From an uncultured Spirochaetota bacterium (lineage in GTDB: Bacteria; Spirochaetota; Brevinematia; Brevinematales; JAOACQ01), in assembly GCA_963768055.1 (NCBI GenBank), contig CAVYGN010000002.1, positions 800,001 to 864,000 on the forward strand: a stretch of DNA of 64,000 nt, written 5' to 3'. The translations under genes were made by a program, and so were the position numbers. The notes beneath the pieces are model-generated. The model ran no database searches. It was not told the DNA's origin and was given only the letters and a program-made list of their open reading frames with translations. Position 1 is the first letter of the stretch. Every line of letters begins with the position of its first letter. Of the stretch, positions 1 through 64,000 are shown in pieces.

Positions 1-605
1 GTACGGATATTATAAAAGTAATCCCGGATATTAACGAAGGGCCTGTGGACGATCCTTCCAGGTTGAAAGCTGTAATCGTAAAAACGGTCGATAATTTCGC
101 TGTCGCTAACGCCTCTGGCTTCCAGAAAATAGTCCGGATAACCGGCTGGACGGAGGACCCATTTGTCGATAAAACTTAATATTAACAGGATGTACCGCCA
201 TAATTGCTTTCCGCTGATTTCCCGGTTCCAGAATTCTTTATTTGTATCCCGTATAAAATCCTCTATATCCCATAAAAGGAAATTAATGTGGCTTGAAATT
301 GTTTCCAATGAACCGTAAGTTCCGCTTGCAATTCCGGGAAGGTTATCTGAGAGTATAGTATTTTTTCGACTTTTGAGAATACTTCCGGTCTTGATATATG
401 CATCGTATTCGCTTTTTTTTACCGGATCGATCAGAACCCTGTAAGCGTTATTGATCACTTTAAATTTAGTCTCGGATTCCGGAGAATTGTTGTTTTTGTC
501 CGGGTGGTAAAGCAGAGCCAGTTTCCTGAATGATGATTTTATAACTTCAATAGAAGCATTTTCAGGTATGTTAAGGATTTCATAGTATGTGGAATATGTC
601 ATCAT
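1..605 (-). CDS. J-domain (DnaJ-like, class C) protein, truncated by the left window edge
   Basis: Manual translation from ATG at 605/602: MMTYSTYYEILNIPENASIEVIKSSFRKLALLYHPDKN...NNAYRVLIDP, a J-domain with the HPD motif; no G/F or zinc-finger region follows. Confidence 0.85.
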   Translation of the reverse strand, partial: MMTYSTYYEILNIPENASIEVIKSSFRKLALLYHPDKNNNSPESETKFKVINNAYRVLIDPVKKSEYDAYIKTGSILKSRKNTILSDNLPGIASGTYGSLETISSHINFLLWDIEDFIRDTNKEFWNREISGKQLWRYILLILSFIDKWVLRPAGYPDYFLEARGVSDSEIIDRFYDYSFQPGRIVHRPFVNIRDYFYNIR

Positions 606-669
606 AAACTCTATTATTACGCGGCCGGCTAGGCGCAACCAGCGAGAGGCAGGTTGGAACTTTTGCCGG

Positions 670-1368
670 TTACCGCGTATGCCGAATCTCGGCTTCACTT
701 TTTCTTAAATAAACAGGCACTATCCTGCCGGGATCAAAATCTTCTTCTTTAGCAGGCAAGTTATATGCTATATCGCAGATTGCGCCGCCGGATATTACTG
801 CGCCGGGGATATGTACGCAATCCTTGCCCGGTATTTTTATAAAATAATTCATGTACTTTGTCAAGCCATCTCCAAGAAAGATAACGGTTTTATTTTTTCG
901 ACGCTTTATAATAAGAGCAAGTTCGCCGGGTTCAATATCATAATCTTCGGTAATCCTTTTGCCGCCCTCGAAAAGGGCCGTGAAAACTTTATTAAGTCTT
1001 GCGTCAATAAGGGGAATTACAAGAGGTTTGTTAAAAAACAAGGCTGCCGGAATAGATTTAACAAGCAATTCCAGGGAAGAAAGCCCGACGATCCTTTTTT
1101 TTAGGGCCCATGCAATGGATTTGGCGGTTGTTATTCCTATTCTAAGCCCTGTAAAGGAACCCGGGCCGACGCCGACGGCGATAACATCGATATCCTGCAA
1201 GGACTTTTTTAGTATATCAAGACCTGCATTGACGGAGTAGAGTAATTTTTCTTCCTGGCTTAATGGAGCCTTGATATGCATTTCAAGCCTGCAGTGGTGA
1301 GGAACTGAAAAGTACAAACCTATTGCAGTGTCCTCGAGGAAAGAGGTATCTATCCCTAAAATATTCAT
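670..1368 (-). CDS. tsaB: tRNA threonylcarbamoyladenosine biosynthesis protein TsaB
   Basis: ILGIDTS, GPGSFTGLRIG, IDAR and PVYLRKSEAE motifs. Confidence 0.93.
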   Translation of the reverse strand: MNILGIDTSFLEDTAIGLYFSVPHHCRLEMHIKAPLSQEEKLLYSVNAGLDILKKSLQDIDVIAVGVGPGSFTGLRIGITTAKSIAWALKKRIVGLSSLELLVKSIPAALFFNKPLVIPLIDARLNKVFTALFEGGKRITEDYDIEPGELALIIKRRKNKTVIFLGDGLTKYMNYFIKIPGKDCVHIPGAVISGGAICDIAYNLPAKEEDFDPGRIVPVYLRKSEAEIRHTR

Positions 1369-1387
1369 AAATATTAATTACCCTTGG

Positions 1388-1933
1388 TTACTTTTTTTGA
1401 AAAATGGAAAGGGATGTGTCTCCATATCGTTTTTCGATAATAAAAAAAGGATATTCGGAGAAATTATTCTTATTTCCATGCTCAAGAATAAATATACCAT
1501 TATTTTTTAATAATGAGAGGGTAATTTTGTATAATTCGTCAAAGTGATACTCCACATCCCTGTAGAACGGATCGGCGAATATTATATCAAAAGGTTCAAT
1601 CGGGGAATTAGTGAAAAGTTCGCCAAGTTGAAGTACATTATGCTTGATATAACGGTATCTTTCCTTATCTTGAACAATAGAATCCAAGTTTTTTTTTAAA
1701 AACATATAATTCTTTTTAGCGTCTTCCACAAAGCAGGAAAATGCGGCTCCGTTTGAAAGAGCTTCTATGCCTATAGCGCCGCTTCCGCAGTAAAGATCTA
1801 AAAACCTTGAACCGTTGATGATACTCTGAATGATATTCATTACCGCAAGCCTGACTTTGTCTGCGGTTGGTTTGATGCCGGATTTCGGGATCATAAGTGT
1901 TTGGCCCTTAAATATGCCTGAAGATATCCGCAT
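1388..1933 (-). CDS. rsmD: 16S rRNA m2G966 methyltransferase RsmD
   Basis: MRISSG..KG, KPT.DKVR, LDLYCGSGAIGIEALS, DPFY motif and KRYGDT. Confidence 0.9.
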   Translation of the reverse strand: MRISSGIFKGQTLMIPKSGIKPTADKVRLAVMNIIQSIINGSRFLDLYCGSGAIGIEALSNGAAFSCFVEDAKKNYMFLKKNLDSIVQDKERYRYIKHNVLQLGELFTNSPIEPFDIIFADPFYRDVEYHFDELYKITLSLLKNNGIFILEHGNKNNFSEYPFFIIEKRYGDTSLSIFQKK

Positions 1934-1936
1934 TTA

Positions 1937-2644
1937 TTATCCTTCCTGAATGATGGTCCCGACATTGTCTCCGGATATTGCATTTTTTATATTTCCCTCT
2001 GTAAAAATATTAAGGACCATGATCGGAAGTTTGTTATCCATACATAAAGTTATTGCTGTTGAATCCATGATTTTAAGTTTTTTGTTAAGGACTTCCTGAT
2101 ATGAGATCTTTTCATACCTTTCAGCTTCCGGAAATTTTTTAGGGTCTTTAGTATAAACTCCGTCTACTTTAGTCGCCTTCATCATAATCTCTGCGTTGAT
2201 CTCGATAGCCCTTAGAACTGCTGCGGTATCTGTTGAAAAATATGGATTGCCGGTACCTCCTGCAAATATTACTATGCGTCCCTTTTCGAGGTGGCGTATG
2301 GCCCGTCTTCGAATAAAAGGTTCCGCCACAGACGCTACATTTATCGCCGATTGAACGCGAGTCTGAACTTTATATTTTTCTTCCAGTACGGATTGGAGTG
2401 CAAGGGAGTTGATAATTGTCGCAAGCATTCCCATATAATCGGCTGTAGTCCTGAGTACGCCGAAATTGCCCGCATCAGTGCCTCTGATTATATTGCCGCC
2501 GCCGACCACTACGCCGAGGGACACATCCAGTTCCGAGGCATCGGATATTTGCTTGGCGACTTCGCTTATCGCGTTGTAATCGAGACCGTCTTTCTCGCCC
2601 CCGAAAACCTCACCGCTGACCTTTAATAAAACTTTTTTATACAT
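1937..2644 (-). CDS. pyrH: UMP kinase
   Basis: LLKVSGE, VVGGGNIIRG, GTGNPYFSTDTAA; start MYKK at 2644 preceded by AAGGAG. Confidence 0.97.
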   Translation of the reverse strand: MYKKVLLKVSGEVFGGEKDGLDYNAISEVAKQISDASELDVSLGVVVGGGNIIRGTDAGNFGVLRTTADYMGMLATIINSLALQSVLEEKYKVQTRVQSAINVASVAEPFIRRRAIRHLEKGRIVIFAGGTGNPYFSTDTAAVLRAIEINAEIMMKATKVDGVYTKDPKKFPEAERYEKISYQEVLNKKLKIMDSTAITLCMDNKLPIMVLNIFTEGNIKNAISGDNVGTIIQEG

Positions 2645-2678
2645 ACGACACTCCTTTTTTTCTAAGGAATGCAAAATA

Positions 2679-2749
2679 AAGGCGGGCCCCTCACCGCTTT
2701 GTCTGGCTTACTTTGTTAGGGCCAACAAACTGGTGAGGGGGCCCGCTTT
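2679..2749. terminator. Long GC-rich intergenic hairpin between tsf and pyrH (terminator or processing site)
   Basis: Inverted repeat GCGGGCCCCTCACC...GGTGAGGGGGCCCGC with inner TTTGTCTGGC/GCCAACAAA pairing; U-rich tail on the minus strand. Confidence 0.55.
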
Positions 2750-2771
2750 CAATAATGTATTTATTACAATT

Positions 2772-3590
2772 TTACAGAGAGACCCTTATAAAGGAATTAA
2801 CTTTAAGAGGTATGCCCTTTTCTTTAACAAATTCTTCAAGGACCTGCCCCACCTTTTTCTCCTCGTCGAGAATATACATCTGTTCAAGCAGTACATTTTC
2901 GTTGTAATACTTTTCAAGCTTACCCTTTACAATATTTTCAATGATTTTTTCGGGTTTGCCCGTCGCCTTGGCTTCTTCGGTAAAAGTTTTTTTAAGTTCG
3001 GCAACTATGTTTAGAGGAATAGTTTTTGATTCGACCGCAACCGGATTCATGGCTGTGATCTGCATCGCTATATTTTTCATCATCTGCTTGACTTCTTCGT
3101 TGATTTTGCCTGCTTCGAAGTCGGCGATCACTGCAACTTTCCCTAAATGCAGATATGGGAATAAATCTTTTCCCTTCATTATAAAACGCCATTCGGAAAC
3201 AAGAATATTCTCTCCCAGTTTAGCGATAATGTTTCTCCTGAGGTTCTCTACATCGTCAGGAAGAGTGGCTGAAAAAGGATATTCTTTACTGAAAATGACG
3301 TCTTTAACCTCGCTCACGAATTTTTTAAAATCATCGGTTTGTGCGACAAAATCGGTTTCGCAATTTACTTTCAGAATAAGGCCTTTGTCCTTTCCGCACT
3401 CATATACGACTAAACCTTCTTTTGCTTCCCTGCCGGCTTTTTTATCGGCTTTTCCCAGGCCCTTTTTTTTGAGAATTTCGACCGCTTTATCCACATCTCC
3501 TTTCGTTTCCTTAAGGGTAAGCTTGCAGTCGACTACACCGGCCCCGGTCTTTTCTTTTACTTCTTTTATCAAATTAATGCTGATTTCCAT
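2772..3590 (-). CDS. tsf: Elongation factor Ts
   Basis: KEKTGAGVVDCK, NCETDFVA, downstream of rpsB. Confidence 0.97.
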   Translation of the reverse strand: MEISINLIKEVKEKTGAGVVDCKLTLKETKGDVDKAVEILKKKGLGKADKKAGREAKEGLVVYECGKDKGLILKVNCETDFVAQTDDFKKFVSEVKDVIFSKEYPFSATLPDDVENLRRNIIAKLGENILVSEWRFIMKGKDLFPYLHLGKVAVIADFEAGKINEEVKQMMKNIAMQITAMNPVAVESKTIPLNIVAELKKTFTEEAKATGKPEKIIENIVKGKLEKYYNENVLLEQMYILDEEKKVGQVLEEFVKEKGIPLKVNSFIRVSL

Positions 3591-3603
3591 TAACGGCTCC
3601 TGC

Positions 3604-4416
3604 TTAATCCTTTTTGATTAGGGCGTCTTCAATATCTTCAACTTCTTCATATTCGGCCGGGGTTTCAACTTCGCTGGCCATTGTTTCTTCAATAGCTTCT
3701 TCCGCGTCTTTTTTAGCGGCAAAAGTGGAACCCTCGATAACTGCGTCCGCCATAATCGATGTCAGGAGTTTTACAGATCTTATAGCATCGTCGTTTCCCG
3801 GGACTATGTAATCAAGCAGATCGGGGTCGCAGTTTGTGTCGGCTATGCCGAAGACCTTTACTCCCAGCGCTTTAGCTTCAAGAACCGCATTGATCTCTCT
3901 TTTTATATCGACGATCCATATCGCGTTAGGTATTCTTTTCATGTCGCGCAAACCCTCGTAAAAGGATTTCATTTTGGTGATTTCCCTTTCAATTTCAAGG
4001 GCCTCTCTTTTTGAGATGGTTTCCCTTTCACTTTCTAATTTCTTTTCAAGCCTTTTCATCTTATCTATACTTTTTCTTATCGTTGAATAATTAGTGAGGG
4101 TACCGCCCAGCCATCTCTTTGTTACATACGGCATTCCGCATCTTGCAGCTTCTTCGAATACTGAAACCTGGGCCTGTTTTTTTGTTCCCACGAATAAGAC
4201 AAGCCCTTCCTGTGATATTATTTCTTTTAGTGCGGTATAAGCTGTTTTCAGCTTCTCCATTGTATGCCTTAAATCTATAATATAAATACCGTTTCTTTTC
4301 ACAAAGATAAAGGGTTTCATCTTGGGGTTCCATCTTTTTGTCTGATGCCCGAAATGGACTCCGGCCTCAAGCAAACCGCTCATAAGTTCTTTTTCATCGT
4401 AAATTATACTAGCCAT
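3604..4416 (-). CDS. rpsB: 30S ribosomal protein S2
   Basis: LLEAGVHFGHQTKRWNPKM, RWLGGTLTN, PGNDDAIRS. Confidence 0.98.
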   Translation of the reverse strand: MASIIYDEKELMSGLLEAGVHFGHQTKRWNPKMKPFIFVKRNGIYIIDLRHTMEKLKTAYTALKEIISQEGLVLFVGTKKQAQVSVFEEAARCGMPYVTKRWLGGTLTNYSTIRKSIDKMKRLEKKLESERETISKREALEIEREITKMKSFYEGLRDMKRIPNAIWIVDIKREINAVLEAKALGVKVFGIADTNCDPDLLDYIVPGNDDAIRSVKLLTSIMADAVIEGSTFAAKKDAEEAIEETMASEVETPAEYEEVEDIEDALIKKD

Positions 4417-4453
4417 ACCCTATAATGCCTCCATGAGGAATTTATTGACATTT

Positions 4454-4482
4454 AATTTAAGAGGAATGGAGGTTTTTGTCAA
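4454..4482 (-). promoter_or_regulatory. Putative sigma70 promoter of the rpsB operon
   Basis: TTGACA-N17-TAAATT on the minus strand upstream of rpsB. Confidence 0.5.
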
Positions 4483-5732
4483 ATTTTATCAGCGTATCTT
4501 CCATATAATCTGTAAAATAGACTGAAATTATTATTTTTTACTGAATTAAGAAAAAAGGGAATAGACGCATCAGCGCCTTGCATAAACGAATAAAAATCTA
4601 AAATCTCTGAAAATCCTCCCTCTGTATTACCGGTAATTTCATACGGAGAAGCTATTACAAATTTTGTTCCGTTTTCAAGAAGGTTTAAAATAACCCCGTC
4701 GGTCTCAAGTCCTGTAAAACAGCAATTCAGAAAAGCCATATGAACTCTTTTTGAATAAAATACACGGTCTGTTAATACTTTATTGAGCTCAATCATCCCT
4801 TTACCGCTATGTATTTCCCCATGCCCGGAAAAATGGAAATAGCATGAATTCCTGACCTCATATTTACAGCCCTGATATGCTTCATCGCTGATCGCTTCAA
4901 TATCGAAACGGTTTTCCAGGAGTTTTTTAAGGGAGTTTATTTCCCCTGTGTTATCAATTTTGTTTGAAAAAATTATTGTAAAATTTTGGGTTAAATGGGC
5001 AGGTTCCCTTACAGGCATTGGCAGAAGATACTGTACAATGGTACGGTTTAGAATTTCAAGGGGCAGATAAATTCCCTTTCCGTTTATATAAACGTCAAGG
5101 AGTGAATAATCGTTCCTGCCGCAATTCTCAGGAGCAAGGGGGATGCCGAGTTTAATAAATATATTTTCAATCATTTCCCTGATTATTGTTTTTATTTCAT
5201 CGATTTGTGAAATATTTGAATTTTTTATGGCTGTATCGATTTCCTTTCGCAGGCCGTGAAGTTCTTCCTGTAAACCGATCCATTTTTCCCATTGTAAATA
5301 GTTTTCAATAAAAATTTCATCCTGAGTATTGTGATAAATGAAACGGATATAAGATCCTTTTTTTATTCTGATATTAAGTACCGGAGGCCTTGCCCTGGCA
5401 AGGGACGAACCGATAGAGATCCATCCCAAGGCCGTATTTTCGGGAACGATATGGTATCTTTTCTGAGAGAAAAGGGATTCATAAACGCCCCGGCTGATTG
5501 CCGTTTTATTATATTCTGAAAAACGTATCGAAAGTTTTTTTGAAGGGCCTCCTGAAGCTCCCGTGCGGGATGTTTCAAGGCCAAATACTCTAAATTTTGT
5601 AACCTGTTCATTATCGAAGACGTGGATTAAATCGCCGGTTTTTATGAATTTTTCAAGATTCCCTGCCAGTCCATTGTCTATAAAAATATAGCGTCCGAGA
5701 ATTTTAATTTCCTGGGAACGTATACAGATCAT
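4479..5732 (-). CDS. CHAT/caspase-like domain protein
   Basis: C-terminal FHFSGHG and FLNCCFTG match the His/Cys dyad motifs of CHAT domains, followed by GTKFVIASPYEI. Confidence 0.6.
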   Translation of the reverse strand: MICIRSQEIKILGRYIFIDNGLAGNLEKFIKTGDLIHVFDNEQVTKFRVFGLETSRTGASGGPSKKLSIRFSEYNKTAISRGVYESLFSQKRYHIVPENTALGWISIGSSLARARPPVLNIRIKKGSYIRFIYHNTQDEIFIENYLQWEKWIGLQEELHGLRKEIDTAIKNSNISQIDEIKTIIREMIENIFIKLGIPLAPENCGRNDYSLLDVYINGKGIYLPLEILNRTIVQYLLPMPVREPAHLTQNFTIIFSNKIDNTGEINSLKKLLENRFDIEAISDEAYQGCKYEVRNSCYFHFSGHGEIHSGKGMIELNKVLTDRVFYSKRVHMAFLNCCFTGLETDGVILNLLENGTKFVIASPYEITGNTEGGFSEILDFYSFMQGADASIPFFLNSVKNNNFSLFYRLYGRYADKI

Positions 5733-5737
5733 AAATT

Positions 5738-6622
5738 CTACGGCGACTTTACAACAATTACCTGGGATTCGTTGATTTTCTTGACGGATTTCGGATTTGC
5801 AAAAAGCCTAGCCGCATCCTGATTGTTCAGAACAAAACTTGTATTCATTTTTCCGGTAAGGCTGAACGGTATAGTGTAAAAAACCCTTTCCCCGGACCTG
5901 GGGGAGATAAAAGCATTGTAAAGGCTTGTGGTATATTCACAAATACCGAGTTTTTCCAGGTACGATTTGTCAACCGTTTCGGGTCCATAAAGCAGAATGC
6001 CGTCCTCATCAAATATCCTCATCTGAATACTCGGATTGAATTCCTTGTATGAGAGCGTATCGATTATCAAACCGTCGAAATATTCTGTATCTTTGGTTTC
6101 CGGCTGCACATAATTGGTTAATTCCTTTTTTTCCAGATCGCGGAAAAAAACAGCGGCGATACCGTTCTTGCCGAAAATCGAAAGTTCGGCTATTCCGTAT
6201 ACTGTTTTCTCTTTTTCAATCATCGGGTAATAAACCGCTTTATCTGCATAAGATATTATTTCATACCTGACATCGTTTTTTATTGAATAGTAATCTTTAA
6301 GCAGGTATAAATCGGAAACCCTTACATAACCCATCGCCTTTATAAGGTTTTGGCGAAGTTCATCCCTTACCTGGGATTCGTAATCATTAATAATCTTCCC
6401 GATATTAGGGCTGTCTTCTTTTATATCGATTGAAATTTCTGTTCTTACAATACCGGCCGTCCAGTCGATGATGCTGTTATAATCCGGGATATTTTCAACA
6501 AGGTCGCTTTTTGAATTACTTGCGCTATTCCATGTTTCTGTAGCCGTATTTTGAGCATAATAAGAAGAATTAAAAATGAATAAAAACCCGGTTAAAAAAA
6601 GTGAAAAAAATAAACGATTCAA
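5738..6622 (-). CDS. Exported conserved hypothetical protein
   Basis: 294-aa ORF with N-terminal signal-like hydrophobic segment; IDWTAG and GLIID...RIFDEDG..LYGP motifs; TTG start with GGGAG RBS. Confidence 0.7.
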   Translation of the reverse strand: MNRLFFSLFLTGFLFIFNSSYYAQNTATETWNSASNSKSDLVENIPDYNSIIDWTAGIVRTEISIDIKEDSPNIGKIINDYESQVRDELRQNLIKAMGYVRVSDLYLLKDYYSIKNDVRYEIISYADKAVYYPMIEKEKTVYGIAELSIFGKNGIAAVFFRDLEKKELTNYVQPETKDTEYFDGLIIDTLSYKEFNPSIQMRIFDEDGILLYGPETVDKSYLEKLGICEYTTSLYNAFISPRSGERVFYTIPFSLTGKMNTSFVLNNQDAARLFANPKSVKKINESQVIVVKSP

Positions 6623-6644
6623 TTATAAACTCCCGATCTTATTA

Positions 6645-6671
6645 TTATCGGCAGCGCGCCAGGCATCCTGA
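6645..6671 (-). promoter_or_regulatory. Putative sigma28 (FliA) promoter
   Basis: TCAG-N15-GCCGATAA on the minus strand, 22 nt upstream of the 5738..6622 start. Confidence 0.55.
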
Positions 6672-6673
6672 GG

Positions 6674-6958
6674 TTACCAGAATTTGATATCGAATCCGTT
6701 AAATTCGTTATTATCCGTATCCTCGATCTTATAATCGATGTTTTCTACTCTCGACCCTGTCGGGCCTTTTCTCAGGTAAAGCAGAAAATCGTTTATCTGA
6801 TTTTCATCCCCGACAGCGACAGTTTTAACATCCCCGGCCGGAAGATTGGCAACCCAGCCTGTGACGCCTATCATTTCCGCCTTATCAAGAACATAATATC
6901 GGAAACCGACGCCCTGCACACGCCCGGATATCACTGCCTTGATTTTTTTTAACGGCAT
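6674..6958 (-). CDS. acyP: Acylphosphatase
   Basis: GRVQGVGFRY, GWVAN, GPTGSRV. Confidence 0.95.
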   Translation of the reverse strand: MPLKKIKAVISGRVQGVGFRYYVLDKAEMIGVTGWVANLPAGDVKTVAVGDENQINDFLLYLRKGPTGSRVENIDYKIEDTDNNEFNGFDIKFW

Positions 6959-6977
6959 CTGTCATATCCTTTAGTTA

Positions 6978-7589
6978 TCATCGCGTAATGAGTATGACGC
7001 ATCCTTCGGAAAAGAAATTCGGGAATAACATGCCCGTTTTATGTTTATTACCCCGTATATAAACAATTTTTTTTAATTTTATCCCCCGTTTTTTGCAGAA
7101 TTCCTTGAAATCCGCCAGGGTCAGGAGATGGATATTGGGAGTGTTGTACCAGTCATGCGGCAGGGTTTTGGATTTAGGCATTCTTCCGCCCATAAACAGT
7201 TTGAGCCTTACCTGATAAAATCCAAAATTCGGAAAACTTACAATTCCGTAGTTGCCGATCCTGAGGATTTCATCAATCAGGACGTCCGGAAAAGTGAGTT
7301 CCTGGATTGTCTGGCTAAGGATCACATAGTCATAAGCATGGTCCCTGATATTATCGAATTTTTCATTGAGGTCGTGTTCAATTACAGGTATGCCTTTTTC
7401 TATGCAGCTGATTATCCGTTTATGGTCGATTTCAATGCCCATTCCCTTGACTGATTTATTGTGAATCAGGTAATCGAGAAGAGTCCCTTCACCGCATCCC
7501 AGATCGAGAACGCTTGAACCCTTTAATATCCAATTGGCGATAATTGTCAGGTCGGCCCTGTTTTCGAGAAGCGACAGGAGCTTTTTCAT
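6978..7589 (-). CDS. metW: Methionine biosynthesis protein MetW
   Basis: VLDLGCGEG, VSFPNFG, WYNTPNIH; directly downstream of metX. Confidence 0.93.
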   Translation of the reverse strand: MKKLLSLLENRADLTIIANWILKGSSVLDLGCGEGTLLDYLIHNKSVKGMGIEIDHKRIISCIEKGIPVIEHDLNEKFDNIRDHAYDYVILSQTIQELTFPDVLIDEILRIGNYGIVSFPNFGFYQVRLKLFMGGRMPKSKTLPHDWYNTPNIHLLTLADFKEFCKKRGIKLKKIVYIRGNKHKTGMLFPNFFSEGCVILITR

Positions 7590-7590
7590 G

Positions 7591-8775
7591 CTACTCGCCT
7601 CCTTTTCTTATTCCAGCCTGGGATGCATAATACTTATCATGAGTCGCCCTGAGATAATGGTTGATAATTTCAGCCTGTGTATCTACTTCGATCAGGAACG
7701 CGTCATGACCGTACGAGGTTTCGATATTTATATAGGTGACGTCTTTTTTCTGCTTCATTAACGCGTCGACGATTTCCTTGGATTGATAGGGAGGAAAAAG
7801 CCAGTCTGAAGTAAATGAAAGAATAAGGGTCCTCGACTTGATATCCTTAAAAGCCTTATCAAGTTTGCCACCGCCATATGACTCAGCTGCGTCAAAGTAA
7901 TCCATTGCTTTTGTTACATAAAGATAACTGTTCGCGTCAAAACGTTCGACAAATTTATTGCCCTGGTGGTCGAGATAGCTTTCAACCTGGAATTCGTTGG
8001 AAAAATCATAGCTGAAAACATCTTTGTCCTGTAGCCTTCTGCCGAATTTTTTATGCATTGATTCGTCGCTTAGATAAGTAATATGACCGATCATCCTTGC
8101 GATAGAAACACCCTCCGCAGGCAGCTCGTCTCCGTAGTAATTACCGTTTTTCCATCGGCTGTCGGATATTATGGCTTTCCTTCCTACGGCATTGAATGCT
8201 ATACTTTGAGCTGATGAACGGCTTGTCGCGGCTATAATAATACATGATACAGGAATATCCGGATACCTGAGAATCCATTCCAGGGCCTGCATTCCGCCCA
8301 TTGATCCCCCGATCACGTTAAGGAGCTTTTTTATTCCAAGATGGTCGATAAGGCGTTTCTGCACTTTAACAAGGTCCCCGATAGTGACCACAGGGAAGCT
8401 TATACCATATGGTTTTCCTGTATCCGGATCTATGCTGGAAGGGCCTGTGGTGCCCATGCATCCGCCTAAAATATTTGAGCATATTACGAAATACTTATCG
8501 GTATCCAGGGCTTTGCCCGGTCCTATAAAATTTTCCCACCAGCCTGGATTATGGCCCTGGGATTTATGAAATCCTGCGGCATGGGCGCTGCCGGAAAGAG
8601 CATGACAGACCAGAACCGCATTGGACTTATCCTCATTCAAAAACCCGTAAGTTTCATATGCTACCGTTATCGGGCCGAATCTCCGCCCCGAATCGAGTTC
8701 GATAAAATTATCTCCTGTATCGGAAAGATCAAAATATCCGGTTTCAACGATGCCGACGCTTTTTTTATCCTCTAT
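7591..8775 (-). CDS. metX: Homoserine O-acetyltransferase (start extended to a non-canonical ATA)
   Basis: HALSGSAH, GGSMGGMQ nucleophile, GHDAFL. The conserved N-terminal SVGIVET...AYETYG lies in frame upstream of the ORF-track TTG at 8640; GGAGG is 6 nt before ATA at 8775. Gene identity is secure, the exact start is inferred. Confidence 0.9.
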   Translation of the reverse strand: MEDKKSVGIVETGYFDLSDTGDNFIELDSGRRFGPITVAYETYGFLNEDKSNAVLVCHALSGSAHAAGFHKSQGHNPGWWENFIGPGKALDTDKYFVICSNILGGCMGTTGPSSIDPDTGKPYGISFPVVTIGDLVKVQKRLIDHLGIKKLLNVIGGSMGGMQALEWILRYPDIPVSCIIIAATSRSSAQSIAFNAVGRKAIISDSRWKNGNYYGDELPAEGVSIARMIGHITYLSDESMHKKFGRRLQDKDVFSYDFSNEFQVESYLDHQGNKFVERFDANSYLYVTKAMDYFDAAESYGGGKLDKAFKDIKSRTLILSFTSDWLFPPYQSKEIVDALMKQKKDVTYINIETSYGHDAFLIEVDTQAEIINHYLRATHDKYYASQAGIRKGGE

Positions 8776-8793
8776 CTCCAGCCTCCGGAAAAG

Positions 8794-10584
8794 TTATTTA
8801 TTCGCTTTATATTCGACAGTCTTAATGCTTAATTCCGCCAGCTGCTTATCAGTTACTTTCGAGGGAGTATCCGACATCATATCCTGCCCCTTCTGGGTCT
8901 TGGGGAAGGCTATCACATCACGGATATTCGAGAGTCCCTGAAATTCCATTACCAGGCGGTCAAGGCCGAAAGCGAGTCCTCCATGAGGAGGAGCTCCGTA
9001 ACTCAATGCTTCCAGAAGAAAGCCGAATTTTATTTTAGCGTCTTCTTCTGAAATATTAAGTATATTGAAAATTTTTTTCTGGACTTCCGGGTTGTGGATC
9101 CTGATGCTTCCTCCGCCAAGTTCGATGCCGTTCAAAACCAGGTCATAGGCATCGGAACGGACCTTTCCCGGTTCCTTTTCCAGAAGTTCGAGGTCGTCGA
9201 CCTTCGGTGCAGTAAAAGGGTGGTGAACCGAATCCCAGCGGTTTTCATCAGTATTCCAGTCGAACATTGGAAAATCCACAATCCATACGAATTCCATTTT
9301 ATTTTTATCCCGCAGTGAAAATCTGTCACCGATATTAAGGCGCAGGTTGGCAATGGAATCGTAAACTACTTTTTTATTGACATCGGCTATGAAAAGCAGT
9401 GCGAAATCCTCCTTTGCGCCTGTAATTTTAATAAGGGCGTCCTGGATTTCCTGTGAAAAATATTTAACGATGTTGGATTCAAGCTTTCCGCCTTTGACCC
9501 TCATCCAGGCCATCCCCTTTGAGCCGTATTTGCCGACAAAAGAGATGAGGTCGTCCATATCCTTTCTCGAAAGCCGGCTTCCTTCGGGGACAGGGAGGCA
9601 TTTAACCATTCCTCCCGCCTGGGCCTGGGTCTTGAAAACTGAAAATTCGCAGTTTTTTACCGTTTCCGTTACATCCACGATCTCCAGGCCGAAACGGAGA
9701 TCGGGCCTGTCTATACCATATTTATCGATCGCCTCTTTGTAAGTGATCCTCCTGATAGGAGTTTTAATTTTGATCCTGTAATTTTCAAGCAGTATCCTTG
9801 CTATCATATTTTCCATCAGTGTAATTATATCGTCTTCGGTGATAAACGACATTTCGATATCGATCTGGGTGAATTCAAGCTGCCGGTCCGCCCGGAGGTC
9901 TTCGTCCCTGAAACACTTTGCGATCTGGTAATACCTGTCTATGCCGCCGATCATTAATATCTGCTTGTAGATCTGCGGCGATTGGGGCAGGGCGTAAAAA
10001 TTGCCGGGGGCGAGCCTTGAAGGGACTAGGAAATCCCTTGCTCCTTCCGGAGTAGACTTGTTCAATATAGGCGTTTCAACTTCCAGGAAACCGTTTTCAT
10101 CCATATAGTTCCTGACCGTATTGACAATTTTATGCCTCATAAAAAGATTATTGTACATCTGCTCTCTCCGGATGTCGAGATACCTGTATTTAAGCCTGAC
10201 CTCCTCGCTGATTTCATCCTGGTCGATCTGAAAGGGAGGGGTTTTCGACTTGTTGAGAATATCGATCCTGTCGACCTTAACCTCGTATCTTCCCGTCGGG
10301 ATCTTCGGATTTATATTTTCTTCCGTCCTTAACAGGACTATGCCGCTTGCCGATAATACGTCCTCGCTCCTGGTTTTTTTCGCGATTTCATGAGCGTCGG
10401 GATTGGTCTGCGGGTCGAATACAAGCTGGATGATCCCGCTCCTGTCCCGTACGTCCAGGAAAGTGAGTCCTCCATGATCCCTGTAATTCTGCACCCAGCC
10501 GTTTATTACAACCCTTTTGCCTACAAGCTTGTCCGAGTTTACCTGACCGCAGTACAGCGTCCGCTGCTGTTCCCTGGTAATCAT
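8794..10584 (-). CDS. aspS: Aspartyl-tRNA synthetase
   Basis: RDHGGL, ALPQSPQ, FRDEDLRADRQLEFTQID, PPHGGLAFGLDR. Confidence 0.98.
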   Translation of the reverse strand: MITREQQRTLYCGQVNSDKLVGKRVVINGWVQNYRDHGGLTFLDVRDRSGIIQLVFDPQTNPDAHEIAKKTRSEDVLSASGIVLLRTEENINPKIPTGRYEVKVDRIDILNKSKTPPFQIDQDEISEEVRLKYRYLDIRREQMYNNLFMRHKIVNTVRNYMDENGFLEVETPILNKSTPEGARDFLVPSRLAPGNFYALPQSPQIYKQILMIGGIDRYYQIAKCFRDEDLRADRQLEFTQIDIEMSFITEDDIITLMENMIARILLENYRIKIKTPIRRITYKEAIDKYGIDRPDLRFGLEIVDVTETVKNCEFSVFKTQAQAGGMVKCLPVPEGSRLSRKDMDDLISFVGKYGSKGMAWMRVKGGKLESNIVKYFSQEIQDALIKITGAKEDFALLFIADVNKKVVYDSIANLRLNIGDRFSLRDKNKMEFVWIVDFPMFDWNTDENRWDSVHHPFTAPKVDDLELLEKEPGKVRSDAYDLVLNGIELGGGSIRIHNPEVQKKIFNILNISEEDAKIKFGFLLEALSYGAPPHGGLAFGLDRLVMEFQGLSNIRDVIAFPKTQKGQDMMSDTPSKVTDKQLAELSIKTVEYKANK

Positions 10585-10744
10585 AATTCCTCCGATGCCA
10601 ATTGAATAAACCTACATATTTTAAAGTGAATTGAAAAATATTACAAGGCGATAGGCCGAGAGAGGAATTGCTGTTTAATCCGAAATTCTATAAACCAATA
10701 TATGAATGCTTTCATTTGTATAAATACCATCTTTGCCCCGCCGG

Positions 10745-10919
10745 GTCATAAAAATCACATAATCATCTTTTGACAATTTTATAGTAACTGATTGGCCCTT
10801 AACCTTTTTTCCGCATTTTTAGACAGGTTTTGAAATTCGTTGTCGCCAAGCTGGTAATCATAATTTATCGACTCGTAATTTGACGGGCCAAATATTATGT
10901 CCCTGATCGTATAGATTGT
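10745..10919 (-). pseudogene. Frameshifted remnant paralogous to the C-terminal domain of the 54590..55939 protein
   Basis: Manual translation TIYTIRDIIFGPSNYESINYDYQLGDNEFQNLSKNAEK / (frameshift in an A-run) KVKGQSVTIKLSKDDYVIF aligns with YKNRNIIF...ILFDYQMG...AEIKGKGQSITVKLQKDDFVNF. Confidence 0.7.
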
Positions 10920-10934
10920 CCGGATATGAATTTG

Positions 10935-11813
10935 TCAAGGTATCCGTCTCGCCCTGCCGATGCCTCTGCTTATGCCGGTTATTAATACCGTTTTCATGGA
11001 TATGCCCACTTCATGTATTGCTGCCCCGACCGCCGTGGCATAGTCGGCATTTTCCGGTATGTGGAAATTCACATTATAGATTTTAGAGATCCCGTCGAAA
11101 ATTATCCTCGCCTGTGGTATAAGCGCAAGCCTTCCCGTCAATACGATATCCCTGTTATCGGTTTGTTTGGAAGCGAACATCGCTATTACCCCGATCGACT
11201 GGAAAACGAGATTGAAAATTCCAAGGGCGAAATCGCTTTTAACGGCCTTGTCGCTAGTCTTGCCGAAATTGGAAGCCGTAGCGTTTGACGGCAGATCCCC
11301 TATCTTCAAATTTGAAATGTCGCTTATAGCCAGGTCGATATTCCCGAGATCGCCATCCCGGGCCATTTCTATGATATTGTTAATATCGGTGCTGCCCAGG
11401 ATGCACTTCGAAAGTCCCAGGAGTGTCCCTCCTCCCACTCCCGTGCCGCCCAGGTGGGTCGTTTTTCCTCCATCGGCCTTTACTATTGCAGTTCCTGTTC
11501 CGAGGCTCACTACGACAGCTTTTTTCATATGTGACAGATAAAGCCCTCCCAGCCCTATCGCCTGGAACTCGTCAACCCTTGATACAGGTATTCCTATAAT
11601 AGTCGATTTGATAAATGAAGCTCCCGCCCCTGTAATTACTATTTTTTTAATATCATTTACCGGAATGTGGTCGGAATCTATAAGCTTCCCGAGGGCCCCG
11701 GAGGCCGACGTTAAAGGATCGCTGGCGCTGACTGTAAAAAAACTCATGATTTTATCGTTTATCAGGCTGACAATCTTTGTGGTTGTTCCCCCGATATCTA
11801 TTCCAATGATCAT
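10935..11813 (-). CDS. Type II pantothenate kinase (CoaW/Fumble family) with a fused SDR N-terminal fragment
   Basis: GIDIGGTTTK, EFQAIGLG, SLGTGT, GGTGVGGGTLLGL, ASNFGK; last 20 aa are MKTVLITGISRGIGRARRIP. Confidence 0.82.
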   Translation of the reverse strand: MIIGIDIGGTTTKIVSLINDKIMSFFTVSASDPLTSASGALGKLIDSDHIPVNDIKKIVITGAGASFIKSTIIGIPVSRVDEFQAIGLGGLYLSHMKKAVVVSLGTGTAIVKADGGKTTHLGGTGVGGGTLLGLSKCILGSTDINNIIEMARDGDLGNIDLAISDISNLKIGDLPSNATASNFGKTSDKAVKSDFALGIFNLVFQSIGVIAMFASKQTDNRDIVLTGRLALIPQARIIFDGISKIYNVNFHIPENADYATAVGAAIHEVGISMKTVLITGISRGIGRARRIP

Positions 11814-11916
11814 GCCGCCTCCCATTAGTGTGGCCTTGCGGAATATTTACATTAGGGCACGCGAATAAATGTAAATGATAATTATAATTATAAGATGATT
11901 TAACTTATATTCCAAA

Positions 11917-12498
11917 TCATTTGCGGTTGAGCACCGCATAAGCCCAAAAAAGGCCGGTTACCTCGATATTAAGATCGTATTTCATTATTATTTTTTTAAA
12001 GGCTTTATAATGCGAACCCGTCGTGATTATATCGTCGATAATATATAAATTTCTTATTTTTTTGTTTTTAAATCCTTCCCATTGGTAATTATCGATTATT
12101 TCATCTATAATACGGGGCCCTCCCATATGGCTGGCGCGCCGGCTTTTTATCAACGAGACCGGTTGTTCTATGACGATATTATTTCTTAATTCTTTTAATC
12201 TTAAAAGGGTTTTTTCGAGCCTGTCGTCGTAAAGCCCGTCGATTTTGCATTTTGACGGCGGTACAAAAGAAAGGTAATATGCTTCCTTGCCGGCAAAAAA
12301 CAATGAAAGTTCTTCGGCGAATATGTTTATTGAAGATATTTTATGCTTTTCCAGGTCCGGTCTTGTTTTCACGTTATGCTTGAAATTTTTTATAAGCTGA
12401 TTGGTTTCACAGAACAAAAACCCCCTTCTTGGATAGTATTCTCTTCTATAAAAACATTCGTCATTAGAAGGGTCTATATAGCGCGGGAAATTTCTCAT
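11917..12498 (-). CDS. Phosphoribosyltransferase-fold protein
   Basis: VPPSK motif and PRPP-binding loop YIIDDIITTGSHY. Confidence 0.7.
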   Translation of the reverse strand: MRNFPRYIDPSNDECFYRREYYPRRGFLFCETNQLIKNFKHNVKTRPDLEKHKISSINIFAEELSLFFAGKEAYYLSFVPPSKCKIDGLYDDRLEKTLLRLKELRNNIVIEQPVSLIKSRRASHMGGPRIIDEIIDNYQWEGFKNKKIRNLYIIDDIITTGSHYKAFKKIIMKYDLNIEVTGLFWAYAVLNRK

Positions 12499-12727
12499 GC
12501 CGGGTGTAATTCTTATCCAGTCCTTCAGAAATGTCTCCTTTCGAATAGTTTATTATCATTATATTATTGTTATAATGGCAATATTCTAATTCTGTCTGGA
12601 TTTTTATTCAAATTCCGGTAAAATTGATTAACTTTTCATCCGATAACATGTTACAGAATTAAATTAACATAAAATTAATCCCCGATTCACCAAAAACTAA
12701 TATAATTGAAAAAAAGATCATAAAATT

Positions 12728-12756
12728 TTGCAAAAAAGGCAAAGGAGTGATATACT
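12728..12756 (+). promoter_or_regulatory. Putative sigma70 rRNA operon promoter
   Basis: TTGCAA-N17-TATACT preceded by an A/T-rich UP-like tract. Confidence 0.65.
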
Positions 12757-12800
12757 ACTGACCGCCTCCGAGAAGGAAGCGAAAGGTAATAGAACTATGG

Positions 12801-14504
<1,704 letters not shown>

Positions 14505-14723
14505 TCATTTATATAAAAATAAAGGATGAATATAAAAAAGGTATCTTGATTTGTTTAACGCAGATCGAGAACAATTCGCCTGTCAACGTATATAAATCGT
14601 TGAGGTTCATCTGAGCTCATTGGGGTAATGAGCTCACGCCGAACTTTTGCGAGGCGTAGAGCGAATTACACCGAAGTTAATGAGCCAAGCCGAGCAAAGT
14701 GAGGCATAAGGCGAATTAACCGA

Positions 14724-14797
14724 GGGTGTATAGCTCAGTTGGTTAGAGCGCAGCCCTGATAAGGCTGAGGTCGGTGGTTCGAAACCACCTACACCCA
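14724..14797 (+). tRNA. tRNA-Ile (GAT)
   Basis: Cloverleaf GGGTGTA/TACACCC, anticodon loop CTGATAA, GGTTCGAAACC; CCA not encoded. Confidence 0.96.
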
Positions 14798-14848
14798 ACC
14801 CCTCACAAGGTGAGGAGCGTACTTGATCGCATATGCGCTCAAGCACGG

Positions 14849-14921
14849 GGGGGTGTAGCTCAGCTGGGAGAGCGCCTGCCTTGCAAGCAGGATGTCAGGG
14901 GTTCGATTCCCCTCATCTCCA
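14849..14921 (+). tRNA. tRNA-Ala (TGC)
   Basis: GGGGGTG/CATCTCC acceptor with G3.U70, anticodon loop TTTGCAA-like CTTGCAA. Confidence 0.96.
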
Positions 14922-14993
14922 GGCAAGAAACAAAGAAAAGAAAAGAATAGGAAAGAAAAAGAAAGAAAAGCGGTTATAGGAATAAGGTAAGAA

Positions 14994-17887
<2,894 letters not shown>

Positions 17888-17917
17888 TCTTTCCTTTATT
17901 CTTATATCGTTTTATTT

Positions 17918-18023
17918 GCTCTCGACCATAGCGCAGGTGTTACACCCGGTCCCATTCCGAACCCGGAAGTTAAGCCCTGCGTCGCCGATGATACTCGTTT
18001 CGGGGAAAGTAGGTGTCGAGAGC
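17918..18023 (+). rRNA. rrf: 5S ribosomal RNA
   Basis: GCTCTCGAC/GTCGAGAGC terminal helix, CCCATTCCGAAC, GAAGTTAAGC; followed by a T-run. Confidence 0.93.
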
Positions 18024-18058
18024 TTTTTTTATTTATAAGGGTTATGCAAGGGTTTGTT

Positions 18059-18736
18059 ATGAGTTTTAAGGGGTTTACAAAGGAAACGATAAAATTCCTT
18101 TTTGAAATCGGATATAATAATAACAGGGAATGGTATGAAAGCCATAAATCCGACTATAGAAATTTCGTATTGAAACCCTTTCAGGAACTTGTTACAGATC
18201 TTGGAACCATGATGCTGGCTATTGATACGGAATTTGAGGTAACTCCCGCTGTAGATAAAACTATCTCCAGAATTTACAGGGATGTACGTTTCTCAAAAGA
18301 TAAGACTCCATATAGAAATAATGTCTGGATCTCCTTTAAAAAATCAGTGGAAAAATGGAAGGAAACGCCGGTATTTTTTTTTGAGATATATCCGGAATAT
18401 TATCATTACGGCATGGGATTTTTTTATTATCCTTCCGTATTAAAAGAAAAATTACGTAAAAAAATCCTTGCAGATAATGCGGGTTTTAAAAAAGCTGTTT
18501 CGTTCTACAGGGAAGGCGATCCTTATATTATTTCCGGGGAAACATTCAAAAGGGTAAAAGACAAAGATGTGCCGGAATTTCTAAGGCGGTGGTATGAACG
18601 GAAGGGTTTTTACCTTTATAACCGTAAAGAGCTGGATGATCTGATCTTCGGGCCGGCCCTTGTGGATTTTCTTTACAAAAACTTCCTTAAAGTAAAACCG
18701 TTATATGATTATCTATGGGATGTTATCAAAGGTTAA
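18059..18736 (+). CDS. DUF2461 family protein
   Basis: FKGFT..T..FL, NNNREWY..HK, RIYRDVRFSKDKTPY; alternative start at 18044. Confidence 0.85.
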   Translation: MSFKGFTKETIKFLFEIGYNNNREWYESHKSDYRNFVLKPFQELVTDLGTMMLAIDTEFEVTPAVDKTISRIYRDVRFSKDKTPYRNNVWISFKKSVEKWKETPVFFFEIYPEYYHYGMGFFYYPSVLKEKLRKKILADNAGFKKAVSFYREGDPYIISGETFKRVKDKDVPEFLRRWYERKGFYLYNRKELDDLIFGPALVDFLYKNFLKVKPLYDYLWDVIKG

Positions 18737-18740
18737 GAGT

Positions 18741-18829
18741 TGTCATTTCGAGGAGCACAGCCCCTAAAGGGGCTGTATGACGAGAAATCTTCCCACAGTG
18801 GAGAATTTTTTCTTTCGGTCGAAATGACA
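18741..18829. repeat. Small REP/MITE-like palindromic element
   Basis: Terminal inverted repeats TGTCATTTCG...CGAAATGACA, internal hairpin ACAGCCCC-TAAA-GGGGCTGT and a CGAGAAATCT motif. Confidence 0.65.
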
Positions 18830-18893
18830 GTTCTGCTTCGAAAAACAGTGATTTGGAAGAACCAGGCTCAATCCCTGCAATTAGAAAATTAAC

Positions 18894-18922
18894 TTGATTT
18901 TTAAAGTGTTCATAATTAAAAT
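18894..18922 (+). promoter_or_regulatory. Putative sigma70 promoter of tRNA-Gly
   Basis: TTGATT-N17-TAAAAT, 12 nt upstream of the tRNA. Confidence 0.6.
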
Positions 18923-18934
18923 AAGAAAGATCGA

Positions 18935-19006
18935 GCGGGTGTAACTCAGTGGTAGAGTGTTAGCTTCCCAAGCTGAAAGTCGCGGGTTCAAATCCCGTCG
19001 CCCGCT
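18935..19006 (+). tRNA. tRNA-Gly (CCC)
   Basis: GCGGGTG/CGCCCGC acceptor, anticodon loop TTCCCAA, GGTTCAAATCC. Confidence 0.95.
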
Positions 19007-19022
19007 ATGTTTTTTTCCCTTG

Positions 19023-19051
19023 TTGCAAAAATATCCTCATCGCTTTACAAT
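19023..19051 (+). promoter_or_regulatory. Putative sigma70 promoter of the mraY operon
   Basis: TTGCAA-N17-TACAAT. Confidence 0.55.
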
Positions 19052-19089
19052 GAAAGTATCCTTCATCTGTTAACATTAAGGATTGGTTT

Positions 19090-20187
19090 ATGTTAAACGC
19101 ACTTCTTCTGCCTTTTAAAATTCCCGGCTTTGGGCTTTTAAATTATATTACTTTCAGGGCGATGGCTGCTTTTGCAACTTCATTTATTATCGGGGTATAT
19201 GTGGCCCCTTATTGTATAAAAAAGTTTAAGGATTTCGGCATTAAACAATCGATCAGGATAGACGGTCCTGAAACACATCAGATCAAATCCGGTACCCCGA
19301 CCATGGGAGGGATTTTGATAATTATTTCAGCATTGATTTCAATACTGCTCTGGACCAAATTCAATTATTATATTCTTATTGTCAGTCTTGGGATATTTCT
19401 CTTCGGCACTATAGGGTTTTTAGACGATTTCATTAAAATAAAATATAAGAACTCTAAAGGGATAAACGGAAAATTAAAAATCATACTGCAGACGGCAGTT
19501 TCATTTTTATTGATTTTCTTCCTGACATTGAACCCTAATTTTTCAGACATTTTTTGGAAATTTTATATTCCAATAATCGATAAACCTCTTTTCGCCTGGC
19601 CCCATTACCTGGCTTATATTTTTTATATTTTCACGATGGTTGCTTTTTCAAATGCTATGAACCTTTCTGACGGCCTTGACGGGCTAGCTTCAGGAATGGG
19701 CATTATTTTATATCTGCCTTTTGGTATAATAAGTTACGTCATAGGAAATGCGCTTGCCGCAAGATATTTAAAGTTTCCATTTATTAGCGGAACTGGAGAA
19801 TTGACTGTAATAGCGGCTGCGATGATCGGAGGATTGACTGCGTTTTTGTGGTATAATATTCACCCGGCGGAAGTATTTATGGGTGATACAGGTTCGCTGA
19901 CCATGGGCGGAACCATAGCTCTCATTTCGATAATTTTAAAACAGGAGATTCTTCTGCTTATAGCAGGAGGAATGTTCTTTATCGAGGCTTTGTCCGTGGT
20001 GATTCAGAAAGGCTATTTCAAATATACGAAAAAGGTTTATGGTGAGGGGAAACGAATATTTTTAATGGCCCCAATACACCATCACTTTGAAAAAAAAGGC
20101 TGGAAAGAGACCCAGGTTGTGATACGGTTCTGGATCCTTTCGGCTTTATGTGCGCTTATGGCTTTAGCCACATTGAAAGTTAGATAA
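19090..20187 (+). CDS. mraY: Phospho-N-acetylmuramoyl-pentapeptide transferase
   Basis: GTPTMGG, GFLDD, NLSDGLDGLA, FMGDTGS, MAPIHHHFE. Confidence 0.97.
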   Translation: MLNALLLPFKIPGFGLLNYITFRAMAAFATSFIIGVYVAPYCIKKFKDFGIKQSIRIDGPETHQIKSGTPTMGGILIIISALISILLWTKFNYYILIVSLGIFLFGTIGFLDDFIKIKYKNSKGINGKLKIILQTAVSFLLIFFLTLNPNFSDIFWKFYIPIIDKPLFAWPHYLAYIFYIFTMVAFSNAMNLSDGLDGLASGMGIILYLPFGIISYVIGNALAARYLKFPFISGTGELTVIAAAMIGGLTAFLWYNIHPAEVFMGDTGSLTMGGTIALISIILKQEILLLIAGGMFFIEALSVVIQKGYFKYTKKVYGEGKRIFLMAPIHHHFEKKGWKETQVVIRFWILSALCALMALATLKVR

Positions 20188-20199
20188 GAGGAGGTCGGC

Positions 20200-20766
20200 A
20201 TGAAAAAAATTAAATTAAATGACAATCAAAAAAAGGAACTTCTCAAAGTTGCCCGAATGACAATCGAGCGCATGCTTACAGGTAAAGAGTCCCCCGATAT
20301 TCCTTCTCTGTCGGATGAGGTATTTTCACAGAACTATGGGATTTTTGTCTGCCTGAAAGTCAATAATGGACTCAGGGGCTGCATCGGTAATATCGAAGGC
20401 GTAAAATCTATCAGGGATTCTATAAAGGAAATGGCCATTGAATCGGCTTTCAGGGATCCCAGATTCCCTCCGCTGGCAAAGAATGAACTTGATAAGATTG
20501 AAATTGAAGTATCGATCCTCTATCCCCTGGAAGAAGTCAAAGATTATAGTAAAATTGAACCGGGGAAGCATGGCCTTGTAATGGAAAGGGGTTATCAGAA
20601 AGGTCTGCTTCTCCCGCAGGTCGCAACTGAAAACAACTGGGATAGGGAAGAGTTTATGAACCAGACCTGCAGAAAAGCCGGAATGGAAAATTATTGCTGG
20701 GAGAATGATGCAAAAGTATTTAAATTTGAAGCAGTGGTTTTTAATGAAAAAGAGCTGGGGGTTTAG
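20200..20766 (+). CDS. AMMECR1-domain protein (AmmeMemoRadiSam protein A family)
   Basis: LRGCIG, SAFRDPRFPPL, GLLLPQVA, CRKAG. Confidence 0.9.
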   Translation: MKKIKLNDNQKKELLKVARMTIERMLTGKESPDIPSLSDEVFSQNYGIFVCLKVNNGLRGCIGNIEGVKSIRDSIKEMAIESAFRDPRFPPLAKNELDKIEIEVSILYPLEEVKDYSKIEPGKHGLVMERGYQKGLLLPQVATENNWDREEFMNQTCRKAGMENYCWENDAKVFKFEAVVFNEKELGV

Positions 20767-21847
20767 ACTAGACCCGGCGAAGTTCGCAAAATTTACTAAT
20801 TTTATCATTAAATACTGGAAAGAAACTGTTTTCGTATCCTCTTTTCTTGCTCTTATACTCGCTATTTTTTTTGCCGTGAGTATAACTAATATTCAATTAA
20901 AAGAAGCTGAAAAAAACGCCAGTATAAACTCAATTAAATACAGCGTGGTGAACTCATGGAAAGGAACTAACGGAGAAGTCATAAAGTCTTTTACCGTTGA
21001 TACTTCCAATGTTTACATGGCCCTTGGACAGGATGGATTTTCGATCTTTGACAAGCTTACCCTCGATAGGGCATCTTCATTGGTAACCAATTTATCGATC
21101 AATGACGTAGCTGTTAAAACTTTCGGGACCAGCACCCTGGCATTTTTAGCAGTAGGGGGGATTGAAACTCCCGGCGGTATTGCCGTATGCGATGTAACAG
21201 AGAATACCAATATCAAGGTAATAAATTCCATTTTGACCTCAAATTCAATCTGCGAAAATATAAAGTTACTGGGCGGCGAGGGCAAACCGCTCAATATATT
21301 ACTCAGCGATAATAATAGCGGTTTTGTCTATTATACATATGACCCGGCAAAAAACCTCCTTTTACAAAACCTTCTTGGCAGCGGGCGGAATTATCCCGGT
21401 ATTGGAATTGATGCGGATAATAAACTCATCTGCTCTGTTTCCAAATCAGGGACAGTTTACTTATATAACTGGAAGGGTGAACTTCTTTCCATGATAAGCA
21501 ATTCCCTTTCTATGGCTAATAGTGTTTCCATTTACAGTAATTTTTTGATTATAGGCGATAGGATGGCCGGTGCAATAATTTATAATGCTTCGGACCCCAG
21601 GAACTGCGGATATGTCGTAAATTATAACACTTCCGGAGATACATATGATGCTTTTGAAAGAGATAATTCCATATATATAGCCGATGGAATCAATGGCATC
21701 CTGAAGGTCAGAAGAGATAAGTTCTCGGAATTTATCCTGGAAAAACAGTTCAATGACGGCGCTATTTATAATAAATTATTTTATTCCCCAGCTGATGATG
21801 AAATATATGCGGGCTGCGGTAAAGACGGATTTAAGATACTAAAGTAA
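20744..21847 (+). CDS. Membrane-anchored beta-propeller (LVIVD-like repeat) protein
   Basis: One N-terminal TM segment, then repeats such as VYMALGQDGFSIFD, IYIADGINGI and IYAGCGKDGFKI; start uncertain (20705 or 20744). Confidence 0.6.
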   Translation: MKKSWGFRLDPAKFAKFTNFIIKYWKETVFVSSFLALILAIFFAVSITNIQLKEAEKNASINSIKYSVVNSWKGTNGEVIKSFTVDTSNVYMALGQDGFSIFDKLTLDRASSLVTNLSINDVAVKTFGTSTLAFLAVGGIETPGGIAVCDVTENTNIKVINSILTSNSICENIKLLGGEGKPLNILLSDNNSGFVYYTYDPAKNLLLQNLLGSGRNYPGIGIDADNKLICSVSKSGTVYLYNWKGELLSMISNSLSMANSVSIYSNFLIIGDRMAGAIIYNASDPRNCGYVVNYNTSGDTYDAFERDNSIYIADGINGILKVRRDKFSEFILEKQFNDGAIYNKLFYSPADDEIYAGCGKDGFKILK

Positions 21848-21925
21848 TAAAAACCATTATTATTTAAAGAAATAAGCTTGATTAAACCGATATTTTGTAA
21901 GAGAAAATTCGAAAGGGAGTTCGAT

Positions 21926-23170
21926 ATGCCTTTAAAAAAAACGAGAAGTTCATTAAAAAATCTTGATAAAGATGCCGGTAAATTTAAAGAATTGCTGAGG
22001 ATTACAGAGAATCTGAATCATGTTAAAGATGTGGATTCACTTCTTGATAACATACTATACGAAGCCAGGCTTTTTACAAAAGCCGATTCAGGATCGATTT
22101 ATCTTGTTGAAGGGAATAAATTGAAATTCAGCTATGTTCAGAATGATACACTGGCGAAAATAGATGAAACCAATAATAAATATATATATTCTATCTTTGA
22201 AATTCCAATTAATGACAATTCCATAGCAGGTTATGTGGCGTTGACTGGTAAATCGTTAATTATTGATGATGTTTACAAGATACCTAAAAAAGTTCCATAT
22301 TCTTTTAACTCCTACTTCGATTCCATGTCTTCCTATAAGACCCAATCGATGCTGACAGTTCCGCTCATAACAAGCAGGCAGAATATTATCGGTGTTATGC
22401 AGATAATAAACGCCAAGAACTCTAAAGGCGATGTAATTCCTTTTACCGAAGATGACCGTATGTATGTGGCATTTTTCTCAAATAATGCATCCGTGGCTAT
22501 TGAAAGGGCAAAAATGACACGGGAAATTCTGCTAAGAATGATTAAAATGGCTGAACTAAGAGATCCTAAAGAAACCGGAAACCATGTAAACAGGGTTGCC
22601 AGTTATTCGATTGAGATTTATGAAAAATGGGCGAAAAAGAGGGGACTTTCCCTGGATGAAATAAAACGGATAAAAGACGTCCTCCGTATTGCGGCAATGT
22701 TGCATGATGTAGGAAAAGTCGCAATCTCAGATACAATTCTGAAGAAACCCGGGCGTCTGACGCCTAAAGAATTTGAACTTATGAAGATGCATACGGTTTT
22801 CGGGGCAAGGCTTTTTGATAACGCCGTATCCGATTGGGATGCTCTTTCGGCTGAAGTAGCACTGAACCACCATGAAAGATGGGACGGCCAGGGATACATG
22901 GGCAGGGTTATATGTGAAGAGGAGGAAGAATGTACTTCCGGTCCCGGAAAAGCCGGCGATGAGATTCCGATCCTTGGAAGGATCGTCGCTCTGGCCGATG
23001 TATATGATGCGCTGATCTCCTCAAGGGTTTACAAAGACGCCTGGCTGGAAGAGGACGTACTCAAGTATATTAAAGAGGGTAGCGGCAAACATTTCGATCC
23101 TGATGTCGTTGAAGCTTTTTTTTCCATTTATGACGTCATCAAAGCCATAAAGGAAAAATACGCGGATTAG
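21926..23170 (+). CDS. GAF + HD-GYP domain cyclic-dinucleotide phosphodiesterase
   Basis: GAF region (SIAGYVA, SMLTVPL, IGVMQIIN); RDPKETGNHV, LHDVGK, HHERWDGQGY, ADVYDAL, HFDP. Confidence 0.9.
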   Translation: MPLKKTRSSLKNLDKDAGKFKELLRITENLNHVKDVDSLLDNILYEARLFTKADSGSIYLVEGNKLKFSYVQNDTLAKIDETNNKYIYSIFEIPINDNSIAGYVALTGKSLIIDDVYKIPKKVPYSFNSYFDSMSSYKTQSMLTVPLITSRQNIIGVMQIINAKNSKGDVIPFTEDDRMYVAFFSNNASVAIERAKMTREILLRMIKMAELRDPKETGNHVNRVASYSIEIYEKWAKKRGLSLDEIKRIKDVLRIAAMLHDVGKVAISDTILKKPGRLTPKEFELMKMHTVFGARLFDNAVSDWDALSAEVALNHHERWDGQGYMGRVICEEEEECTSGPGKAGDEIPILGRIVALADVYDALISSRVYKDAWLEEDVLKYIKEGSGKHFDPDVVEAFFSIYDVIKAIKEKYAD

Positions 23171-23188
23171 CTGCGATTGGAGTGATGA

Positions 23189-25360
23189 ATGCAGAAAATC
23201 AAAAGCTTGAGGGAACTTTCGGGCGTTATAACTGAATTACCCCGCGGCGGCTACTTGGTTGACACTTCTGCCGGTTATATTCAATTCGGGTCGCCTCCTG
23301 AAACTCTAAAGGATACAATATTCCTGCCTAAAGGGGTACCTCAAATTTTTGTGCTCCCGATCGAGCATTTTGACCCGAAACATGGAATGAGTGTGGCGGA
23401 AATTGAATTTCCAATATACTATAACTTTTTTTTGAAATTGAAAAAAACGAGAATATTTGTCAACCCTAATCATATTGAGAATATGAAAATAGTGCTCCAG
23501 GAAGCTGTTTTCGGCCCTGTTGAACTCGATATCGAAGGTGATGTTGTAAAAGGTGAGAACACGCATATACCCGATATAATGTCAGAGATGAAATTTTTCA
23601 GGGCCGGCAGGGTTATGGAAGACCTTGTCGATCTCCAGGAGTTGATCCCCAGCGGTTTCAATATTGATGGTGTTAGAATAATACAGAAACCTGACGGAGG
23701 TTTTGATGTTTTCGATAATGGAAATTTAATTGCCACGGTTCCGGCAAAAATCAGCTTTAAAGCTCTTTATGACCTCGGAACGACTTTAAGCGAACCCTTT
23801 ATTCCGCCCGAATTCGGAATTACATGCCTCGGCCCGTCGCATGGATTTGATCCCGAACAAAATACATCCGGGTTTATACTCTGGATAAATAAAGTCGGTA
23901 TTATGGTCGATCCCCCTGCCAACTCCACACTCTGGCTTAAAGATTCAAATGTTAATCCAAAGATTATCGACAGTATTATTTTTACCCACTGTCATGCAGA
24001 CCATGACGCCGGCACGTTCCAGAAGATCCTGGAAGAATCAAAAGTAACTATTTATACAACCCCTACTGTGATGCAGAGTTTTTTAAGAAAGTATTCGGCG
24101 CTTACCAGGATACCTCCGGCCACCCTTATGGATCTTTTTAATTTTTATCCCGTCAAGATGAATGGGAGATATAATATTCATGGGGCTCTGTTCAATTTTT
24201 ATTATTCTCTTCATTCAATTCCTACTATCGGGTTTCATTTCAGCTACCGCAATAAACGGTTTATCTACTCTTCCGATCATTTGAATGAACCGGAAATTGT
24301 AAAAAAACTACATGAGGACGGCGTAATATCCAAACCAAGGATGGAACATCTCCTTAATTTTCCATGGCATTATGATTTAATATATCATGAATCGGGAATT
24401 CCCCCCCTTCATACACCGGTAAGCTATCTTAATTCTTTGCCTGTTGAAACACAGAAAAGAATAACGGTATATCATATTGCCGAAAAGGATTTTCCCAAAG
24501 AGACAAATCTTACCCTTGCAAAATTCGGGATTGGTGAAACTATCTACCCTGACATTGAAAAATATGAATTCGAGGATTCCTACCGCATCCTTGATGTTTT
24601 CAGCAGGATCGATGTTTTCAAGGACCTCCCCTTTGAAAAGATCAAGGACCTTCTTCTCGTTACAAAAAAAGAGAGTTTCAACAAGGGTGATTTTATCATA
24701 CATAAAAACACGCCCGGTGATAAATTTTATGTAATAGTCTCCGGTAATGTAAGTATCAGCGGATTTGAGAATGGAGACATCAGCGATAAAGTATATGCGA
24801 CGTTCGAATATTTCGGGGAGGCTTCAATTATTCTTGATACGCCGAGGACCGCTGATGTTGTCGCGATGACCAATGTCGAAGCTTATTCAATAAGCAGTGA
24901 CTCCTTTAAAAGATTGATAGGCAATACTGTTGTCGAACAAAATATCCGCAAACTCGCAAAGGTCAGGAACGAACAGACATGGACGGTCATCAAGTCCAAT
25001 CCTTTTTTTAAGAACCTGACATCATTCCAGGTAACCGGGCTTGAATCAAAACTTAAACCCGTAGAATTTGAAAACGATGAAATTTTATTTGAAGAAGGAA
25101 AGAAAAGCGACCATATATTCCTTCTGATAGAAGGGTGCGTAAAATCCTCCAGGCAGGAAAAGAGCGTCAGTTTATGCAATAAAGGGGACATAATCGGGGA
25201 TGTCTTCTCAATTAAAGACGGAAAAACAATGAAATTCTCATTTAGGACAGAAACACACGTCAAGCTATACAGGATCGAAGGCCAGGATATTCTATCATTT
25301 CTAAGGGACAATCCCGGCGTTTTAATGAACATGATGTTTGAAAAAGGCCGGATAAAGTAA
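23189..25360 (+). CDS. Metallo-beta-lactamase-fold hydrolase with two C-terminal cNMP-binding domains
   Basis: THCHADH (HxHxDH) motif; cNMP-domain motifs FGEAS...PRTADV and a second, degenerate copy. Confidence 0.82.
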   Translation: MQKIKSLRELSGVITELPRGGYLVDTSAGYIQFGSPPETLKDTIFLPKGVPQIFVLPIEHFDPKHGMSVAEIEFPIYYNFFLKLKKTRIFVNPNHIENMKIVLQEAVFGPVELDIEGDVVKGENTHIPDIMSEMKFFRAGRVMEDLVDLQELIPSGFNIDGVRIIQKPDGGFDVFDNGNLIATVPAKISFKALYDLGTTLSEPFIPPEFGITCLGPSHGFDPEQNTSGFILWINKVGIMVDPPANSTLWLKDSNVNPKIIDSIIFTHCHADHDAGTFQKILEESKVTIYTTPTVMQSFLRKYSALTRIPPATLMDLFNFYPVKMNGRYNIHGALFNFYYSLHSIPTIGFHFSYRNKRFIYSSDHLNEPEIVKKLHEDGVISKPRMEHLLNFPWHYDLIYHESGIPPLHTPVSYLNSLPVETQKRITVYHIAEKDFPKETNLTLAKFGIGETIYPDIEKYEFEDSYRILDVFSRIDVFKDLPFEKIKDLLLVTKKESFNKGDFIIHKNTPGDKFYVIVSGNVSISGFENGDISDKVYATFEYFGEASIILDTPRTADVVAMTNVEAYSISSDSFKRLIGNTVVEQNIRKLAKVRNEQTWTVIKSNPFFKNLTSFQVTGLESKLKPVEFENDEILFEEGKKSDHIFLLIEGCVKSSRQEKSVSLCNKGDIIGDVFSIKDGKTMKFSFRTETHVKLYRIEGQDILSFLRDNPGVLMNMMFEKGRIK

Positions 25361-25390
25361 TTTCAAATTTCGTCATTCTATGGAGATGTA

Positions 25391-26188
25391 ATGCTGAACA
25401 AGGGTGATTTCATCTATATATATCATGATGATAAAGCTTCGTACATGATGGCCTACCAGGAAAACATGAATGTGTCGACCCACAAGGGGGAACTGAAAAT
25501 ACCCCCGGATTCGGAATACGGCGACTGCATACTGGCCAATACCGGTGAACCTTTTTATCTATTAAAGCCTGTACTCTCGGATTGTATGATGAAGGTTAAG
25601 AGAAGGACAACTATTATTTATCCTAAGGAAGCCGGAGTGATAATCCTTGAACTCGGTGTTTCCGGAGGTAAGCAGGTTATAGAAATAGGGACCGGCTCAG
25701 GTTCGCTCACTCTTCTCCTGTCAAGATTGGTCGGAAGGGATGGGCGTGTTTATTCTTTTGAACGGAGAAACGAACATCTTGAAAATGCGATCAAGAATGT
25801 AAAAAAATTCAGTCCTTTTGATAATGTGGAATATTTTATGAAAGACCCCTCGCAGGAGAGCGGATTCGGCATTGAAAATGCCGACGCTATTTTCTTGGAT
25901 GTTCCGGAACCATGGAAGCTTGTAGAAGAAGCTCATAGATCGCTTATCAACGGCGGCGCTGTCGGGGTGATATCCCCTAATATCGAACAAGTCCAGACTA
26001 CCGTCTATAAAATGAATGAAACCGGTTTTGTCAGGGTAAGGTGCATGGAAGTGCTTTCAAGGGGGATCAGAGTCAAAAAAAATCTCACCAGGCCTTTCGA
26101 CAGGATGATAGGGCATACGGGATATCTGGTTTTTGCCCATAAGATTAAAAAAGAGAAAAAAGAACCCATCTTTGATTTCAGCATTTAA
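25391..26188 (+). CDS. trmI: tRNA (adenine(58)-N1)-methyltransferase, TrmI/GCD14 family
   Basis: RRTTIIYPK, EIGTGSGSLT, FLDVPEPW, RP..RMIGHTGYL. Confidence 0.88.
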   Translation: MLNKGDFIYIYHDDKASYMMAYQENMNVSTHKGELKIPPDSEYGDCILANTGEPFYLLKPVLSDCMMKVKRRTTIIYPKEAGVIILELGVSGGKQVIEIGTGSGSLTLLLSRLVGRDGRVYSFERRNEHLENAIKNVKKFSPFDNVEYFMKDPSQESGFGIENADAIFLDVPEPWKLVEEAHRSLINGGAVGVISPNIEQVQTTVYKMNETGFVRVRCMEVLSRGIRVKKNLTRPFDRMIGHTGYLVFAHKIKKEKKEPIFDFSI

Positions 26189-26195
26189 TATCCGG

Positions 26196-27449
26196 TCAAT
26201 GCCTTGATTTTTTTTTAAGAACTTTCTGATACCACCTTGCGAGATCAATGCATAGTCCGGGCAGAACGACAGCCGGAGTGACATTGTTGTATCTGATTTT
26301 ATTTTCGATGAAACTTATTCGTGCCGCAAATTCCCTGAGTTCAGAAGTATAAACTGACTGGATGACAGGTCTTAGAATATTTTTGTAATCTTCATCAATA
26401 AACCCGGAAAGATCGGTTTTTCTCAGGTACTCCTGGCGCATAAGATGTGCGTTCCTGATAAACTCAATGAGTTCGTTGAAAAAATGGACCGGTGCTTTAA
26501 TGTTTTCATCGGAGACAACTTTATCAATAAAAGAAAAAACCGAATTTCCCTGCTGGATTACCGGTGCTACCGAAGTAAAAAACTCAATAACTTTTTTCTT
26601 CCTTTCTTCATGAAATCTGAAAAGGTCATCCTCCATCAGGTCGGACGTCGAGAAATAATCTCCGGCGCTTATTGCCTCCGTTCCCAGGATTTCACTGACC
26701 AGAGCAGGGGTCAGAGGGTTGAAATGTATAATCATGCTTCTGGATAAAATTGTCGGAAGTATCGTATTGCTTGAATTTGCGGATAAAATTACTAAATTAC
26801 CAGCTGGAGGTTCCTCAAAGAGTTTTAAGCTCGCATTTTGAGTTTCTTCAGTTGCGTTCTCAAAATTTCCTATCAAGGTTATTTTATGACCGGACTCTGA
26901 TTTTATTCCATTGAATTCGATCGCTCTCCTGATGAAATCTATAGGTATTCTAAGTTTTTTTGAAAGCTCATCGGAAACCAGGATAAGGTTCTCGGAAAAA
27001 GCCTTTGAGTTTTCAATCAAATTAAAATAGGATCCGCTATTGATGATACCTGACAATTCGTTCCTGAAATCATTGACAGAATAAGCCGTACTGTCACCGG
27101 AGATTTTTTTCAATTTTATATTTGTGGTTTCACCGAGGGAGATAGCTGTTGAAAGCCTTCCAAGAAGGTAATTTAAATAACAGGGGAATGCCGATCTTAT
27201 CTTTTCGCCTGAGATATTTTTAAGAAAATAACGTGTTTTAACTGAAAACGAATCGTTCCTATAGAATATAAAATCCATTGACAAAAAAGGGTCTTGCAAA
27301 AGGATCTTTCCGGCCATGCGGACTGCGGCTGTAAATTTGCCGCATCCCCGGCCGCCCAGCAGTATTACAGTCCTTCCAAAAATTTTCTCATCGATAATCC
27401 TGGATATTACTGCCTGGGCCCTTGATTGCCCTTGTAGTGAACCCTGCAT
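26196..27449 (-). CDS. holB: DNA polymerase III delta-prime-like clamp loader subunit
   Basis: P-loop GGRGCGK, TQNASLKLFEEPP, ILPTILSRS. Confidence 0.75.
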   Translation of the reverse strand: MQGSLQGQSRAQAVISRIIDEKIFGRTVILLGGRGCGKFTAAVRMAGKILLQDPFLSMDFIFYRNDSFSVKTRYFLKNISGEKIRSAFPCYLNYLLGRLSTAISLGETTNIKLKKISGDSTAYSVNDFRNELSGIINSGSYFNLIENSKAFSENLILVSDELSKKLRIPIDFIRRAIEFNGIKSESGHKITLIGNFENATEETQNASLKLFEEPPAGNLVILSANSSNTILPTILSRSMIIHFNPLTPALVSEILGTEAISAGDYFSTSDLMEDDLFRFHEERKKKVIEFFTSVAPVIQQGNSVFSFIDKVVSDENIKAPVHFFNELIEFIRNAHLMRQEYLRKTDLSGFIDEDYKNILRPVIQSVYTSELREFAARISFIENKIRYNNVTPAVVLPGLCIDLARWYQKVLKKKSRH

Positions 27450-29701
27450 TACGACGTTCCTCTCTTGATATCGATAAGATTAAGCCTTATTTCCTCATTC
27501 CCCTGGAATTTATTAATTTCCGGGGTTACAACCAGATCGAAATGCACATCTGAATTAACGATCATTTTGATTTTTTTTGACCAGTTCCAGCCTGTAACGG
27601 TTAAAGATTTCCCGTTTTTCTGAATAGTCATAAGAATATGTTCTCCGTTTCTGCCTATAACCCTGTTCGATACTATTTTTACATCTTTCATCAGCAGGCG
27701 GGGTATTTCATTTCCGTTTCCTGTCGGTTCGATAACATTTTCCAGATATCTTATCATATTGAGATTCAGCTCCTCAGCGTCATCGATTACAGCATCAATT
27801 AAAAGTTCTCTTCTTAAATCGTCTGGATTGAGGAGGTCCATATATTCTATTATCCTTTCCCTGAAAGGGCCTATGTTATCGGTTTTAATCGTAAACCCGC
27901 CCGCAGATTTATGGCCGCCGTACTGAATAACAAGGTTATTCAAAGAGTCGAGCATTTTGATGACGTCGAAACCGTTTGGAGCGCGTATGGAACCTGTTGA
28001 ATATTCCCTGTCTATAGCTACGATGATGACGGGGATACTGTAAAGATTAGAGAAGCGATTGGCGAGAAGCCCTGTCGTTCCTTTTGCAAACTTATCGGAC
28101 GATACAAAAAATATCCTGTCTGCAGCATTTGTATTTTTTTCAAGTAGAGTATTGATGATCTCTATGCCGTCATCGACAATATTTTTTCTTTCATTGTCTT
28201 TTGATATAATGTCTTTTACCAGCTCTTCCGATTCTTTTATCTTATTGGATATGAGAAGTTCGACACTGAAACTTGCATCGCCAACTCTTCCCGGAGAATT
28301 CAGAATCGGCGAAACGCTCCAGCTTATGTCCCTGCTTTTGACATGTTCGATATTCATATTGATGTCCCTGAGCAGCGTAATGAGGCCGATGGAGGAATGA
28401 GGTAATAAACGCAGTCCGTTTTTGACAATAGTCCTGTTCTCATCAATCAGAGGCATAATATCGGCGATAGTGCCTATAGCGGCAAGGGGGAGATATTCCT
28501 CATACAGTTCCAGGAGTTTCGTGTTTCTGCTGATTATAAGCCTTCTGTAAACTTCCGAACAGATATAACAATCATAGAGGCTTCGGTGCAGCTTTCCCGT
28601 TTCAGGATATAGACCCAGGGATTTCGCGACAGTTCCGAGCTTATGATCATTTATTTTTTTTATCATTACTCTTGCCATTTTTAGAGTGTCTTCAACAGGG
28701 TTATAAATGCAAACTTTCATGTTTTTTTTAAGTTCTCTCTCCAGAAATTTCAAGTCGAATTCGATAACGTTATGGCCTACAAGTCTGCAGCCGTCGATAA
28801 AATCTATAAACATTCCGAGAGCTTCCTGTATTGATCTGCCCTCTTTTTCAAGCATTTCATTTGTGATACATGTTAATTCTGTTATTTCATTCGTTATTTT
28901 GAGCGAGGGTTTGATAAGGGTTTGAAATTCCGCAAGTTTAATACCATTTTTTACCTTGATCGCCCCGATTTCTATTATCTCGTCCTTCGATGGGTTTAAA
29001 CCTGTAGTTTCAATATCGAAAAAAACGATTTCAATATTGTATGTTTCGCTAAGAGTCATTTTTTCAGCCATGCCGCAAACAAGCTTAAAGGCTACTGATG
29101 CACCGCTTAAAAAAGCGAAGGGATAACTGTCATGAGATATTTTTGGATTTATCACGGCGTAGGCCTCGGGTATTTTATCCCTGGCTTCATGGTGATCGGT
29201 TATTATCACATCGATTCCGATTGTCCGGGCGTATTCTATTTCAGGGATCGATGTTATTCCACAATCCACGGTTATGATCAGGCTGAAATCATTCAGTGCA
29301 GCCCAGCCGATTACATCCTTTGAAATCCCGTAATTTTCAGCGCCTTCAGGGACTCTATAACCTACGTTGGCATCCAGCCTTTGGAGATATTTGTATAAAA
29401 TAGCTGTGGCAGTCACTCCGTCAGCGTCCTTATCCCCGAAGATGAGAATACCCTGCTTCTCTCTTACCGCAAGTTCTATCCTTTCAATGGCTTTAACCAT
29501 GTCTTTAAAAAAAAACGGGGAATAAAGATTTAGAGGCGATGGTTTAATATAATGCTGGATCTTAGCGGGTGTATCAATACCTCGGCCCAGAAGAATGGTT
29601 GTTATCAATTCCGGGTAATGAAAATACTCGGAAATCTCATTCAACTTTTTTAAATTACGATCGGCAATCAGCCAGATCCTGTCCTTGTTTTGAAAATCCA
29701 T
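27449..29701 (-). CDS. recJ: ssDNA exonuclease RecJ with an inserted DEDDh (DnaQ-like) exonuclease domain
   Basis: RecJ motifs GDKDADG, ITVDCG, TDHH, GTIAD, YGGHKSAGG; insert FFDIETTG...GHNVIEFD...HRSLYD at about 28510-29060. Confidence 0.92.
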   Translation of the reverse strand: MDFQNKDRIWLIADRNLKKLNEISEYFHYPELITTILLGRGIDTPAKIQHYIKPSPLNLYSPFFFKDMVKAIERIELAVREKQGILIFGDKDADGVTATAILYKYLQRLDANVGYRVPEGAENYGISKDVIGWAALNDFSLIITVDCGITSIPEIEYARTIGIDVIITDHHEARDKIPEAYAVINPKISHDSYPFAFLSGASVAFKLVCGMAEKMTLSETYNIEIVFFDIETTGLNPSKDEIIEIGAIKVKNGIKLAEFQTLIKPSLKITNEITELTCITNEMLEKEGRSIQEALGMFIDFIDGCRLVGHNVIEFDLKFLERELKKNMKVCIYNPVEDTLKMARVMIKKINDHKLGTVAKSLGLYPETGKLHRSLYDCYICSEVYRRLIISRNTKLLELYEEYLPLAAIGTIADIMPLIDENRTIVKNGLRLLPHSSIGLITLLRDINMNIEHVKSRDISWSVSPILNSPGRVGDASFSVELLISNKIKESEELVKDIISKDNERKNIVDDGIEIINTLLEKNTNAADRIFFVSSDKFAKGTTGLLANRFSNLYSIPVIIVAIDREYSTGSIRAPNGFDVIKMLDSLNNLVIQYGGHKSAGGFTIKTDNIGPFRERIIEYMDLLNPDDLRRELLIDAVIDDAEELNLNMIRYLENVIEPTGNGNEIPRLLMKDVKIVSNRVIGRNGEHILMTIQKNGKSLTVTGWNWSKKIKMIVNSDVHFDLVVTPEINKFQGNEEIRLNLIDIKRGTS

Positions 29702-29713
29702 TAAAAGGCCCCT

Positions 29714-30628
29714 TTAAGATTCAAGTACGATCGATAAAATAGCCATTCTTATAAAGAGGCCGTTATGGGCCTGGCGAAAATACGCTGAGCGTGGATCCCC
29801 GTCAACCTCATACTTTATTTCGTCTACCCTTGGGAGCGGGTGCATTACAATGGCTTTCTCAGGGAGTATATCGAGTATTTTTTTATCAATTATGTATATT
29901 CCTCTGGTTTTTTCGTATTCTTCCATGCTTGTGAATCTTTCCCTCTGGATCCTTGTCTGGTATACTACATCAATATTCTTTACAGTATCCTCGAGTTTGT
30001 CCGATTCCTCGTATATTACTTTATGTCTGTCAAGATAATCTTTTATATCATCTTTCATTCTTACATTCGGAGGGGCCACGAATATTATCCTGATATTCTT
30101 GAATTTTGTGAGAAGATAGGCCAATGACCTGGTTGTTCGTCCATTGGCAAGGTCTCCGACCATTGCTATATTTAAATCATCTATGTGGCCAAGTTCTTTT
30201 TTAATCGTATAAAGATCGAGGAGGGATTGTGTTGGGTGCTGTCCTGTCCCGTCTCCGGCGTTAATTATAGGAATATTAGAAACCTGGCTTGCTTTTCTTG
30301 CCGCTCCGTTTTCAGGATGTCTTATCACTATTACATCTCCATAACCGTTAAGGACGCGGATAGTGTCTTCAAGGGTTTCTCCCTTGGCAGCTGAAGAGAA
30401 ACTTGCGGCGTTTTCAGTGGAGATTACGCTTCCTCCAAGCTTTATCATGGCGGCTTCAAATGATAACCTGGTCCTTGTCGAGGGTTCATAAAAGAGGGTT
30501 ATAAGTATTTTATTTTTCAGAACAGTTACCCGATGGGATATTTTTTCCATTTTATTAGCTGTTTCAAAAATATATTCAAGATCCTGCCTGGAGAATTGCT
30601 GAGATTCAATTACATGCTTTAGTTTCAT
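29714..30628 (-). CDS. pyrB: Aspartate carbamoyltransferase catalytic subunit
   Basis: FYEPSTRTRLSF, HPTQSLLD, HPLPR. Confidence 0.97.
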   Translation of the reverse strand: MKLKHVIESQQFSRQDLEYIFETANKMEKISHRVTVLKNKILITLFYEPSTRTRLSFEAAMIKLGGSVISTENAASFSSAAKGETLEDTIRVLNGYGDVIVIRHPENGAARKASQVSNIPIINAGDGTGQHPTQSLLDLYTIKKELGHIDDLNIAMVGDLANGRTTRSLAYLLTKFKNIRIIFVAPPNVRMKDDIKDYLDRHKVIYEESDKLEDTVKNIDVVYQTRIQRERFTSMEEYEKTRGIYIIDKKILDILPEKAIVMHPLPRVDEIKYEVDGDPRSAYFRQAHNGLFIRMAILSIVLES

Positions 30629-30642
30629 AAATTATCCCCATT

Positions 30643-31338
30643 CTATAAATACCCACCGCTGTACCTGATTGCAAGCTGATAGATATCGTCTTCTTTTTCA
30701 TTAAAGAGATGTGTGAAAAGCCCCGCCTTAGTCGTTTCACTGTATTCATCGCTCGATAGTTTCCCAATATATATAGCGTCCTTTCTATCCAGTCTGAGCT
30801 TTTCAATGGAGAGAATGATAAGTGCAGATAAAGGTTTAGTGATTCCTATCCCGTCTGAAAAGTTGAAATCATCGAAAAGATGATAGACCATCAGATCTTT
30901 TAAGAGCAGTTTTATTATATCACCTGTAGTTTTATCGGTTGTTGAAATGATTGATATCTTTTTACCCCTTTCCTTTAAAAGGTTAAGCGTGCTTGTTACA
31001 TTTTTCCGCAATTTAGGAGAAATTTGAAGGGTAGCGTCGATATAGCTGTCGTATATTTTTTTGAATATTACCCCATCCCTGATCCCCAGTTTTTGTATAA
31101 GATATTCGATCTGCTGAAAAGGCCCGCAGGCTAACCCCTTTTCCTCTTCATATTTTACGGCGTAATCGATCGATTCCGAATAAATTTTTCTGAGGGAGGT
31201 AAATTTTATGGGAAAGAGGGACTTTTCAAGTATTGTATAAATATTGTCAAGCCTGTATTTTTCCCTTTCAGCGGATCCGTACGAGTCGTCAAGGATAGTC
31301 TGGTAAAGATTGAAAATAATGCAGGAATAATCGTTCAT
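30643..31338 (-). CDS. HAD-superfamily-fold protein with degenerate catalytic motifs
   Basis: IIFNLYQT (motif I), IISTT, FSD.IGITKP, IYIGK. Confidence 0.7.
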   Translation of the reverse strand: MNDYSCIIFNLYQTILDDSYGSAEREKYRLDNIYTILEKSLFPIKFTSLRKIYSESIDYAVKYEEEKGLACGPFQQIEYLIQKLGIRDGVIFKKIYDSYIDATLQISPKLRKNVTSTLNLLKERGKKISIISTTDKTTGDIIKLLLKDLMVYHLFDDFNFSDGIGITKPLSALIILSIEKLRLDRKDAIYIGKLSSDEYSETTKAGLFTHLFNEKEDDIYQLAIRYSGGYL

Positions 31339-31351
31339 ATCTCCTCCGATT

Positions 31352-33826
31352 TCATTCTGTAACTTTGACTGTGGAAATAGAAGAAACCTCGTCGTCGCCG
31401 GCTATATCCATCAGTTTGAGAAGATTTGAGCTAACTTTAACTACCCCCATGGAAATTCTTCGGCCGTTTTTAGTGGTTATGATAAGAGTATCGTCTTCTT
31501 CACACTGAACAAAACTAGCGAGGCTTCTGCCTTTACCCAGGAGGACAAGCTTATGTCCCTTTACTCCCCTGTTTAAAAGTTCTGAAAAATCGGAAGGTTT
31601 TACCTTTCTTCCCCTGCCGTCTTTTGTGATAAATATGATAAATTTATCATTGTCGGCTGTTTCCATGCCAAGAACCTCTTCTTCGGGGCCGGTAACCGAA
31701 GTTGCCTTCTCTCCGCCGACTCCCCTGTTATGCACTGTAAACAAATTCTCATCGAACCTGAAACCCTTGGCATTTTTCTTTATAAGAAACAGTTTTTTTG
31801 TTCCATCGGTTATGACCGCGCCCACAACTGCGTCGCCGGCCTTCAAATTTATGCTGTTAACTCCGGTCCTGTTTATGTTCTCGAAATTCGTGAGCGATAT
31901 CCTGGCTGCTTTTCCCTTTTTAGTAATAAACAGGATGAAATGGTTCTTGGTAAATTCATGTACAACAAGAACGGCCGTGATCATTTCACCCCTTATTTCA
32001 ATTTCTCTCAGCCTGTCAATGTTGCGGATATGGGAACGGGTGATTTTACCATCCATATCTCCCCTGATCTCATAGCATTTGAGAGAGTAAATCCTTCCGG
32101 AGTCTGTTACAAAAAGGACCGTGTCTTTCAGGAAACCGGAAACTGTCGCGAATATAAAATCATCAGATTCGAGGCGGTTGCTGTCGGTTACATCGCCTTT
32201 CCTGCCGCGTGTACCCCTCAAGCTCATTTTAATTGTGTTGCCTATCTCGCGGATCAAAAACCCTTTTTTTGAAACGGTGAGCAGAATAGGGTCGTTTGAA
32301 ATAAGTTCTTCAGCCCCGATCTTTTCAGTGACTATCTTTTCGAATTTAGTCCGCCTCTCGTCTCCGATAACTTTCTTCATTTCTGAAAGTTCGGTTTTAA
32401 TAATTTCATCGCGTATTTTTGCGCTGGCCAGTATCTCTCTTAGACTTTTAATAACTTTTTCAAGGTCGGCTTTTTCCTCGCGAAGCTTGTCTGTCTCCAG
32501 TCCTGTAAGTTTCTGGAGTCTCATATCCAGAATTGCGTCTGCCTGAATATCCGACAATTTGAATCTATTCATCAAATTTGTTTTTGCAGCCGGGGTGTCT
32601 TTGGACGTTTTTATCGTTTGTATTACTGCATCGATATTATCAAGCGCGATAAGAAGCCCTTCTACTATATGGATCCTCTTGAGGGCTTTATCAAGGTCAA
32701 ACTGGGTCCTCCGGATTATCACTTCCCGGCGATGGTCGACATATGTATGTATAAGTTCTTTAAGCGGCAGAACCCTTGGATGGTTTTTGACCAGTCCTAC
32801 CATATTGACTTTAATGCGTACTTTCAGACTTGTCTGGTTATATAAAGTTGTTTTAATCGCTTCAATATTGGCGTCCCTAAAAAGTTCTATTACAATCCTG
32901 ATTCCTTCTTTACTGGATTCGTCGCGAACTTCTTTAATACCGCGGAGAATTAAGTTGTATTTACCGTCGTTATTTAAATACAGGTTTGTTATTTCTTCGA
33001 CAAGTTTTGATTTGACCAGGCGGTATGGGATTTCGGTTATGATCAGGTCCCTGTGCAGGCCCTTTTCTTCGATACCGATTTTTCCGGCAAGTTCTATAGA
33101 GCCGTAGCCGTTTTCATACACCTCTTTAAGAGATTCGCTGTCGGTAAGGATGCCGTAAGTGGGAAAATCAGGGCCCTTGATATGCTCCATTAGCCCGCTT
33201 ACTGTAATATTCGGATTATCGATATACGCTGAAATCGCACCGGCGACTTCGGAAAAATTGTGCGGCGGAATATCCGTTGCCATCCCGACAGCTATACCTG
33301 TGGTGCCGTTGCATATAAGGTTCGGGAATTTCCCGGGGAGGGCCGCAGGTTCCTTGAGGGTATCGTCGTAATTAGACTTGAAATCGACTGTGTTTTTATC
33401 CAGGTCTTCAAGCAGAAATTCTGCAACCTTCGACAGTTTAGCTTCAGTATACCTCATTGCCGCGGGAGGGTCGTCGTCGATGGACCCGAAATTTCCCTGG
33501 CCGATAACCAGCGGATATCTAAGATGGAACTCCTGGGCCATTTTAACCATGGCCAGGTATATGGAGGCGTCGCCGTGGGGATGATATTTTCCCATCACAT
33601 CGCCGATGATCCTGGCGCTTTTCTTTGTCGGTTTGTCATGCCAGAGCGCCATCTCGGCCATAGTGAAGAGTATCCTCTTCTGGACAGGTTTCGAGCCATC
33701 CCTGACGTCCGGGATCGCCCGGGCCGTTATTACGCTGTATGCGTAATTCAGGTAGGATGTCTTCATCTCGTCTTCAAAATAGGAGTCTGTTATCTGAGAT
33801 TTATTGAAAATGTCATCAGCCGGCAT
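31352..33826 (-). CDS. gyrA: Type IIA topoisomerase subunit A (GyrA or ParC)
   Basis: RAIPDVRDG, KYHPHGD, AAMRYTE catalytic Tyr, GIAVGMAT, C-terminal pinwheel repeats; GyrA versus ParC unresolved. Confidence 0.8.
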   Translation of the reverse strand: MPADDIFNKSQITDSYFEDEMKTSYLNYAYSVITARAIPDVRDGSKPVQKRILFTMAEMALWHDKPTKKSARIIGDVMGKYHPHGDASIYLAMVKMAQEFHLRYPLVIGQGNFGSIDDDPPAAMRYTEAKLSKVAEFLLEDLDKNTVDFKSNYDDTLKEPAALPGKFPNLICNGTTGIAVGMATDIPPHNFSEVAGAISAYIDNPNITVSGLMEHIKGPDFPTYGILTDSESLKEVYENGYGSIELAGKIGIEEKGLHRDLIITEIPYRLVKSKLVEEITNLYLNNDGKYNLILRGIKEVRDESSKEGIRIVIELFRDANIEAIKTTLYNQTSLKVRIKVNMVGLVKNHPRVLPLKELIHTYVDHRREVIIRRTQFDLDKALKRIHIVEGLLIALDNIDAVIQTIKTSKDTPAAKTNLMNRFKLSDIQADAILDMRLQKLTGLETDKLREEKADLEKVIKSLREILASAKIRDEIIKTELSEMKKVIGDERRTKFEKIVTEKIGAEELISNDPILLTVSKKGFLIREIGNTIKMSLRGTRGRKGDVTDSNRLESDDFIFATVSGFLKDTVLFVTDSGRIYSLKCYEIRGDMDGKITRSHIRNIDRLREIEIRGEMITAVLVVHEFTKNHFILFITKKGKAARISLTNFENINRTGVNSINLKAGDAVVGAVITDGTKKLFLIKKNAKGFRFDENLFTVHNRGVGGEKATSVTGPEEEVLGMETADNDKFIIFITKDGRGRKVKPSDFSELLNRGVKGHKLVLLGKGRSLASFVQCEEDDTLIITTKNGRRISMGVVKVSSNLLKLMDIAGDDEVSSISTVKVTE

Positions 33827-34050
33827 TATTTCCCCTCTAAATCCATTATTAAAGAACAAAAAATCTTCCGTTTATTATATCAAAAAAAGCCATTTCTGTA
33901 AAGTTCGCGGCAGGGAGTGTCTCCCTGTAAAAATACATTTGGTCCATCTCCTTGTGGTAGGCTCAAAGAATATAAATTTAAACTCCTGTTTATTTCCTTT
34001 TTTCTTAATCATTTGTTAAAATGTATAGCTATTTTTTTCTGGAAGGAATT

Positions 34051-35982
34051 ATGGTGGAAATAAATCTTGGCAAAGGTAAAGTGTCTTTTGATGGGCCTGT
34101 CACAGTGAAAAACGTAATAGGCTATTTAAAAGAAAATCCGGAAAAGGCCAGGGAACTTGGCGTTCAGGGCAAATTGAACGATGCCCTGGTCGCTGATTAT
34201 AACGGCAGTCTGATCGACCTTTCTATAAGCATCAGCTCCGGCGGGAACCTTAAATTTTTCGGCGCCGATTCTGAAGAAGGTTTGGACACGCTCAGGCACA
34301 GCGCTTCGCATATTATGGCTCAAGCGGTCAAGAGGCTATATCCGGGCTCGAAACTCGGAATCGGTCCGACAATACATGACGGATTTTATTATGATATTGA
34401 AGCGTCCTCTCCGATCAACGAGGAAGATCTTGCGAGAATCGAAGAAGAGATGGGAAAAATTATTGCCGAGAATTATGAGTTTTCACGAAAGGAAATGGAA
34501 AAAGATAGCGCCCTGGATTTTTTTCGAAAAGAGAAACAGCCTTATAAAGTCGAGATCATCAAGGACATCGATGCGAAAACCGTCAGTATTTATACTCAGG
34601 GGGAATTTTCAGATCTTTGCCGCGGCCCGCATATACCTTCAACAAAGTATTTAAAGGCCTATAAGCTTTTATCTGTTTCAGGAGCTTATTGGCGGGGAAG
34701 CGAGAAAAACGCTATGCTGACAAGGATATATGGAACAGCCTTTGCAGACAGAAAGACCCTTGAAAAGCATATCAACATGCTTGAAGAGGCGAGGAAACGC
34801 GACCATAGAAGGGTCGGTAAAGAACTCGGGCTTTTCAGCTTTCATGAAGAAGGGCCCGGCCTGCCGTTCTGGAAACACAAGGGCCTTATTTTAAAGAACC
34901 TTTTGATCGATTATATGAGAGAAAAGCAAAACGAGCTTGGATATATCGAGGTCGAGACCCCCACCATACTTCGCGATATCCTCTGGAAAACCTCAGGCCA
35001 TCTGGTAAATTTTAAGGATAATATGTTTTTAACGGAAAGGGAGGAGGAAGTTTTTGCCCTTAAACCTATGAACTGCCCCGGAGGAATTTTGATTTATAAG
35101 GAAGAAATGCATTCTTATAAAGAACTTCCCCTAAAAATAGCGGAATTCGGAAAAGTCCACCGCTTCGAACGTTCCGGTGTCCTTCAGGGACTTTTCAGGG
35201 TCAGGGGGTTTACACAGGATGACGCCCATATTTTTACCACACCTGAAAAGCTTAAATCGAGTATCATAGAAATAATAAAGCTTGTCGACATAGTATATAA
35301 AGATTTTGGATTCGAATATACGGTAGGCCTGTCCACCCGTCCCGAACAATCAATGGGGACTGACGACCAGTGGAACAACGCTATCATAGGCCTTAAAAGC
35401 GCGCTGGATGAAACAGGGATGTCTTACACTATCCATGAGGGGGAAGGGGCTTTTTACGGGCCTAAGATAGAATATCACCTGAAGGACGCTATAGGCCGGA
35501 CTCACCAGTGCGGTACTATCCAGCTTGATATGAATAATCCGGAACTGTTCGACCTGAATTTCATCGCAGAAGACGGGAAGGAACATCGCGCCATAATGCT
35601 TCACAGAGCTATCCTTGGAAGCCTTGAAAGATTTATTGGGATATTGATCGAGCATTACGGGGGTAAATTCCCCCTCTGGATGTCGCCGGTCCAAATAATA
35701 ATACTGCCGATATCCGATAAATTCAATGAGTATGCCATGAAAATTGAGACTAAGATGAAAAATAACAGGATAAGGGCGGAATCAGACCTGTCTTCTGAAA
35801 AGCTTGGTTATAAAATAAGAAAAGCCCAGATGAATAAGGTGCCGTATATGCTTATAGTCGGTGAAAAAGAGCTTGATTCCGGGTCAGTATCTGTAAGGCA
35901 CAGGGATAAAGGAGATATTGGTTCGTCAAAGCCTGATGAAATTTTAAAAATTATTCTTGAAGAAAATGCAAATAGAATGTAA
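34051..35982 (+). CDS. thrS: Threonyl-tRNA synthetase
   Basis: RHSASH, DLCRGPH, KPMNCP, RVRGFTQDDAHIF, AFYGPK. Confidence 0.98.
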   Translation: MVEINLGKGKVSFDGPVTVKNVIGYLKENPEKARELGVQGKLNDALVADYNGSLIDLSISISSGGNLKFFGADSEEGLDTLRHSASHIMAQAVKRLYPGSKLGIGPTIHDGFYYDIEASSPINEEDLARIEEEMGKIIAENYEFSRKEMEKDSALDFFRKEKQPYKVEIIKDIDAKTVSIYTQGEFSDLCRGPHIPSTKYLKAYKLLSVSGAYWRGSEKNAMLTRIYGTAFADRKTLEKHINMLEEARKRDHRRVGKELGLFSFHEEGPGLPFWKHKGLILKNLLIDYMREKQNELGYIEVETPTILRDILWKTSGHLVNFKDNMFLTEREEEVFALKPMNCPGGILIYKEEMHSYKELPLKIAEFGKVHRFERSGVLQGLFRVRGFTQDDAHIFTTPEKLKSSIIEIIKLVDIVYKDFGFEYTVGLSTRPEQSMGTDDQWNNAIIGLKSALDETGMSYTIHEGEGAFYGPKIEYHLKDAIGRTHQCGTIQLDMNNPELFDLNFIAEDGKEHRAIMLHRAILGSLERFIGILIEHYGGKFPLWMSPVQIIILPISDKFNEYAMKIETKMKNNRIRAESDLSSEKLGYKIRKAQMNKVPYMLIVGEKELDSGSVSVRHRDKGDIGSSKPDEILKIILEENANRM

Positions 35983-36012
35983 AATTAAGTGCCGGTTTTC
36001 AGGAGGTCTATT

Positions 36013-36537
36013 ATTGCTATTAAAGACGAAAATCTACGGATAAACGATCAAATCAAAGCCAAGGAAGTCAGGGTAATTGATGAAAATGGAGCACAGCTTG
36101 GCGTGATAGCCATCGAGGAAGCCCTCCAAAAGGCCAAGGAACTGGAAGTCGATCTTGTTGAGGTTTCACCTGACGCGGAACCTCCGGTATGCAGATTGAT
36201 TAATTATGGAAAATATCTTTACCAGAAAGAAAAAAAGGCAAAAGAATCGAGAAAAAAGCAGAAAGTAATTGAAATTAAAGAAATGAAATTCAGGCCTAAA
36301 ATAGATCATCATGATTTTGAATACAGAATCAAGCAGATAAGGGAGTTTCTGGACAAAGGCGATAAGGTAAAAATAACGATAAGATTCAGGGGAAGGGAGC
36401 TTATTCATTCTCAACTTGGTTTCGACCTTGCGGGGAAGATAGTTGAAGCGCTAAAAGACCTCGGGACCCCCGAAAAACCTCCAAAAATGGAGGGCAGGAA
36501 CATAGTCGTAATTATATCGGCTATTCATAAAAAATAA
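36013..36537 (+). CDS. infC: Translation initiation factor IF-3 (ATT start)
   Basis: RINDQI...EVRVI, PPVCR, KVKITIRFRGRE; AGGAGG lies 6 nt before ATT at 36013. Confidence 0.95.
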   Translation: MAIKDENLRINDQIKAKEVRVIDENGAQLGVIAIEEALQKAKELEVDLVEVSPDAEPPVCRLINYGKYLYQKEKKAKESRKKQKVIEIKEMKFRPKIDHHDFEYRIKQIREFLDKGDKVKITIRFRGRELIHSQLGFDLAGKIVEALKDLGTPEKPPKMEGRNIVVIISAIHKK

Positions 36538-36575
36538 CCGGGAAAATCAGAGCTTAAATGAAACAGGAGGAGAGT

Positions 36576-36773
36576 ATGCCTAAGATCAAGACCAACAAAT
36601 CGGCTGCGAAAAGGTTTTATAAAAGCGGGACGGGTAAGATATTAAGAAATAAAGCTTTTAAAAAGCACTTGCTGACCCATAAAAGCCGTAAAACCAAGAG
36701 AAATCTCCGTAAAAAATCAGTACTTTTCAAGGGCGATGTTATCAGGATAAAAAAACTTATACCATACGCTTAA
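36576..36773 (+). CDS. rpmI: 50S ribosomal protein L35
   Basis: [14 protein letters not shown], between infC and rplT. Confidence 0.96.
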
Positions 36774-36791
36774 AACGATCGGAGGATAATA

Positions 36792-37157
36792 ATGAGGACA
36801 AGATATACAGTAGCCAGCAGAAAGAGAAGGAAAAAGGTCTTGCAAAGAGCCAAAGGGTTTCATGGTGCAAGATCGCTAAGAATAAAAACTGCCAGAGAAG
36901 CGGTTATGCATGCTCTCAGGTATCAGTACAGGGACAGGAGAAATAGAAAGAGGGATTACAGGGCATTATGGATAACAAGGATAAACGCCCTTGTTAGAGA
37001 TCAGGGCTTGACCTACAGCAGGTTCATAGAGGGATTGACTAAAGCGAATATAGTAGTTAACAGGAAGATGCTTTCAAATCTTGCTATAGAGGACCCGGCG
37101 GCATTCGAAAAGTTTGTGGGTATCGCGAAAGAGAATATAGGTAAAATATCACAATAA
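36792..37157 (+). CDS. rplT: 50S ribosomal protein L20
   Basis: AKGFHGAR, YRDRR..KRDYRALWITRINA, NRKMLS. Confidence 0.97.
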   Translation: MRTRYTVASRKRRKKVLQRAKGFHGARSLRIKTAREAVMHALRYQYRDRRNRKRDYRALWITRINALVRDQGLTYSRFIEGLTKANIVVNRKMLSNLAIEDPAAFEKFVGIAKENIGKISQ

Positions 37158-37212
37158 GGCCTTTTATTATATAGAGTATACTGTTAAGTTTTATGATGCA
37201 CAGGAACGGCTT

Positions 37213-37240
37213 TAACAAAACTAATCATATCTGCCGATAA
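37213..37240 (+). promoter_or_regulatory. Putative sigma28 promoter of the ECF sigma operon
   Basis: TAAC-N16-GCCGATAA (perfect -10), 27 nt upstream of the ATG. Confidence 0.5.
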
Positions 37241-37267
37241 TAACCTATTAGTATCCCGACGGAGATT

Positions 37268-37846
37268 ATGATGCCCTTTAACGAGTTAAGCGAAAATGAA
37301 ATCATCGGCCGGATCAAAGAACTTATCAATAGCGGAGGGTTCCATAATGATGCCGTCAAGCAGTATTTCCAGGAAATATATGATCGCTTTTATTCGCAAT
37401 GTTATAATATTTCACGTTATTACGGATTAAAACGCAATGACGCCGAGGATGCCGTTCAGGAATCCTTTATTAAATTCTTCTCAAATATCAAATCATATGA
37501 TATTAAGAGGCCTTTTAAACCATGGATTTTTAAAATCGTATTGAACTGTGTGAGAGACAGGTACAGGGATCTTATTAAGCATGCATATACTGAAATTGAA
37601 AAGGCAGAGAATATCAAGAACAGCGAGCAAGAAATATTTTTTGATGGATTTCACATGCGGGATGTTTTTCATAGTATTATTATCAGGCTCCCGGAAAAGT
37701 TGAAATCCGCGGTCATTCTAAGAAACTACGGGGGATTGGACATGAAAGCGATCGCGGATCTGTTGAAGCTCAGCTTAAGGCAGGTTCATAACCGGCTTTC
37801 CAGGGCTTATTCTCTTATTAAAGAGGGTCTGAATGACGAAAAATGA
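37268..37846 (+). CDS. ECF-family RNA polymerase sigma factor
   Basis: DAEDAVQESF, FKPWIFKIVLN (region 2); LPEK...IADLL...VHNRLSRA (region 4). Confidence 0.9.
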   Translation: MMPFNELSENEIIGRIKELINSGGFHNDAVKQYFQEIYDRFYSQCYNISRYYGLKRNDAEDAVQESFIKFFSNIKSYDIKRPFKPWIFKIVLNCVRDRYRDLIKHAYTEIEKAENIKNSEQEIFFDGFHMRDVFHSIIIRLPEKLKSAVILRNYGGLDMKAIADLLKLSLRQVHNRLSRAYSLIKEGLNDEK

Positions 37847-40259
37847 AGAATTGGAAAATATCCTGCATGAAAAGGTTTACGATGACAGCCGGCCTGATTT
37901 CAACTATATTTGGGGTAAACTGGAAATAGATAAAATATTTAAGGAGGAGCATATGCCTGAAAAGAAAGGGGGGAGTAAGATTTTAGTTTGGGTTGTTAGT
38001 TTCGTGGTTGTCGCGGCGATAGGATGGTACGGCCTGACTAAAATTTCCACTATTAAAAATAATGAAAAAATAGAAAAAGGCGAGGCCATTGTCGTTTCTC
38101 TTGTCGTCGGTGATGTGCAGGTAAAAAAAATGGGGTCGACAGGATGGAGGGTAATTAATGTCGAAGATACTCTCCAGATGGGGGACACTGTAAAAACAGG
38201 AGCTGATTCCTATTGTGAATTACAGATGGTTAACAGGGGACTGTTCCGTATCGAAGGGGCTTCACAGCTTTACCTTGCGACTCTTGTCAGCAAGGACGAT
38301 AAAGTTAATTCAAGAATGAAACTTGACAAAGGAACGGTAGCCCTAAAGCCTAACAAGCTTAAAGAGGGCGAGAATTTCGAGGTTGAAACCTCTACGGCTG
38401 TAGCTGCGGTAAGAGGAACTAAATTCAGCGTGAATGTAGGTGAAAACGGCGATACTAAAGTGGCCGTTGACGAAGGTAAAGTCGCCGTAAAACCGGTTAT
38501 CAAATCGATAGACGAAGCCCAGCAGAAGGGAACTGTCGATGCAAAGGCTTCCGAGATACTGAAAACTGAAATAGAGAAGCCGGTCGAAGTCAACCCCGGT
38601 GAGGAAATCAATCTTGAAACTAAAAAAGTTGAAGCTATGGATAAGTCGGTCGAAAAGGTCATAGACCAGGTATCGACCAAACAAGAGGGAAAGCAGATTA
38701 CGGAAGACACTCTTTCCAAGGTGACAGTTACCGAGGAAAAGACCGGAAAAGGCAAAACTGTTGAAAAAGAGGTTACGGGATCGGAAATGATAGCAATAAA
38801 GGTCCAGGAAGACCTCAAGCCTGAAGTAGTGAATAAAGCCCCTGTGAACGGAGAGGAAAGCATTGTCGGATCGATCGTCCAGAAGCAGGAAATTTCTGAA
38901 GATTCCAAGAAAACAATGGACAATCTTAATGAAAGCAACATCATTAATAAAGTTGCCGACATGGTCATGATCCGCTTCGAATCCACACCCGCAGGAGCCG
39001 ATGTTTATATGGATGATGTAAAACTCGGCGTATCACCCCTCAATACTCTTGTTGAAAGAGGGAAAATTGCGAAAATTCGGATGACCAGGGATGGTTACAC
39101 AGAAGATGTAAAAGAAGTAACCATCGGTGGAAATTTAACTGTCAATTCAATATTGACCCAGGTGCAGACAATTCAAACGAATGAAACAAATCAAACGAAT
39201 GCGATTGTTGAAACTAATACGAACTCAGTGAAGACCAATGCTCCTCAGGTGACGGCAGAAGTTAAAAAACTGCCAGGGGAGCTTGATTGGCAGAAACCTC
39301 TGGCCATGAAAATCGAATCGGCCTACAAAGAACCCGCAGATCCTGTTGTATACGGCGGTAAAATATTCCTTACAAAAAATAACAGGCTGTTTATTGTTTC
39401 TCTTGAAGGTAAACTCCTGAAATCTGTAGCAGTTGTCGAGGACGGAGTTAAGCTTACAAGGCCCTCTGTCAGCGACGGCATTGTGTATGTAGGCTCAGAT
39501 AACGGCGGCGTTTACGCCTATTCAACTCACGGTGATTTAATGTGGAAGAAAGACGCCGGCAGCGAAAAATACGGCGCAAGTCCGACTGCTGCAAACGGGA
39601 TTGTGGCTGTACCGTCAATCGATAAGGGTATAATGATATTCGATAAAACCGGCGAATTGTTAACGCAAATCGAATCAGACTCTGTATACTCGGCTCCTTT
39701 GATTCTTAATGATGGGAAAACCCTCATATATGCGACTGAAAGCGGTAATATAGTTTCATACGATATAGAAGGGAAATCTCAGAACTGGAGCAAGGGGTAT
39801 AATGAACGGTTCCTATATCCTCTTGTCGGTGATGAAACTATCATAGCTATTGCAAGGGCAAGCGGCAAGGTCCTGGCTGTCAAACCGGCTGATGGTTCGA
39901 TATTGTGGACTGAGGTCTTTGACGAAATACAAAAAACAAGGATAAATCCCCGTTTTGTCGCCGGAAAATTAATTCTTGCAAATAATGATACTAAATCGAT
40001 GGTGTTTGTAGTTGACGCGATGTCGGGAAGAGTTATTTCCAAGACCTCATTTGATAACGAAACGATTGTGGCGCCGTTTATCCTTGACAAATTCGTCTAT
40101 ATAGGCACGGAATCAGGCAAGGTCTATTCGTATAATGTCAATAAAAAGAAGTATGAATGGACGTATAAATCCTCCGGTAATGCCATTTCTCTTGTCGTTG
40201 CAGACAAGGATGGTATTTACGCCCTGTCATTGGACGGCATGCTGAGGATAGTTAAATAA
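37833..40259 (+). CDS. Anti-sigma-like membrane protein: TM + FecR + PEGA + PQQ/BamB-type beta-propeller
   Basis: One TM segment; GDTVKTG and TAVAAVRGTKF (FecR); STPAGADVYMD (PEGA); VYVGSDNGGVYAY...WK repeats; overlaps the 3' end of the ECF sigma gene. Confidence 0.8.
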   Translation: MTKNEELENILHEKVYDDSRPDFNYIWGKLEIDKIFKEEHMPEKKGGSKILVWVVSFVVVAAIGWYGLTKISTIKNNEKIEKGEAIVVSLVVGDVQVKKMGSTGWRVINVEDTLQMGDTVKTGADSYCELQMVNRGLFRIEGASQLYLATLVSKDDKVNSRMKLDKGTVALKPNKLKEGENFEVETSTAVAAVRGTKFSVNVGENGDTKVAVDEGKVAVKPVIKSIDEAQQKGTVDAKASEILKTEIEKPVEVNPGEEINLETKKVEAMDKSVEKVIDQVSTKQEGKQITEDTLSKVTVTEEKTGKGKTVEKEVTGSEMIAIKVQEDLKPEVVNKAPVNGEESIVGSIVQKQEISEDSKKTMDNLNESNIINKVADMVMIRFESTPAGADVYMDDVKLGVSPLNTLVERGKIAKIRMTRDGYTEDVKEVTIGGNLTVNSILTQVQTIQTNETNQTNAIVETNTNSVKTNAPQVTAEVKKLPGELDWQKPLAMKIESAYKEPADPVVYGGKIFLTKNNRLFIVSLEGKLLKSVAVVEDGVKLTRPSVSDGIVYVGSDNGGVYAYSTHGDLMWKKDAGSEKYGASPTAANGIVAVPSIDKGIMIFDKTGELLTQIESDSVYSAPLILNDGKTLIYATESGNIVSYDIEGKSQNWSKGYNERFLYPLVGDETIIAIARASGKVLAVKPADGSILWTEVFDEIQKTRINPRFVAGKLILANNDTKSMVFVVDAMSGRVISKTSFDNETIVAPFILDKFVYIGTESGKVYSYNVNKKKYEWTYKSSGNAISLVVADKDGIYALSLDGMLRIVK

Positions 40260-40277
40260 ATAAAAGTTAAAATATTT

Positions 40278-40314
40278 AAACCCCGCTCCTTAAAAAAGGG
40301 CGGGGTTTTTTTTT
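40278..40314. terminator. Rho-independent terminator, possibly bidirectional
   Basis: AAACCCCGC...GCGGGG followed by T9. Confidence 0.85.
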
Positions 40315-40334
40315 AAATAAATATTTTATTAAAG

Positions 40335-40385
40335 TTGACAAAAGTGTTAGTTTTTTGTATTATTTGTTAGTAAATATTAACTAAC
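40335..40385 (+). promoter_or_regulatory. sigma70 promoter with adjacent TetR-type palindromic operator
   Basis: TTGACA-N17-TATTAT followed by the inverted repeat GTTAGT-N8-ACTAAC (40366-40385). Confidence 0.7.
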
Positions 40386-40403
40386 CTATTATAGGAACAT
40401 CTT

Positions 40404-40985
40404 ATGGAATTAACCAGGAGACAGGAAGAGATCATCTTAACCTCGATGAGGATCATTACACTTGAGGGCATTACCGCCCTTACTACGAAAAATATATCAG
40501 GTCAAATTGGAATATCCGAGGCCGCTTTATACCGTCATTTTAAAAATAAGGATGAGATACTGCTTTCAATTATGTTATTATTTGAGAAAAAAGCCTTCGA
40601 ACTCCTTGAAAGCGCATGCAGGCCCGAGTTTTCAGATTTTGAAAATATATATAATATACTGATCAGGAGGTGCAGGGATTTTGTGGAAAATCCAGCTCTT
40701 GTAACTGTAATACTTTCTGAAGAAATATTCCCGCAGAATTCGAATTTATCCGGAAAGATCCATGATATCATGAAAGTGAACCATGATAAGATATGTTTTC
40801 TTATCGAGGAAGGCCAGAGAAAGGGTGAGATCAGGGGGGATATACCGAAAGAACAGTTCTTTAACCTCATGATCGGATCTTTCAGATTTCTTGTGAATCA
40901 ATGGAGAATATCTCAATTCGGCTTCAATCTTGAGGAAAAGTTCATTGATATCTGGGAAGCGTTCAAAAAAATCATTAAAAATTAA
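40404..40985 (+). CDS. TetR/AcrR family transcriptional regulator
   Basis: LTTKNIS.QIGISEAALYRHFKNK HTH. Confidence 0.92.
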   Translation: MELTRRQEEIILTSMRIITLEGITALTTKNISGQIGISEAALYRHFKNKDEILLSIMLLFEKKAFELLESACRPEFSDFENIYNILIRRCRDFVENPALVTVILSEEIFPQNSNLSGKIHDIMKVNHDKICFLIEEGQRKGEIRGDIPKEQFFNLMIGSFRFLVNQWRISQFGFNLEEKFIDIWEAFKKIIKN

Positions 40986-41007
40986 GAATTTAATTAAGGA
41001 GAAAAAG

Positions 41008-41796
41008 ATGCTGGATGTATCGTTGAAAAAAACTCTTAACCGGGAAAATATGAAAAACGAGGTGAAAGAGCTCATAAAAGCCCTTAAAAGGGCTGAAAAA
41101 AGGGATGATTTTGAAAAAGTAAAAGAACAATTCAAAACGGTGATCGGCAGCGCCGACCCGCTAGCGATAGCCCTGGCTGAAAACGAACTCGCCAGGGAAG
41201 GATTTTCGATGGAAGACATGATGAGCGCTTGCGACATTCATTTGATGCTTTTTAAGGAATCGATCGATAACTCGAAAATAAAAGTGGAAGAATCTCACCC
41301 GCTGAATCAATTCATAAAGGAGCATAAGTGGATCCTCGGCTTGATGGAAAGGCTGAAGGATGAAGCCAGGGACAGTCGTTCCGAAGAAGGTTTGACGATA
41401 TCATCTTCAAGGATTAATATATTGGAGAAGATTGCCGGGAAGCTTATGGAAACCGAGAACCATAATGTAAGGCAGGAAAATACCCTTTTCCCGGTCCTTG
41501 AAAAACATGGCATTGAACAGCCTCCTGCAGTCATGTGGGCAGAACATTCTGAAATGAAAGAACAGAAAAAAGAGATTATTAATCTTATCAGGGATTGTAA
41601 AAAACTTATGAAAGAAGAATTTTCAAATAAATTGGAGAGAATGGCGGCAGCCCTTATGGAAAAATTTTCCATGCATTCGCGAAAGGAGCAGCATATACTT
41701 TATGTGACTGCCCTTGAAGTAATTACTGAAAATGAATGGAAAGAGATCAAAGAGGAATGCGACAATCTCGGGTATTTTGAAATGGCCATTGTTTAA
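41008..41796 (+). CDS. DUF438 / hemerythrin-like domain protein
   Basis: IALAENEL, CDIH..LF, HPL..F..EH, H..RQEN.LFP.LE.HG...PP.VMW.EH. Confidence 0.82.
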   Translation: MLDVSLKKTLNRENMKNEVKELIKALKRAEKRDDFEKVKEQFKTVIGSADPLAIALAENELAREGFSMEDMMSACDIHLMLFKESIDNSKIKVEESHPLNQFIKEHKWILGLMERLKDEARDSRSEEGLTISSSRINILEKIAGKLMETENHNVRQENTLFPVLEKHGIEQPPAVMWAEHSEMKEQKKEIINLIRDCKKLMKEEFSNKLERMAAALMEKFSMHSRKEQHILYVTALEVITENEWKEIKEECDNLGYFEMAIV

Positions 41797-41811
41797 AGAT
41801 TGGAGGATATT

Positions 41812-41976
41812 ATGAATTTAAAAGAATTACCGGTTGATGCCATAGAGGCTGTTCTTGACAGCCTTCCCGCGGATATTTCTTTTGTGGACTCAGAATATAG
41901 GGTGAAATATTTCAATACTCCTTCAAAGGGGCGCCTTTTCCAAAGGCTTCTCGATGATGACGGGGGCGGGAAATGA
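41812..41976 (+). pseudogene. Truncated PAS (PAS_10-like) domain gene
   Basis: GGAGG RBS, then MNLKELPVDAIEAVLDSLPADISFVDSEYRVKYFNTPSKGRLFQR; similarity stops just before the tRNA-like repeat. Confidence 0.72.
41958..41971 (+). repeat. Degenerate copy of the tRNA-Leu 3' end (att-like)
   Basis: TGACGGGGGCGGGA versus TGCCGGGGGCGGGA at 50769 (13/14). Confidence 0.55.
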
Positions 41977-43028
41977 AAGCGGTTAAAGTCGCTTTTTTTG
42001 ACGCCAAGTCTTACGATAGCGAGTATTTTGATAAATTGAATGTAAATTTCGGTTTCGAACTAAAATACTTTAAGGGCCATCTTACCTCCGACACTATCCC
42101 TATAGCGAATGGTTTCAATGCCGTGTGTCTTTTTGTCAACGACCAGGCGGATGCAAAAATAATCTCCGATTTGAGGAATTTCGGGATCGGCCTTATTGCG
42201 ATGCGGTGCTCGGGATATAACAATGTTGACCTCAATGCTGCTTATAAAAACATCCATGTAGTTCGTGTACCTGCTTATTCGCCTTATGCTGTTGCAGAAC
42301 ATGCCGTGGCGTTGATGCTTACGCTTAACAGGAAAACGCATAAGGCATATTATCGCAACCTTGACAAGAATTTCACCATCACAGGGCTTCTGGGTTTCGA
42401 TATGTACAACAAGACTGCAGGTATTATAGGCACCGGTCAGATCGGTAAAGTTCTTATCCATATACTAAGGGGTTTCGGAATGAGGGTTCTTGCTTATGAT
42501 TCTTTCCCCAATGAGGAATTGGCAAAGAAAGAGGGTTTTGAATATGTAACCCTTGATGATCTTTACAGCCAGTCCGACATTATCTCCCTTCATTGCCCTC
42601 TTACTCCGGAAACCCAGTATATGATAGATGAAAATTCCATCGGCCGGATGAAAGACGGGGTAATGATCATAAACACAAGCAGAGGAAAGCTTATAAAAAC
42701 CAAGGCATTGATCGGCGGACTCAAGGACAAAAAAATAGGATATGCCGGTCTCGATGTCTATGAAGAGGAAAGTGATTATTTTTTCGAAGACAAATCGGGG
42801 GATGTCCTTGATGACGACGTGCTGGCGCGGCTCCTGACTTTTAATAACGTTCTGGTAACATCACACCAGGCTTTTTTTACACAAGAGGCCCTGGCCAATA
42901 TCGCGCAGACAACTCTTCAGAACATAAAGGATTATTTTGACGGCAAGCCGCTCGTAAACGAGATTTGCTATCAATGCGGACAGGTAAGGGAAAATTGCCT
43001 GAAGGTAAAGGACGGTAGATGCTTTTAA
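41973..43028 (+). CDS. ldhA: D-lactate / D-2-hydroxyacid dehydrogenase
   Basis: RCSGYNNVD, RVPAYSPYAVAEH, GTGQIG, INTSRG, LDVYEEE, TSHQAFFT. Confidence 0.9.
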   Translation: MKAVKVAFFDAKSYDSEYFDKLNVNFGFELKYFKGHLTSDTIPIANGFNAVCLFVNDQADAKIISDLRNFGIGLIAMRCSGYNNVDLNAAYKNIHVVRVPAYSPYAVAEHAVALMLTLNRKTHKAYYRNLDKNFTITGLLGFDMYNKTAGIIGTGQIGKVLIHILRGFGMRVLAYDSFPNEELAKKEGFEYVTLDDLYSQSDIISLHCPLTPETQYMIDENSIGRMKDGVMIINTSRGKLIKTKALIGGLKDKKIGYAGLDVYEEESDYFFEDKSGDVLDDDVLARLLTFNNVLVTSHQAFFTQEALANIAQTTLQNIKDYFDGKPLVNEICYQCGQVRENCLKVKDGRCF

Positions 43029-43045
43029 TGCGGGGAATGGACCCG
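43029..43045 (+). repeat. Highly degenerate copy of the tRNA-Leu 3' end
   Basis: TGC-GGGGAATGGACCCG versus TGCCGGGGGCGGGACTCG (13/18, one gap), immediately after the ldhA stop. Confidence 0.3.
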
Positions 43046-43060
43046 GCCTAAGGAAGTTTT

Positions 43061-43357
43061 ATGACGGACAATATCAATAGCTCAGCATTGCTTGTTATGG
43101 ACGTTCAGGAAGTAACCGTGAACAGGCTGGAAAAGAAGGATGAATACACGCATCTTTTTCTTGCAGGAATAGCGACAAGCGGGGTGATACTGTCAACTGT
43201 AAGAGAAGCCGCCGACAAGAATTATCAGATTACAATAATATCCGATCTTTGCGTAGATTTCGAACCCGAGATCCATAAGGTTTTAATGGAAAAAATATTT
43301 CCAAGGCAGGCTCTCGTGATAACGGTCGAAGATTGTTTCAGGCAATTACAGGCCTGA
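43061..43357 (+). pseudogene. Isochorismatase-family gene with a large in-frame internal deletion
   Basis: ALLVMDVQ N-terminus is joined after ~25 aa to LAGIATSGVILSTVREAAD...IFPRQA; only 98 aa. Confidence 0.75.
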
Positions 43358-46300
43358 TAAAGCCTGGCGCGCACTCTCAAGCTCTTCCGAAAGGTCGGTC
43401 TTTTCAAGTTCGATTACGGCCTCGTTAAAATAACTCCTGGCTTTATTGAACTTCTTCCGCATTTTATAAAGGATGCCGAGATTCATTGCTGATCGTCCAT
43501 GGTGGCTATAGATGCCGCATTCTTTGGCAATCTCCAGGCTTTTTTCGAAGAACCTGACTGACCGTCCCCAGGCGAATGGCATGTTCATTATGATGAACGG
43601 CAGGTTTTTCAGGAGAATGTGTGCGGGAAACTTTACTTTTCCGGCGGCGATTCCCATGTATAAAGATCCAAGAATGGAAGTAAAATTGGTTGTATAATAT
43701 GACCAATTAGCCTTTTCATATGAAGCGATTAATTTCCCGAGTTTTTTTATTCCCTTATCGTATTCATGATTTTTAAAAATAAGGAGTAATGAACGTAAAG
43801 CTTCTATCAGTGTTAGTTGACTTAAAAGGTGAACATTCCTGAAATAGCCTTCACAATTTTTAATGACTTCCTCCGCTTCATTATACCGGCCAAGGTTTAT
43901 TAATGCGATAGCTAACATTGGCTTATTAAAATTCAAATATAATGGCTCTACAGTTACCTTGGATTTGCTTGCAGAATCCATTAATTCGATAACTTTTATC
44001 CAGTTTTTGGCATAGTATTCAATATAGTAAAATGCTCCATATGCAAGCGAAATACATGTCGGATTATTCCTTTTCTTTCCAAAATCAAGAATTTCCTGTC
44101 CTATTTGACTGGCATGCATTATTTCTCCGCGGCAGGCAAGGCAAATACCTTTTCCAAAAGCCGATTTTGCGAAAAGGTAGGGTTCTTCAGGTATCTCCCG
44201 GGAAAGCTTCATCCCTGCATCGCCATGTTCGATACACTCCGCCGGGTGCCCGCGAGTTATTCGGTCTGAAAGCCAGCAATTAGCATAGGCAAGAGCCCTT
44301 TTGTCGCCGGATTCCCGGGCAAGGCGAAGGGCTTCGTACTGATATTTCATCGAAAGATCATTTTCCATCACAAAATCGAGGGCATATCCAAGCTCAGCGT
44401 AGAAGAGGGCCTTTGCTCCTTTATCGGGTATTGAATCAGCGTCCCTGACATGTTTCTTGAATAAACCGGTCCAGTCAAGGAATGTTCCGAGGTAGTAATG
44501 CGTGAATCCCCAGTCGTTCAAAAACCGGATGAGAACTGTGTTCTCCTCTTCAGTCCGGCCCGGTTTTGCTATTAAAATGTCGTATGCCTGGCGGTAGAAG
44601 TTGTTAGCTTCTGCCGATGCATACGACGCCATGCTCTTCCTGCCCGCCTTGACAAGGTATTCTACCGCCTTGTCAGAATCTCCCGATTTCTGGTAGTGGA
44701 AGGCTATAGTCTCGTAGAATTCCTCTATCCTATCCTTGAATACGACTTCCAGGAGCTGTGCTACACGCTGATGAATCGTCCCGCGGTCTTTTTTCAGAAG
44801 CGAGTTGTAAACAACATCGCGCAGTAGCGCGTGCTTGAAGAGGTAGGCTATGTCCGGTTCCCTGGCCTCTTCCCAGATCATACCGACGGATTCAAGGAAC
44901 GCTAAGCAGTCGTCCAGTTCCCGGCTTAATTCCGTGACCCGCTTTAATAGCGAATAATAGAAGGATTGCCCGATTACGGAGGCGGCCTGGAGGACACGTT
45001 TAGCCGTCGGATCGAGCCGGTCTATCCGGGCTGTAATAACTCCCTGGATAGAAAGAGGGATGTCTGTTTCAGTCAGACTGCGTGTCAATTTCCATGCCCC
45101 TTCCTCGAAGGAAAGGGCTTTGGTCTCGATAAGGTTATTGATAATTTCTTCAATAAAGAAGGGCGTGCCGGAAATCTTTTTTATGAAATACTGCATCAAT
45201 TCCCGGGGAACTTTATCCGATTCAAGGAGCGAGGCGATCATGCGTTCCTCGTTATCTGAACCGAGCGGCTGGAGGGCCAGCTCATAGAATTTAAATAATT
45301 CTTTTCCGGAACTTTTTTCGGGGCTGATACTAATGCCAGGCCGATGTAAGCAAAGAAAAACTGCCGGAGCGTCCAATTCTTGAAAAAGTGTCTGCAGAAT
45401 TTCGAGGGAAGAAGGGTCAGCCCAGTGAAGATCATCGAAATAGAAGATGGTTTTACCCGATCGGGCTATCCCGATAACGAGGCTGATTATACTGTTTGAT
45501 ATGTTCATTTTCAGAGAACCGGGGTCGATCCCCTTGGTTTCAGGGTAGTTTATGGAATAAAGGGCCGCAATGAAGGGTATGATGCTTTCCTCCCTGCAGT
45601 ACTGCACGATGCCCTTTAATTTTTGATGGACCTGATCCTTTGAATCGCTTTCCTCTATTGAAAGGAGCCTGTTTACGAAGTCTATCCAAAACGAATATGC
45701 GATGTTCTCCGCATGTGAATAGGCGAAGGCCTCAAACCACCTGTAGCCGTCCATAGATTCAGCCCGTATCCTGATTTCGGAAACAAGCCGGCTCTTCCCG
45801 GTCCCCGCATCGCCCGAGACGGATATTATTGAACCTTTTCCCGAGGCCAGAGCCTGCATTGCACTTACAAGCTCGTCTATTTCCTGCTCACGCCCGATAA
45901 ACCGGGCTTTACGGCCCCGAAGCCGCCTGAATGTGTCGGCTGCCTTTTTATGTCCTATGATCCTGTAGGGGTTGAGAGATTCCGACTTACCCTTCACCGA
46001 AACAGGCGGCAAAGCCTCGAATTCGAAGTGCCAGTCCGCGAGTGTGAAGGTATCATGGCCGACAACGATTTCGCCCTGCTTTGCTACCCCGGAAAGCCTG
46101 GAAGCGACATTTACCGTATCTCCGATTATCTTTTCAGAGCCCTTTTCGATGTCGAGATCTCCTGAAACGACCATCCCGGTGTTTATCCCGGTATGCATGG
46201 CGAGTTTCCTGCCTATTTTCGCCTCAAGCTCGGGGGTGTTGAGCGCGTCGACAGCCGCATGTATATCCATGGCGGCATGGATCGCCCTGACCGCGTCGTC

Positions 46301-46618
46301 TTCATTTGCCTGCGGTATCCCGAAGACCGCCATGACGCAGTCTCCGATAAACTTGTCGACCCGGCCTCCGTATTTATTTACTATGGAGGCCGATTTGCTC
46401 AATATCCCCTGCATTATGTCTTTTACTTCCTCGGGGTCGAGCCGCTCCGACATGGCCGTGAAGCCGGAGAGATCGGCGAAGAAGATTGTGGCCTGCTTTT
46501 TCTCCTCTACGGGGGAGTCCTGCGCTTTTGAAAATCCCTCTTCCGAAAGTTTAGTGCCGCATTCGCTGCAGAATTTGTTCGTGTCAGGATTATACGTCCG
46601 GCAGATAATACAGATCAT
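43346..46618 (-). CDS. Zinc-ribbon + class III nucleotidyl cyclase + AAA/STAND ATPase + TPR-like protein
   Basis: CxxC...CxxC; FADLSGFT, KFIGDCVMAVFG, GDTVNVASRL; GDAGTGKSRL, FDDLHWAD, FKHAL; helical C-terminus. Confidence 0.9.
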   Translation of the reverse strand: MICIICRTYNPDTNKFCSECGTKLSEEGFSKAQDSPVEEKKQATIFFADLSGFTAMSERLDPEEVKDIMQGILSKSASIVNKYGGRVDKFIGDCVMAVFGIPQANEDDAVRAIHAAMDIHAAVDALNTPELEAKIGRKLAMHTGINTGMVVSGDLDIEKGSEKIIGDTVNVASRLSGVAKQGEIVVGHDTFTLADWHFEFEALPPVSVKGKSESLNPYRIIGHKKAADTFRRLRGRKARFIGREQEIDELVSAMQALASGKGSIISVSGDAGTGKSRLVSEIRIRAESMDGYRWFEAFAYSHAENIAYSFWIDFVNRLLSIEESDSKDQVHQKLKGIVQYCREESIIPFIAALYSINYPETKGIDPGSLKMNISNSIISLVIGIARSGKTIFYFDDLHWADPSSLEILQTLFQELDAPAVFLCLHRPGISISPEKSSGKELFKFYELALQPLGSDNEERMIASLLESDKVPRELMQYFIKKISGTPFFIEEIINNLIETKALSFEEGAWKLTRSLTETDIPLSIQGVITARIDRLDPTAKRVLQAASVIGQSFYYSLLKRVTELSRELDDCLAFLESVGMIWEEAREPDIAYLFKHALLRDVVYNSLLKKDRGTIHQRVAQLLEVVFKDRIEEFYETIAFHYQKSGDSDKAVEYLVKAGRKSMASYASAEANNFYRQAYDILIAKPGRTEEENTVLIRFLNDWGFTHYYLGTFLDWTGLFKKHVRDADSIPDKGAKALFYAELGYALDFVMENDLSMKYQYEALRLARESGDKRALAYANCWLSDRITRGHPAECIEHGDAGMKLSREIPEEPYLFAKSAFGKGICLACRGEIMHASQIGQEILDFGKKRNNPTCISLAYGAFYYIEYYAKNWIKVIELMDSASKSKVTVEPLYLNFNKPMLAIALINLGRYNEAEEVIKNCEGYFRNVHLLSQLTLIEALRSLLLIFKNHEYDKGIKKLGKLIASYEKANWSYYTTNFTSILGSLYMGIAAGKVKFPAHILLKNLPFIIMNMPFAWGRSVRFFEKSLEIAKECGIYSHHGRSAMNLGILYKMRKKFNKARSYFNEAVIELEKTDLSEELESARQALSGL

Positions 46619-46665
46619 ATAATCTCCTTATAATTTCCGAATGCTGTTCAACTAAAACAAGAACT

Positions 46666-46694
46666 ACTCTAATGAGATGGATAATATTTGTCAA
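46666..46694 (-). promoter_or_regulatory. Putative sigma70 promoter of the cyclase gene
   Basis: TTGACA-N17-TAGAGT on the minus strand. Confidence 0.5.
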
Positions 46695-46710
46695 GCCCTA
46701 AAAATGATCT

Positions 46711-46726
46711 TGCAGGGGCAGGACTC
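46711..46726 (+). repeat. Degenerate copy of the tRNA-Leu 3' end
   Basis: TGC-AGGGGCAGGACTC versus TGCCGGGGGCGGGACTC (14/17, one gap), intergenic. Confidence 0.45.
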
Positions 46727-46815
46727 TTGCATAATTTGGCGGATAACTTTGCCTTATTTCGAGGATATTGGCAAGCAAATGGTATAAACACCACAACCTT
46801 AATATTCGGCGGAAA

Positions 46816-47802
46816 TTATATTCCCGATAATAATTCCATTGCCTCTTTTTCTTTTTCAGCTAACTTCACAAAAATTTCAGATGCCTGGTTTATATATTCA
46901 ACATTTTGTGTTTCCCCTGTTTTGTTAAACAATGTTGAAACCTTTGTCCAGAAATCTGCTGATTCAGAGAATATCTTATATGCTTCATCAATTTCCCTTA
47001 TATTCAGCAATTTATAGCTTTCCTTCAAAAAGCCCCTGTATAAATTTCTAAACAAAGCTCCGCCCGTTCCTCCTTTTTCCATGAGCATTGCGGTTGTTTT
47101 AAAATCCCTTTCAATATTCCTGCTGTTTTTAAACCATTTTTTGATTTCTTCACTCGCTTTTAATACTCCTTTATATCCGATATTCTTTATCGGTGGATTC
47201 AAATAATCCGTTGCATTATTTATTATTGCCGTAATGACGGATTCCTTAAGGTTATAATCTTTTTTAAAGCCTCGAATCGTATAACTTAAATTCTTTGAAG
47301 ACATGGGACCTTTTTCATTTCTCGCCAGCTCAAGATTTTTTAATGATGTTTTTACTTTGCTGCCCTGTTGTTTTGTATCAACCAGATAAGCGAAGTTGTC
47401 ATCATATCCGTACATCGCCACATAGTGCCCGGCAAAGTGTATTTTATTAGTGAAATAATCCAAATGATAACAATCAAGCTTAAGACCAACTGCAATATTT
47501 CTATCGATATTATTTTTAACATTTTTCCAGGCTTTTTTTGATGATGCGGTTTCCTCAATTTCCAGCTTTAAATTCAAATTTTTAACAATGTTTTGAGTTA
47601 AAGCATCCGGTTTTATTCTTCCGCCGATAAAAGGGAAATCCATTATTTTCATATTCCAGAATATAAATCCCAATCCCTCTCCTAAACCAAAAAGCATAGG
47701 CTCGGAAAGATCGATTCCAATTTGAATTAGAAGCGACCCGGTTGAGGTAGTTTCACAATGCTGACCGTTATACGGTTTAAAATCTTTGATTATGTTTTCC
47801 AT
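46816..47802 (-). CDS. BtrH N-terminal domain / DUF4872 family protein (papain-like fold)
   Basis: GQHCETT, SEPMLFGLGEGLGF, LDCYHLDY, HFAGHYVAMYGYD, GTGGALFR. Confidence 0.82.
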   Translation of the reverse strand: MENIIKDFKPYNGQHCETTSTGSLLIQIGIDLSEPMLFGLGEGLGFIFWNMKIMDFPFIGGRIKPDALTQNIVKNLNLKLEIEETASSKKAWKNVKNNIDRNIAVGLKLDCYHLDYFTNKIHFAGHYVAMYGYDDNFAYLVDTKQQGSKVKTSLKNLELARNEKGPMSSKNLSYTIRGFKKDYNLKESVITAIINNATDYLNPPIKNIGYKGVLKASEEIKKWFKNSRNIERDFKTTAMLMEKGGTGGALFRNLYRGFLKESYKLLNIREIDEAYKIFSESADFWTKVSTLFNKTGETQNVEYINQASEIFVKLAEKEKEAMELLSGI

Positions 47803-47896
47803 ATTCTCCCCTTTCAAATCAAAAGCAGTATTATTATATAAAGTTCTCTCTTTTTTATCTCCTTGTTTTGTTTATTACTGATTATACAACATATTA

Positions 47897-47916
47897 CCTG
47901 ACAGCATTATGTCAGG
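47897..47916. promoter_or_regulatory. Palindromic operator upstream of the BtrH-like gene
   Basis: CCTGACA-GCATTA-TGTCAGG perfect inverted repeat. Confidence 0.65.
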
Positions 47917-47958
47917 GTATAAAAATTCCCGTTAAAAATGAGCAAACTTTTGATCCCC

Positions 47959-47967
47959 GCCGGGGGC
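47959..47967 (+). repeat. Short copy of the tRNA-Leu 3' end
   Basis: GCCGGGGGC (9/9), intergenic between the BtrH upstream region and the LuxR remnant; weak on its own. Confidence 0.3.
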
Positions 47968-47989
47968 ATCTGCGTCATCTGCGCGAACT

Positions 47990-48470
47990 TCAGGAAACTA
48001 TGGACGATATCCTGTCTTCCGCCTTTTCACTTTTTTGAAACACGCGGTTGATCAAATCTATCTTGCTTTTCGCTTTTGTTTTTGATAAATGCTATAAATA
48101 TGATTACGGACGGTCAGGACTGAAATTTTCAGAGCCGATGCCGTCATTTTATTTGAATAGCCCCTCGCTATCAGATCCACGATTTCCTTTTCCCTGGCCG
48201 TCAATCCATATTGGCTGGAAAAGCTGCCTGGATCCGTTTCCATTGTCAGTTGTGTTTTATCGGAAAAAAAGTACTTATAGAAAAAAATAACATTCAGGAG
48301 GTTCAACATAAAATAATAAAGATTTATAAAAGAAACAGGACTTAAACTACTGCTGAAATAATAATTCAAGGAATATTCCAATATCCAGACAGGTATAAAA
48401 GTGATATTATAACCCATGAAAACTAACAATACTTTTTTCTTTTCCCTGATCTTGATATTCTTTAACTGAC
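47990..48470 (-). pseudogene. 5'-truncated, frameshifted membrane-associated LuxR-type regulator
   Basis: YGLTAREKEIVDLIARGYSNK...TVRNHIYSIYQK; a 1-nt shift restores TKAKSKIDLIN; only two TM segments remain upstream. Confidence 0.75.
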
Positions 48471-48559
48471 TGCGGAATCTACGGCCGGAGAATGGCGGTA
48501 TACTTTTACGGGAAAAACGGGACAATAGTCTGCCGGGGCTTGTCCCGGCATATCCGTTT

Positions 48560-48577
48560 TGCCGGGGGCGGTACTCG
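48560..48577 (+). repeat. att-like direct repeat of the tRNA-Leu 3' end
   Basis: TGCCGGGGGCGGTACTCG versus TGCCGGGGGCGGGACTCG at 50769-50786 (17/18). Confidence 0.8.
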
Positions 48578-48694
48578 CGCCTCATTTAAGGCGTTTTTCG
48601 CTGCCGTAAAAATCAAAAAACATTTGCATTAATTAATTCATTATATTATTATTTATAAAACATAATCTCCTTGTATATAATGAGTTAGGAGGAT

Positions 48695-50821
48695 ATGAAT
48701 ATAAATGTAACTATGGAGGTTAAAATGGCTAAGAATCTTTCAAATGGTTTTAGTAAAATTGCAGGAGGATTTGATCATAGTTTAGCGCAGAAAAATGACG
48801 GTACGTTATGGGTAACGGGAAGAAACAGATATAGCCAGCTTGAAACCGGAAATATTAATATTTTTTACAACTGGGTGCAGGTGTTAAGCGACATCCGGTC
48901 TGTTACAGGAGGAGGTTCTCATAGTTTAGCCCTGAAAATTGACGGTACGTTATGGGCGACGGGTAAAAACGAATACGGCCAGCTCGGCAACGGGAATAAT
49001 GAGGATGCCTACTACTGGGTTAAAGTACTCAGCGGGGTCAGTCTCGTTGACGGAGGGGAGTTTCACAGCTTGGCGTTGAAAAGCGATGGTACTTTATGGG
49101 TGACGGGGAGAAACGAGTGTGGCCAACTCGGCAACGGGAATAATAATGACACCGGGAAATGGTTGCAGGTATTAAGCGAAGTCAGTTCTATGGCTGCGGG
49201 ATCCAGTTATACTTTAGCGCTGAAAAATGACGGCACGTTATGGGCGACAGGAAGGAATGAGTATGGGCAGTTTGGTACAGGGAATCATAATGATACCAGC
49301 AACTGGGTGCAGGTATTAAGCGGGGTCAGTTCCATGGCTGCAGGATATTATCATAGTTTAGTGTTGAAGAATGACGGCACGTTATGGGCGGCTGGAGTTA
49401 ACCACAATGGCCAGCTTGGAACCGGGAATAATAATGATACCAGCAGCTGGGTGCAGGTATTAAGCGGGGTCAGTTCCATGGCTGCGGGATATTATCATAG
49501 TTTAGTGTTGAAGAATGACGGCACGTTATGGGCGGCTGGCGATAATAGACATGGCCAGCTCGGCATGGATTCTAATAATACCAACAACAACTGGGTGCAG
49601 GTATTAAGCGGGGTCAGATCCATGGCTGCGGGATATTACCATAGTTTGGCGCTGAAAAGTGACGGCACGTTATGGGCGGCCGGGAATAACCACAATGGCC
49701 AGCTTGGCACCGGGAATGATAGTAATGCCGGCAGGTGGGTCCAGGTTTTAAACGGTGTCAGTTCAATCGCCGCAGGATATTACCATAGTTTGGTGCTGAA
49801 AAATAACGGTACGCTATGGGTAGCGGGAGAAAACTCTGCCGGGCAGCTTGGAACGGGAAACGGTATTGAATCCAACAACTGGGAACAAATTGCAAATATC
49901 ATCGCTTCCTTTGCAGGAGGATTTGATCATAGCCTGGTGTTGAAAATTGACGGTTCCTTGTGGGTAACGGGGAGAAACCAATATGGCCAGCTTGGCGTGG
50001 GGAATAATAATTATGCCGGCAGATTGGTGCAGGTATTAAGCGGAGTCAATTCCATCGCTGCAGGGGATAGTTTTAGTTTGGCTTTGAAGAATGACGGCAC
50101 ATTATGGGCGACGGGCAGGAACGAATATGGGGAACTTGGCATCGGGAATAATAATGATACCGTCAGCTGGGTACAGACATTAAGCGGAGTCAGTTCCGTT
50201 GCCGCGGGGGATAATTTTAGTTTGGCGTTGAAAAGTGACGGCACATTGTGGGCGGCGGGAAATAACAAAAATGGCCAGCTTGGCACCGGGGATAATAATA
50301 ACGCCGTCAGCTGGGTGCAGGTTTTAAACGGCGTCGGTTCCATTGCCGCAGGATATTATCATTGCTTAGCTTTAAAAAATGATGGTACATTGTGGGCGTC
50401 AGGAGATAACGAATATGGCCAGCTTGGCACCGGGAACCAAAATGATGCCGGTAAATGGGCGCAGGTTTTAAGCGGCGTCGGTTCCATTGCCGCAGGGATG
50501 TATCATAGTTTAGCCTTGAAAAGTGACGGCACGTTGTGGGTGACGGGAAATAACGAATATGGCCAGCTTGGCACGGGCAATAATAACAATATCAAAAAAT
50601 GGGTGAAAGTATTAAGCCAGGTCGGTTCCATAGCAGCCGGAACTGATCATAGTTTGGCGCTGAAGAACGACGGCACAATGTGGATGGCAGGGGATAACCG
50701 TTATGGCCAGCTTGGAACCGGGAATAATAAAAATTCAAACTCTTGGATAAAAGAGGCTATAGATTCTCTGCCGGGGGCGGGACTCGAACCCGCACAGGCA
50801 ATGACGCCCGAGGGATTTTAA
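48695..50821 (+). CDS. RCC1-repeat protein (14 repeats)
   Basis: 14 copies of AAG..HSLALK.DGTLW..G.N.YGQLG.G; stop codon lies inside the antisense tRNA-Leu; putative promoter TTGCAT-N17-TATTAT at 48624-48652. Confidence 0.92.
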   Translation: MNINVTMEVKMAKNLSNGFSKIAGGFDHSLAQKNDGTLWVTGRNRYSQLETGNINIFYNWVQVLSDIRSVTGGGSHSLALKIDGTLWATGKNEYGQLGNGNNEDAYYWVKVLSGVSLVDGGEFHSLALKSDGTLWVTGRNECGQLGNGNNNDTGKWLQVLSEVSSMAAGSSYTLALKNDGTLWATGRNEYGQFGTGNHNDTSNWVQVLSGVSSMAAGYYHSLVLKNDGTLWAAGVNHNGQLGTGNNNDTSSWVQVLSGVSSMAAGYYHSLVLKNDGTLWAAGDNRHGQLGMDSNNTNNNWVQVLSGVRSMAAGYYHSLALKSDGTLWAAGNNHNGQLGTGNDSNAGRWVQVLNGVSSIAAGYYHSLVLKNNGTLWVAGENSAGQLGTGNGIESNNWEQIANIIASFAGGFDHSLVLKIDGSLWVTGRNQYGQLGVGNNNYAGRLVQVLSGVNSIAAGDSFSLALKNDGTLWATGRNEYGELGIGNNNDTVSWVQTLSGVSSVAAGDNFSLALKSDGTLWAAGNNKNGQLGTGDNNNAVSWVQVLNGVGSIAAGYYHCLALKNDGTLWASGDNEYGQLGTGNQNDAGKWAQVLSGVGSIAAGMYHSLALKSDGTLWVTGNNEYGQLGTGNNNNIKKWVKVLSQVGSIAAGTDHSLALKNDGTMWMAGDNRYGQLGTGNNKNSNSWIKEAIDSLPGAGLEPAQAMTPEGF

Positions 50822-50854
50822 GTCCCTTGTGTCTACCAATTCCACCACCTCGGC
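50769..50854 (-). tRNA. tRNA-Leu (TAA)
   Basis: GCCGAGGTGGTGGAATTGGTAGACAC-AAGGGA-CTTAAAA-TCCCT, long variable arm, GCGGGTTCGAGTCCCGC. Confidence 0.95.
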
Positions 50855-50863
50855 ACATTGAAT

Positions 50864-50936
50864 AGGGGATGGTCGGAATTGAACCGACGAATAGCGGTTT
50901 TGCAGACCGCCGCCTTAGCCACTTGGCTACATCCCC
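50864..50936 (-). tRNA. tRNA-Cys (GCA)
   Basis: GGGGATG/CATCCCC acceptor, anticodon loop CTGCAAA, U73 discriminator. Confidence 0.95.
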
Positions 50937-50948
50937 ATAGGGGATAAA

Positions 50949-50977
50949 ATTATAATAAGCTTTGGGGGCTGTGTCAA
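50949..50977 (-). promoter_or_regulatory. Consensus sigma70 promoter of the tRNA-Cys/tRNA-Leu operon
   Basis: TTGACA-N17-TATAAT, perfect consensus. Confidence 0.85.
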
Positions 50978-51174
50978 TTTTCTTTAAGACCGGCTTTAAT
51001 TGTTTTACTTAAGAAATCCGAAAACATCTGCGTAATTTCGGCCGCCTTTTCCTTAACGACCATTTTGTGGCCCGATTGAAAAACGACTATAGTATCCGGC
51101 GTTTCTTCCACGAACTCTACAAGAAACATGTTGACAGTAAATTTAGTGTTGTTCAATCGCGTCAATTCGATCAT
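50974..51174 (-). CDS. flbD: Flagellar protein FlbD
   Basis: MIELTRLN...VN..LVE..EETPDT; downstream of flgE. Confidence 0.9.
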   Translation of the reverse strand: MIELTRLNNTKFTVNMFLVEFVEETPDTIVVFQSGHKMVVKEKAAEITQMFSDFLSKTIKAGLKEN

Positions 51175-51185
51175 ATCCTAACCGG

Positions 51186-52550
51186 CTATCTCTTAAGGTT
51201 GAGGATTTCCCTTAGCATGTCGTCGGAAGTCGTTACAACCCTTGAATTTGCCTGGAATCCCCTTTCTGTTACAATCATATCCGTAAAGGTTTCGGAAAGG
51301 TCGACATTGCTCATTTCAAGCGCTCCGGCATAAATCCTTCCCCTTCCCTGAGTACCGGCAGTACCGGTATTCGCCATGCCCGAGTTGTTGGACTCCGTAT
51401 AGAGGCTTTCCCCTTCCTTGGTCAGACCCATCGGGTTTGTGAAGGCGGCGATGGCCACCTGTCCGATGGTTCTGCGTTCGCCGTTCGAATAAGACCCGGT
51501 GATAGTCCCTGAATCGTCAATCTTGAAGGATTCGAGGTAAGACATTTCATAGCCGTCCTGGAAATAGGCTTTTGTAGTCGTAGGAGAGCTGAATTGCGTT
51601 ACCGAGTCAGTCACCTGGCCTACATTTCCGAGCTCGAGATTGAAATTCCTGGTTTGCCCGTCGGGGAGCGTGTAAGCGATAGTTGTAGTAAGCTGTCCCG
51701 TGTTAAGGGTCGTTGGAGCCGCTCCGGCCCCCTCCTGTATGGAGAGAAGGGTTCCGTTAGTATTGAAATTCATAAGAAGTGAATTATTGGAATCGGCTTT
51801 GACGGTCCCGACATTTACCTTGATGGCGTTGTCGGGGATGCCGTCGATCGTCACATTTGCTTTCCACTGGTTCAGTCCCATTTTCTGAAAATTAACGACC
51901 ATTCTTCTTTTTGTTCCGTATCTGTCCACTACGTCTATGCTCGTCGAGTGAGTGTTCTGGATAAGTTCGTCAGGTGTAGGATTGGGCCCTAGAAGCGGGG
52001 TTTTCAGATCAAGGTTGCTCTTCATCCTGACAACTCCGGTTTCCCTGGCTTCAAGCTTTTCCATTATAGGTATTTTCATATCGTCAAGGGGCGCAGCGGT
52101 ATTGATGAAGCGGTCTCCGTTCTGAAGCGTTACGGCATTCCAGCCCTGAACCTTCAAACCGTTAGGGTTTACAAGAAGGCCGTCCCTGTCAAGTAAAAAG
52201 TTTCCCGATCTGGTATAGAAAGTCCTGTCCCCCAGCTTCATAGTAAAAAAGCCTTCGCCTGTAATTGCAAGGTCCGTATTTTTGCCGGTGGTTTGAATAC
52301 TCCCCTGGTTCATCAGCGTATCGATGCTTGCAATGGACATGCCCAGGCCTACCTGTTCGGGATTCAAGCCGCCCCGTTCCTCGGAGGGTTTAGCCGCTCC
52401 TGTAAGCGTCTGCGATAAAATATCCTGGAAGGTCATCCTTCCTTTCTTAAATCCGGTTGTATTTACATTTGCTACGTTGTTACCGATAACATCCATCCTG
52501 GCCTGATGGTTTTGAAGGCCGGATACTGCGGAATAAAGCGATCTCATCAT
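51186..52550 (-). CDS. flgE: Flagellar hook protein FlgE
   Basis: MMRSLYSAVSGL, IGNNVANVNTTGFK, LEMSNVDL, RGFQANSR. Confidence 0.96.
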   Translation of the reverse strand: MMRSLYSAVSGLQNHQARMDVIGNNVANVNTTGFKKGRMTFQDILSQTLTGAAKPSEERGGLNPEQVGLGMSIASIDTLMNQGSIQTTGKNTDLAITGEGFFTMKLGDRTFYTRSGNFLLDRDGLLVNPNGLKVQGWNAVTLQNGDRFINTAAPLDDMKIPIMEKLEARETGVVRMKSNLDLKTPLLGPNPTPDELIQNTHSTSIDVVDRYGTKRRMVVNFQKMGLNQWKANVTIDGIPDNAIKVNVGTVKADSNNSLLMNFNTNGTLLSIQEGAGAAPTTLNTGQLTTTIAYTLPDGQTRNFNLELGNVGQVTDSVTQFSSPTTTKAYFQDGYEMSYLESFKIDDSGTITGSYSNGERRTIGQVAIAAFTNPMGLTKEGESLYTESNNSGMANTGTAGTQGRGRIYAGALEMSNVDLSETFTDMIVTERGFQANSRVVTTSDDMLREILNLKR

Positions 52551-52562
52551 AGGTTTTTCTCC

Positions 52563-53030
52563 TTATTGCTTTATATTTTTTAAAGTTTCACTGACCTCGT
52601 TTATCTGATCCAGCGGAACTTCCATGCCGTTTATGTTCAAAAATGCATCCCCGTTTTTTACCTTGATGCTGTCGACAATTCCGGCGTTGTATTTACTGTC
52701 TTCGTCAGTCCATGAAATCGTTTTGCCGACAAGCGATACGGCCTTTGTAAATGTAAACTCTTTGCCGAGGGTCTTAATATTTTCAGTAAGGTCGTTCATC
52801 TGCTTGAGTGATGTAAACTGGGCCATCTGACCGATAAATTCCTTGTCGTCAAGAGGTTTCGTGGGGTCCTGGCTCTTAAGCTGGGTGATCAGGAGCTTCA
52901 TGAAATCAGCCTGGTCAAGCGTGTTTTTGCTTACTATCTTTTGATTTTCCTTTAATGTTGAGTTGAATTCTGAAACCCTGTAATTCAGTTTATTCAGATC
53001 TTCAGGGCTTAGCTGTGTATTAACGGTCAT
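52563..53030 (-). CDS. flgD: Flagellar hook capping protein FlgD
   Basis: FMKLLITQLKSQDPTKP...QMAQF. Confidence 0.95.
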   Translation of the reverse strand: MTVNTQLSPEDLNKLNYRVSEFNSTLKENQKIVSKNTLDQADFMKLLITQLKSQDPTKPLDDKEFIGQMAQFTSLKQMNDLTENIKTLGKEFTFTKAVSLVGKTISWTDEDSKYNAGIVDSIKVKNGDAFLNINGMEVPLDQINEVSETLKNIKQ

Positions 53031-53058
53031 TAGAAACCTCCTATATCCTTTGATAATT

Positions 53059-54360
53059 TTATGCCAGGTAGTTTATACTGCTTTCGAAAAGGGACTTGTA
53101 TGCGTTCTCCGGTTCGTCAGGCTGCTCAACTGTAATATCCCCTGTATAATAATTATTAACGGAACCCTCCGGAACCTGGCCGGAGTTTTCCTGCCCGTCT
53201 CCGGATAGGCTTACATTTAGATTACCTATGTTAATTCCTGCCTGCTGCAGGGATCTTTGAAGATCGCCCAGGTTCTGGTCAAAAATCATCTTGGCTTCGG
53301 GTGTCGATACGACGATCTGGCCTGTCATCCGCCCCCCTTCCAGAACAAACTTCATGCTCATCCTTCCTAATTCGGGCGGTATCAGATTCATCCTCATTTC
53401 GCTTTTTCCGTCCCTCAGGGTTACAAGCGCCCGCCCGGTAACATTCTGCATCAAGGCTTCAAGGCCCGCCCTGTTCAGGGGGAGCGAATAATTTAAAGCG
53501 GTGCGCGCGGGCGAGTTTGTCATTTCTGTTTTATTATTCCCCTGGGCTGCAAAATCCTTAACCACGGATTTGTCGCCTGTTTCTTTTTCAATTATTTTTA
53601 TCGGCTGAGAGGATTCAGTCTTAACGGCGGAAGTTTCAATTTTCATGGAACCGAGCCCGGAAAATTGCCCGGCAGGGGTATTTTTCCCTTTATCATTATT
53701 TAATACGGCTTTTCCTGCCTCTTCGGGTTTAGTCCTTTTATCTATAACAACAACTTTTTCTTGAGTTAGGTCTTTTTCCCCGCCCGGATTTCCTTGGGTC
53801 TTTTGCTGATTGTTTGAAACCTTAACTCCGGTTTCAGAAGTTTCGTTAATCTTACCGGGATTCTCAATTCCCTCAAGCTTTTTTTTCAACAGTTCCAGAG
53901 CCGGCAGATTACCGTTTAAACCCTGCTTATCGAGAATGGTTATAAGCTGTTCCAGCACCTGGTTTATAAATGACATAAGGGATATTCCTGACTTTCCCGG
54001 CCGGATATCAAGGTCGTTATTTTTATCCTTCATAGCGGCGATCATCTTTTTTATTTTCTCTAATATCGATTTCAGGCTTTCAAGCTCCTCGGGATCCTTT
54101 GATTTTTTTGTGTTCGTTTCAAGTGAATCTATTTTCTTTTCAATTTCATCTATCTTGTTTTTAATCTCTTTCATATCGGGTTCTTTTTCTTTCTTTTCTT
54201 TGTTCTCATTTTTCCCGATGCTGTTGAGAATGTCCTGAAAAGACAATTCCCTGTCTGAAGATTTGTCTTTAATACCGGAATTAAAGTCGCTTTTCAAGCC
54301 ACCTGTGCCTGGCTGGGCCTGAGGCAGTTGAGTCAATACCATGAGGTTCGAACTATCCAT
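53059..54360 (-). CDS. fliK: Flagellar hook-length control protein FliK
   Basis: C-terminal L.PPELGRM...L..SLQQAGI; upstream of flgD. Confidence 0.85.
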   Translation of the reverse strand: MDSSNLMVLTQLPQAQPGTGGLKSDFNSGIKDKSSDRELSFQDILNSIGKNENKEKKEKEPDMKEIKNKIDEIEKKIDSLETNTKKSKDPEELESLKSILEKIKKMIAAMKDKNNDLDIRPGKSGISLMSFINQVLEQLITILDKQGLNGNLPALELLKKKLEGIENPGKINETSETGVKVSNNQQKTQGNPGGEKDLTQEKVVVIDKRTKPEEAGKAVLNNDKGKNTPAGQFSGLGSMKIETSAVKTESSQPIKIIEKETGDKSVVKDFAAQGNNKTEMTNSPARTALNYSLPLNRAGLEALMQNVTGRALVTLRDGKSEMRMNLIPPELGRMSMKFVLEGGRMTGQIVVSTPEAKMIFDQNLGDLQRSLQQAGINIGNLNVSLSGDGQENSGQVPEGSVNNYYTGDITVEQPDEPENAYKSLFESSINYLA

Positions 54361-54393
54361 ATTTTAGACACTCCTTATTCGGTCCTGTTATGA

Positions 54394-54420
54394 TTTTCGG
54401 TAGAAAGAAAAAAAGATTGA
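54394..54420 (-). promoter_or_regulatory. Putative sigma28 promoter of the fliK operon
   Basis: TCAA-N15-ACCGAAAA on the minus strand. Confidence 0.45.
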
Positions 54421-54589
54421 GATGATTTGAGGTTTTTAGAAAATTTAATTAGGAAACGGAGACCGCAGGAGGCTAGTAGTCACAGAGAGTCGCATGACAT
54501 TATATACTTCGCCTTCATCATAAGTTTCCGATTTCAAATTAAATATGATTTTTAATCAGGCAATTGTCAGGATGCTTGATAAAAAACTT

Positions 54590-55939
54590 TCAGTTCGTGC
54601 TTAACCGATTGACAGATAAAAAAATATTGCCTTCGCGGGAACCATATTCGTACGTACCATCAGACTGGATAAAGTTTACAAAATCGTCTTTTTGCAATTT
54701 AACTGTTATTGACTGGCCTTTTCCTTTTATTTCAGCTATTCTGGCTGAAGATTCTTCCTGTCCGCTGCCCATCTGGTAATCGAATAATATAGCCCACCCT
54801 TCGTTATTAAAAATAATATTCCTGTTTTTATAGGCAACAATTTTTGTTTTATGCCCAAGCCTTGTTTTATAATACCCTCTGATAATTTCAAATTTATAAG
54901 TGCCGGGATCTTTTGCTATATATTTTATCCCCGACCAATCACTTTTTGCGGGAATCTCGATTTCTTCATTTGTTTTATTTTCAACCGCCGGAGAAGCAGA
55001 GTTTTTAAAAACAACCGCCTTTGTCTGCCCTTCCGATAACGCAATATTTGTGACTGATAATAACGCATCGCCTTTTTTTAATTCTATTTTATTCCCTTTT
55101 CCGGCATCTACATCGGTGATTATCACTTCGCCGGAATTGTCGGTCTTCCCTATCTTTTCTCCGTTAAGATAAACGTCGATCCCGCCTTCCATAGCCTCTA
55201 TCATCAATACGCCGGAGGGGTTGTAAGCCAGCTCGTTCGTTTTCCCGCTTTCGATCTGTATTATCTTCCTCAGCGCTTCCTCTTCGGAATTGCCGGGTTT
55301 TAAACTTATATCGATTGACTGACCTGAAATAAACTTGTCGAAATACCCGTCCCGGCTGTCTACCGGCTTTACGAACGAGCCGTTTATGAATAACCTGTAA
55401 TTCACGTTCTTAGGCTTTATATCGAGCTTGAAATATCCGAGAGAAATGGTCTTGCCGACTAAAAGGCCCGACACGTCGAGAATCATTTTATCGATGGTAT
55501 CGAAAATCCCGGGACCTGCGTCACCCTTGTAGCTCCTATTGAATAAGACCTGGCCGTCGATAACATTATAAACAAAAACATTTATTATTATTTTATCGCT
55601 CTTCTCATTTATTATATAGTCGCCGGTAATCACCTGCTCCGTTGAAAAATGCTGCGCGATATTGATAGCTTTGCCGTCGTCCAGCGCCTTCAGGCTCCAG
55701 AAATTCGTTCCCCCGGCTATTTCTTCGACATCCTTATAAGGGGTAATGTTTTTAGATATCTTTGAAAGGAAAGTGGCCAGGGATTTTGTCATTATTTTGT
55801 TTATATTGTCCTGGTTCGATTTCCCCTTGTTTATGAATCCGGCGACAGTCGCAGATTTCATTGTAAGATTCTGCGGCCTGATAAGGCCGGTAATTACGAA
55901 TAATATTATCAAAACAGCCGGGATCTTTTTAATTATCAT
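54590..55939 (-). CDS. Exported hypothetical protein (TolB-N/CsgG-like N-domain, PEGA-like middle, unknown C-domain)
   Basis: Signal-like N-terminus; VAGFIN...QVITGDY...INVFVYNV; IDVYLNGEKIGKT. Confidence 0.6.
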   Translation of the reverse strand: MIIKKIPAVLIILFVITGLIRPQNLTMKSATVAGFINKGKSNQDNINKIMTKSLATFLSKISKNITPYKDVEEIAGGTNFWSLKALDDGKAINIAQHFSTEQVITGDYIINEKSDKIIINVFVYNVIDGQVLFNRSYKGDAGPGIFDTIDKMILDVSGLLVGKTISLGYFKLDIKPKNVNYRLFINGSFVKPVDSRDGYFDKFISGQSIDISLKPGNSEEEALRKIIQIESGKTNELAYNPSGVLMIEAMEGGIDVYLNGEKIGKTDNSGEVIITDVDAGKGNKIELKKGDALLSVTNIALSEGQTKAVVFKNSASPAVENKTNEEIEIPAKSDWSGIKYIAKDPGTYKFEIIRGYYKTRLGHKTKIVAYKNRNIIFNNEGWAILFDYQMGSGQEESSARIAEIKGKGQSITVKLQKDDFVNFIQSDGTYEYGSREGNIFLSVNRLSTN

Positions 55940-56220
55940 CCCTTCCTCCATGACTTTCCGTTTGTCATATGTTAAGCGCCGGCGGCAAATTTTACAATTA
56001 AATTGAGATTTCCTGAACGTTTCATCATATTTGCCACTTTCGAAGGTCAGTTCATTACCGGAGCAATTATATCATGACCAAAACATCAAGTCAAACCAGT
56101 TTTTGACTGTTTTTAATAGCAGGCTCATAAAAATCTCCGGAAATCTATCGTTATTTTGATATTCAGGGCAATCCGTGATAAAATCTCGTGCATTTCGGGA
56201 AAGTATGCCAGGGCGGATAG

Positions 56221-58851
56221 ATGAATAAAATCCTGTTTTTTTTATGGCTTTTATCCTTTCAATATTTTACCGCCAGTCTGTACTCTAACTCCGTAAATAT
56301 AACTCCCGTACCGGCATGGGTGGTTGAAGAGAAGATCGGAAGCGAGACCCGGTCGTTCAGCAACGAGGCCGATAGCGGGTATCAGTATTTACTGGTTGAC
56401 ACCCAGGAGAATACCCTTGAAGACACCTGCTATTCTCATGTTGTATATCAGATTGTTACCGAAGCCGGTGTTCAAAATGCTTCCGATATTTCAGTATCTT
56501 ACGATCCTTCATACCAGACCTTGTATTTCCATAAAATAAACATCATAAGAGGCAAAAATTCATATGATAAGCTCAATGCACTGAATTTTAAAACTATTCA
56601 AAGGGAAACCGACCTGGATAAATTCTTATATGACGGCAGGCTTTCCGCTGTTCTTTTTCTGGATGACGTTAGAAAAGGAGATATTATCGAGTATTCCTAT
56701 TCAATTAAAGGCAGGAACCCTATATTCAACCGGCGATGTTCCGAAACATTTTATCTTCAATACGGAATGTCCATAGCCAGGATCTGCAGCAGGTTATTGG
56801 TTCCCGAGGGAAGCAAAATCGCTATAAAAAATTTCAACACGGCAATTACTCCGGCTATCAAAAAAATAAACAATATTGTTGAATATTTATGGATTATAAA
56901 CGGACAAAAGCCCCTGCAGGAAAATGATAAGATTCCGTCATGGTGTGATCCTTACGCCAGGGTTCAGGTAAGCGGATACGGAAGCTGGTATGAAGTCTCA
57001 AGCTGGGCGCTCCCCCTTTACCGGAACCCTTCGCTCGGCAAGGAGTTGAAAGAAAAGATCGAAGAGATTAAAGCGAAATATGTTACTGATAAAGAGCGCA
57101 TAATTGAGTCAATCAGATTTGTCCAGGATAATATAAGGTATATGGGTATTGAAATGGGCCCCTATTCCCATAAACCGAATTCGCCGGATAGAGTTTTTAA
57201 ACAACGCTTCGGAGATTGTAAGGATAAAAGTCTTCTGCTTTGCACTATTCTAAATGAACTGGGGTTAAAGGCGTATCCGGTTCTGGTAAATACCGAAGAT
57301 AAAAACAATATTGCCGAGCTTTTGCCGTCTCCTTTTGATTTCAACCATGCCGTGGTTTTACTGTCGTTTCAGAATAAAAATTACTGGATCGACCCTACTA
57401 TCTCGTTCCAGCGGGGTAAGCTGGAGGAACTGTTTTTCCCGGATTACAGGAAAGGCCTTGTCATAAAGGACAACAGCTCTTACTTGATTGACATTCCTGA
57501 ATCCGGGCCCGGGCTGCTGCATGTAAGTGAATATTTTAAGCTTCAGGGAGAAAACAAACCGATGGAACTTATTGTTACAACCGTTCATGAAGGCATGCAG
57601 GCCGACGATTACAGGGATTTCCTCGCAAATAACAACCGGAATATTATCGAGAGAAAATACAGGGAATTTTATACTGGAATTTATAAATCGGTAGTTACTT
57701 CCAAACTGATGGAAATCAAGGATGATGAATATAACAACTCGATCATTACAAAAGAATACTATATTCTTTCAAATATCTGGACCTATGATAAAAAAGAGGG
57801 GCAATGGGAGGCGGATTTCTACCCGAGAATAATAGAAAACTATTTATCAAAACCTGAAACTCTTGACAGGACGATGCCTTTTGAAATTGCCTATCCCAAA
57901 CATGTCATTCAAACCATAAATATCCAGACCCCGGGAGATTGGGGCATCAAGCCGGAAGAATACAGGATTGACGACCGATCCTTCACTTACTCTTTTAAAA
58001 AAGAATATATTTCAAACGTTATAATAAAGACGTACGATTACCTTGCAAAAAAGGATTTTGTCCAGGCGGAGGATACAGGGGTTTATTTGAAAAATATAAA
58101 CAGGATAGATGATTCACTGGATTTTTATTTATCAGTTCCTGAAAGTATGTCCGAGGCAAATACAAGTAATTTTATTGTAATTTTAGTTTCCCTGTTTTCG
58201 GCTTTTTCACTGGTTTATTTATTTGTCAGGTACTTTAAGGCGAGAAAGAAAAGGGACGATTCCCTGCAGCTGGGTAGAATGTTCTGGGCCAGGCGGCTAT
58301 TCGGCGGAATATTGATGGGAAATAAATTGAAAAAAGCGGTTTACATGGCCCAAAAAATAAATAACGCCTATCAATTCAATGAATTAGCCCTTCTTTACAT
58401 CAAAGCGGGCGATTTGAAAAAGGCTTTAACAACATTTCAAAATGCACTGGCTAAAGAGCCTCAAAATTGCGATTCTTTGTGGGGATTGGCAGCCATCGAA
58501 TTTTACCGGAAAAATTACCCGGAAGCAGGTAATATATTGACAAGTTTATTGAATATAGATTATTCCTACAGGTATGGGGATGCGTCGCTTTATTTGATAA
58601 GGGTGCTGAACCTCCGGAATGAAAACAGCAGACTGGATGATATGCTTGTAAAGCATTTAAAAAAATGGCCAACAACCGAAGTGAAATATTACTATGCCCG
58701 GCGTCTTTTCAACTGTAACGACAAGGCTCATGCCAGGGAAGTATTGGAAGAGATAATAAACGATGAGATGATCTCACCGCCGTTTGAACGGACGAAAAAC
58801 AGGGCTTTTCTCCGAAAGGCAAAGTCTCTGCTTTCAAAGGTAAGCAAATAA
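56221..58851 (+). CDS. DUF3857 + transglutaminase-like domain protein with TM and C-terminal TPR region
   Basis: P.PAWV, DVRKGDIIEYSY, RFVQDNIRY, FGDCKDKS (Cys), FNHAV (His), WIDPT (Asp); TPR-like LALLY...AL..FQNAL..EP. Confidence 0.85.
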   Translation: MNKILFFLWLLSFQYFTASLYSNSVNITPVPAWVVEEKIGSETRSFSNEADSGYQYLLVDTQENTLEDTCYSHVVYQIVTEAGVQNASDISVSYDPSYQTLYFHKINIIRGKNSYDKLNALNFKTIQRETDLDKFLYDGRLSAVLFLDDVRKGDIIEYSYSIKGRNPIFNRRCSETFYLQYGMSIARICSRLLVPEGSKIAIKNFNTAITPAIKKINNIVEYLWIINGQKPLQENDKIPSWCDPYARVQVSGYGSWYEVSSWALPLYRNPSLGKELKEKIEEIKAKYVTDKERIIESIRFVQDNIRYMGIEMGPYSHKPNSPDRVFKQRFGDCKDKSLLLCTILNELGLKAYPVLVNTEDKNNIAELLPSPFDFNHAVVLLSFQNKNYWIDPTISFQRGKLEELFFPDYRKGLVIKDNSSYLIDIPESGPGLLHVSEYFKLQGENKPMELIVTTVHEGMQADDYRDFLANNNRNIIERKYREFYTGIYKSVVTSKLMEIKDDEYNNSIITKEYYILSNIWTYDKKEGQWEADFYPRIIENYLSKPETLDRTMPFEIAYPKHVIQTINIQTPGDWGIKPEEYRIDDRSFTYSFKKEYISNVIIKTYDYLAKKDFVQAEDTGVYLKNINRIDDSLDFYLSVPESMSEANTSNFIVILVSLFSAFSLVYLFVRYFKARKKRDDSLQLGRMFWARRLFGGILMGNKLKKAVYMAQKINNAYQFNELALLYIKAGDLKKALTTFQNALAKEPQNCDSLWGLAAIEFYRKNYPEAGNILTSLLNIDYSYRYGDASLYLIRVLNLRNENSRLDDMLVKHLKKWPTTEVKYYYARRLFNCNDKAHAREVLEEIINDEMISPPFERTKNRAFLRKAKSLLSKVSK

Positions 58852-58873
58852 CTTTCCGGAAACAGAGTCAAGT

Positions 58874-59347
58874 TTACTTATCGAATGAAATGTCGTCGGG
58901 CAGTTCGTTCAGGTCACCGGGCTTATGAGGAAAATGCTCCTTCAAGGCGGCGGCGATGCGGCCTATGCCGTACTCGATCCCGCCCGCAAAGTCGTCGTTC
59001 CTGAAATGGCTTTCCATTTTTGCCGAGATCTCCTTCCAGCATTCGTCGCCCATTTTCCCGTGTATGCCGCTGTCGCCGAGAATCGCGAATTGCCTGTTTT
59101 TTATTGCAAAATAGATAAGAACGCCGTTCCTGTGCTTTGTAAGAGTCATGCCTATCCGTTCGAAAGTTCGGGATGCGGCATGCATCAATTGCCCGTTGAC
59201 CCTTTTGGCGATATGTACCCGGATCTCTCCCGATGTCTGGCTTTCAGCTTCCTTGATGCTTTTAACAATATATTCTTTTTCTTTTGTTGAAAAGAAGTAA
59301 TAGGGATGGGACGATCTTTTCACAACTGATTTTTTACCATCCTCCAC
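58874..59347 (-). CDS. TPM-domain protein (short form)
   Basis: I.EAE..TSGEIRVHI, RNGVLIY, ILGDSGI, NELPDDIS. Confidence 0.88.
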   Translation of the reverse strand: MEDGKKSVVKRSSHPYYFFSTKEKEYIVKSIKEAESQTSGEIRVHIAKRVNGQLMHAASRTFERIGMTLTKHRNGVLIYFAIKNRQFAILGDSGIHGKMGDECWKEISAKMESHFRNDDFAGGIEYGIGRIAAALKEHFPHKPGDLNELPDDISFDK

Positions 59348-60194
59348 TTGACCCTCCTCCTCCGAAGCTTCCTCCGCCTCCGCCGCTGAAACCGCCCCCT
59401 CCGCCCCAGCCGCTTCCTCCGCCGCTGAAGCCGCCCCTGCCGCCGCGCATTAAGAACATGTAGAAAATCAGCTTTAATATTGCAAGGGCTATACTGAAAA
59501 TAATAAGCCATTCAAAAAAAGAATACCGGTGGGCATAATTTTTCCGGTTTGAAGCGTATGAGCCGTATCTTATAAGGTCGATTAAAAAAAGCAGAACGAA
59601 TAGTCCCGCTATTATCATGACAATTTTTATTATTTTCTCCCTGTTTAGAGTGTAAAACCCCTGGTCCTGCCCGGAGGATTCCCTGCTTACCGCGTTTTCC
59701 CCTCCGGTGAGCTTTTTAACTATTGACGAAACGCCGGCCGTTATCCCGCCGTCGTAATCGCCGGATTTGAAATAGGGGGCTATAACATTACGGATTATGT
59801 AGGATGCCTCGGCGTCGGGAAGGTCTCCCTCGAGGCCGTACCCCACCTCTATCCGCATTTTTCTTTCCTGTTTAAAAATAACGAGGATTATCCCGTTATC
59901 CTTGCCCTTTTGCCCTATTTTCCATTTTTCTGCAAGCCTGATCGAAAAATCCTCAAGGGATTCCTGTTCGAGTGAGGGAAAAGTCGCTATAACTATCTGA
60001 TCCCCGGTCCTGCCCTCGAAATCCGCGAGATAATTCTCTATATTGTCTTTTGCGTCCTGTGAAAGCATGTTCGCGTAATCGTTCACCCTAGCCTCTGGGG
60101 CAGCCGGGACTTGCAGGGAAAACCCGGAAATATAAATGAAAATCAGGGCCAGGACCGATAATACCGCTGTTTTAATGAGGCAAGGTTTAAACAT
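59334..60194 (-). CDS. TPM-domain (YgcG-like) membrane protein
   Basis: VNDYANML, WKIGQKGKDNG, RIEVGYGLEG, Gly-rich tail FSGGGGGSFGGGGSSGGW. Confidence 0.9.
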   Translation of the reverse strand: MFKPCLIKTAVLSVLALIFIYISGFSLQVPAAPEARVNDYANMLSQDAKDNIENYLADFEGRTGDQIVIATFPSLEQESLEDFSIRLAEKWKIGQKGKDNGIILVIFKQERKMRIEVGYGLEGDLPDAEASYIIRNVIAPYFKSGDYDGGITAGVSSIVKKLTGGENAVSRESSGQDQGFYTLNREKIIKIVMIIAGLFVLLFLIDLIRYGSYASNRKNYAHRYSFFEWLIIFSIALAILKLIFYMFLMRGGRGGFSGGGSGWGGGGGFSGGGGGSFGGGGSSGGW

Positions 60195-60799
60195 TAAAAT
60201 TTCACCTTGGGAGCGGTCTTCGCCCCTTCTTCAGCCTGGAAGTATGCTTTTTCCTGCATTCCGGCCATATTGGCTATTATAAATGCCGGAAAGCTGCGCC
60301 TTAAAGTGTTGAATGCCTGGGCCGCTTCATTGTAGCGCATTCTCTCGACCGTTATCCGGTTCTCCGTGCCTTCAAGCTGGGACTGGAGTTCCAGGAAATT
60401 CTCATTTGCCTTAAGCTGGGGATAATTTTCGACGACAACCATCAGCCTTGAAAGGGCGCCCGAAAGGTCTCCCTGCGCCGCCTGGAATTTTTTGAAATTT
60501 TCCGGGTTATTTATCATGTTTGCGTCTACATTCATTGACCCTACACGGCTCCTTGCATCGACTACGGCCTGGAGGGTGTCTTTTTCATGTTTGGCGTAAC
60601 CCTTTACAGTCTCGACAAGGTTTGGTATAAGATCTGCCCTTCTCTGGTATACGCTTTCCACCTGCCCCCATTGGGCTTTTACAGCCTCGTCAAGTTTAAC
60701 AAGCCTGTTGTAATTTCCGCCGGTCAAACTGTAAATGATAAATCCCAGGATTATAACTATCCCCAGGATTATCAATCCTGTCTGCATTCCTTTTGACAT
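60194..60799 (-). CDS. lemA: LemA family protein
   Basis: YQRRADLIPNLV, ENYPQLKAN, QLEGTENRI. Confidence 0.95.
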   Translation of the reverse strand: MSKGMQTGLIILGIVIILGFIIYSLTGGNYNRLVKLDEAVKAQWGQVESVYQRRADLIPNLVETVKGYAKHEKDTLQAVVDARSRVGSMNVDANMINNPENFKKFQAAQGDLSGALSRLMVVVENYPQLKANENFLELQSQLEGTENRITVERMRYNEAAQAFNTLRRSFPAFIIANMAGMQEKAYFQAEEGAKTAPKVKF

Positions 60800-61007
60800 A
60801 AACTCTCCTTAAATTAGTCTTATTAATGGCACTTTTAATAAATCGAGCATAACGCCTTTGAGAGGTAATTATATGTGTCAGTTATTGAATTTAATATAAA
60901 ATGGCGATTAAATCAAGAAATACCTCTGTTTTAGGGGCAAAGTTTGAGCTTTTGCTTTATAATAAACTGCCCTTTTAAAACCGGGCAAATATAATCAGGG
61001 TTTATAA

Positions 61008-62831
61008 ATGATACAGGTTAGAGACCTTAATAAATCGTACGGTTCAGAAAATCTTCTTGATAATATAAGCTTCAATCTAAATTCAGGCGAACACTGCGGG
61101 CTTGTGGGCAGGAACGGGTGCGGCAAGACGACCCTCCTTCGTATGATCGCCGGCCTCGAGGAAAAAGATTCCGGTTCCATTTCAGTACCCCGGAATTATA
61201 CCATAGGCTACCTTGACCAGAGGATAAAATTCTCGCGTCCGACGGTCCTCGAAGAAGCCTGCCGGGGCCTTCCTCCCGATCATAAAAACGATACCTGGAT
61301 GGCCGAAAAACTTCTCGCGGGTCTGGGGTTCAGTATCGAGGATATGGATAGAGATCCCCTTATTTTCTCCGGCGGTTACCAGGTAAGAATACAGCTCGCC
61401 AGGACCCTGGCGGGGAACCCGAACCTCCTGCTTCTCGACGAACCGACGAATTATCTTGACATTGTTTCAATAAGATGGCTGTCCCGCTTTCTAAAAGATT
61501 GGAAAAAAGAATTCATCCTTATTACCCACGACAGGAGCTTCATGGACAGTGTAACGACCCATACAATGGGCATACACCGGAGGAAAATAAGGAAGATCGA
61601 AGGGGACACCGAGAAACTTTACAACCAGTTGATCAAAGAAGAAGAGATCTATGAAAAGACAAGGGTGAACGATGAAAAAAAGAGAAAAGAGGTTGAACTG
61701 TTCATTTCGCGCTTCAGGGCGAAGGCGAGGCTTGGGGGGTTGGTACAGTCGAGGGTAAAATTGCTTGAGAAGAACAGGAAGCTTGAAAAACTTGAAAAGA
61801 TGAAAACCCTGGAATTTTCTTTCAGGGAAGCGCAAACGCCCGCGAAGTGGGTCCTTGAAACGAGGGAGATCACATTTTCATATAACGGAAAAACTCCTTA
61901 TATTATAGACAGGTTTAATTTAACTGTGGGAAAAAACGACAGGATCGGGATCGTCGGCAAAAACGGCGCGGGAAAATCGACCCTTATCAGGCTTCTCACC
62001 GAAAATCTTGCGCCCGTAGAGGGTGAACTCAGGTATTATCCCGGCATTAAAAAGGGGTATTTCGCGCAGACTAATATTGACGGGCTCGATCCCTCCAGAA
62101 CGGTCGTAGAAGAGATTCAGTTTTCACATCCGGAACATGATATCCAGGCAGCCAGGGACATCAGCGGGGCAATGCTTTTCGAGGGCGACAACGCCCTGAA
62201 AAGGGTATCCGTTCTTTCGGGGGGCGAAAAAAGCCGCGTTCTTCTGGGAAAACTCATTGTATCGCCGACCCATCTCCTGCTCCTCGATGAACCAACGAAC
62301 CATCTTGACATGGAAAGCTGCGATTCGCTTGTATCCGCGCTTGACGCTTTTGACGGCGCGGTGATAATAGTCACCCATAACGAGATGTTCCTCAATGCAC
62401 TGACAAACAGGCTTATAGTTTTCGACCGGGGAAAGGTTACTCTTTTTGAAGGTAATTACAGGGACTTTCTTATTGATATAGGCTGGTCCTCCGAAGAGAA
62501 CATGAACAATAAAGGGGAGATAAATCCGGCCGGGAAAAAAGCCATCCGAAGAGCAAGGGCGGAGATCGTCAGGGAAAGGTCGAAAGCCGTAAGGCCTATC
62601 GAGGAAAAAATAAAGGAAACCGAAATCGCCATAAGCCTTCTGGAAGAAGAGTTAAGTAAAGACAACCAGCTTGCAATAGAGGCTTCGATAAAAGGCGACG
62701 GCAGCCTTGTGGCAGCTATCTCCAAAAAAATAAGCGGGGCGCGCTCAATGCTCGATTCCCTCTACGAATCATGGGAGGGCCTGCATGGCAGGTATGAGGA
62801 AGCGCTTAAAAGGTTTACAGAGGAGGTTTGA
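61008..62831 (+). CDS. ABC-F family ATPase
   Basis: Two ABC domains (GRNGCGKT/FSGG/LLLDEPTN and GKNGAGKS/LSGGE/LLLDEPTN), no TM segments, C-terminal coiled coil. Confidence 0.92.
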   Translation: MIQVRDLNKSYGSENLLDNISFNLNSGEHCGLVGRNGCGKTTLLRMIAGLEEKDSGSISVPRNYTIGYLDQRIKFSRPTVLEEACRGLPPDHKNDTWMAEKLLAGLGFSIEDMDRDPLIFSGGYQVRIQLARTLAGNPNLLLLDEPTNYLDIVSIRWLSRFLKDWKKEFILITHDRSFMDSVTTHTMGIHRRKIRKIEGDTEKLYNQLIKEEEIYEKTRVNDEKKRKEVELFISRFRAKARLGGLVQSRVKLLEKNRKLEKLEKMKTLEFSFREAQTPAKWVLETREITFSYNGKTPYIIDRFNLTVGKNDRIGIVGKNGAGKSTLIRLLTENLAPVEGELRYYPGIKKGYFAQTNIDGLDPSRTVVEEIQFSHPEHDIQAARDISGAMLFEGDNALKRVSVLSGGEKSRVLLGKLIVSPTHLLLLDEPTNHLDMESCDSLVSALDAFDGAVIIVTHNEMFLNALTNRLIVFDRGKVTLFEGNYRDFLIDIGWSSEENMNNKGEINPAGKKAIRRARAEIVRERSKAVRPIEEKIKETEIAISLLEEELSKDNQLAIEASIKGDGSLVAAISKKISGARSMLDSLYESWEGLHGRYEEALKRFTEEV

Positions 62832-64000
62832 TGACGCGTTTTTTTAACAGTATGACGAGGCGGATCGAGGATTTCATACCAATTAATAAAGGCCAGGTAA
62901 AGCTTTATACATGCGGGCCTACGGTTTATAATACGCCTCATATCGGAAACCTCAGGACTTTTATGTTCGAGGACCTCCTCCACAGATGGCTTCTTTACCG
63001 GGGTTATACGGTTCATCATGTTATGAATATCACCGACGTGGATGATAAAACCATTAAGAATTCCATCAGTAAAAATATGAGTTTGAGTGATTATACGGAT
63101 ATTTATAAGAAAGAGTTTTTCGATTCGTTAAAACAGCTTAACATAAAGCCCGCTGAAAATTATCCCGCCGCGACGGATTACATTCCGGATATGATAAAGA
63201 TGATCGAAGGGCTCGTCGGGAAGGGATACGCTTACGAGACTGAGGACGGGGTGTATTTCAAGGTGTCTTCTTTTAAGGATTACGGGAAACTGGCCCATAT
63301 AGACAGGTCGGCCCTGCTAGCCGGCGCAAGCGGAAGGGTCAATAGCGACGAATATTCCAAGGATGAGATCCCGGATTTTGCATTATGGAAAAAATGGACG
63401 AAAGAGGACGGGGAGGTCAGGTGGCCCTCGCCCTTCGGGGACGGGAGGCCCGGCTGGCATATAGAATGTTCCGTGATGAGCATGAAGCTCCTGGGCTACC
63501 CTATAGATATGCATTGCGGAGGTGTCGACAACCTTTTCCCGCATCATGAGAATGAGATAGCCCAGAGCGAATCCTTTACCGGTTCTAAATTCGTGAATTA
63601 CTGGATGCATTCCGTCCACCTCCTCGTCGACGGCGAAAAGATGTCCAAATCGAAGGGAAATTTTTACACTATAAAAGACCTGGCCGGCAAAGGCTATACA
63701 TGCAGAGCGCTAAGATACGCGCTGCTGGGGGCTCATTACAGGAAGCCCCTTAATTTTACCTTCGATCTCCTGAAGCAGGCCGATTCCTCGCTTAAAAGGA
63801 TCGACGATTTCGTTTTCGATCTTGGGAAAATTACCGGTAAAGGCAGTAAGGGCGAGGATTTATCCGGGGCCCTGGAAAAGGCCTCAGCCGGTTTCGAGGC
63901 CGCGCTCGACGACGACCTGAACATATCGGAAGGGCTTTCCTCCCTTTTCGGGCTTATAACTTATTATTACGAACATAAAAGCTCGGCCGCAGTGAAAAAC
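62831..64000 (+). CDS. cysS: Cysteinyl-tRNA synthetase, truncated by the right window edge
   Basis: Manual translation: YTCGPTVYNTPHIGN, NITDVDDK, DFALWK, GRPGWHIECS, FPHHENE, KMSKS. Confidence 0.97.
   Translation, partial: MTRFFNSMTRRIEDFIPINKGQVKLYTCGPTVYNTPHIGNLRTFMFEDLLHRWLLYRGYTVHHVMNITDVDDKTIKNSISKNMSLSDYTDIYKKEFFDSLKQLNIKPAENYPAATDYIPDMIKMIEGLVGKGYAYETEDGVYFKVSSFKDYGKLAHIDRSALLAGASGRVNSDEYSKDEIPDFALWKKWTKEDGEVRWPSPFGDGRPGWHIECSVMSMKLLGYPIDMHCGGVDNLFPHHENEIAQSESFTGSKFVNYWMHSVHLLVDGEKMSKSKGNFYTIKDLAGKGYTCRALRYALLGAHYRKPLNFTFDLLKQADSSLKRIDDFVFDLGKITGKGSKGEDLSGALEKASAGFEAALDDDLNISEGLSSLFGLITYYYEHKSSAAVKN

Follow-up and report, generated by a model that had tools for sequence, protein, structure and literature searches.

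A variable interval resembling an eroded genomic island beside tRNA-Leu(UAA) of an uncultured Spirochaetota bacterium

In our reading, the tRNA-Leu island reported here is like three described systems: the cis-mobilizable elements (CIMEs), the ssrA islands of Dehalococcoides and the tycheposon islands of Prochlorococcus. CIMEs are known from streptococcal elements of the ICESt1/ICESt3 type, and from tandems of IMEs and CIMEs at tRNA 3' ends, in which newer elements enter at the gene-end site, older ones are pushed outward and recombinant arms mark the junctions within arrays (PMC5704250). At Dehalococcoides ssrA, 20-bp direct repeats that copy the 3' end of ssrA stand between tandem islands. 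Multiple short 3'-end repeats lie downstream of a small-RNA gene, insertion takes place within the T-loop and the region varies between strains; some of these islands have no integration module, and the authors suggest that they are cis-mobilizable (PMC3146451). Tycheposon islands grow at the tRNA-proximal end, consist mostly of left-behind cargo with heterogeneity peaking beside the tRNA, and hold partial tRNAs and degenerated fragments scattered within (10.1101/2020.12.28.424599). These are the traits by which the present locus recalls each system.

The locus, which lies in a window of 64,000 nt (the whole stretch of DNA analysed), also departs from each of them. Unlike CIMEs, its units are very small, with one gene at tRNA-Leu, its mobilisation is putative, its host is an uncultured Spirochaetota lineage, and neither a parent ICE or IME nor a related element bearing an integrase was found in the genome, in congeners or in the collections searched. 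Its target is a tRNA gene rather than ssrA, with a single repeat, and whereas the Dehalococcoides arrays mostly keep a serine-recombinase module by attL, the locus has no recombinase of any class. The hallmark genes of tycheposons, which pair a tyrosine recombinase with a replication module, are absent from the tRNA-Leu locus, phylum and habitat differ, and activity of the island is putative. Integrons and CALINs, the latter being clusters of attC sites without an integrase, are also comparable in that gene-sized units of unrelated function stand side by side with no integrase near. However, attC-type sites are lacking here and the unit boundaries share no recurring recombination site, genes occur on both strands with promoter-like sites of their own, the sole true repeat is tRNA-derived, and several units are broken genes.

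The anchor and its repeat comprise the following features.

50768..50855, minus strand: tRNA-Leu(UAA), identified by ARAGORN and Rfam (RF00005, 56.6 bits), with its 3' end toward the variable region as the island anchor
50864..50936, minus strand: tRNA-Cys(GCA), upstream of and co-transcribed with tRNA-Leu, marking the conserved flank beyond the anchor
50769..50786, plus strand: the core, TGCCGGGGGCGGGACTCG, 18 nt of the tRNA 3' end, a proximal att-like site
48560..48577, plus strand: distal repeat, a direct 17/18 copy of the core, in the same orientation as the tRNA copy, the sole significant extra copy
48531..48559, plus strand: hairpin (48531-48550) and spacer abutting the distal repeat on its left, apparently the native tRNA trailer
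48578..48594, plus strand: putative distal end of the inserted DNA, with a terminator-like hairpin and a T run after it

ARAGORN and Rfam bear out the tRNA-Leu noted in an earlier, sequence-only reading of this DNA, and in the sequence the 18-mer at 50769-50786 is its 3' end. The core consists of the discriminator base, the 3' acceptor strand, the 3' T-stem strand and 5 nt of the T-loop, and it is identical or at most 1 nt off in the tRNA-Leu(taa) of 5/5 genus genomes (the studied genome G000, of 3.69 Mb and 41.5% GC, and G001-G004); the tRNA-Leu/tRNA-Cys pair is also kept in G001-G004. Among attB segments in tRNA genes, stretches from T-loop to 3' end, like the core, are the most frequent type (10.1101/2020.11.02.365908).

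The first finding of this study is that the core has a genuine second copy. Within the window, the core is matched 3 times at up to 3 mismatches, against 0.01 expected, and genome-wide on both strands there are 1, 1, 1 and 2 matches at 0, 1, 2 and 3 mismatches, those at 2-3 mismatches being tRNA-Leu(cag), tRNA-Leu(gag) and an aspS site at 10002. The 48560 copy is the single non-tRNA match at up to 2 mismatches in 7.4 Mb (both strands) and, the tRNA itself aside, the only one at up to 1 mismatch in 3.69 Mb; far above chance expectation, without a second extra copy and in the tRNA's own orientation, it bears out the earlier proposal of a copy at this place. Among 12 family genomes, a non-tRNA copy of the core (up to 2 mismatches) occurs only in G000 and G003, and in each a single gene separates it from the tRNA, RCC1 in G000 and a TonB-dependent receptor in G003, where the single-gene unit has both arms and no integrase.

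The flanks of the repeat have separate counterparts in G003. On the left, 48542-48575 matches a segment (L013 11022-11056; 94% over 35 nt by blastn) in which the trailer hairpin sequence lies directly 3' of an intact tRNA-Leu. On the right, the first 12 nt of 48578-48594 (CGCCTCATTTAA) have their counterpart just to the right of the distal repeat that G003 itself carries, with 48554-48589 aligning to L013 8156-8191 (83% over 36 nt by blastn). A left flank like the G003 tRNA trailer and a right flank like the G003 distal copy form the pattern expected from crossing-over inside the core, and we read the 48560 copy as the displaced original tRNA 3' end, an attL-type remnant. A breakpoint at strain level falls at the same place: in a 945-nt peat-metagenome contig of a related strain (~97% identical), 47921-48558 is swapped for 149 other letters and the sequences rejoin at 48559, the edge of the distal repeat. 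Contigs of three metagenome runs bridge the RCC1 gene into the tRNA.

The other copies put forward in the sequence-only reading proved to be of a different order. Four or five are at chance level: that at 41958 matches 14/18, with 15 sites genome-wide at 4 mismatches; that at 46710/46711 matches 13/18 ungapped (14/18 with one gap); that at 43029 matches 10/18 ungapped (13/18 with one gap); and that at 47959 is a 9-mer with 29 occurrences in the genome. The partial copy near 48530 is one arm of the hairpin that starts at 48531. With one gap allowed, extra plus-strand sites in the block number 2 at 14 or more matches (0.25 expected) and 5 at 13 or more (1.7-1.9 expected); genome-wide, 175 sites have at least 14 matches. 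Among 3982 GC-matched windows, out of 7338 windows of 10.45 kb, 3.4% equalled the block at the level of at least 14 matches and 5.8% at that of at least 13; the weaker copies are thus equalled by 3-6% of such windows, and an excess of the motif over chance is not confirmed.

The second finding concerns the left part of the block, which belongs to a conserved operon.

40404..43028, plus strand: operon TetR-DUF438-PAS-ldhA, ancestral by synteny, outside the island
40404-40985, plus strand: TetR gene, operon member
40930-41796, plus strand: DUF438-hemerythrin gene, operon member
about 41813-41946, plus strand: truncated PAS gene
41973-43028, plus strand: ldhA, syntenic in 4/4 congeners

TetR adjoins ldhA in G001, and in other genera of the family TetR-like, DUF438, PAS and ldhA genes (G006) or DUF438, PAS and ldhA genes (G008) stand together. 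Judged by this synteny, these genes are ancestral chromosome and not cargo, and the claim that unrelated cargo separates every pair of copies fails for them. The PAS gene is indeed cut, its homology to the G006 and G008 PAS genes ending at 41946, and the terminator at 40278-40314, which our hairpin/terminator scan left unlisted, is visible in the sequence as had been reported.

Variation begins to the right of ldhA, in the interval 43029-50768.

43061..43357, plus strand: isochorismatase remnant, with a Pfam match to profile positions 110-175 only; in translation the N-terminal motif and the C-terminal third are kept and the middle is gone
43346..46618, minus strand: class III nucleotide cyclase-STAND ATPase (AAA_16)-TPR gene (Pfam; 1090 aa; GC 46-54%)
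46816..47817, minus strand: BtrH_N/DUF4872 gene (Pfam; GC ~35%)
47897-47916: palindrome CCTGACAGCATTATGTCAGG, upstream of the BtrH_N/DUF4872 gene
47990..48462, minus strand: remnant of a LuxR/GerE multi-TM regulator gene (Pfam GerE), 5'-truncated and 3'-damaged
48695..50821, plus strand: RCC1-repeat gene (Pfam; 14 repeats; GC ~49%), the sole gene of a 2.2-kb unit

Pfam upholds the gene content first described for the block. The interval is a GC mosaic, of ~50% at 44-46.5 kb, ~35% at 46.6-48.5 kb and ~49% at 49-50.8 kb versus 41.5% in the genome. The cyclase domain is PycC-like (PADLOC, E 1.6e-22), and the cyclase-STAND gene, which has no DNA match among the top matches listed for 40 relatives, is probably a strain-specific foreign gene. 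The BtrH_N/DUF4872 gene shares 93% nucleotide identity with G003 and 88% with G006, versus 70-79% for flanking genes, and its protein 60-84% amino acid identity with MAGs of many phyla, the homology being limited to the ORF; the gene has been exchanged horizontally. The LuxR gene is a remnant, as noted before, of about the last 155 of 317 aa, aligning to the C-terminal half of the 317-aa G003 homologue. The RCC1 gene lacks its native last ~10-14 codons (by alignment with the G001 and G002 homologues, which lie at two other loci, both empty in G000), and its last 17 codons and stop are antisense inside the tRNA-Leu gene, from 50768.

Across the five genus genomes the content of this interval differs up to the tRNA end, and the gap from ldhA to the tRNA measures 7.7 kb in G000, ~0.8 kb in G002, ~0.45 kb in G004, ~9.3 kb in G003 and ~36 kb in G001; in all five, the sequences become homologous again precisely from the first base of the tRNA. 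Comparison with relatives, which had been suggested as a check, thus revealed variable content right of ldhA and a strain breakpoint at the repeat edge, but conservation of 40404-43028. In agreement with the earlier reading, Pfam searches of 46 ORFs found no integrase, serine recombinase or transposase in the window, and the five congeners have none in their equivalent intervals. The nearest PF00589 match is at C2:960051, and no serine recombinase lies near the locus. A search for a related element with a recombinase and this attP found none: the junction pattern had 0 matches in genome contigs and 10 in metagenomes, 0/10 with the tRNA core. Since neither the window nor these intervals of the congeners hold a recombinase, the enzyme in what follows is one that we infer rather than see.

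Our preferred reading, held with moderate confidence, is that 43029-50768 is a flexible island on the tRNA-Leu(UAA) 3' end, built by site-specific integration and then decayed. DNA would have entered by integrase-type recombination at the core, between T-loop and tRNA 3' end, each entry restoring the tRNA and pushing the old 3' end and trailer hairpin outward. The latest recognisable event may have been the insertion of a unit, 48578-50768, now reduced to the RCC1-repeat gene, the displaced 3' end becoming the 17/18 copy at 48560 with the old trailer hairpin on its left. The arm that this model predicts is absent at the tRNA-proximal end of the RCC1 unit, presumably because of a later deletion that would have removed the recombinase together with that arm and clipped the last ~10-14 RCC1 codons, so that the RCC1 reading frame now runs into the tRNA. 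The older outer material, partly broken and without recognisable att sites, would be the LuxR remnant, the BtrH-like gene, the cyclase-STAND gene and the isochorismatase remnant. The sequence-only reading had offered tandem islands eroded to their cargo as its second option; this fits the right-hand 7.7 kb (43029-50768), given one true repeat, recombinant flanks, a breakpoint at the repeat edge and variable content in five congeners, but not the ancestral 40404-43028.

An origin without any site-specific enzyme seems rather unlikely. RCC1 would then have come in through recombination at short homology (Campbell-type or illegitimate), or a local rearrangement would have happened to duplicate 18 nt of the tRNA end, in a poorly constrained region gathering recombination and deletion beside a conserved tRNA. 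The absence of a recombinase would suit this explanation, as would the G001 RCC1 homologue, which at a site empty in G000 lies between the copies of a 61-nt direct duplication of its neighbour's promoter (21 + 37 exact nt), with no tRNA repeat; duplication-flanked single-gene insertions therefore occur in the genus without a tRNA, and gene-sized insertions can arise by another repeat-leaving route. The native 3' ends of RCC1 in G001 and G002 contain core-like stretches (...GATGCCGGGATCG... and ...GCGGGAT...) that might have served as microhomology where RCC1 joined the tRNA. However, 18 nt is short for a RecA-dependent crossover, the duplicated segment is exactly the canonical T-loop-to-3'-end att block, the core and related flanks recur in G003 with different cargo, and like repeats at three other tRNAs of the genome point to a tRNA-directed mechanism.

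These other tRNAs carry integrase-less 3'-end repeats that are cleaner than those of tRNA-Leu, with arrays at 2/3, a positive result for a check suggested in the sequence-only reading: 3 copies at tRNA-Val(gac), 3 at tRNA-Ser(tga) and 1 at tRNA-Arg(cct). Their units measure 3.07, 1.12 and 2.09 kb, 7.0, 4.7 and 3.8 kb, and 13.1 kb, respectively, compared to 2.2 kb at tRNA-Leu, and some of what they carry is defence-like (TIR proteins, Fic/PDC-S04 together with an AEP-TOTE primase-helicase, cyclases). The tRNA-Val copies match 18/18, 18/18 and 17/18, with 93-99% identity between their arms over 82-123 nt, suggesting that the events were recent. Integrases adjoin tRNA-Ser(gga) and tRNA-Ser(gct), each with 2-mismatch 3'-end copies 43-52 kb downstream.

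Such arrays keep alive, as a quite improbable minority reading, a trans-acting cassette system in which tRNA 3'-end copies and short arms are the sites at which a recombinase encoded elsewhere in the genome inserts, excises and shuffles recombinase-less units at several tRNAs, integron-like in function and tRNA-anchored. Gene-sized recombinase-less units at four tRNAs, the near-identical tRNA-Val copies and arms, the two-armed G003 unit, an integrase-less copy 2 kb from tRNA-Val in G001 and the defence-like cargo are all in line with it. However, the tRNA-Leu locus has one real site, not one per unit, the units hold broken genes, no recombinase was found linked to the cores of the Leu, Val, Ser or Arg repeats, which occur nowhere else in the genome, the contigs examined show no excision product, and the outcome would look alike after island decay with later tandem accretion, a documented course (PMC5704250 and PMC3146451). 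That the 48560 match is mere chance in ordinary intergenic and accessory DNA is hardly credible: the motif is GC-rich and its weaker look-alikes are common, but the match stands far above expectation, in the orientation of its tRNA 2.2 kb away, with a homologous copy and flanks in G003 and a strain-level breakpoint at its edge.

A six-unit integron-like array over 40315-50854, as first proposed, is thus at odds with the ancestral operon, the 4-5 chance-level copies, the genes on both strands and the lack of a recurring boundary site. Because a single one of the copies first put forward has proved real, the locus looks like an ordinary eroded genomic island of this Spirochaetota lineage and not like a new cassette system.

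The interval between ldhA and tRNA-Leu (43029-50768, called the island here) is best understood as the eroded remains of tandem islands, which the earlier sequence-only reading had offered as its alternative. This is supported by one true repeat of the tRNA 3' end, a mosaic composition, wrecked genes and a content that varies among congeners. The window (C2:800001-864000) belongs to a genome of 3.69 Mb in two contigs (G000; contigs C1 and C2) from an uncultured Spirochaetota family, and ORF translations and Pfam recovered its gene content over 40260-50821 as that reading had listed it. The features are as follows.

50768-50855, minus strand: tRNA-Leu(taa), intact, at the island boundary with its 3' end toward the island; tRNA-Cys is next
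46816-47817, minus strand: BtrH_N/DUF4872 gene (BtrH-like)
40260-50821, genes: TetR; DUF438-hemerythrin; PAS fragment; ldhA; isochorismatase remnant; 1090-aa cyclase-AAA_16-TPR protein; BtrH_N/DUF4872; GerE/LuxR remnant; 14-repeat RCC1 (cyclase, BtrH-like and LuxR genes on the minus strand, RCC1 and ldhA on the plus strand)

An Rfam scan of 40000-51200 at E<=0.1 returned nothing beyond the two tRNAs. A DNA search of 40 relatives followed by pairwise blastn found the FecR/PQQ gene, ldhA, tRNA-Leu, tRNA-Cys and flgE in the same order in all four congeners (G001-G004). The gap from ldhA to the tRNA is 7.7 kb in G000, ~0.8 kb in G002, ~0.45 kb in G004, ~9.3 kb in G003 (desaturase, SDR, methyltransferase, BtrH-like, MFS and TonB-dependent receptor genes) and ~36 kb in G001, an interval rejected as a single island because it mixes genes located elsewhere in G000 with ~15 kb of tRNA-proximal genes absent from G000. 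Comparison with related genomes, one of the checks proposed earlier, thus shows a content that differs in each congener up to the tRNA end: homology to G000 restarts at the first base of the tRNA in every congener, the sequence just outside differs, and in the empty-site comparison all four are unlike G000 right up to the tRNA end. The G000 gap is mosaic in composition, and it holds an isochorismatase remnant covering Pfam profile positions 110-175 only and a LuxR remnant that keeps just the C-terminal half of a 317-aa protein. In G004, moreover, tRNA-Cys and flgE stand ~5 kb apart, the space being occupied by two large ORFs of 772 and 693 aa (locus L015, 2123-6519), so that one congener also varies 5' of the tRNA pair.

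The stretch on the other side of ldhA has a different history. We read 40404-43028 (TetR, DUF438-hemerythrin, PAS and ldhA) not as captured cargo but as an old operon that has undergone an internal deletion, because TetR lies immediately 5' of ldhA in G001, because DUF438-hemerythrin, a complete 130-148-aa PAS gene and ldhA are consecutive in G006 and G008 (other genera of the family), with a TetR-like ORF preceding this row in G006, and because the homology of the G000 PAS fragment to the G006/G008 gene ends at 41946. A look-alike of the tRNA 3' end at 41958, just 5' of ldhA, sits at this internal-deletion joint of the ancestral PAS gene; it was rejected as a cassette boundary on that ground and because matches of its type (14/18) occur 15 times genome-wide.

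The second finding concerns the repeats themselves. The final 18 nt of tRNA-Leu(taa), TGCCGGGGGCGGGACTCG on the plus strand at 50769-50786 (the core), span the discriminator, the 3' acceptor strand, the 3' T-stem strand and 5 nt of the T-loop. The classification underlying tRNA recombination segment types is reportedly that of Williams. Such a segment is the commonest type according to a Klebsiella survey (10.1101/2020.11.02.365908). At three or fewer mismatches the window has three core matches against 0.01 expected, namely the tRNA itself, a copy at 48560 (17/18) and a 15/18 site in aspS, and over both strands of the genome matches at 0/1/2/3/4/5 mismatches number 1/1/1/2/15/133. Since those at two or three mismatches are tRNA-Leu(cag), tRNA-Leu(gag) and the aspS site, the 48560 copy is the only real extra core copy in the genome; it lies at 48560-48577, directly repeats the tRNA 3' segment in the same orientation, and bounds just the inner 2.2 kb. 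At the outer island edge, 43029, one-gap counts against GC-matched windows gave no significant repeat of this segment. Among the copies proposed from the sequence, then, the one at 48560 stands, unique at 17/18, and the others fall away: 41958 matches the core at 14/18, 46710/46711 at 13/18 ungapped or 14/18 with one gap, and 43029 at 13/18 only with a gap, the 47959 copy is a 9-mer present 29 times in the genome, and the 48531 look-alike is one arm of a hairpin. The enrichment comparison proposed with them, run on one-gap site counts per strand in sliding 10.45-kb windows, puts the block at a level that a few per cent of GC-matched windows reach (of 3982 windows, 3.4% have at least two sites of at least 14 matches and 5.8% at least five of at least 13), and these weak copies are therefore suggestive at most.

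What happened at 48560 can be followed in some detail through G003. An extra core copy occurs in only two of the 12 family genomes, G000 and G003, the latter at 16/18 and 2.9 kb from the tRNA, with a single TonB-dependent receptor gene between. The trailer hairpin lies directly on the intact tRNA in G003, and in G000 the same hairpin lies 2.2 kb away behind a displaced 3' end. The left flank of the G000 copy (18-19 nt plus part of the hairpin) corresponds to the G003 sequence abutting the complete tRNA (94% over 35 nt, core included), and its right flank (12 nt) to the right flank of the G003 distal copy (83% over 36 nt, core included). The G000 junction thus takes its left side from one G003 junction and its right side from the other, and crossing-over inside the core yields exactly such a recombinant junction. 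On the simplest history the hairpin would be the native tRNA trailer and G003 the uninserted state for the event at 48560; in the G000 lineage a unit starting with CGCCTCATTTAA would have entered at the core, displacing the old tRNA 3' end together with its trailer.

The single gene now held between the repeat and the tRNA, RCC1, is complete save for its last ~10-14 codons, and its final 17 codons and stop lie inside the tRNA-Leu gene on the opposite strand (50768-50821), the last 17 residues, LPGAGLEPAQAMTPEGF, coming from the tRNA complement. In ordinary islands the integrase sits between cargo and tRNA, and the clipped 3' end would fit a later deletion, which we infer, of whatever lay between RCC1 and the tRNA. 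Strains were compared using contigs (not reads) from four public metagenome runs aligned to 46000-52000; among the seven runs listed as sharing sampled words with the locus, which included no RNA run, the best DNA run had 0.30 of the words. In three of the runs, contigs pass from RCC1 into the tRNA, a joint that they therefore share. One contig of 945 nt, with 21 differences in 661 nt, follows the sequence from 49219 down to 48559, continues with 149 unmatched letters and resumes at 47920. In that strain the LuxR remnant and hairpin are replaced. The breakpoint at 48559 falls on the edge of the 48560 copy; the other does not fall at a repeat, and the sequence resumes just past a palindrome that lies upstream of BtrH_N/DUF4872.

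The possibility that the 18-nt repeat arose without an enzyme must be given a real share of the probability, because tRNA-independent single-gene insertions with flanking duplications occur in the genus. RCC1 homologues with 63-65% aa identity lie at two other loci in G001 and G002, whose sites in G000 are empty gaps of ~190 and 44 bp between conserved neighbours (C2:785638-785825 and C2:759979-760023). The G001 gene lies between two direct 61-nt copies of its downstream neighbour's promoter region (locus L050, 4120-4180 and 6307-6367), with no tRNA, which shows that such insertions arise in this genus by at least one tRNA-independent route. The presence of RCC1 at three loci in three congeners does not prove transposition, since at 63-65% aa identity differential loss of paralogues could account for it, and the one distant protein relative (34%) in the genome contig collection is uninformative.

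The BtrH-like gene is of separate interest. It has 93% nt identity to its G003 counterpart and 88% to that of G006, with neighbour genes at 70-79%, and 60-84% aa identity (up to 81% nt) to MAG genes at 76 loci labelled Clostridiales, Nanohaloarchaeota, Patescibacteria, Methanomicrobia, Bacteroidota, Gammaproteobacteria and others, the homology ending at the ORF ends. It seems to have been exchanged very widely, as a single gene. Upstream of it in G000, G003 and G006 (47897-47916; L013 ~6503-6522; L055 4855) stands a palindrome of 20 nt, CCTGACAGCATTATGTCAGG or a near match to it, which is probably an operator; a pattern search for it in the other 75 BtrH-like loci gave no match.

The third finding is that the pattern imagined at tRNA-Leu is real and much cleaner at other tRNAs of G000, as follows from a scan of its 48 tRNAs for same-orientation copies of the last 18 nt (two or fewer mismatches, up to 60 kb downstream). 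The proposed search for similar arrays elsewhere thereby found integrase-less copies at three tRNAs.

C1:972674-979021 (L141): tRNA-Val(gac) array, three copies (0, 0 and 1 mismatch) at 3.07, 4.19 and 6.27 kb
C2:10248-29904 (L142 = 11500-31000): tRNA-Ser(tga) array, three copies (2, 0 and 2 mismatches) at 7.0, 11.7 and 15.4 kb
C1:1356710-1369870 (L143): tRNA-Arg(cct) repeat, a perfect 18-nt copy of the 3' end, 13.1 kb away

The tRNA-Val(gac) units measure 3.07, 1.12 and 2.09 kb, with copies at 18/18, 18/18 and 17/18. Their repeats reach lengths of 49-275 nt, the arms being 93-99% identical, and all three pseudo-copies have a small insertion in the variable-loop region that is absent from the real tRNA; the units carry GH11 together with DUF4386, a DUF4160/DUF2442 pair, and an unknown 445-aa protein. 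The tRNA-Ser(tga) array shows recombinant arm patterns too, with a 76%-identical match to its junction region (arm, core and arm) further out at C2:10248-10378. Its cargo consists of two TIR proteins alongside a TPR-S cyclase, a MerR/aldo-keto-reductase operon, and Fic (PDC-S04) with an AEP-TOTE primase-helicase, and is partly defence-like (TIR, TPR-S cyclase, Fic/PDC-S04, AEP-TOTE). The tRNA-Arg(cct) cargo is a carbohydrate-use locus with two ABC sugar transporters, GH1, GH12, CBM proteins and a LacI-like/GerE regulator. An integrase adjoins each of tRNA-Ser(gga) and tRNA-Ser(gct), which have weaker, 2-mismatch copies of their 3' ends 43-52 kb downstream, and G001 has one integrase-less copy 2 kb from tRNA-Val.

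Several side observations belong here. Six copies of TACTGGCAC-N5-TGGCA, a motif that we take to resemble a sigma-54 promoter, adjoin unit boundaries of the tRNA-Ser array (L142 74-96, 2710-2732, 2760-2782, 2963-2985, 6424-6446 and 11388-11410). The same arm sequence is found in G001, G002, G003 and G004, the copies on G004 contig C6 lying away from any tRNA core. That contig, with three adjacent tyrosine recombinases, was rejected as an integrase-bearing tRNA-Ser array: both tRNA and core are missing from it, and its match is to the promoter-like arm repeat only. Within the window, tRNA-Ile and tRNA-Ala lie at 14724-14921 in an ORF-poor stretch (~12900-18000), where ORFs lacking a Pfam match near these tRNAs suggest a candidate rRNA operon.

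No recombinase accompanies the tRNA-Leu repeat. The earlier statement that the window lacks an integrase or transposase was borne out by Pfam on 46 ORFs (PF00589, PF00239 and PF07508 all without a match), and PF00589 is likewise missing from the ldhA-to-tRNA interval of every congener and from the tRNA-Val(gac), tRNA-Ser(tga) and tRNA-Arg(cct) repeat regions. The G000 genome has 12 PF00589 matches above cut-off, the nearest at C2:960051, three small resolvases far from the locus and no large serine recombinase. An integrase-bearing element with the tRNA-Leu att site was not found in the 12 family genomes, genome contigs and metagenome contigs searched. The exact junction pattern, core plus CGCCTC arm, had no match in genome contigs and 10 in metagenome contigs, all rejected as chance because the tRNA-Leu core precedes none of them.

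We file the tRNA-Leu locus under known island kinds because three bodies of work describe its anatomy and the evidence goes against integrons. As outlined in PMC5704250, CIMEs are decayed elements that keep attL and attR, with tandem accretion at the att site that contains the gene end; similarly, a single RCC1 gene, with no integration or transfer genes, lies between the 48560 copy and the tRNA core. The Dehalococcoides ssrA islands are tandem, with 20-bp repeats between them and a T-loop insertion point, and some have no integration module, according to PMC3146451. In the tycheposon model (10.1101/2020.12.28.424599), an island grows at the end nearest the tRNA and is strewn with partial tRNAs and degenerated fragments; unlike a tycheposon, the tRNA-Leu locus has neither a tyrosine recombinase nor a replication/primase-helicase module, and the AEP-primase/helicase of one tRNA-Ser(tga) unit is by Pfam a TOTE conflict system with no recombinase alongside. 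The locus resembles tRNA-site islands in its intact boundary tRNA, direct repeat, relatives without the island and strain breakpoint at 48559, and differs from typical ones in that the integrase gene, usually inside and beside the tRNA, is missing (window, Pfam on 46 ORFs).

What is unusual is that the att-bounded units are very small and that a cognate recombinase is completely lacking from five related genomes, and we therefore allow a modest chance of movement in trans. In its full form the idea is doubtful, though worth stating: the genus may use tRNA 3' ends (Leu-UAA, Val-GAC, Ser-UGA and Arg-CCU) to dock recombinase-less units of one to a few genes, with a tRNA-derived core and short conserved arms, moved by a recombinase encoded elsewhere. 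If true, this would be a tRNA-anchored functional analogue of the integron, stocking defence, signalling and carbohydrate-use genes. The integron-like array first proposed for 40315-50854 is not supported: where integrons or CALINs have a recombination site (attC) at each cassette boundary, the block has, by repeat comparison, no repeat family common to its intergenic gaps, with the tRNA-like motif at chance level at all boundaries but one, its genes lie on both strands with promoter-like sites in the gaps, whereas cassettes are mostly promoterless and in one orientation behind a common promoter, and several of its units are broken.

Taken alone, the tRNA-Leu locus is a routine case of a tRNA gene seeding a variable region. 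The G003/G000 pair gives a before-and-after view of how such islands grow and then erode until single cargo genes are left, in an uncultured Spirochaetota lineage that has been little studied. Seen alongside the cleaner tRNA-Val and tRNA-Ser arrays, the locus poses a testable question, whether tiny att-bounded units are debris or are still moved in trans; if they are so moved, the cassette idea would extend beyond integrons.
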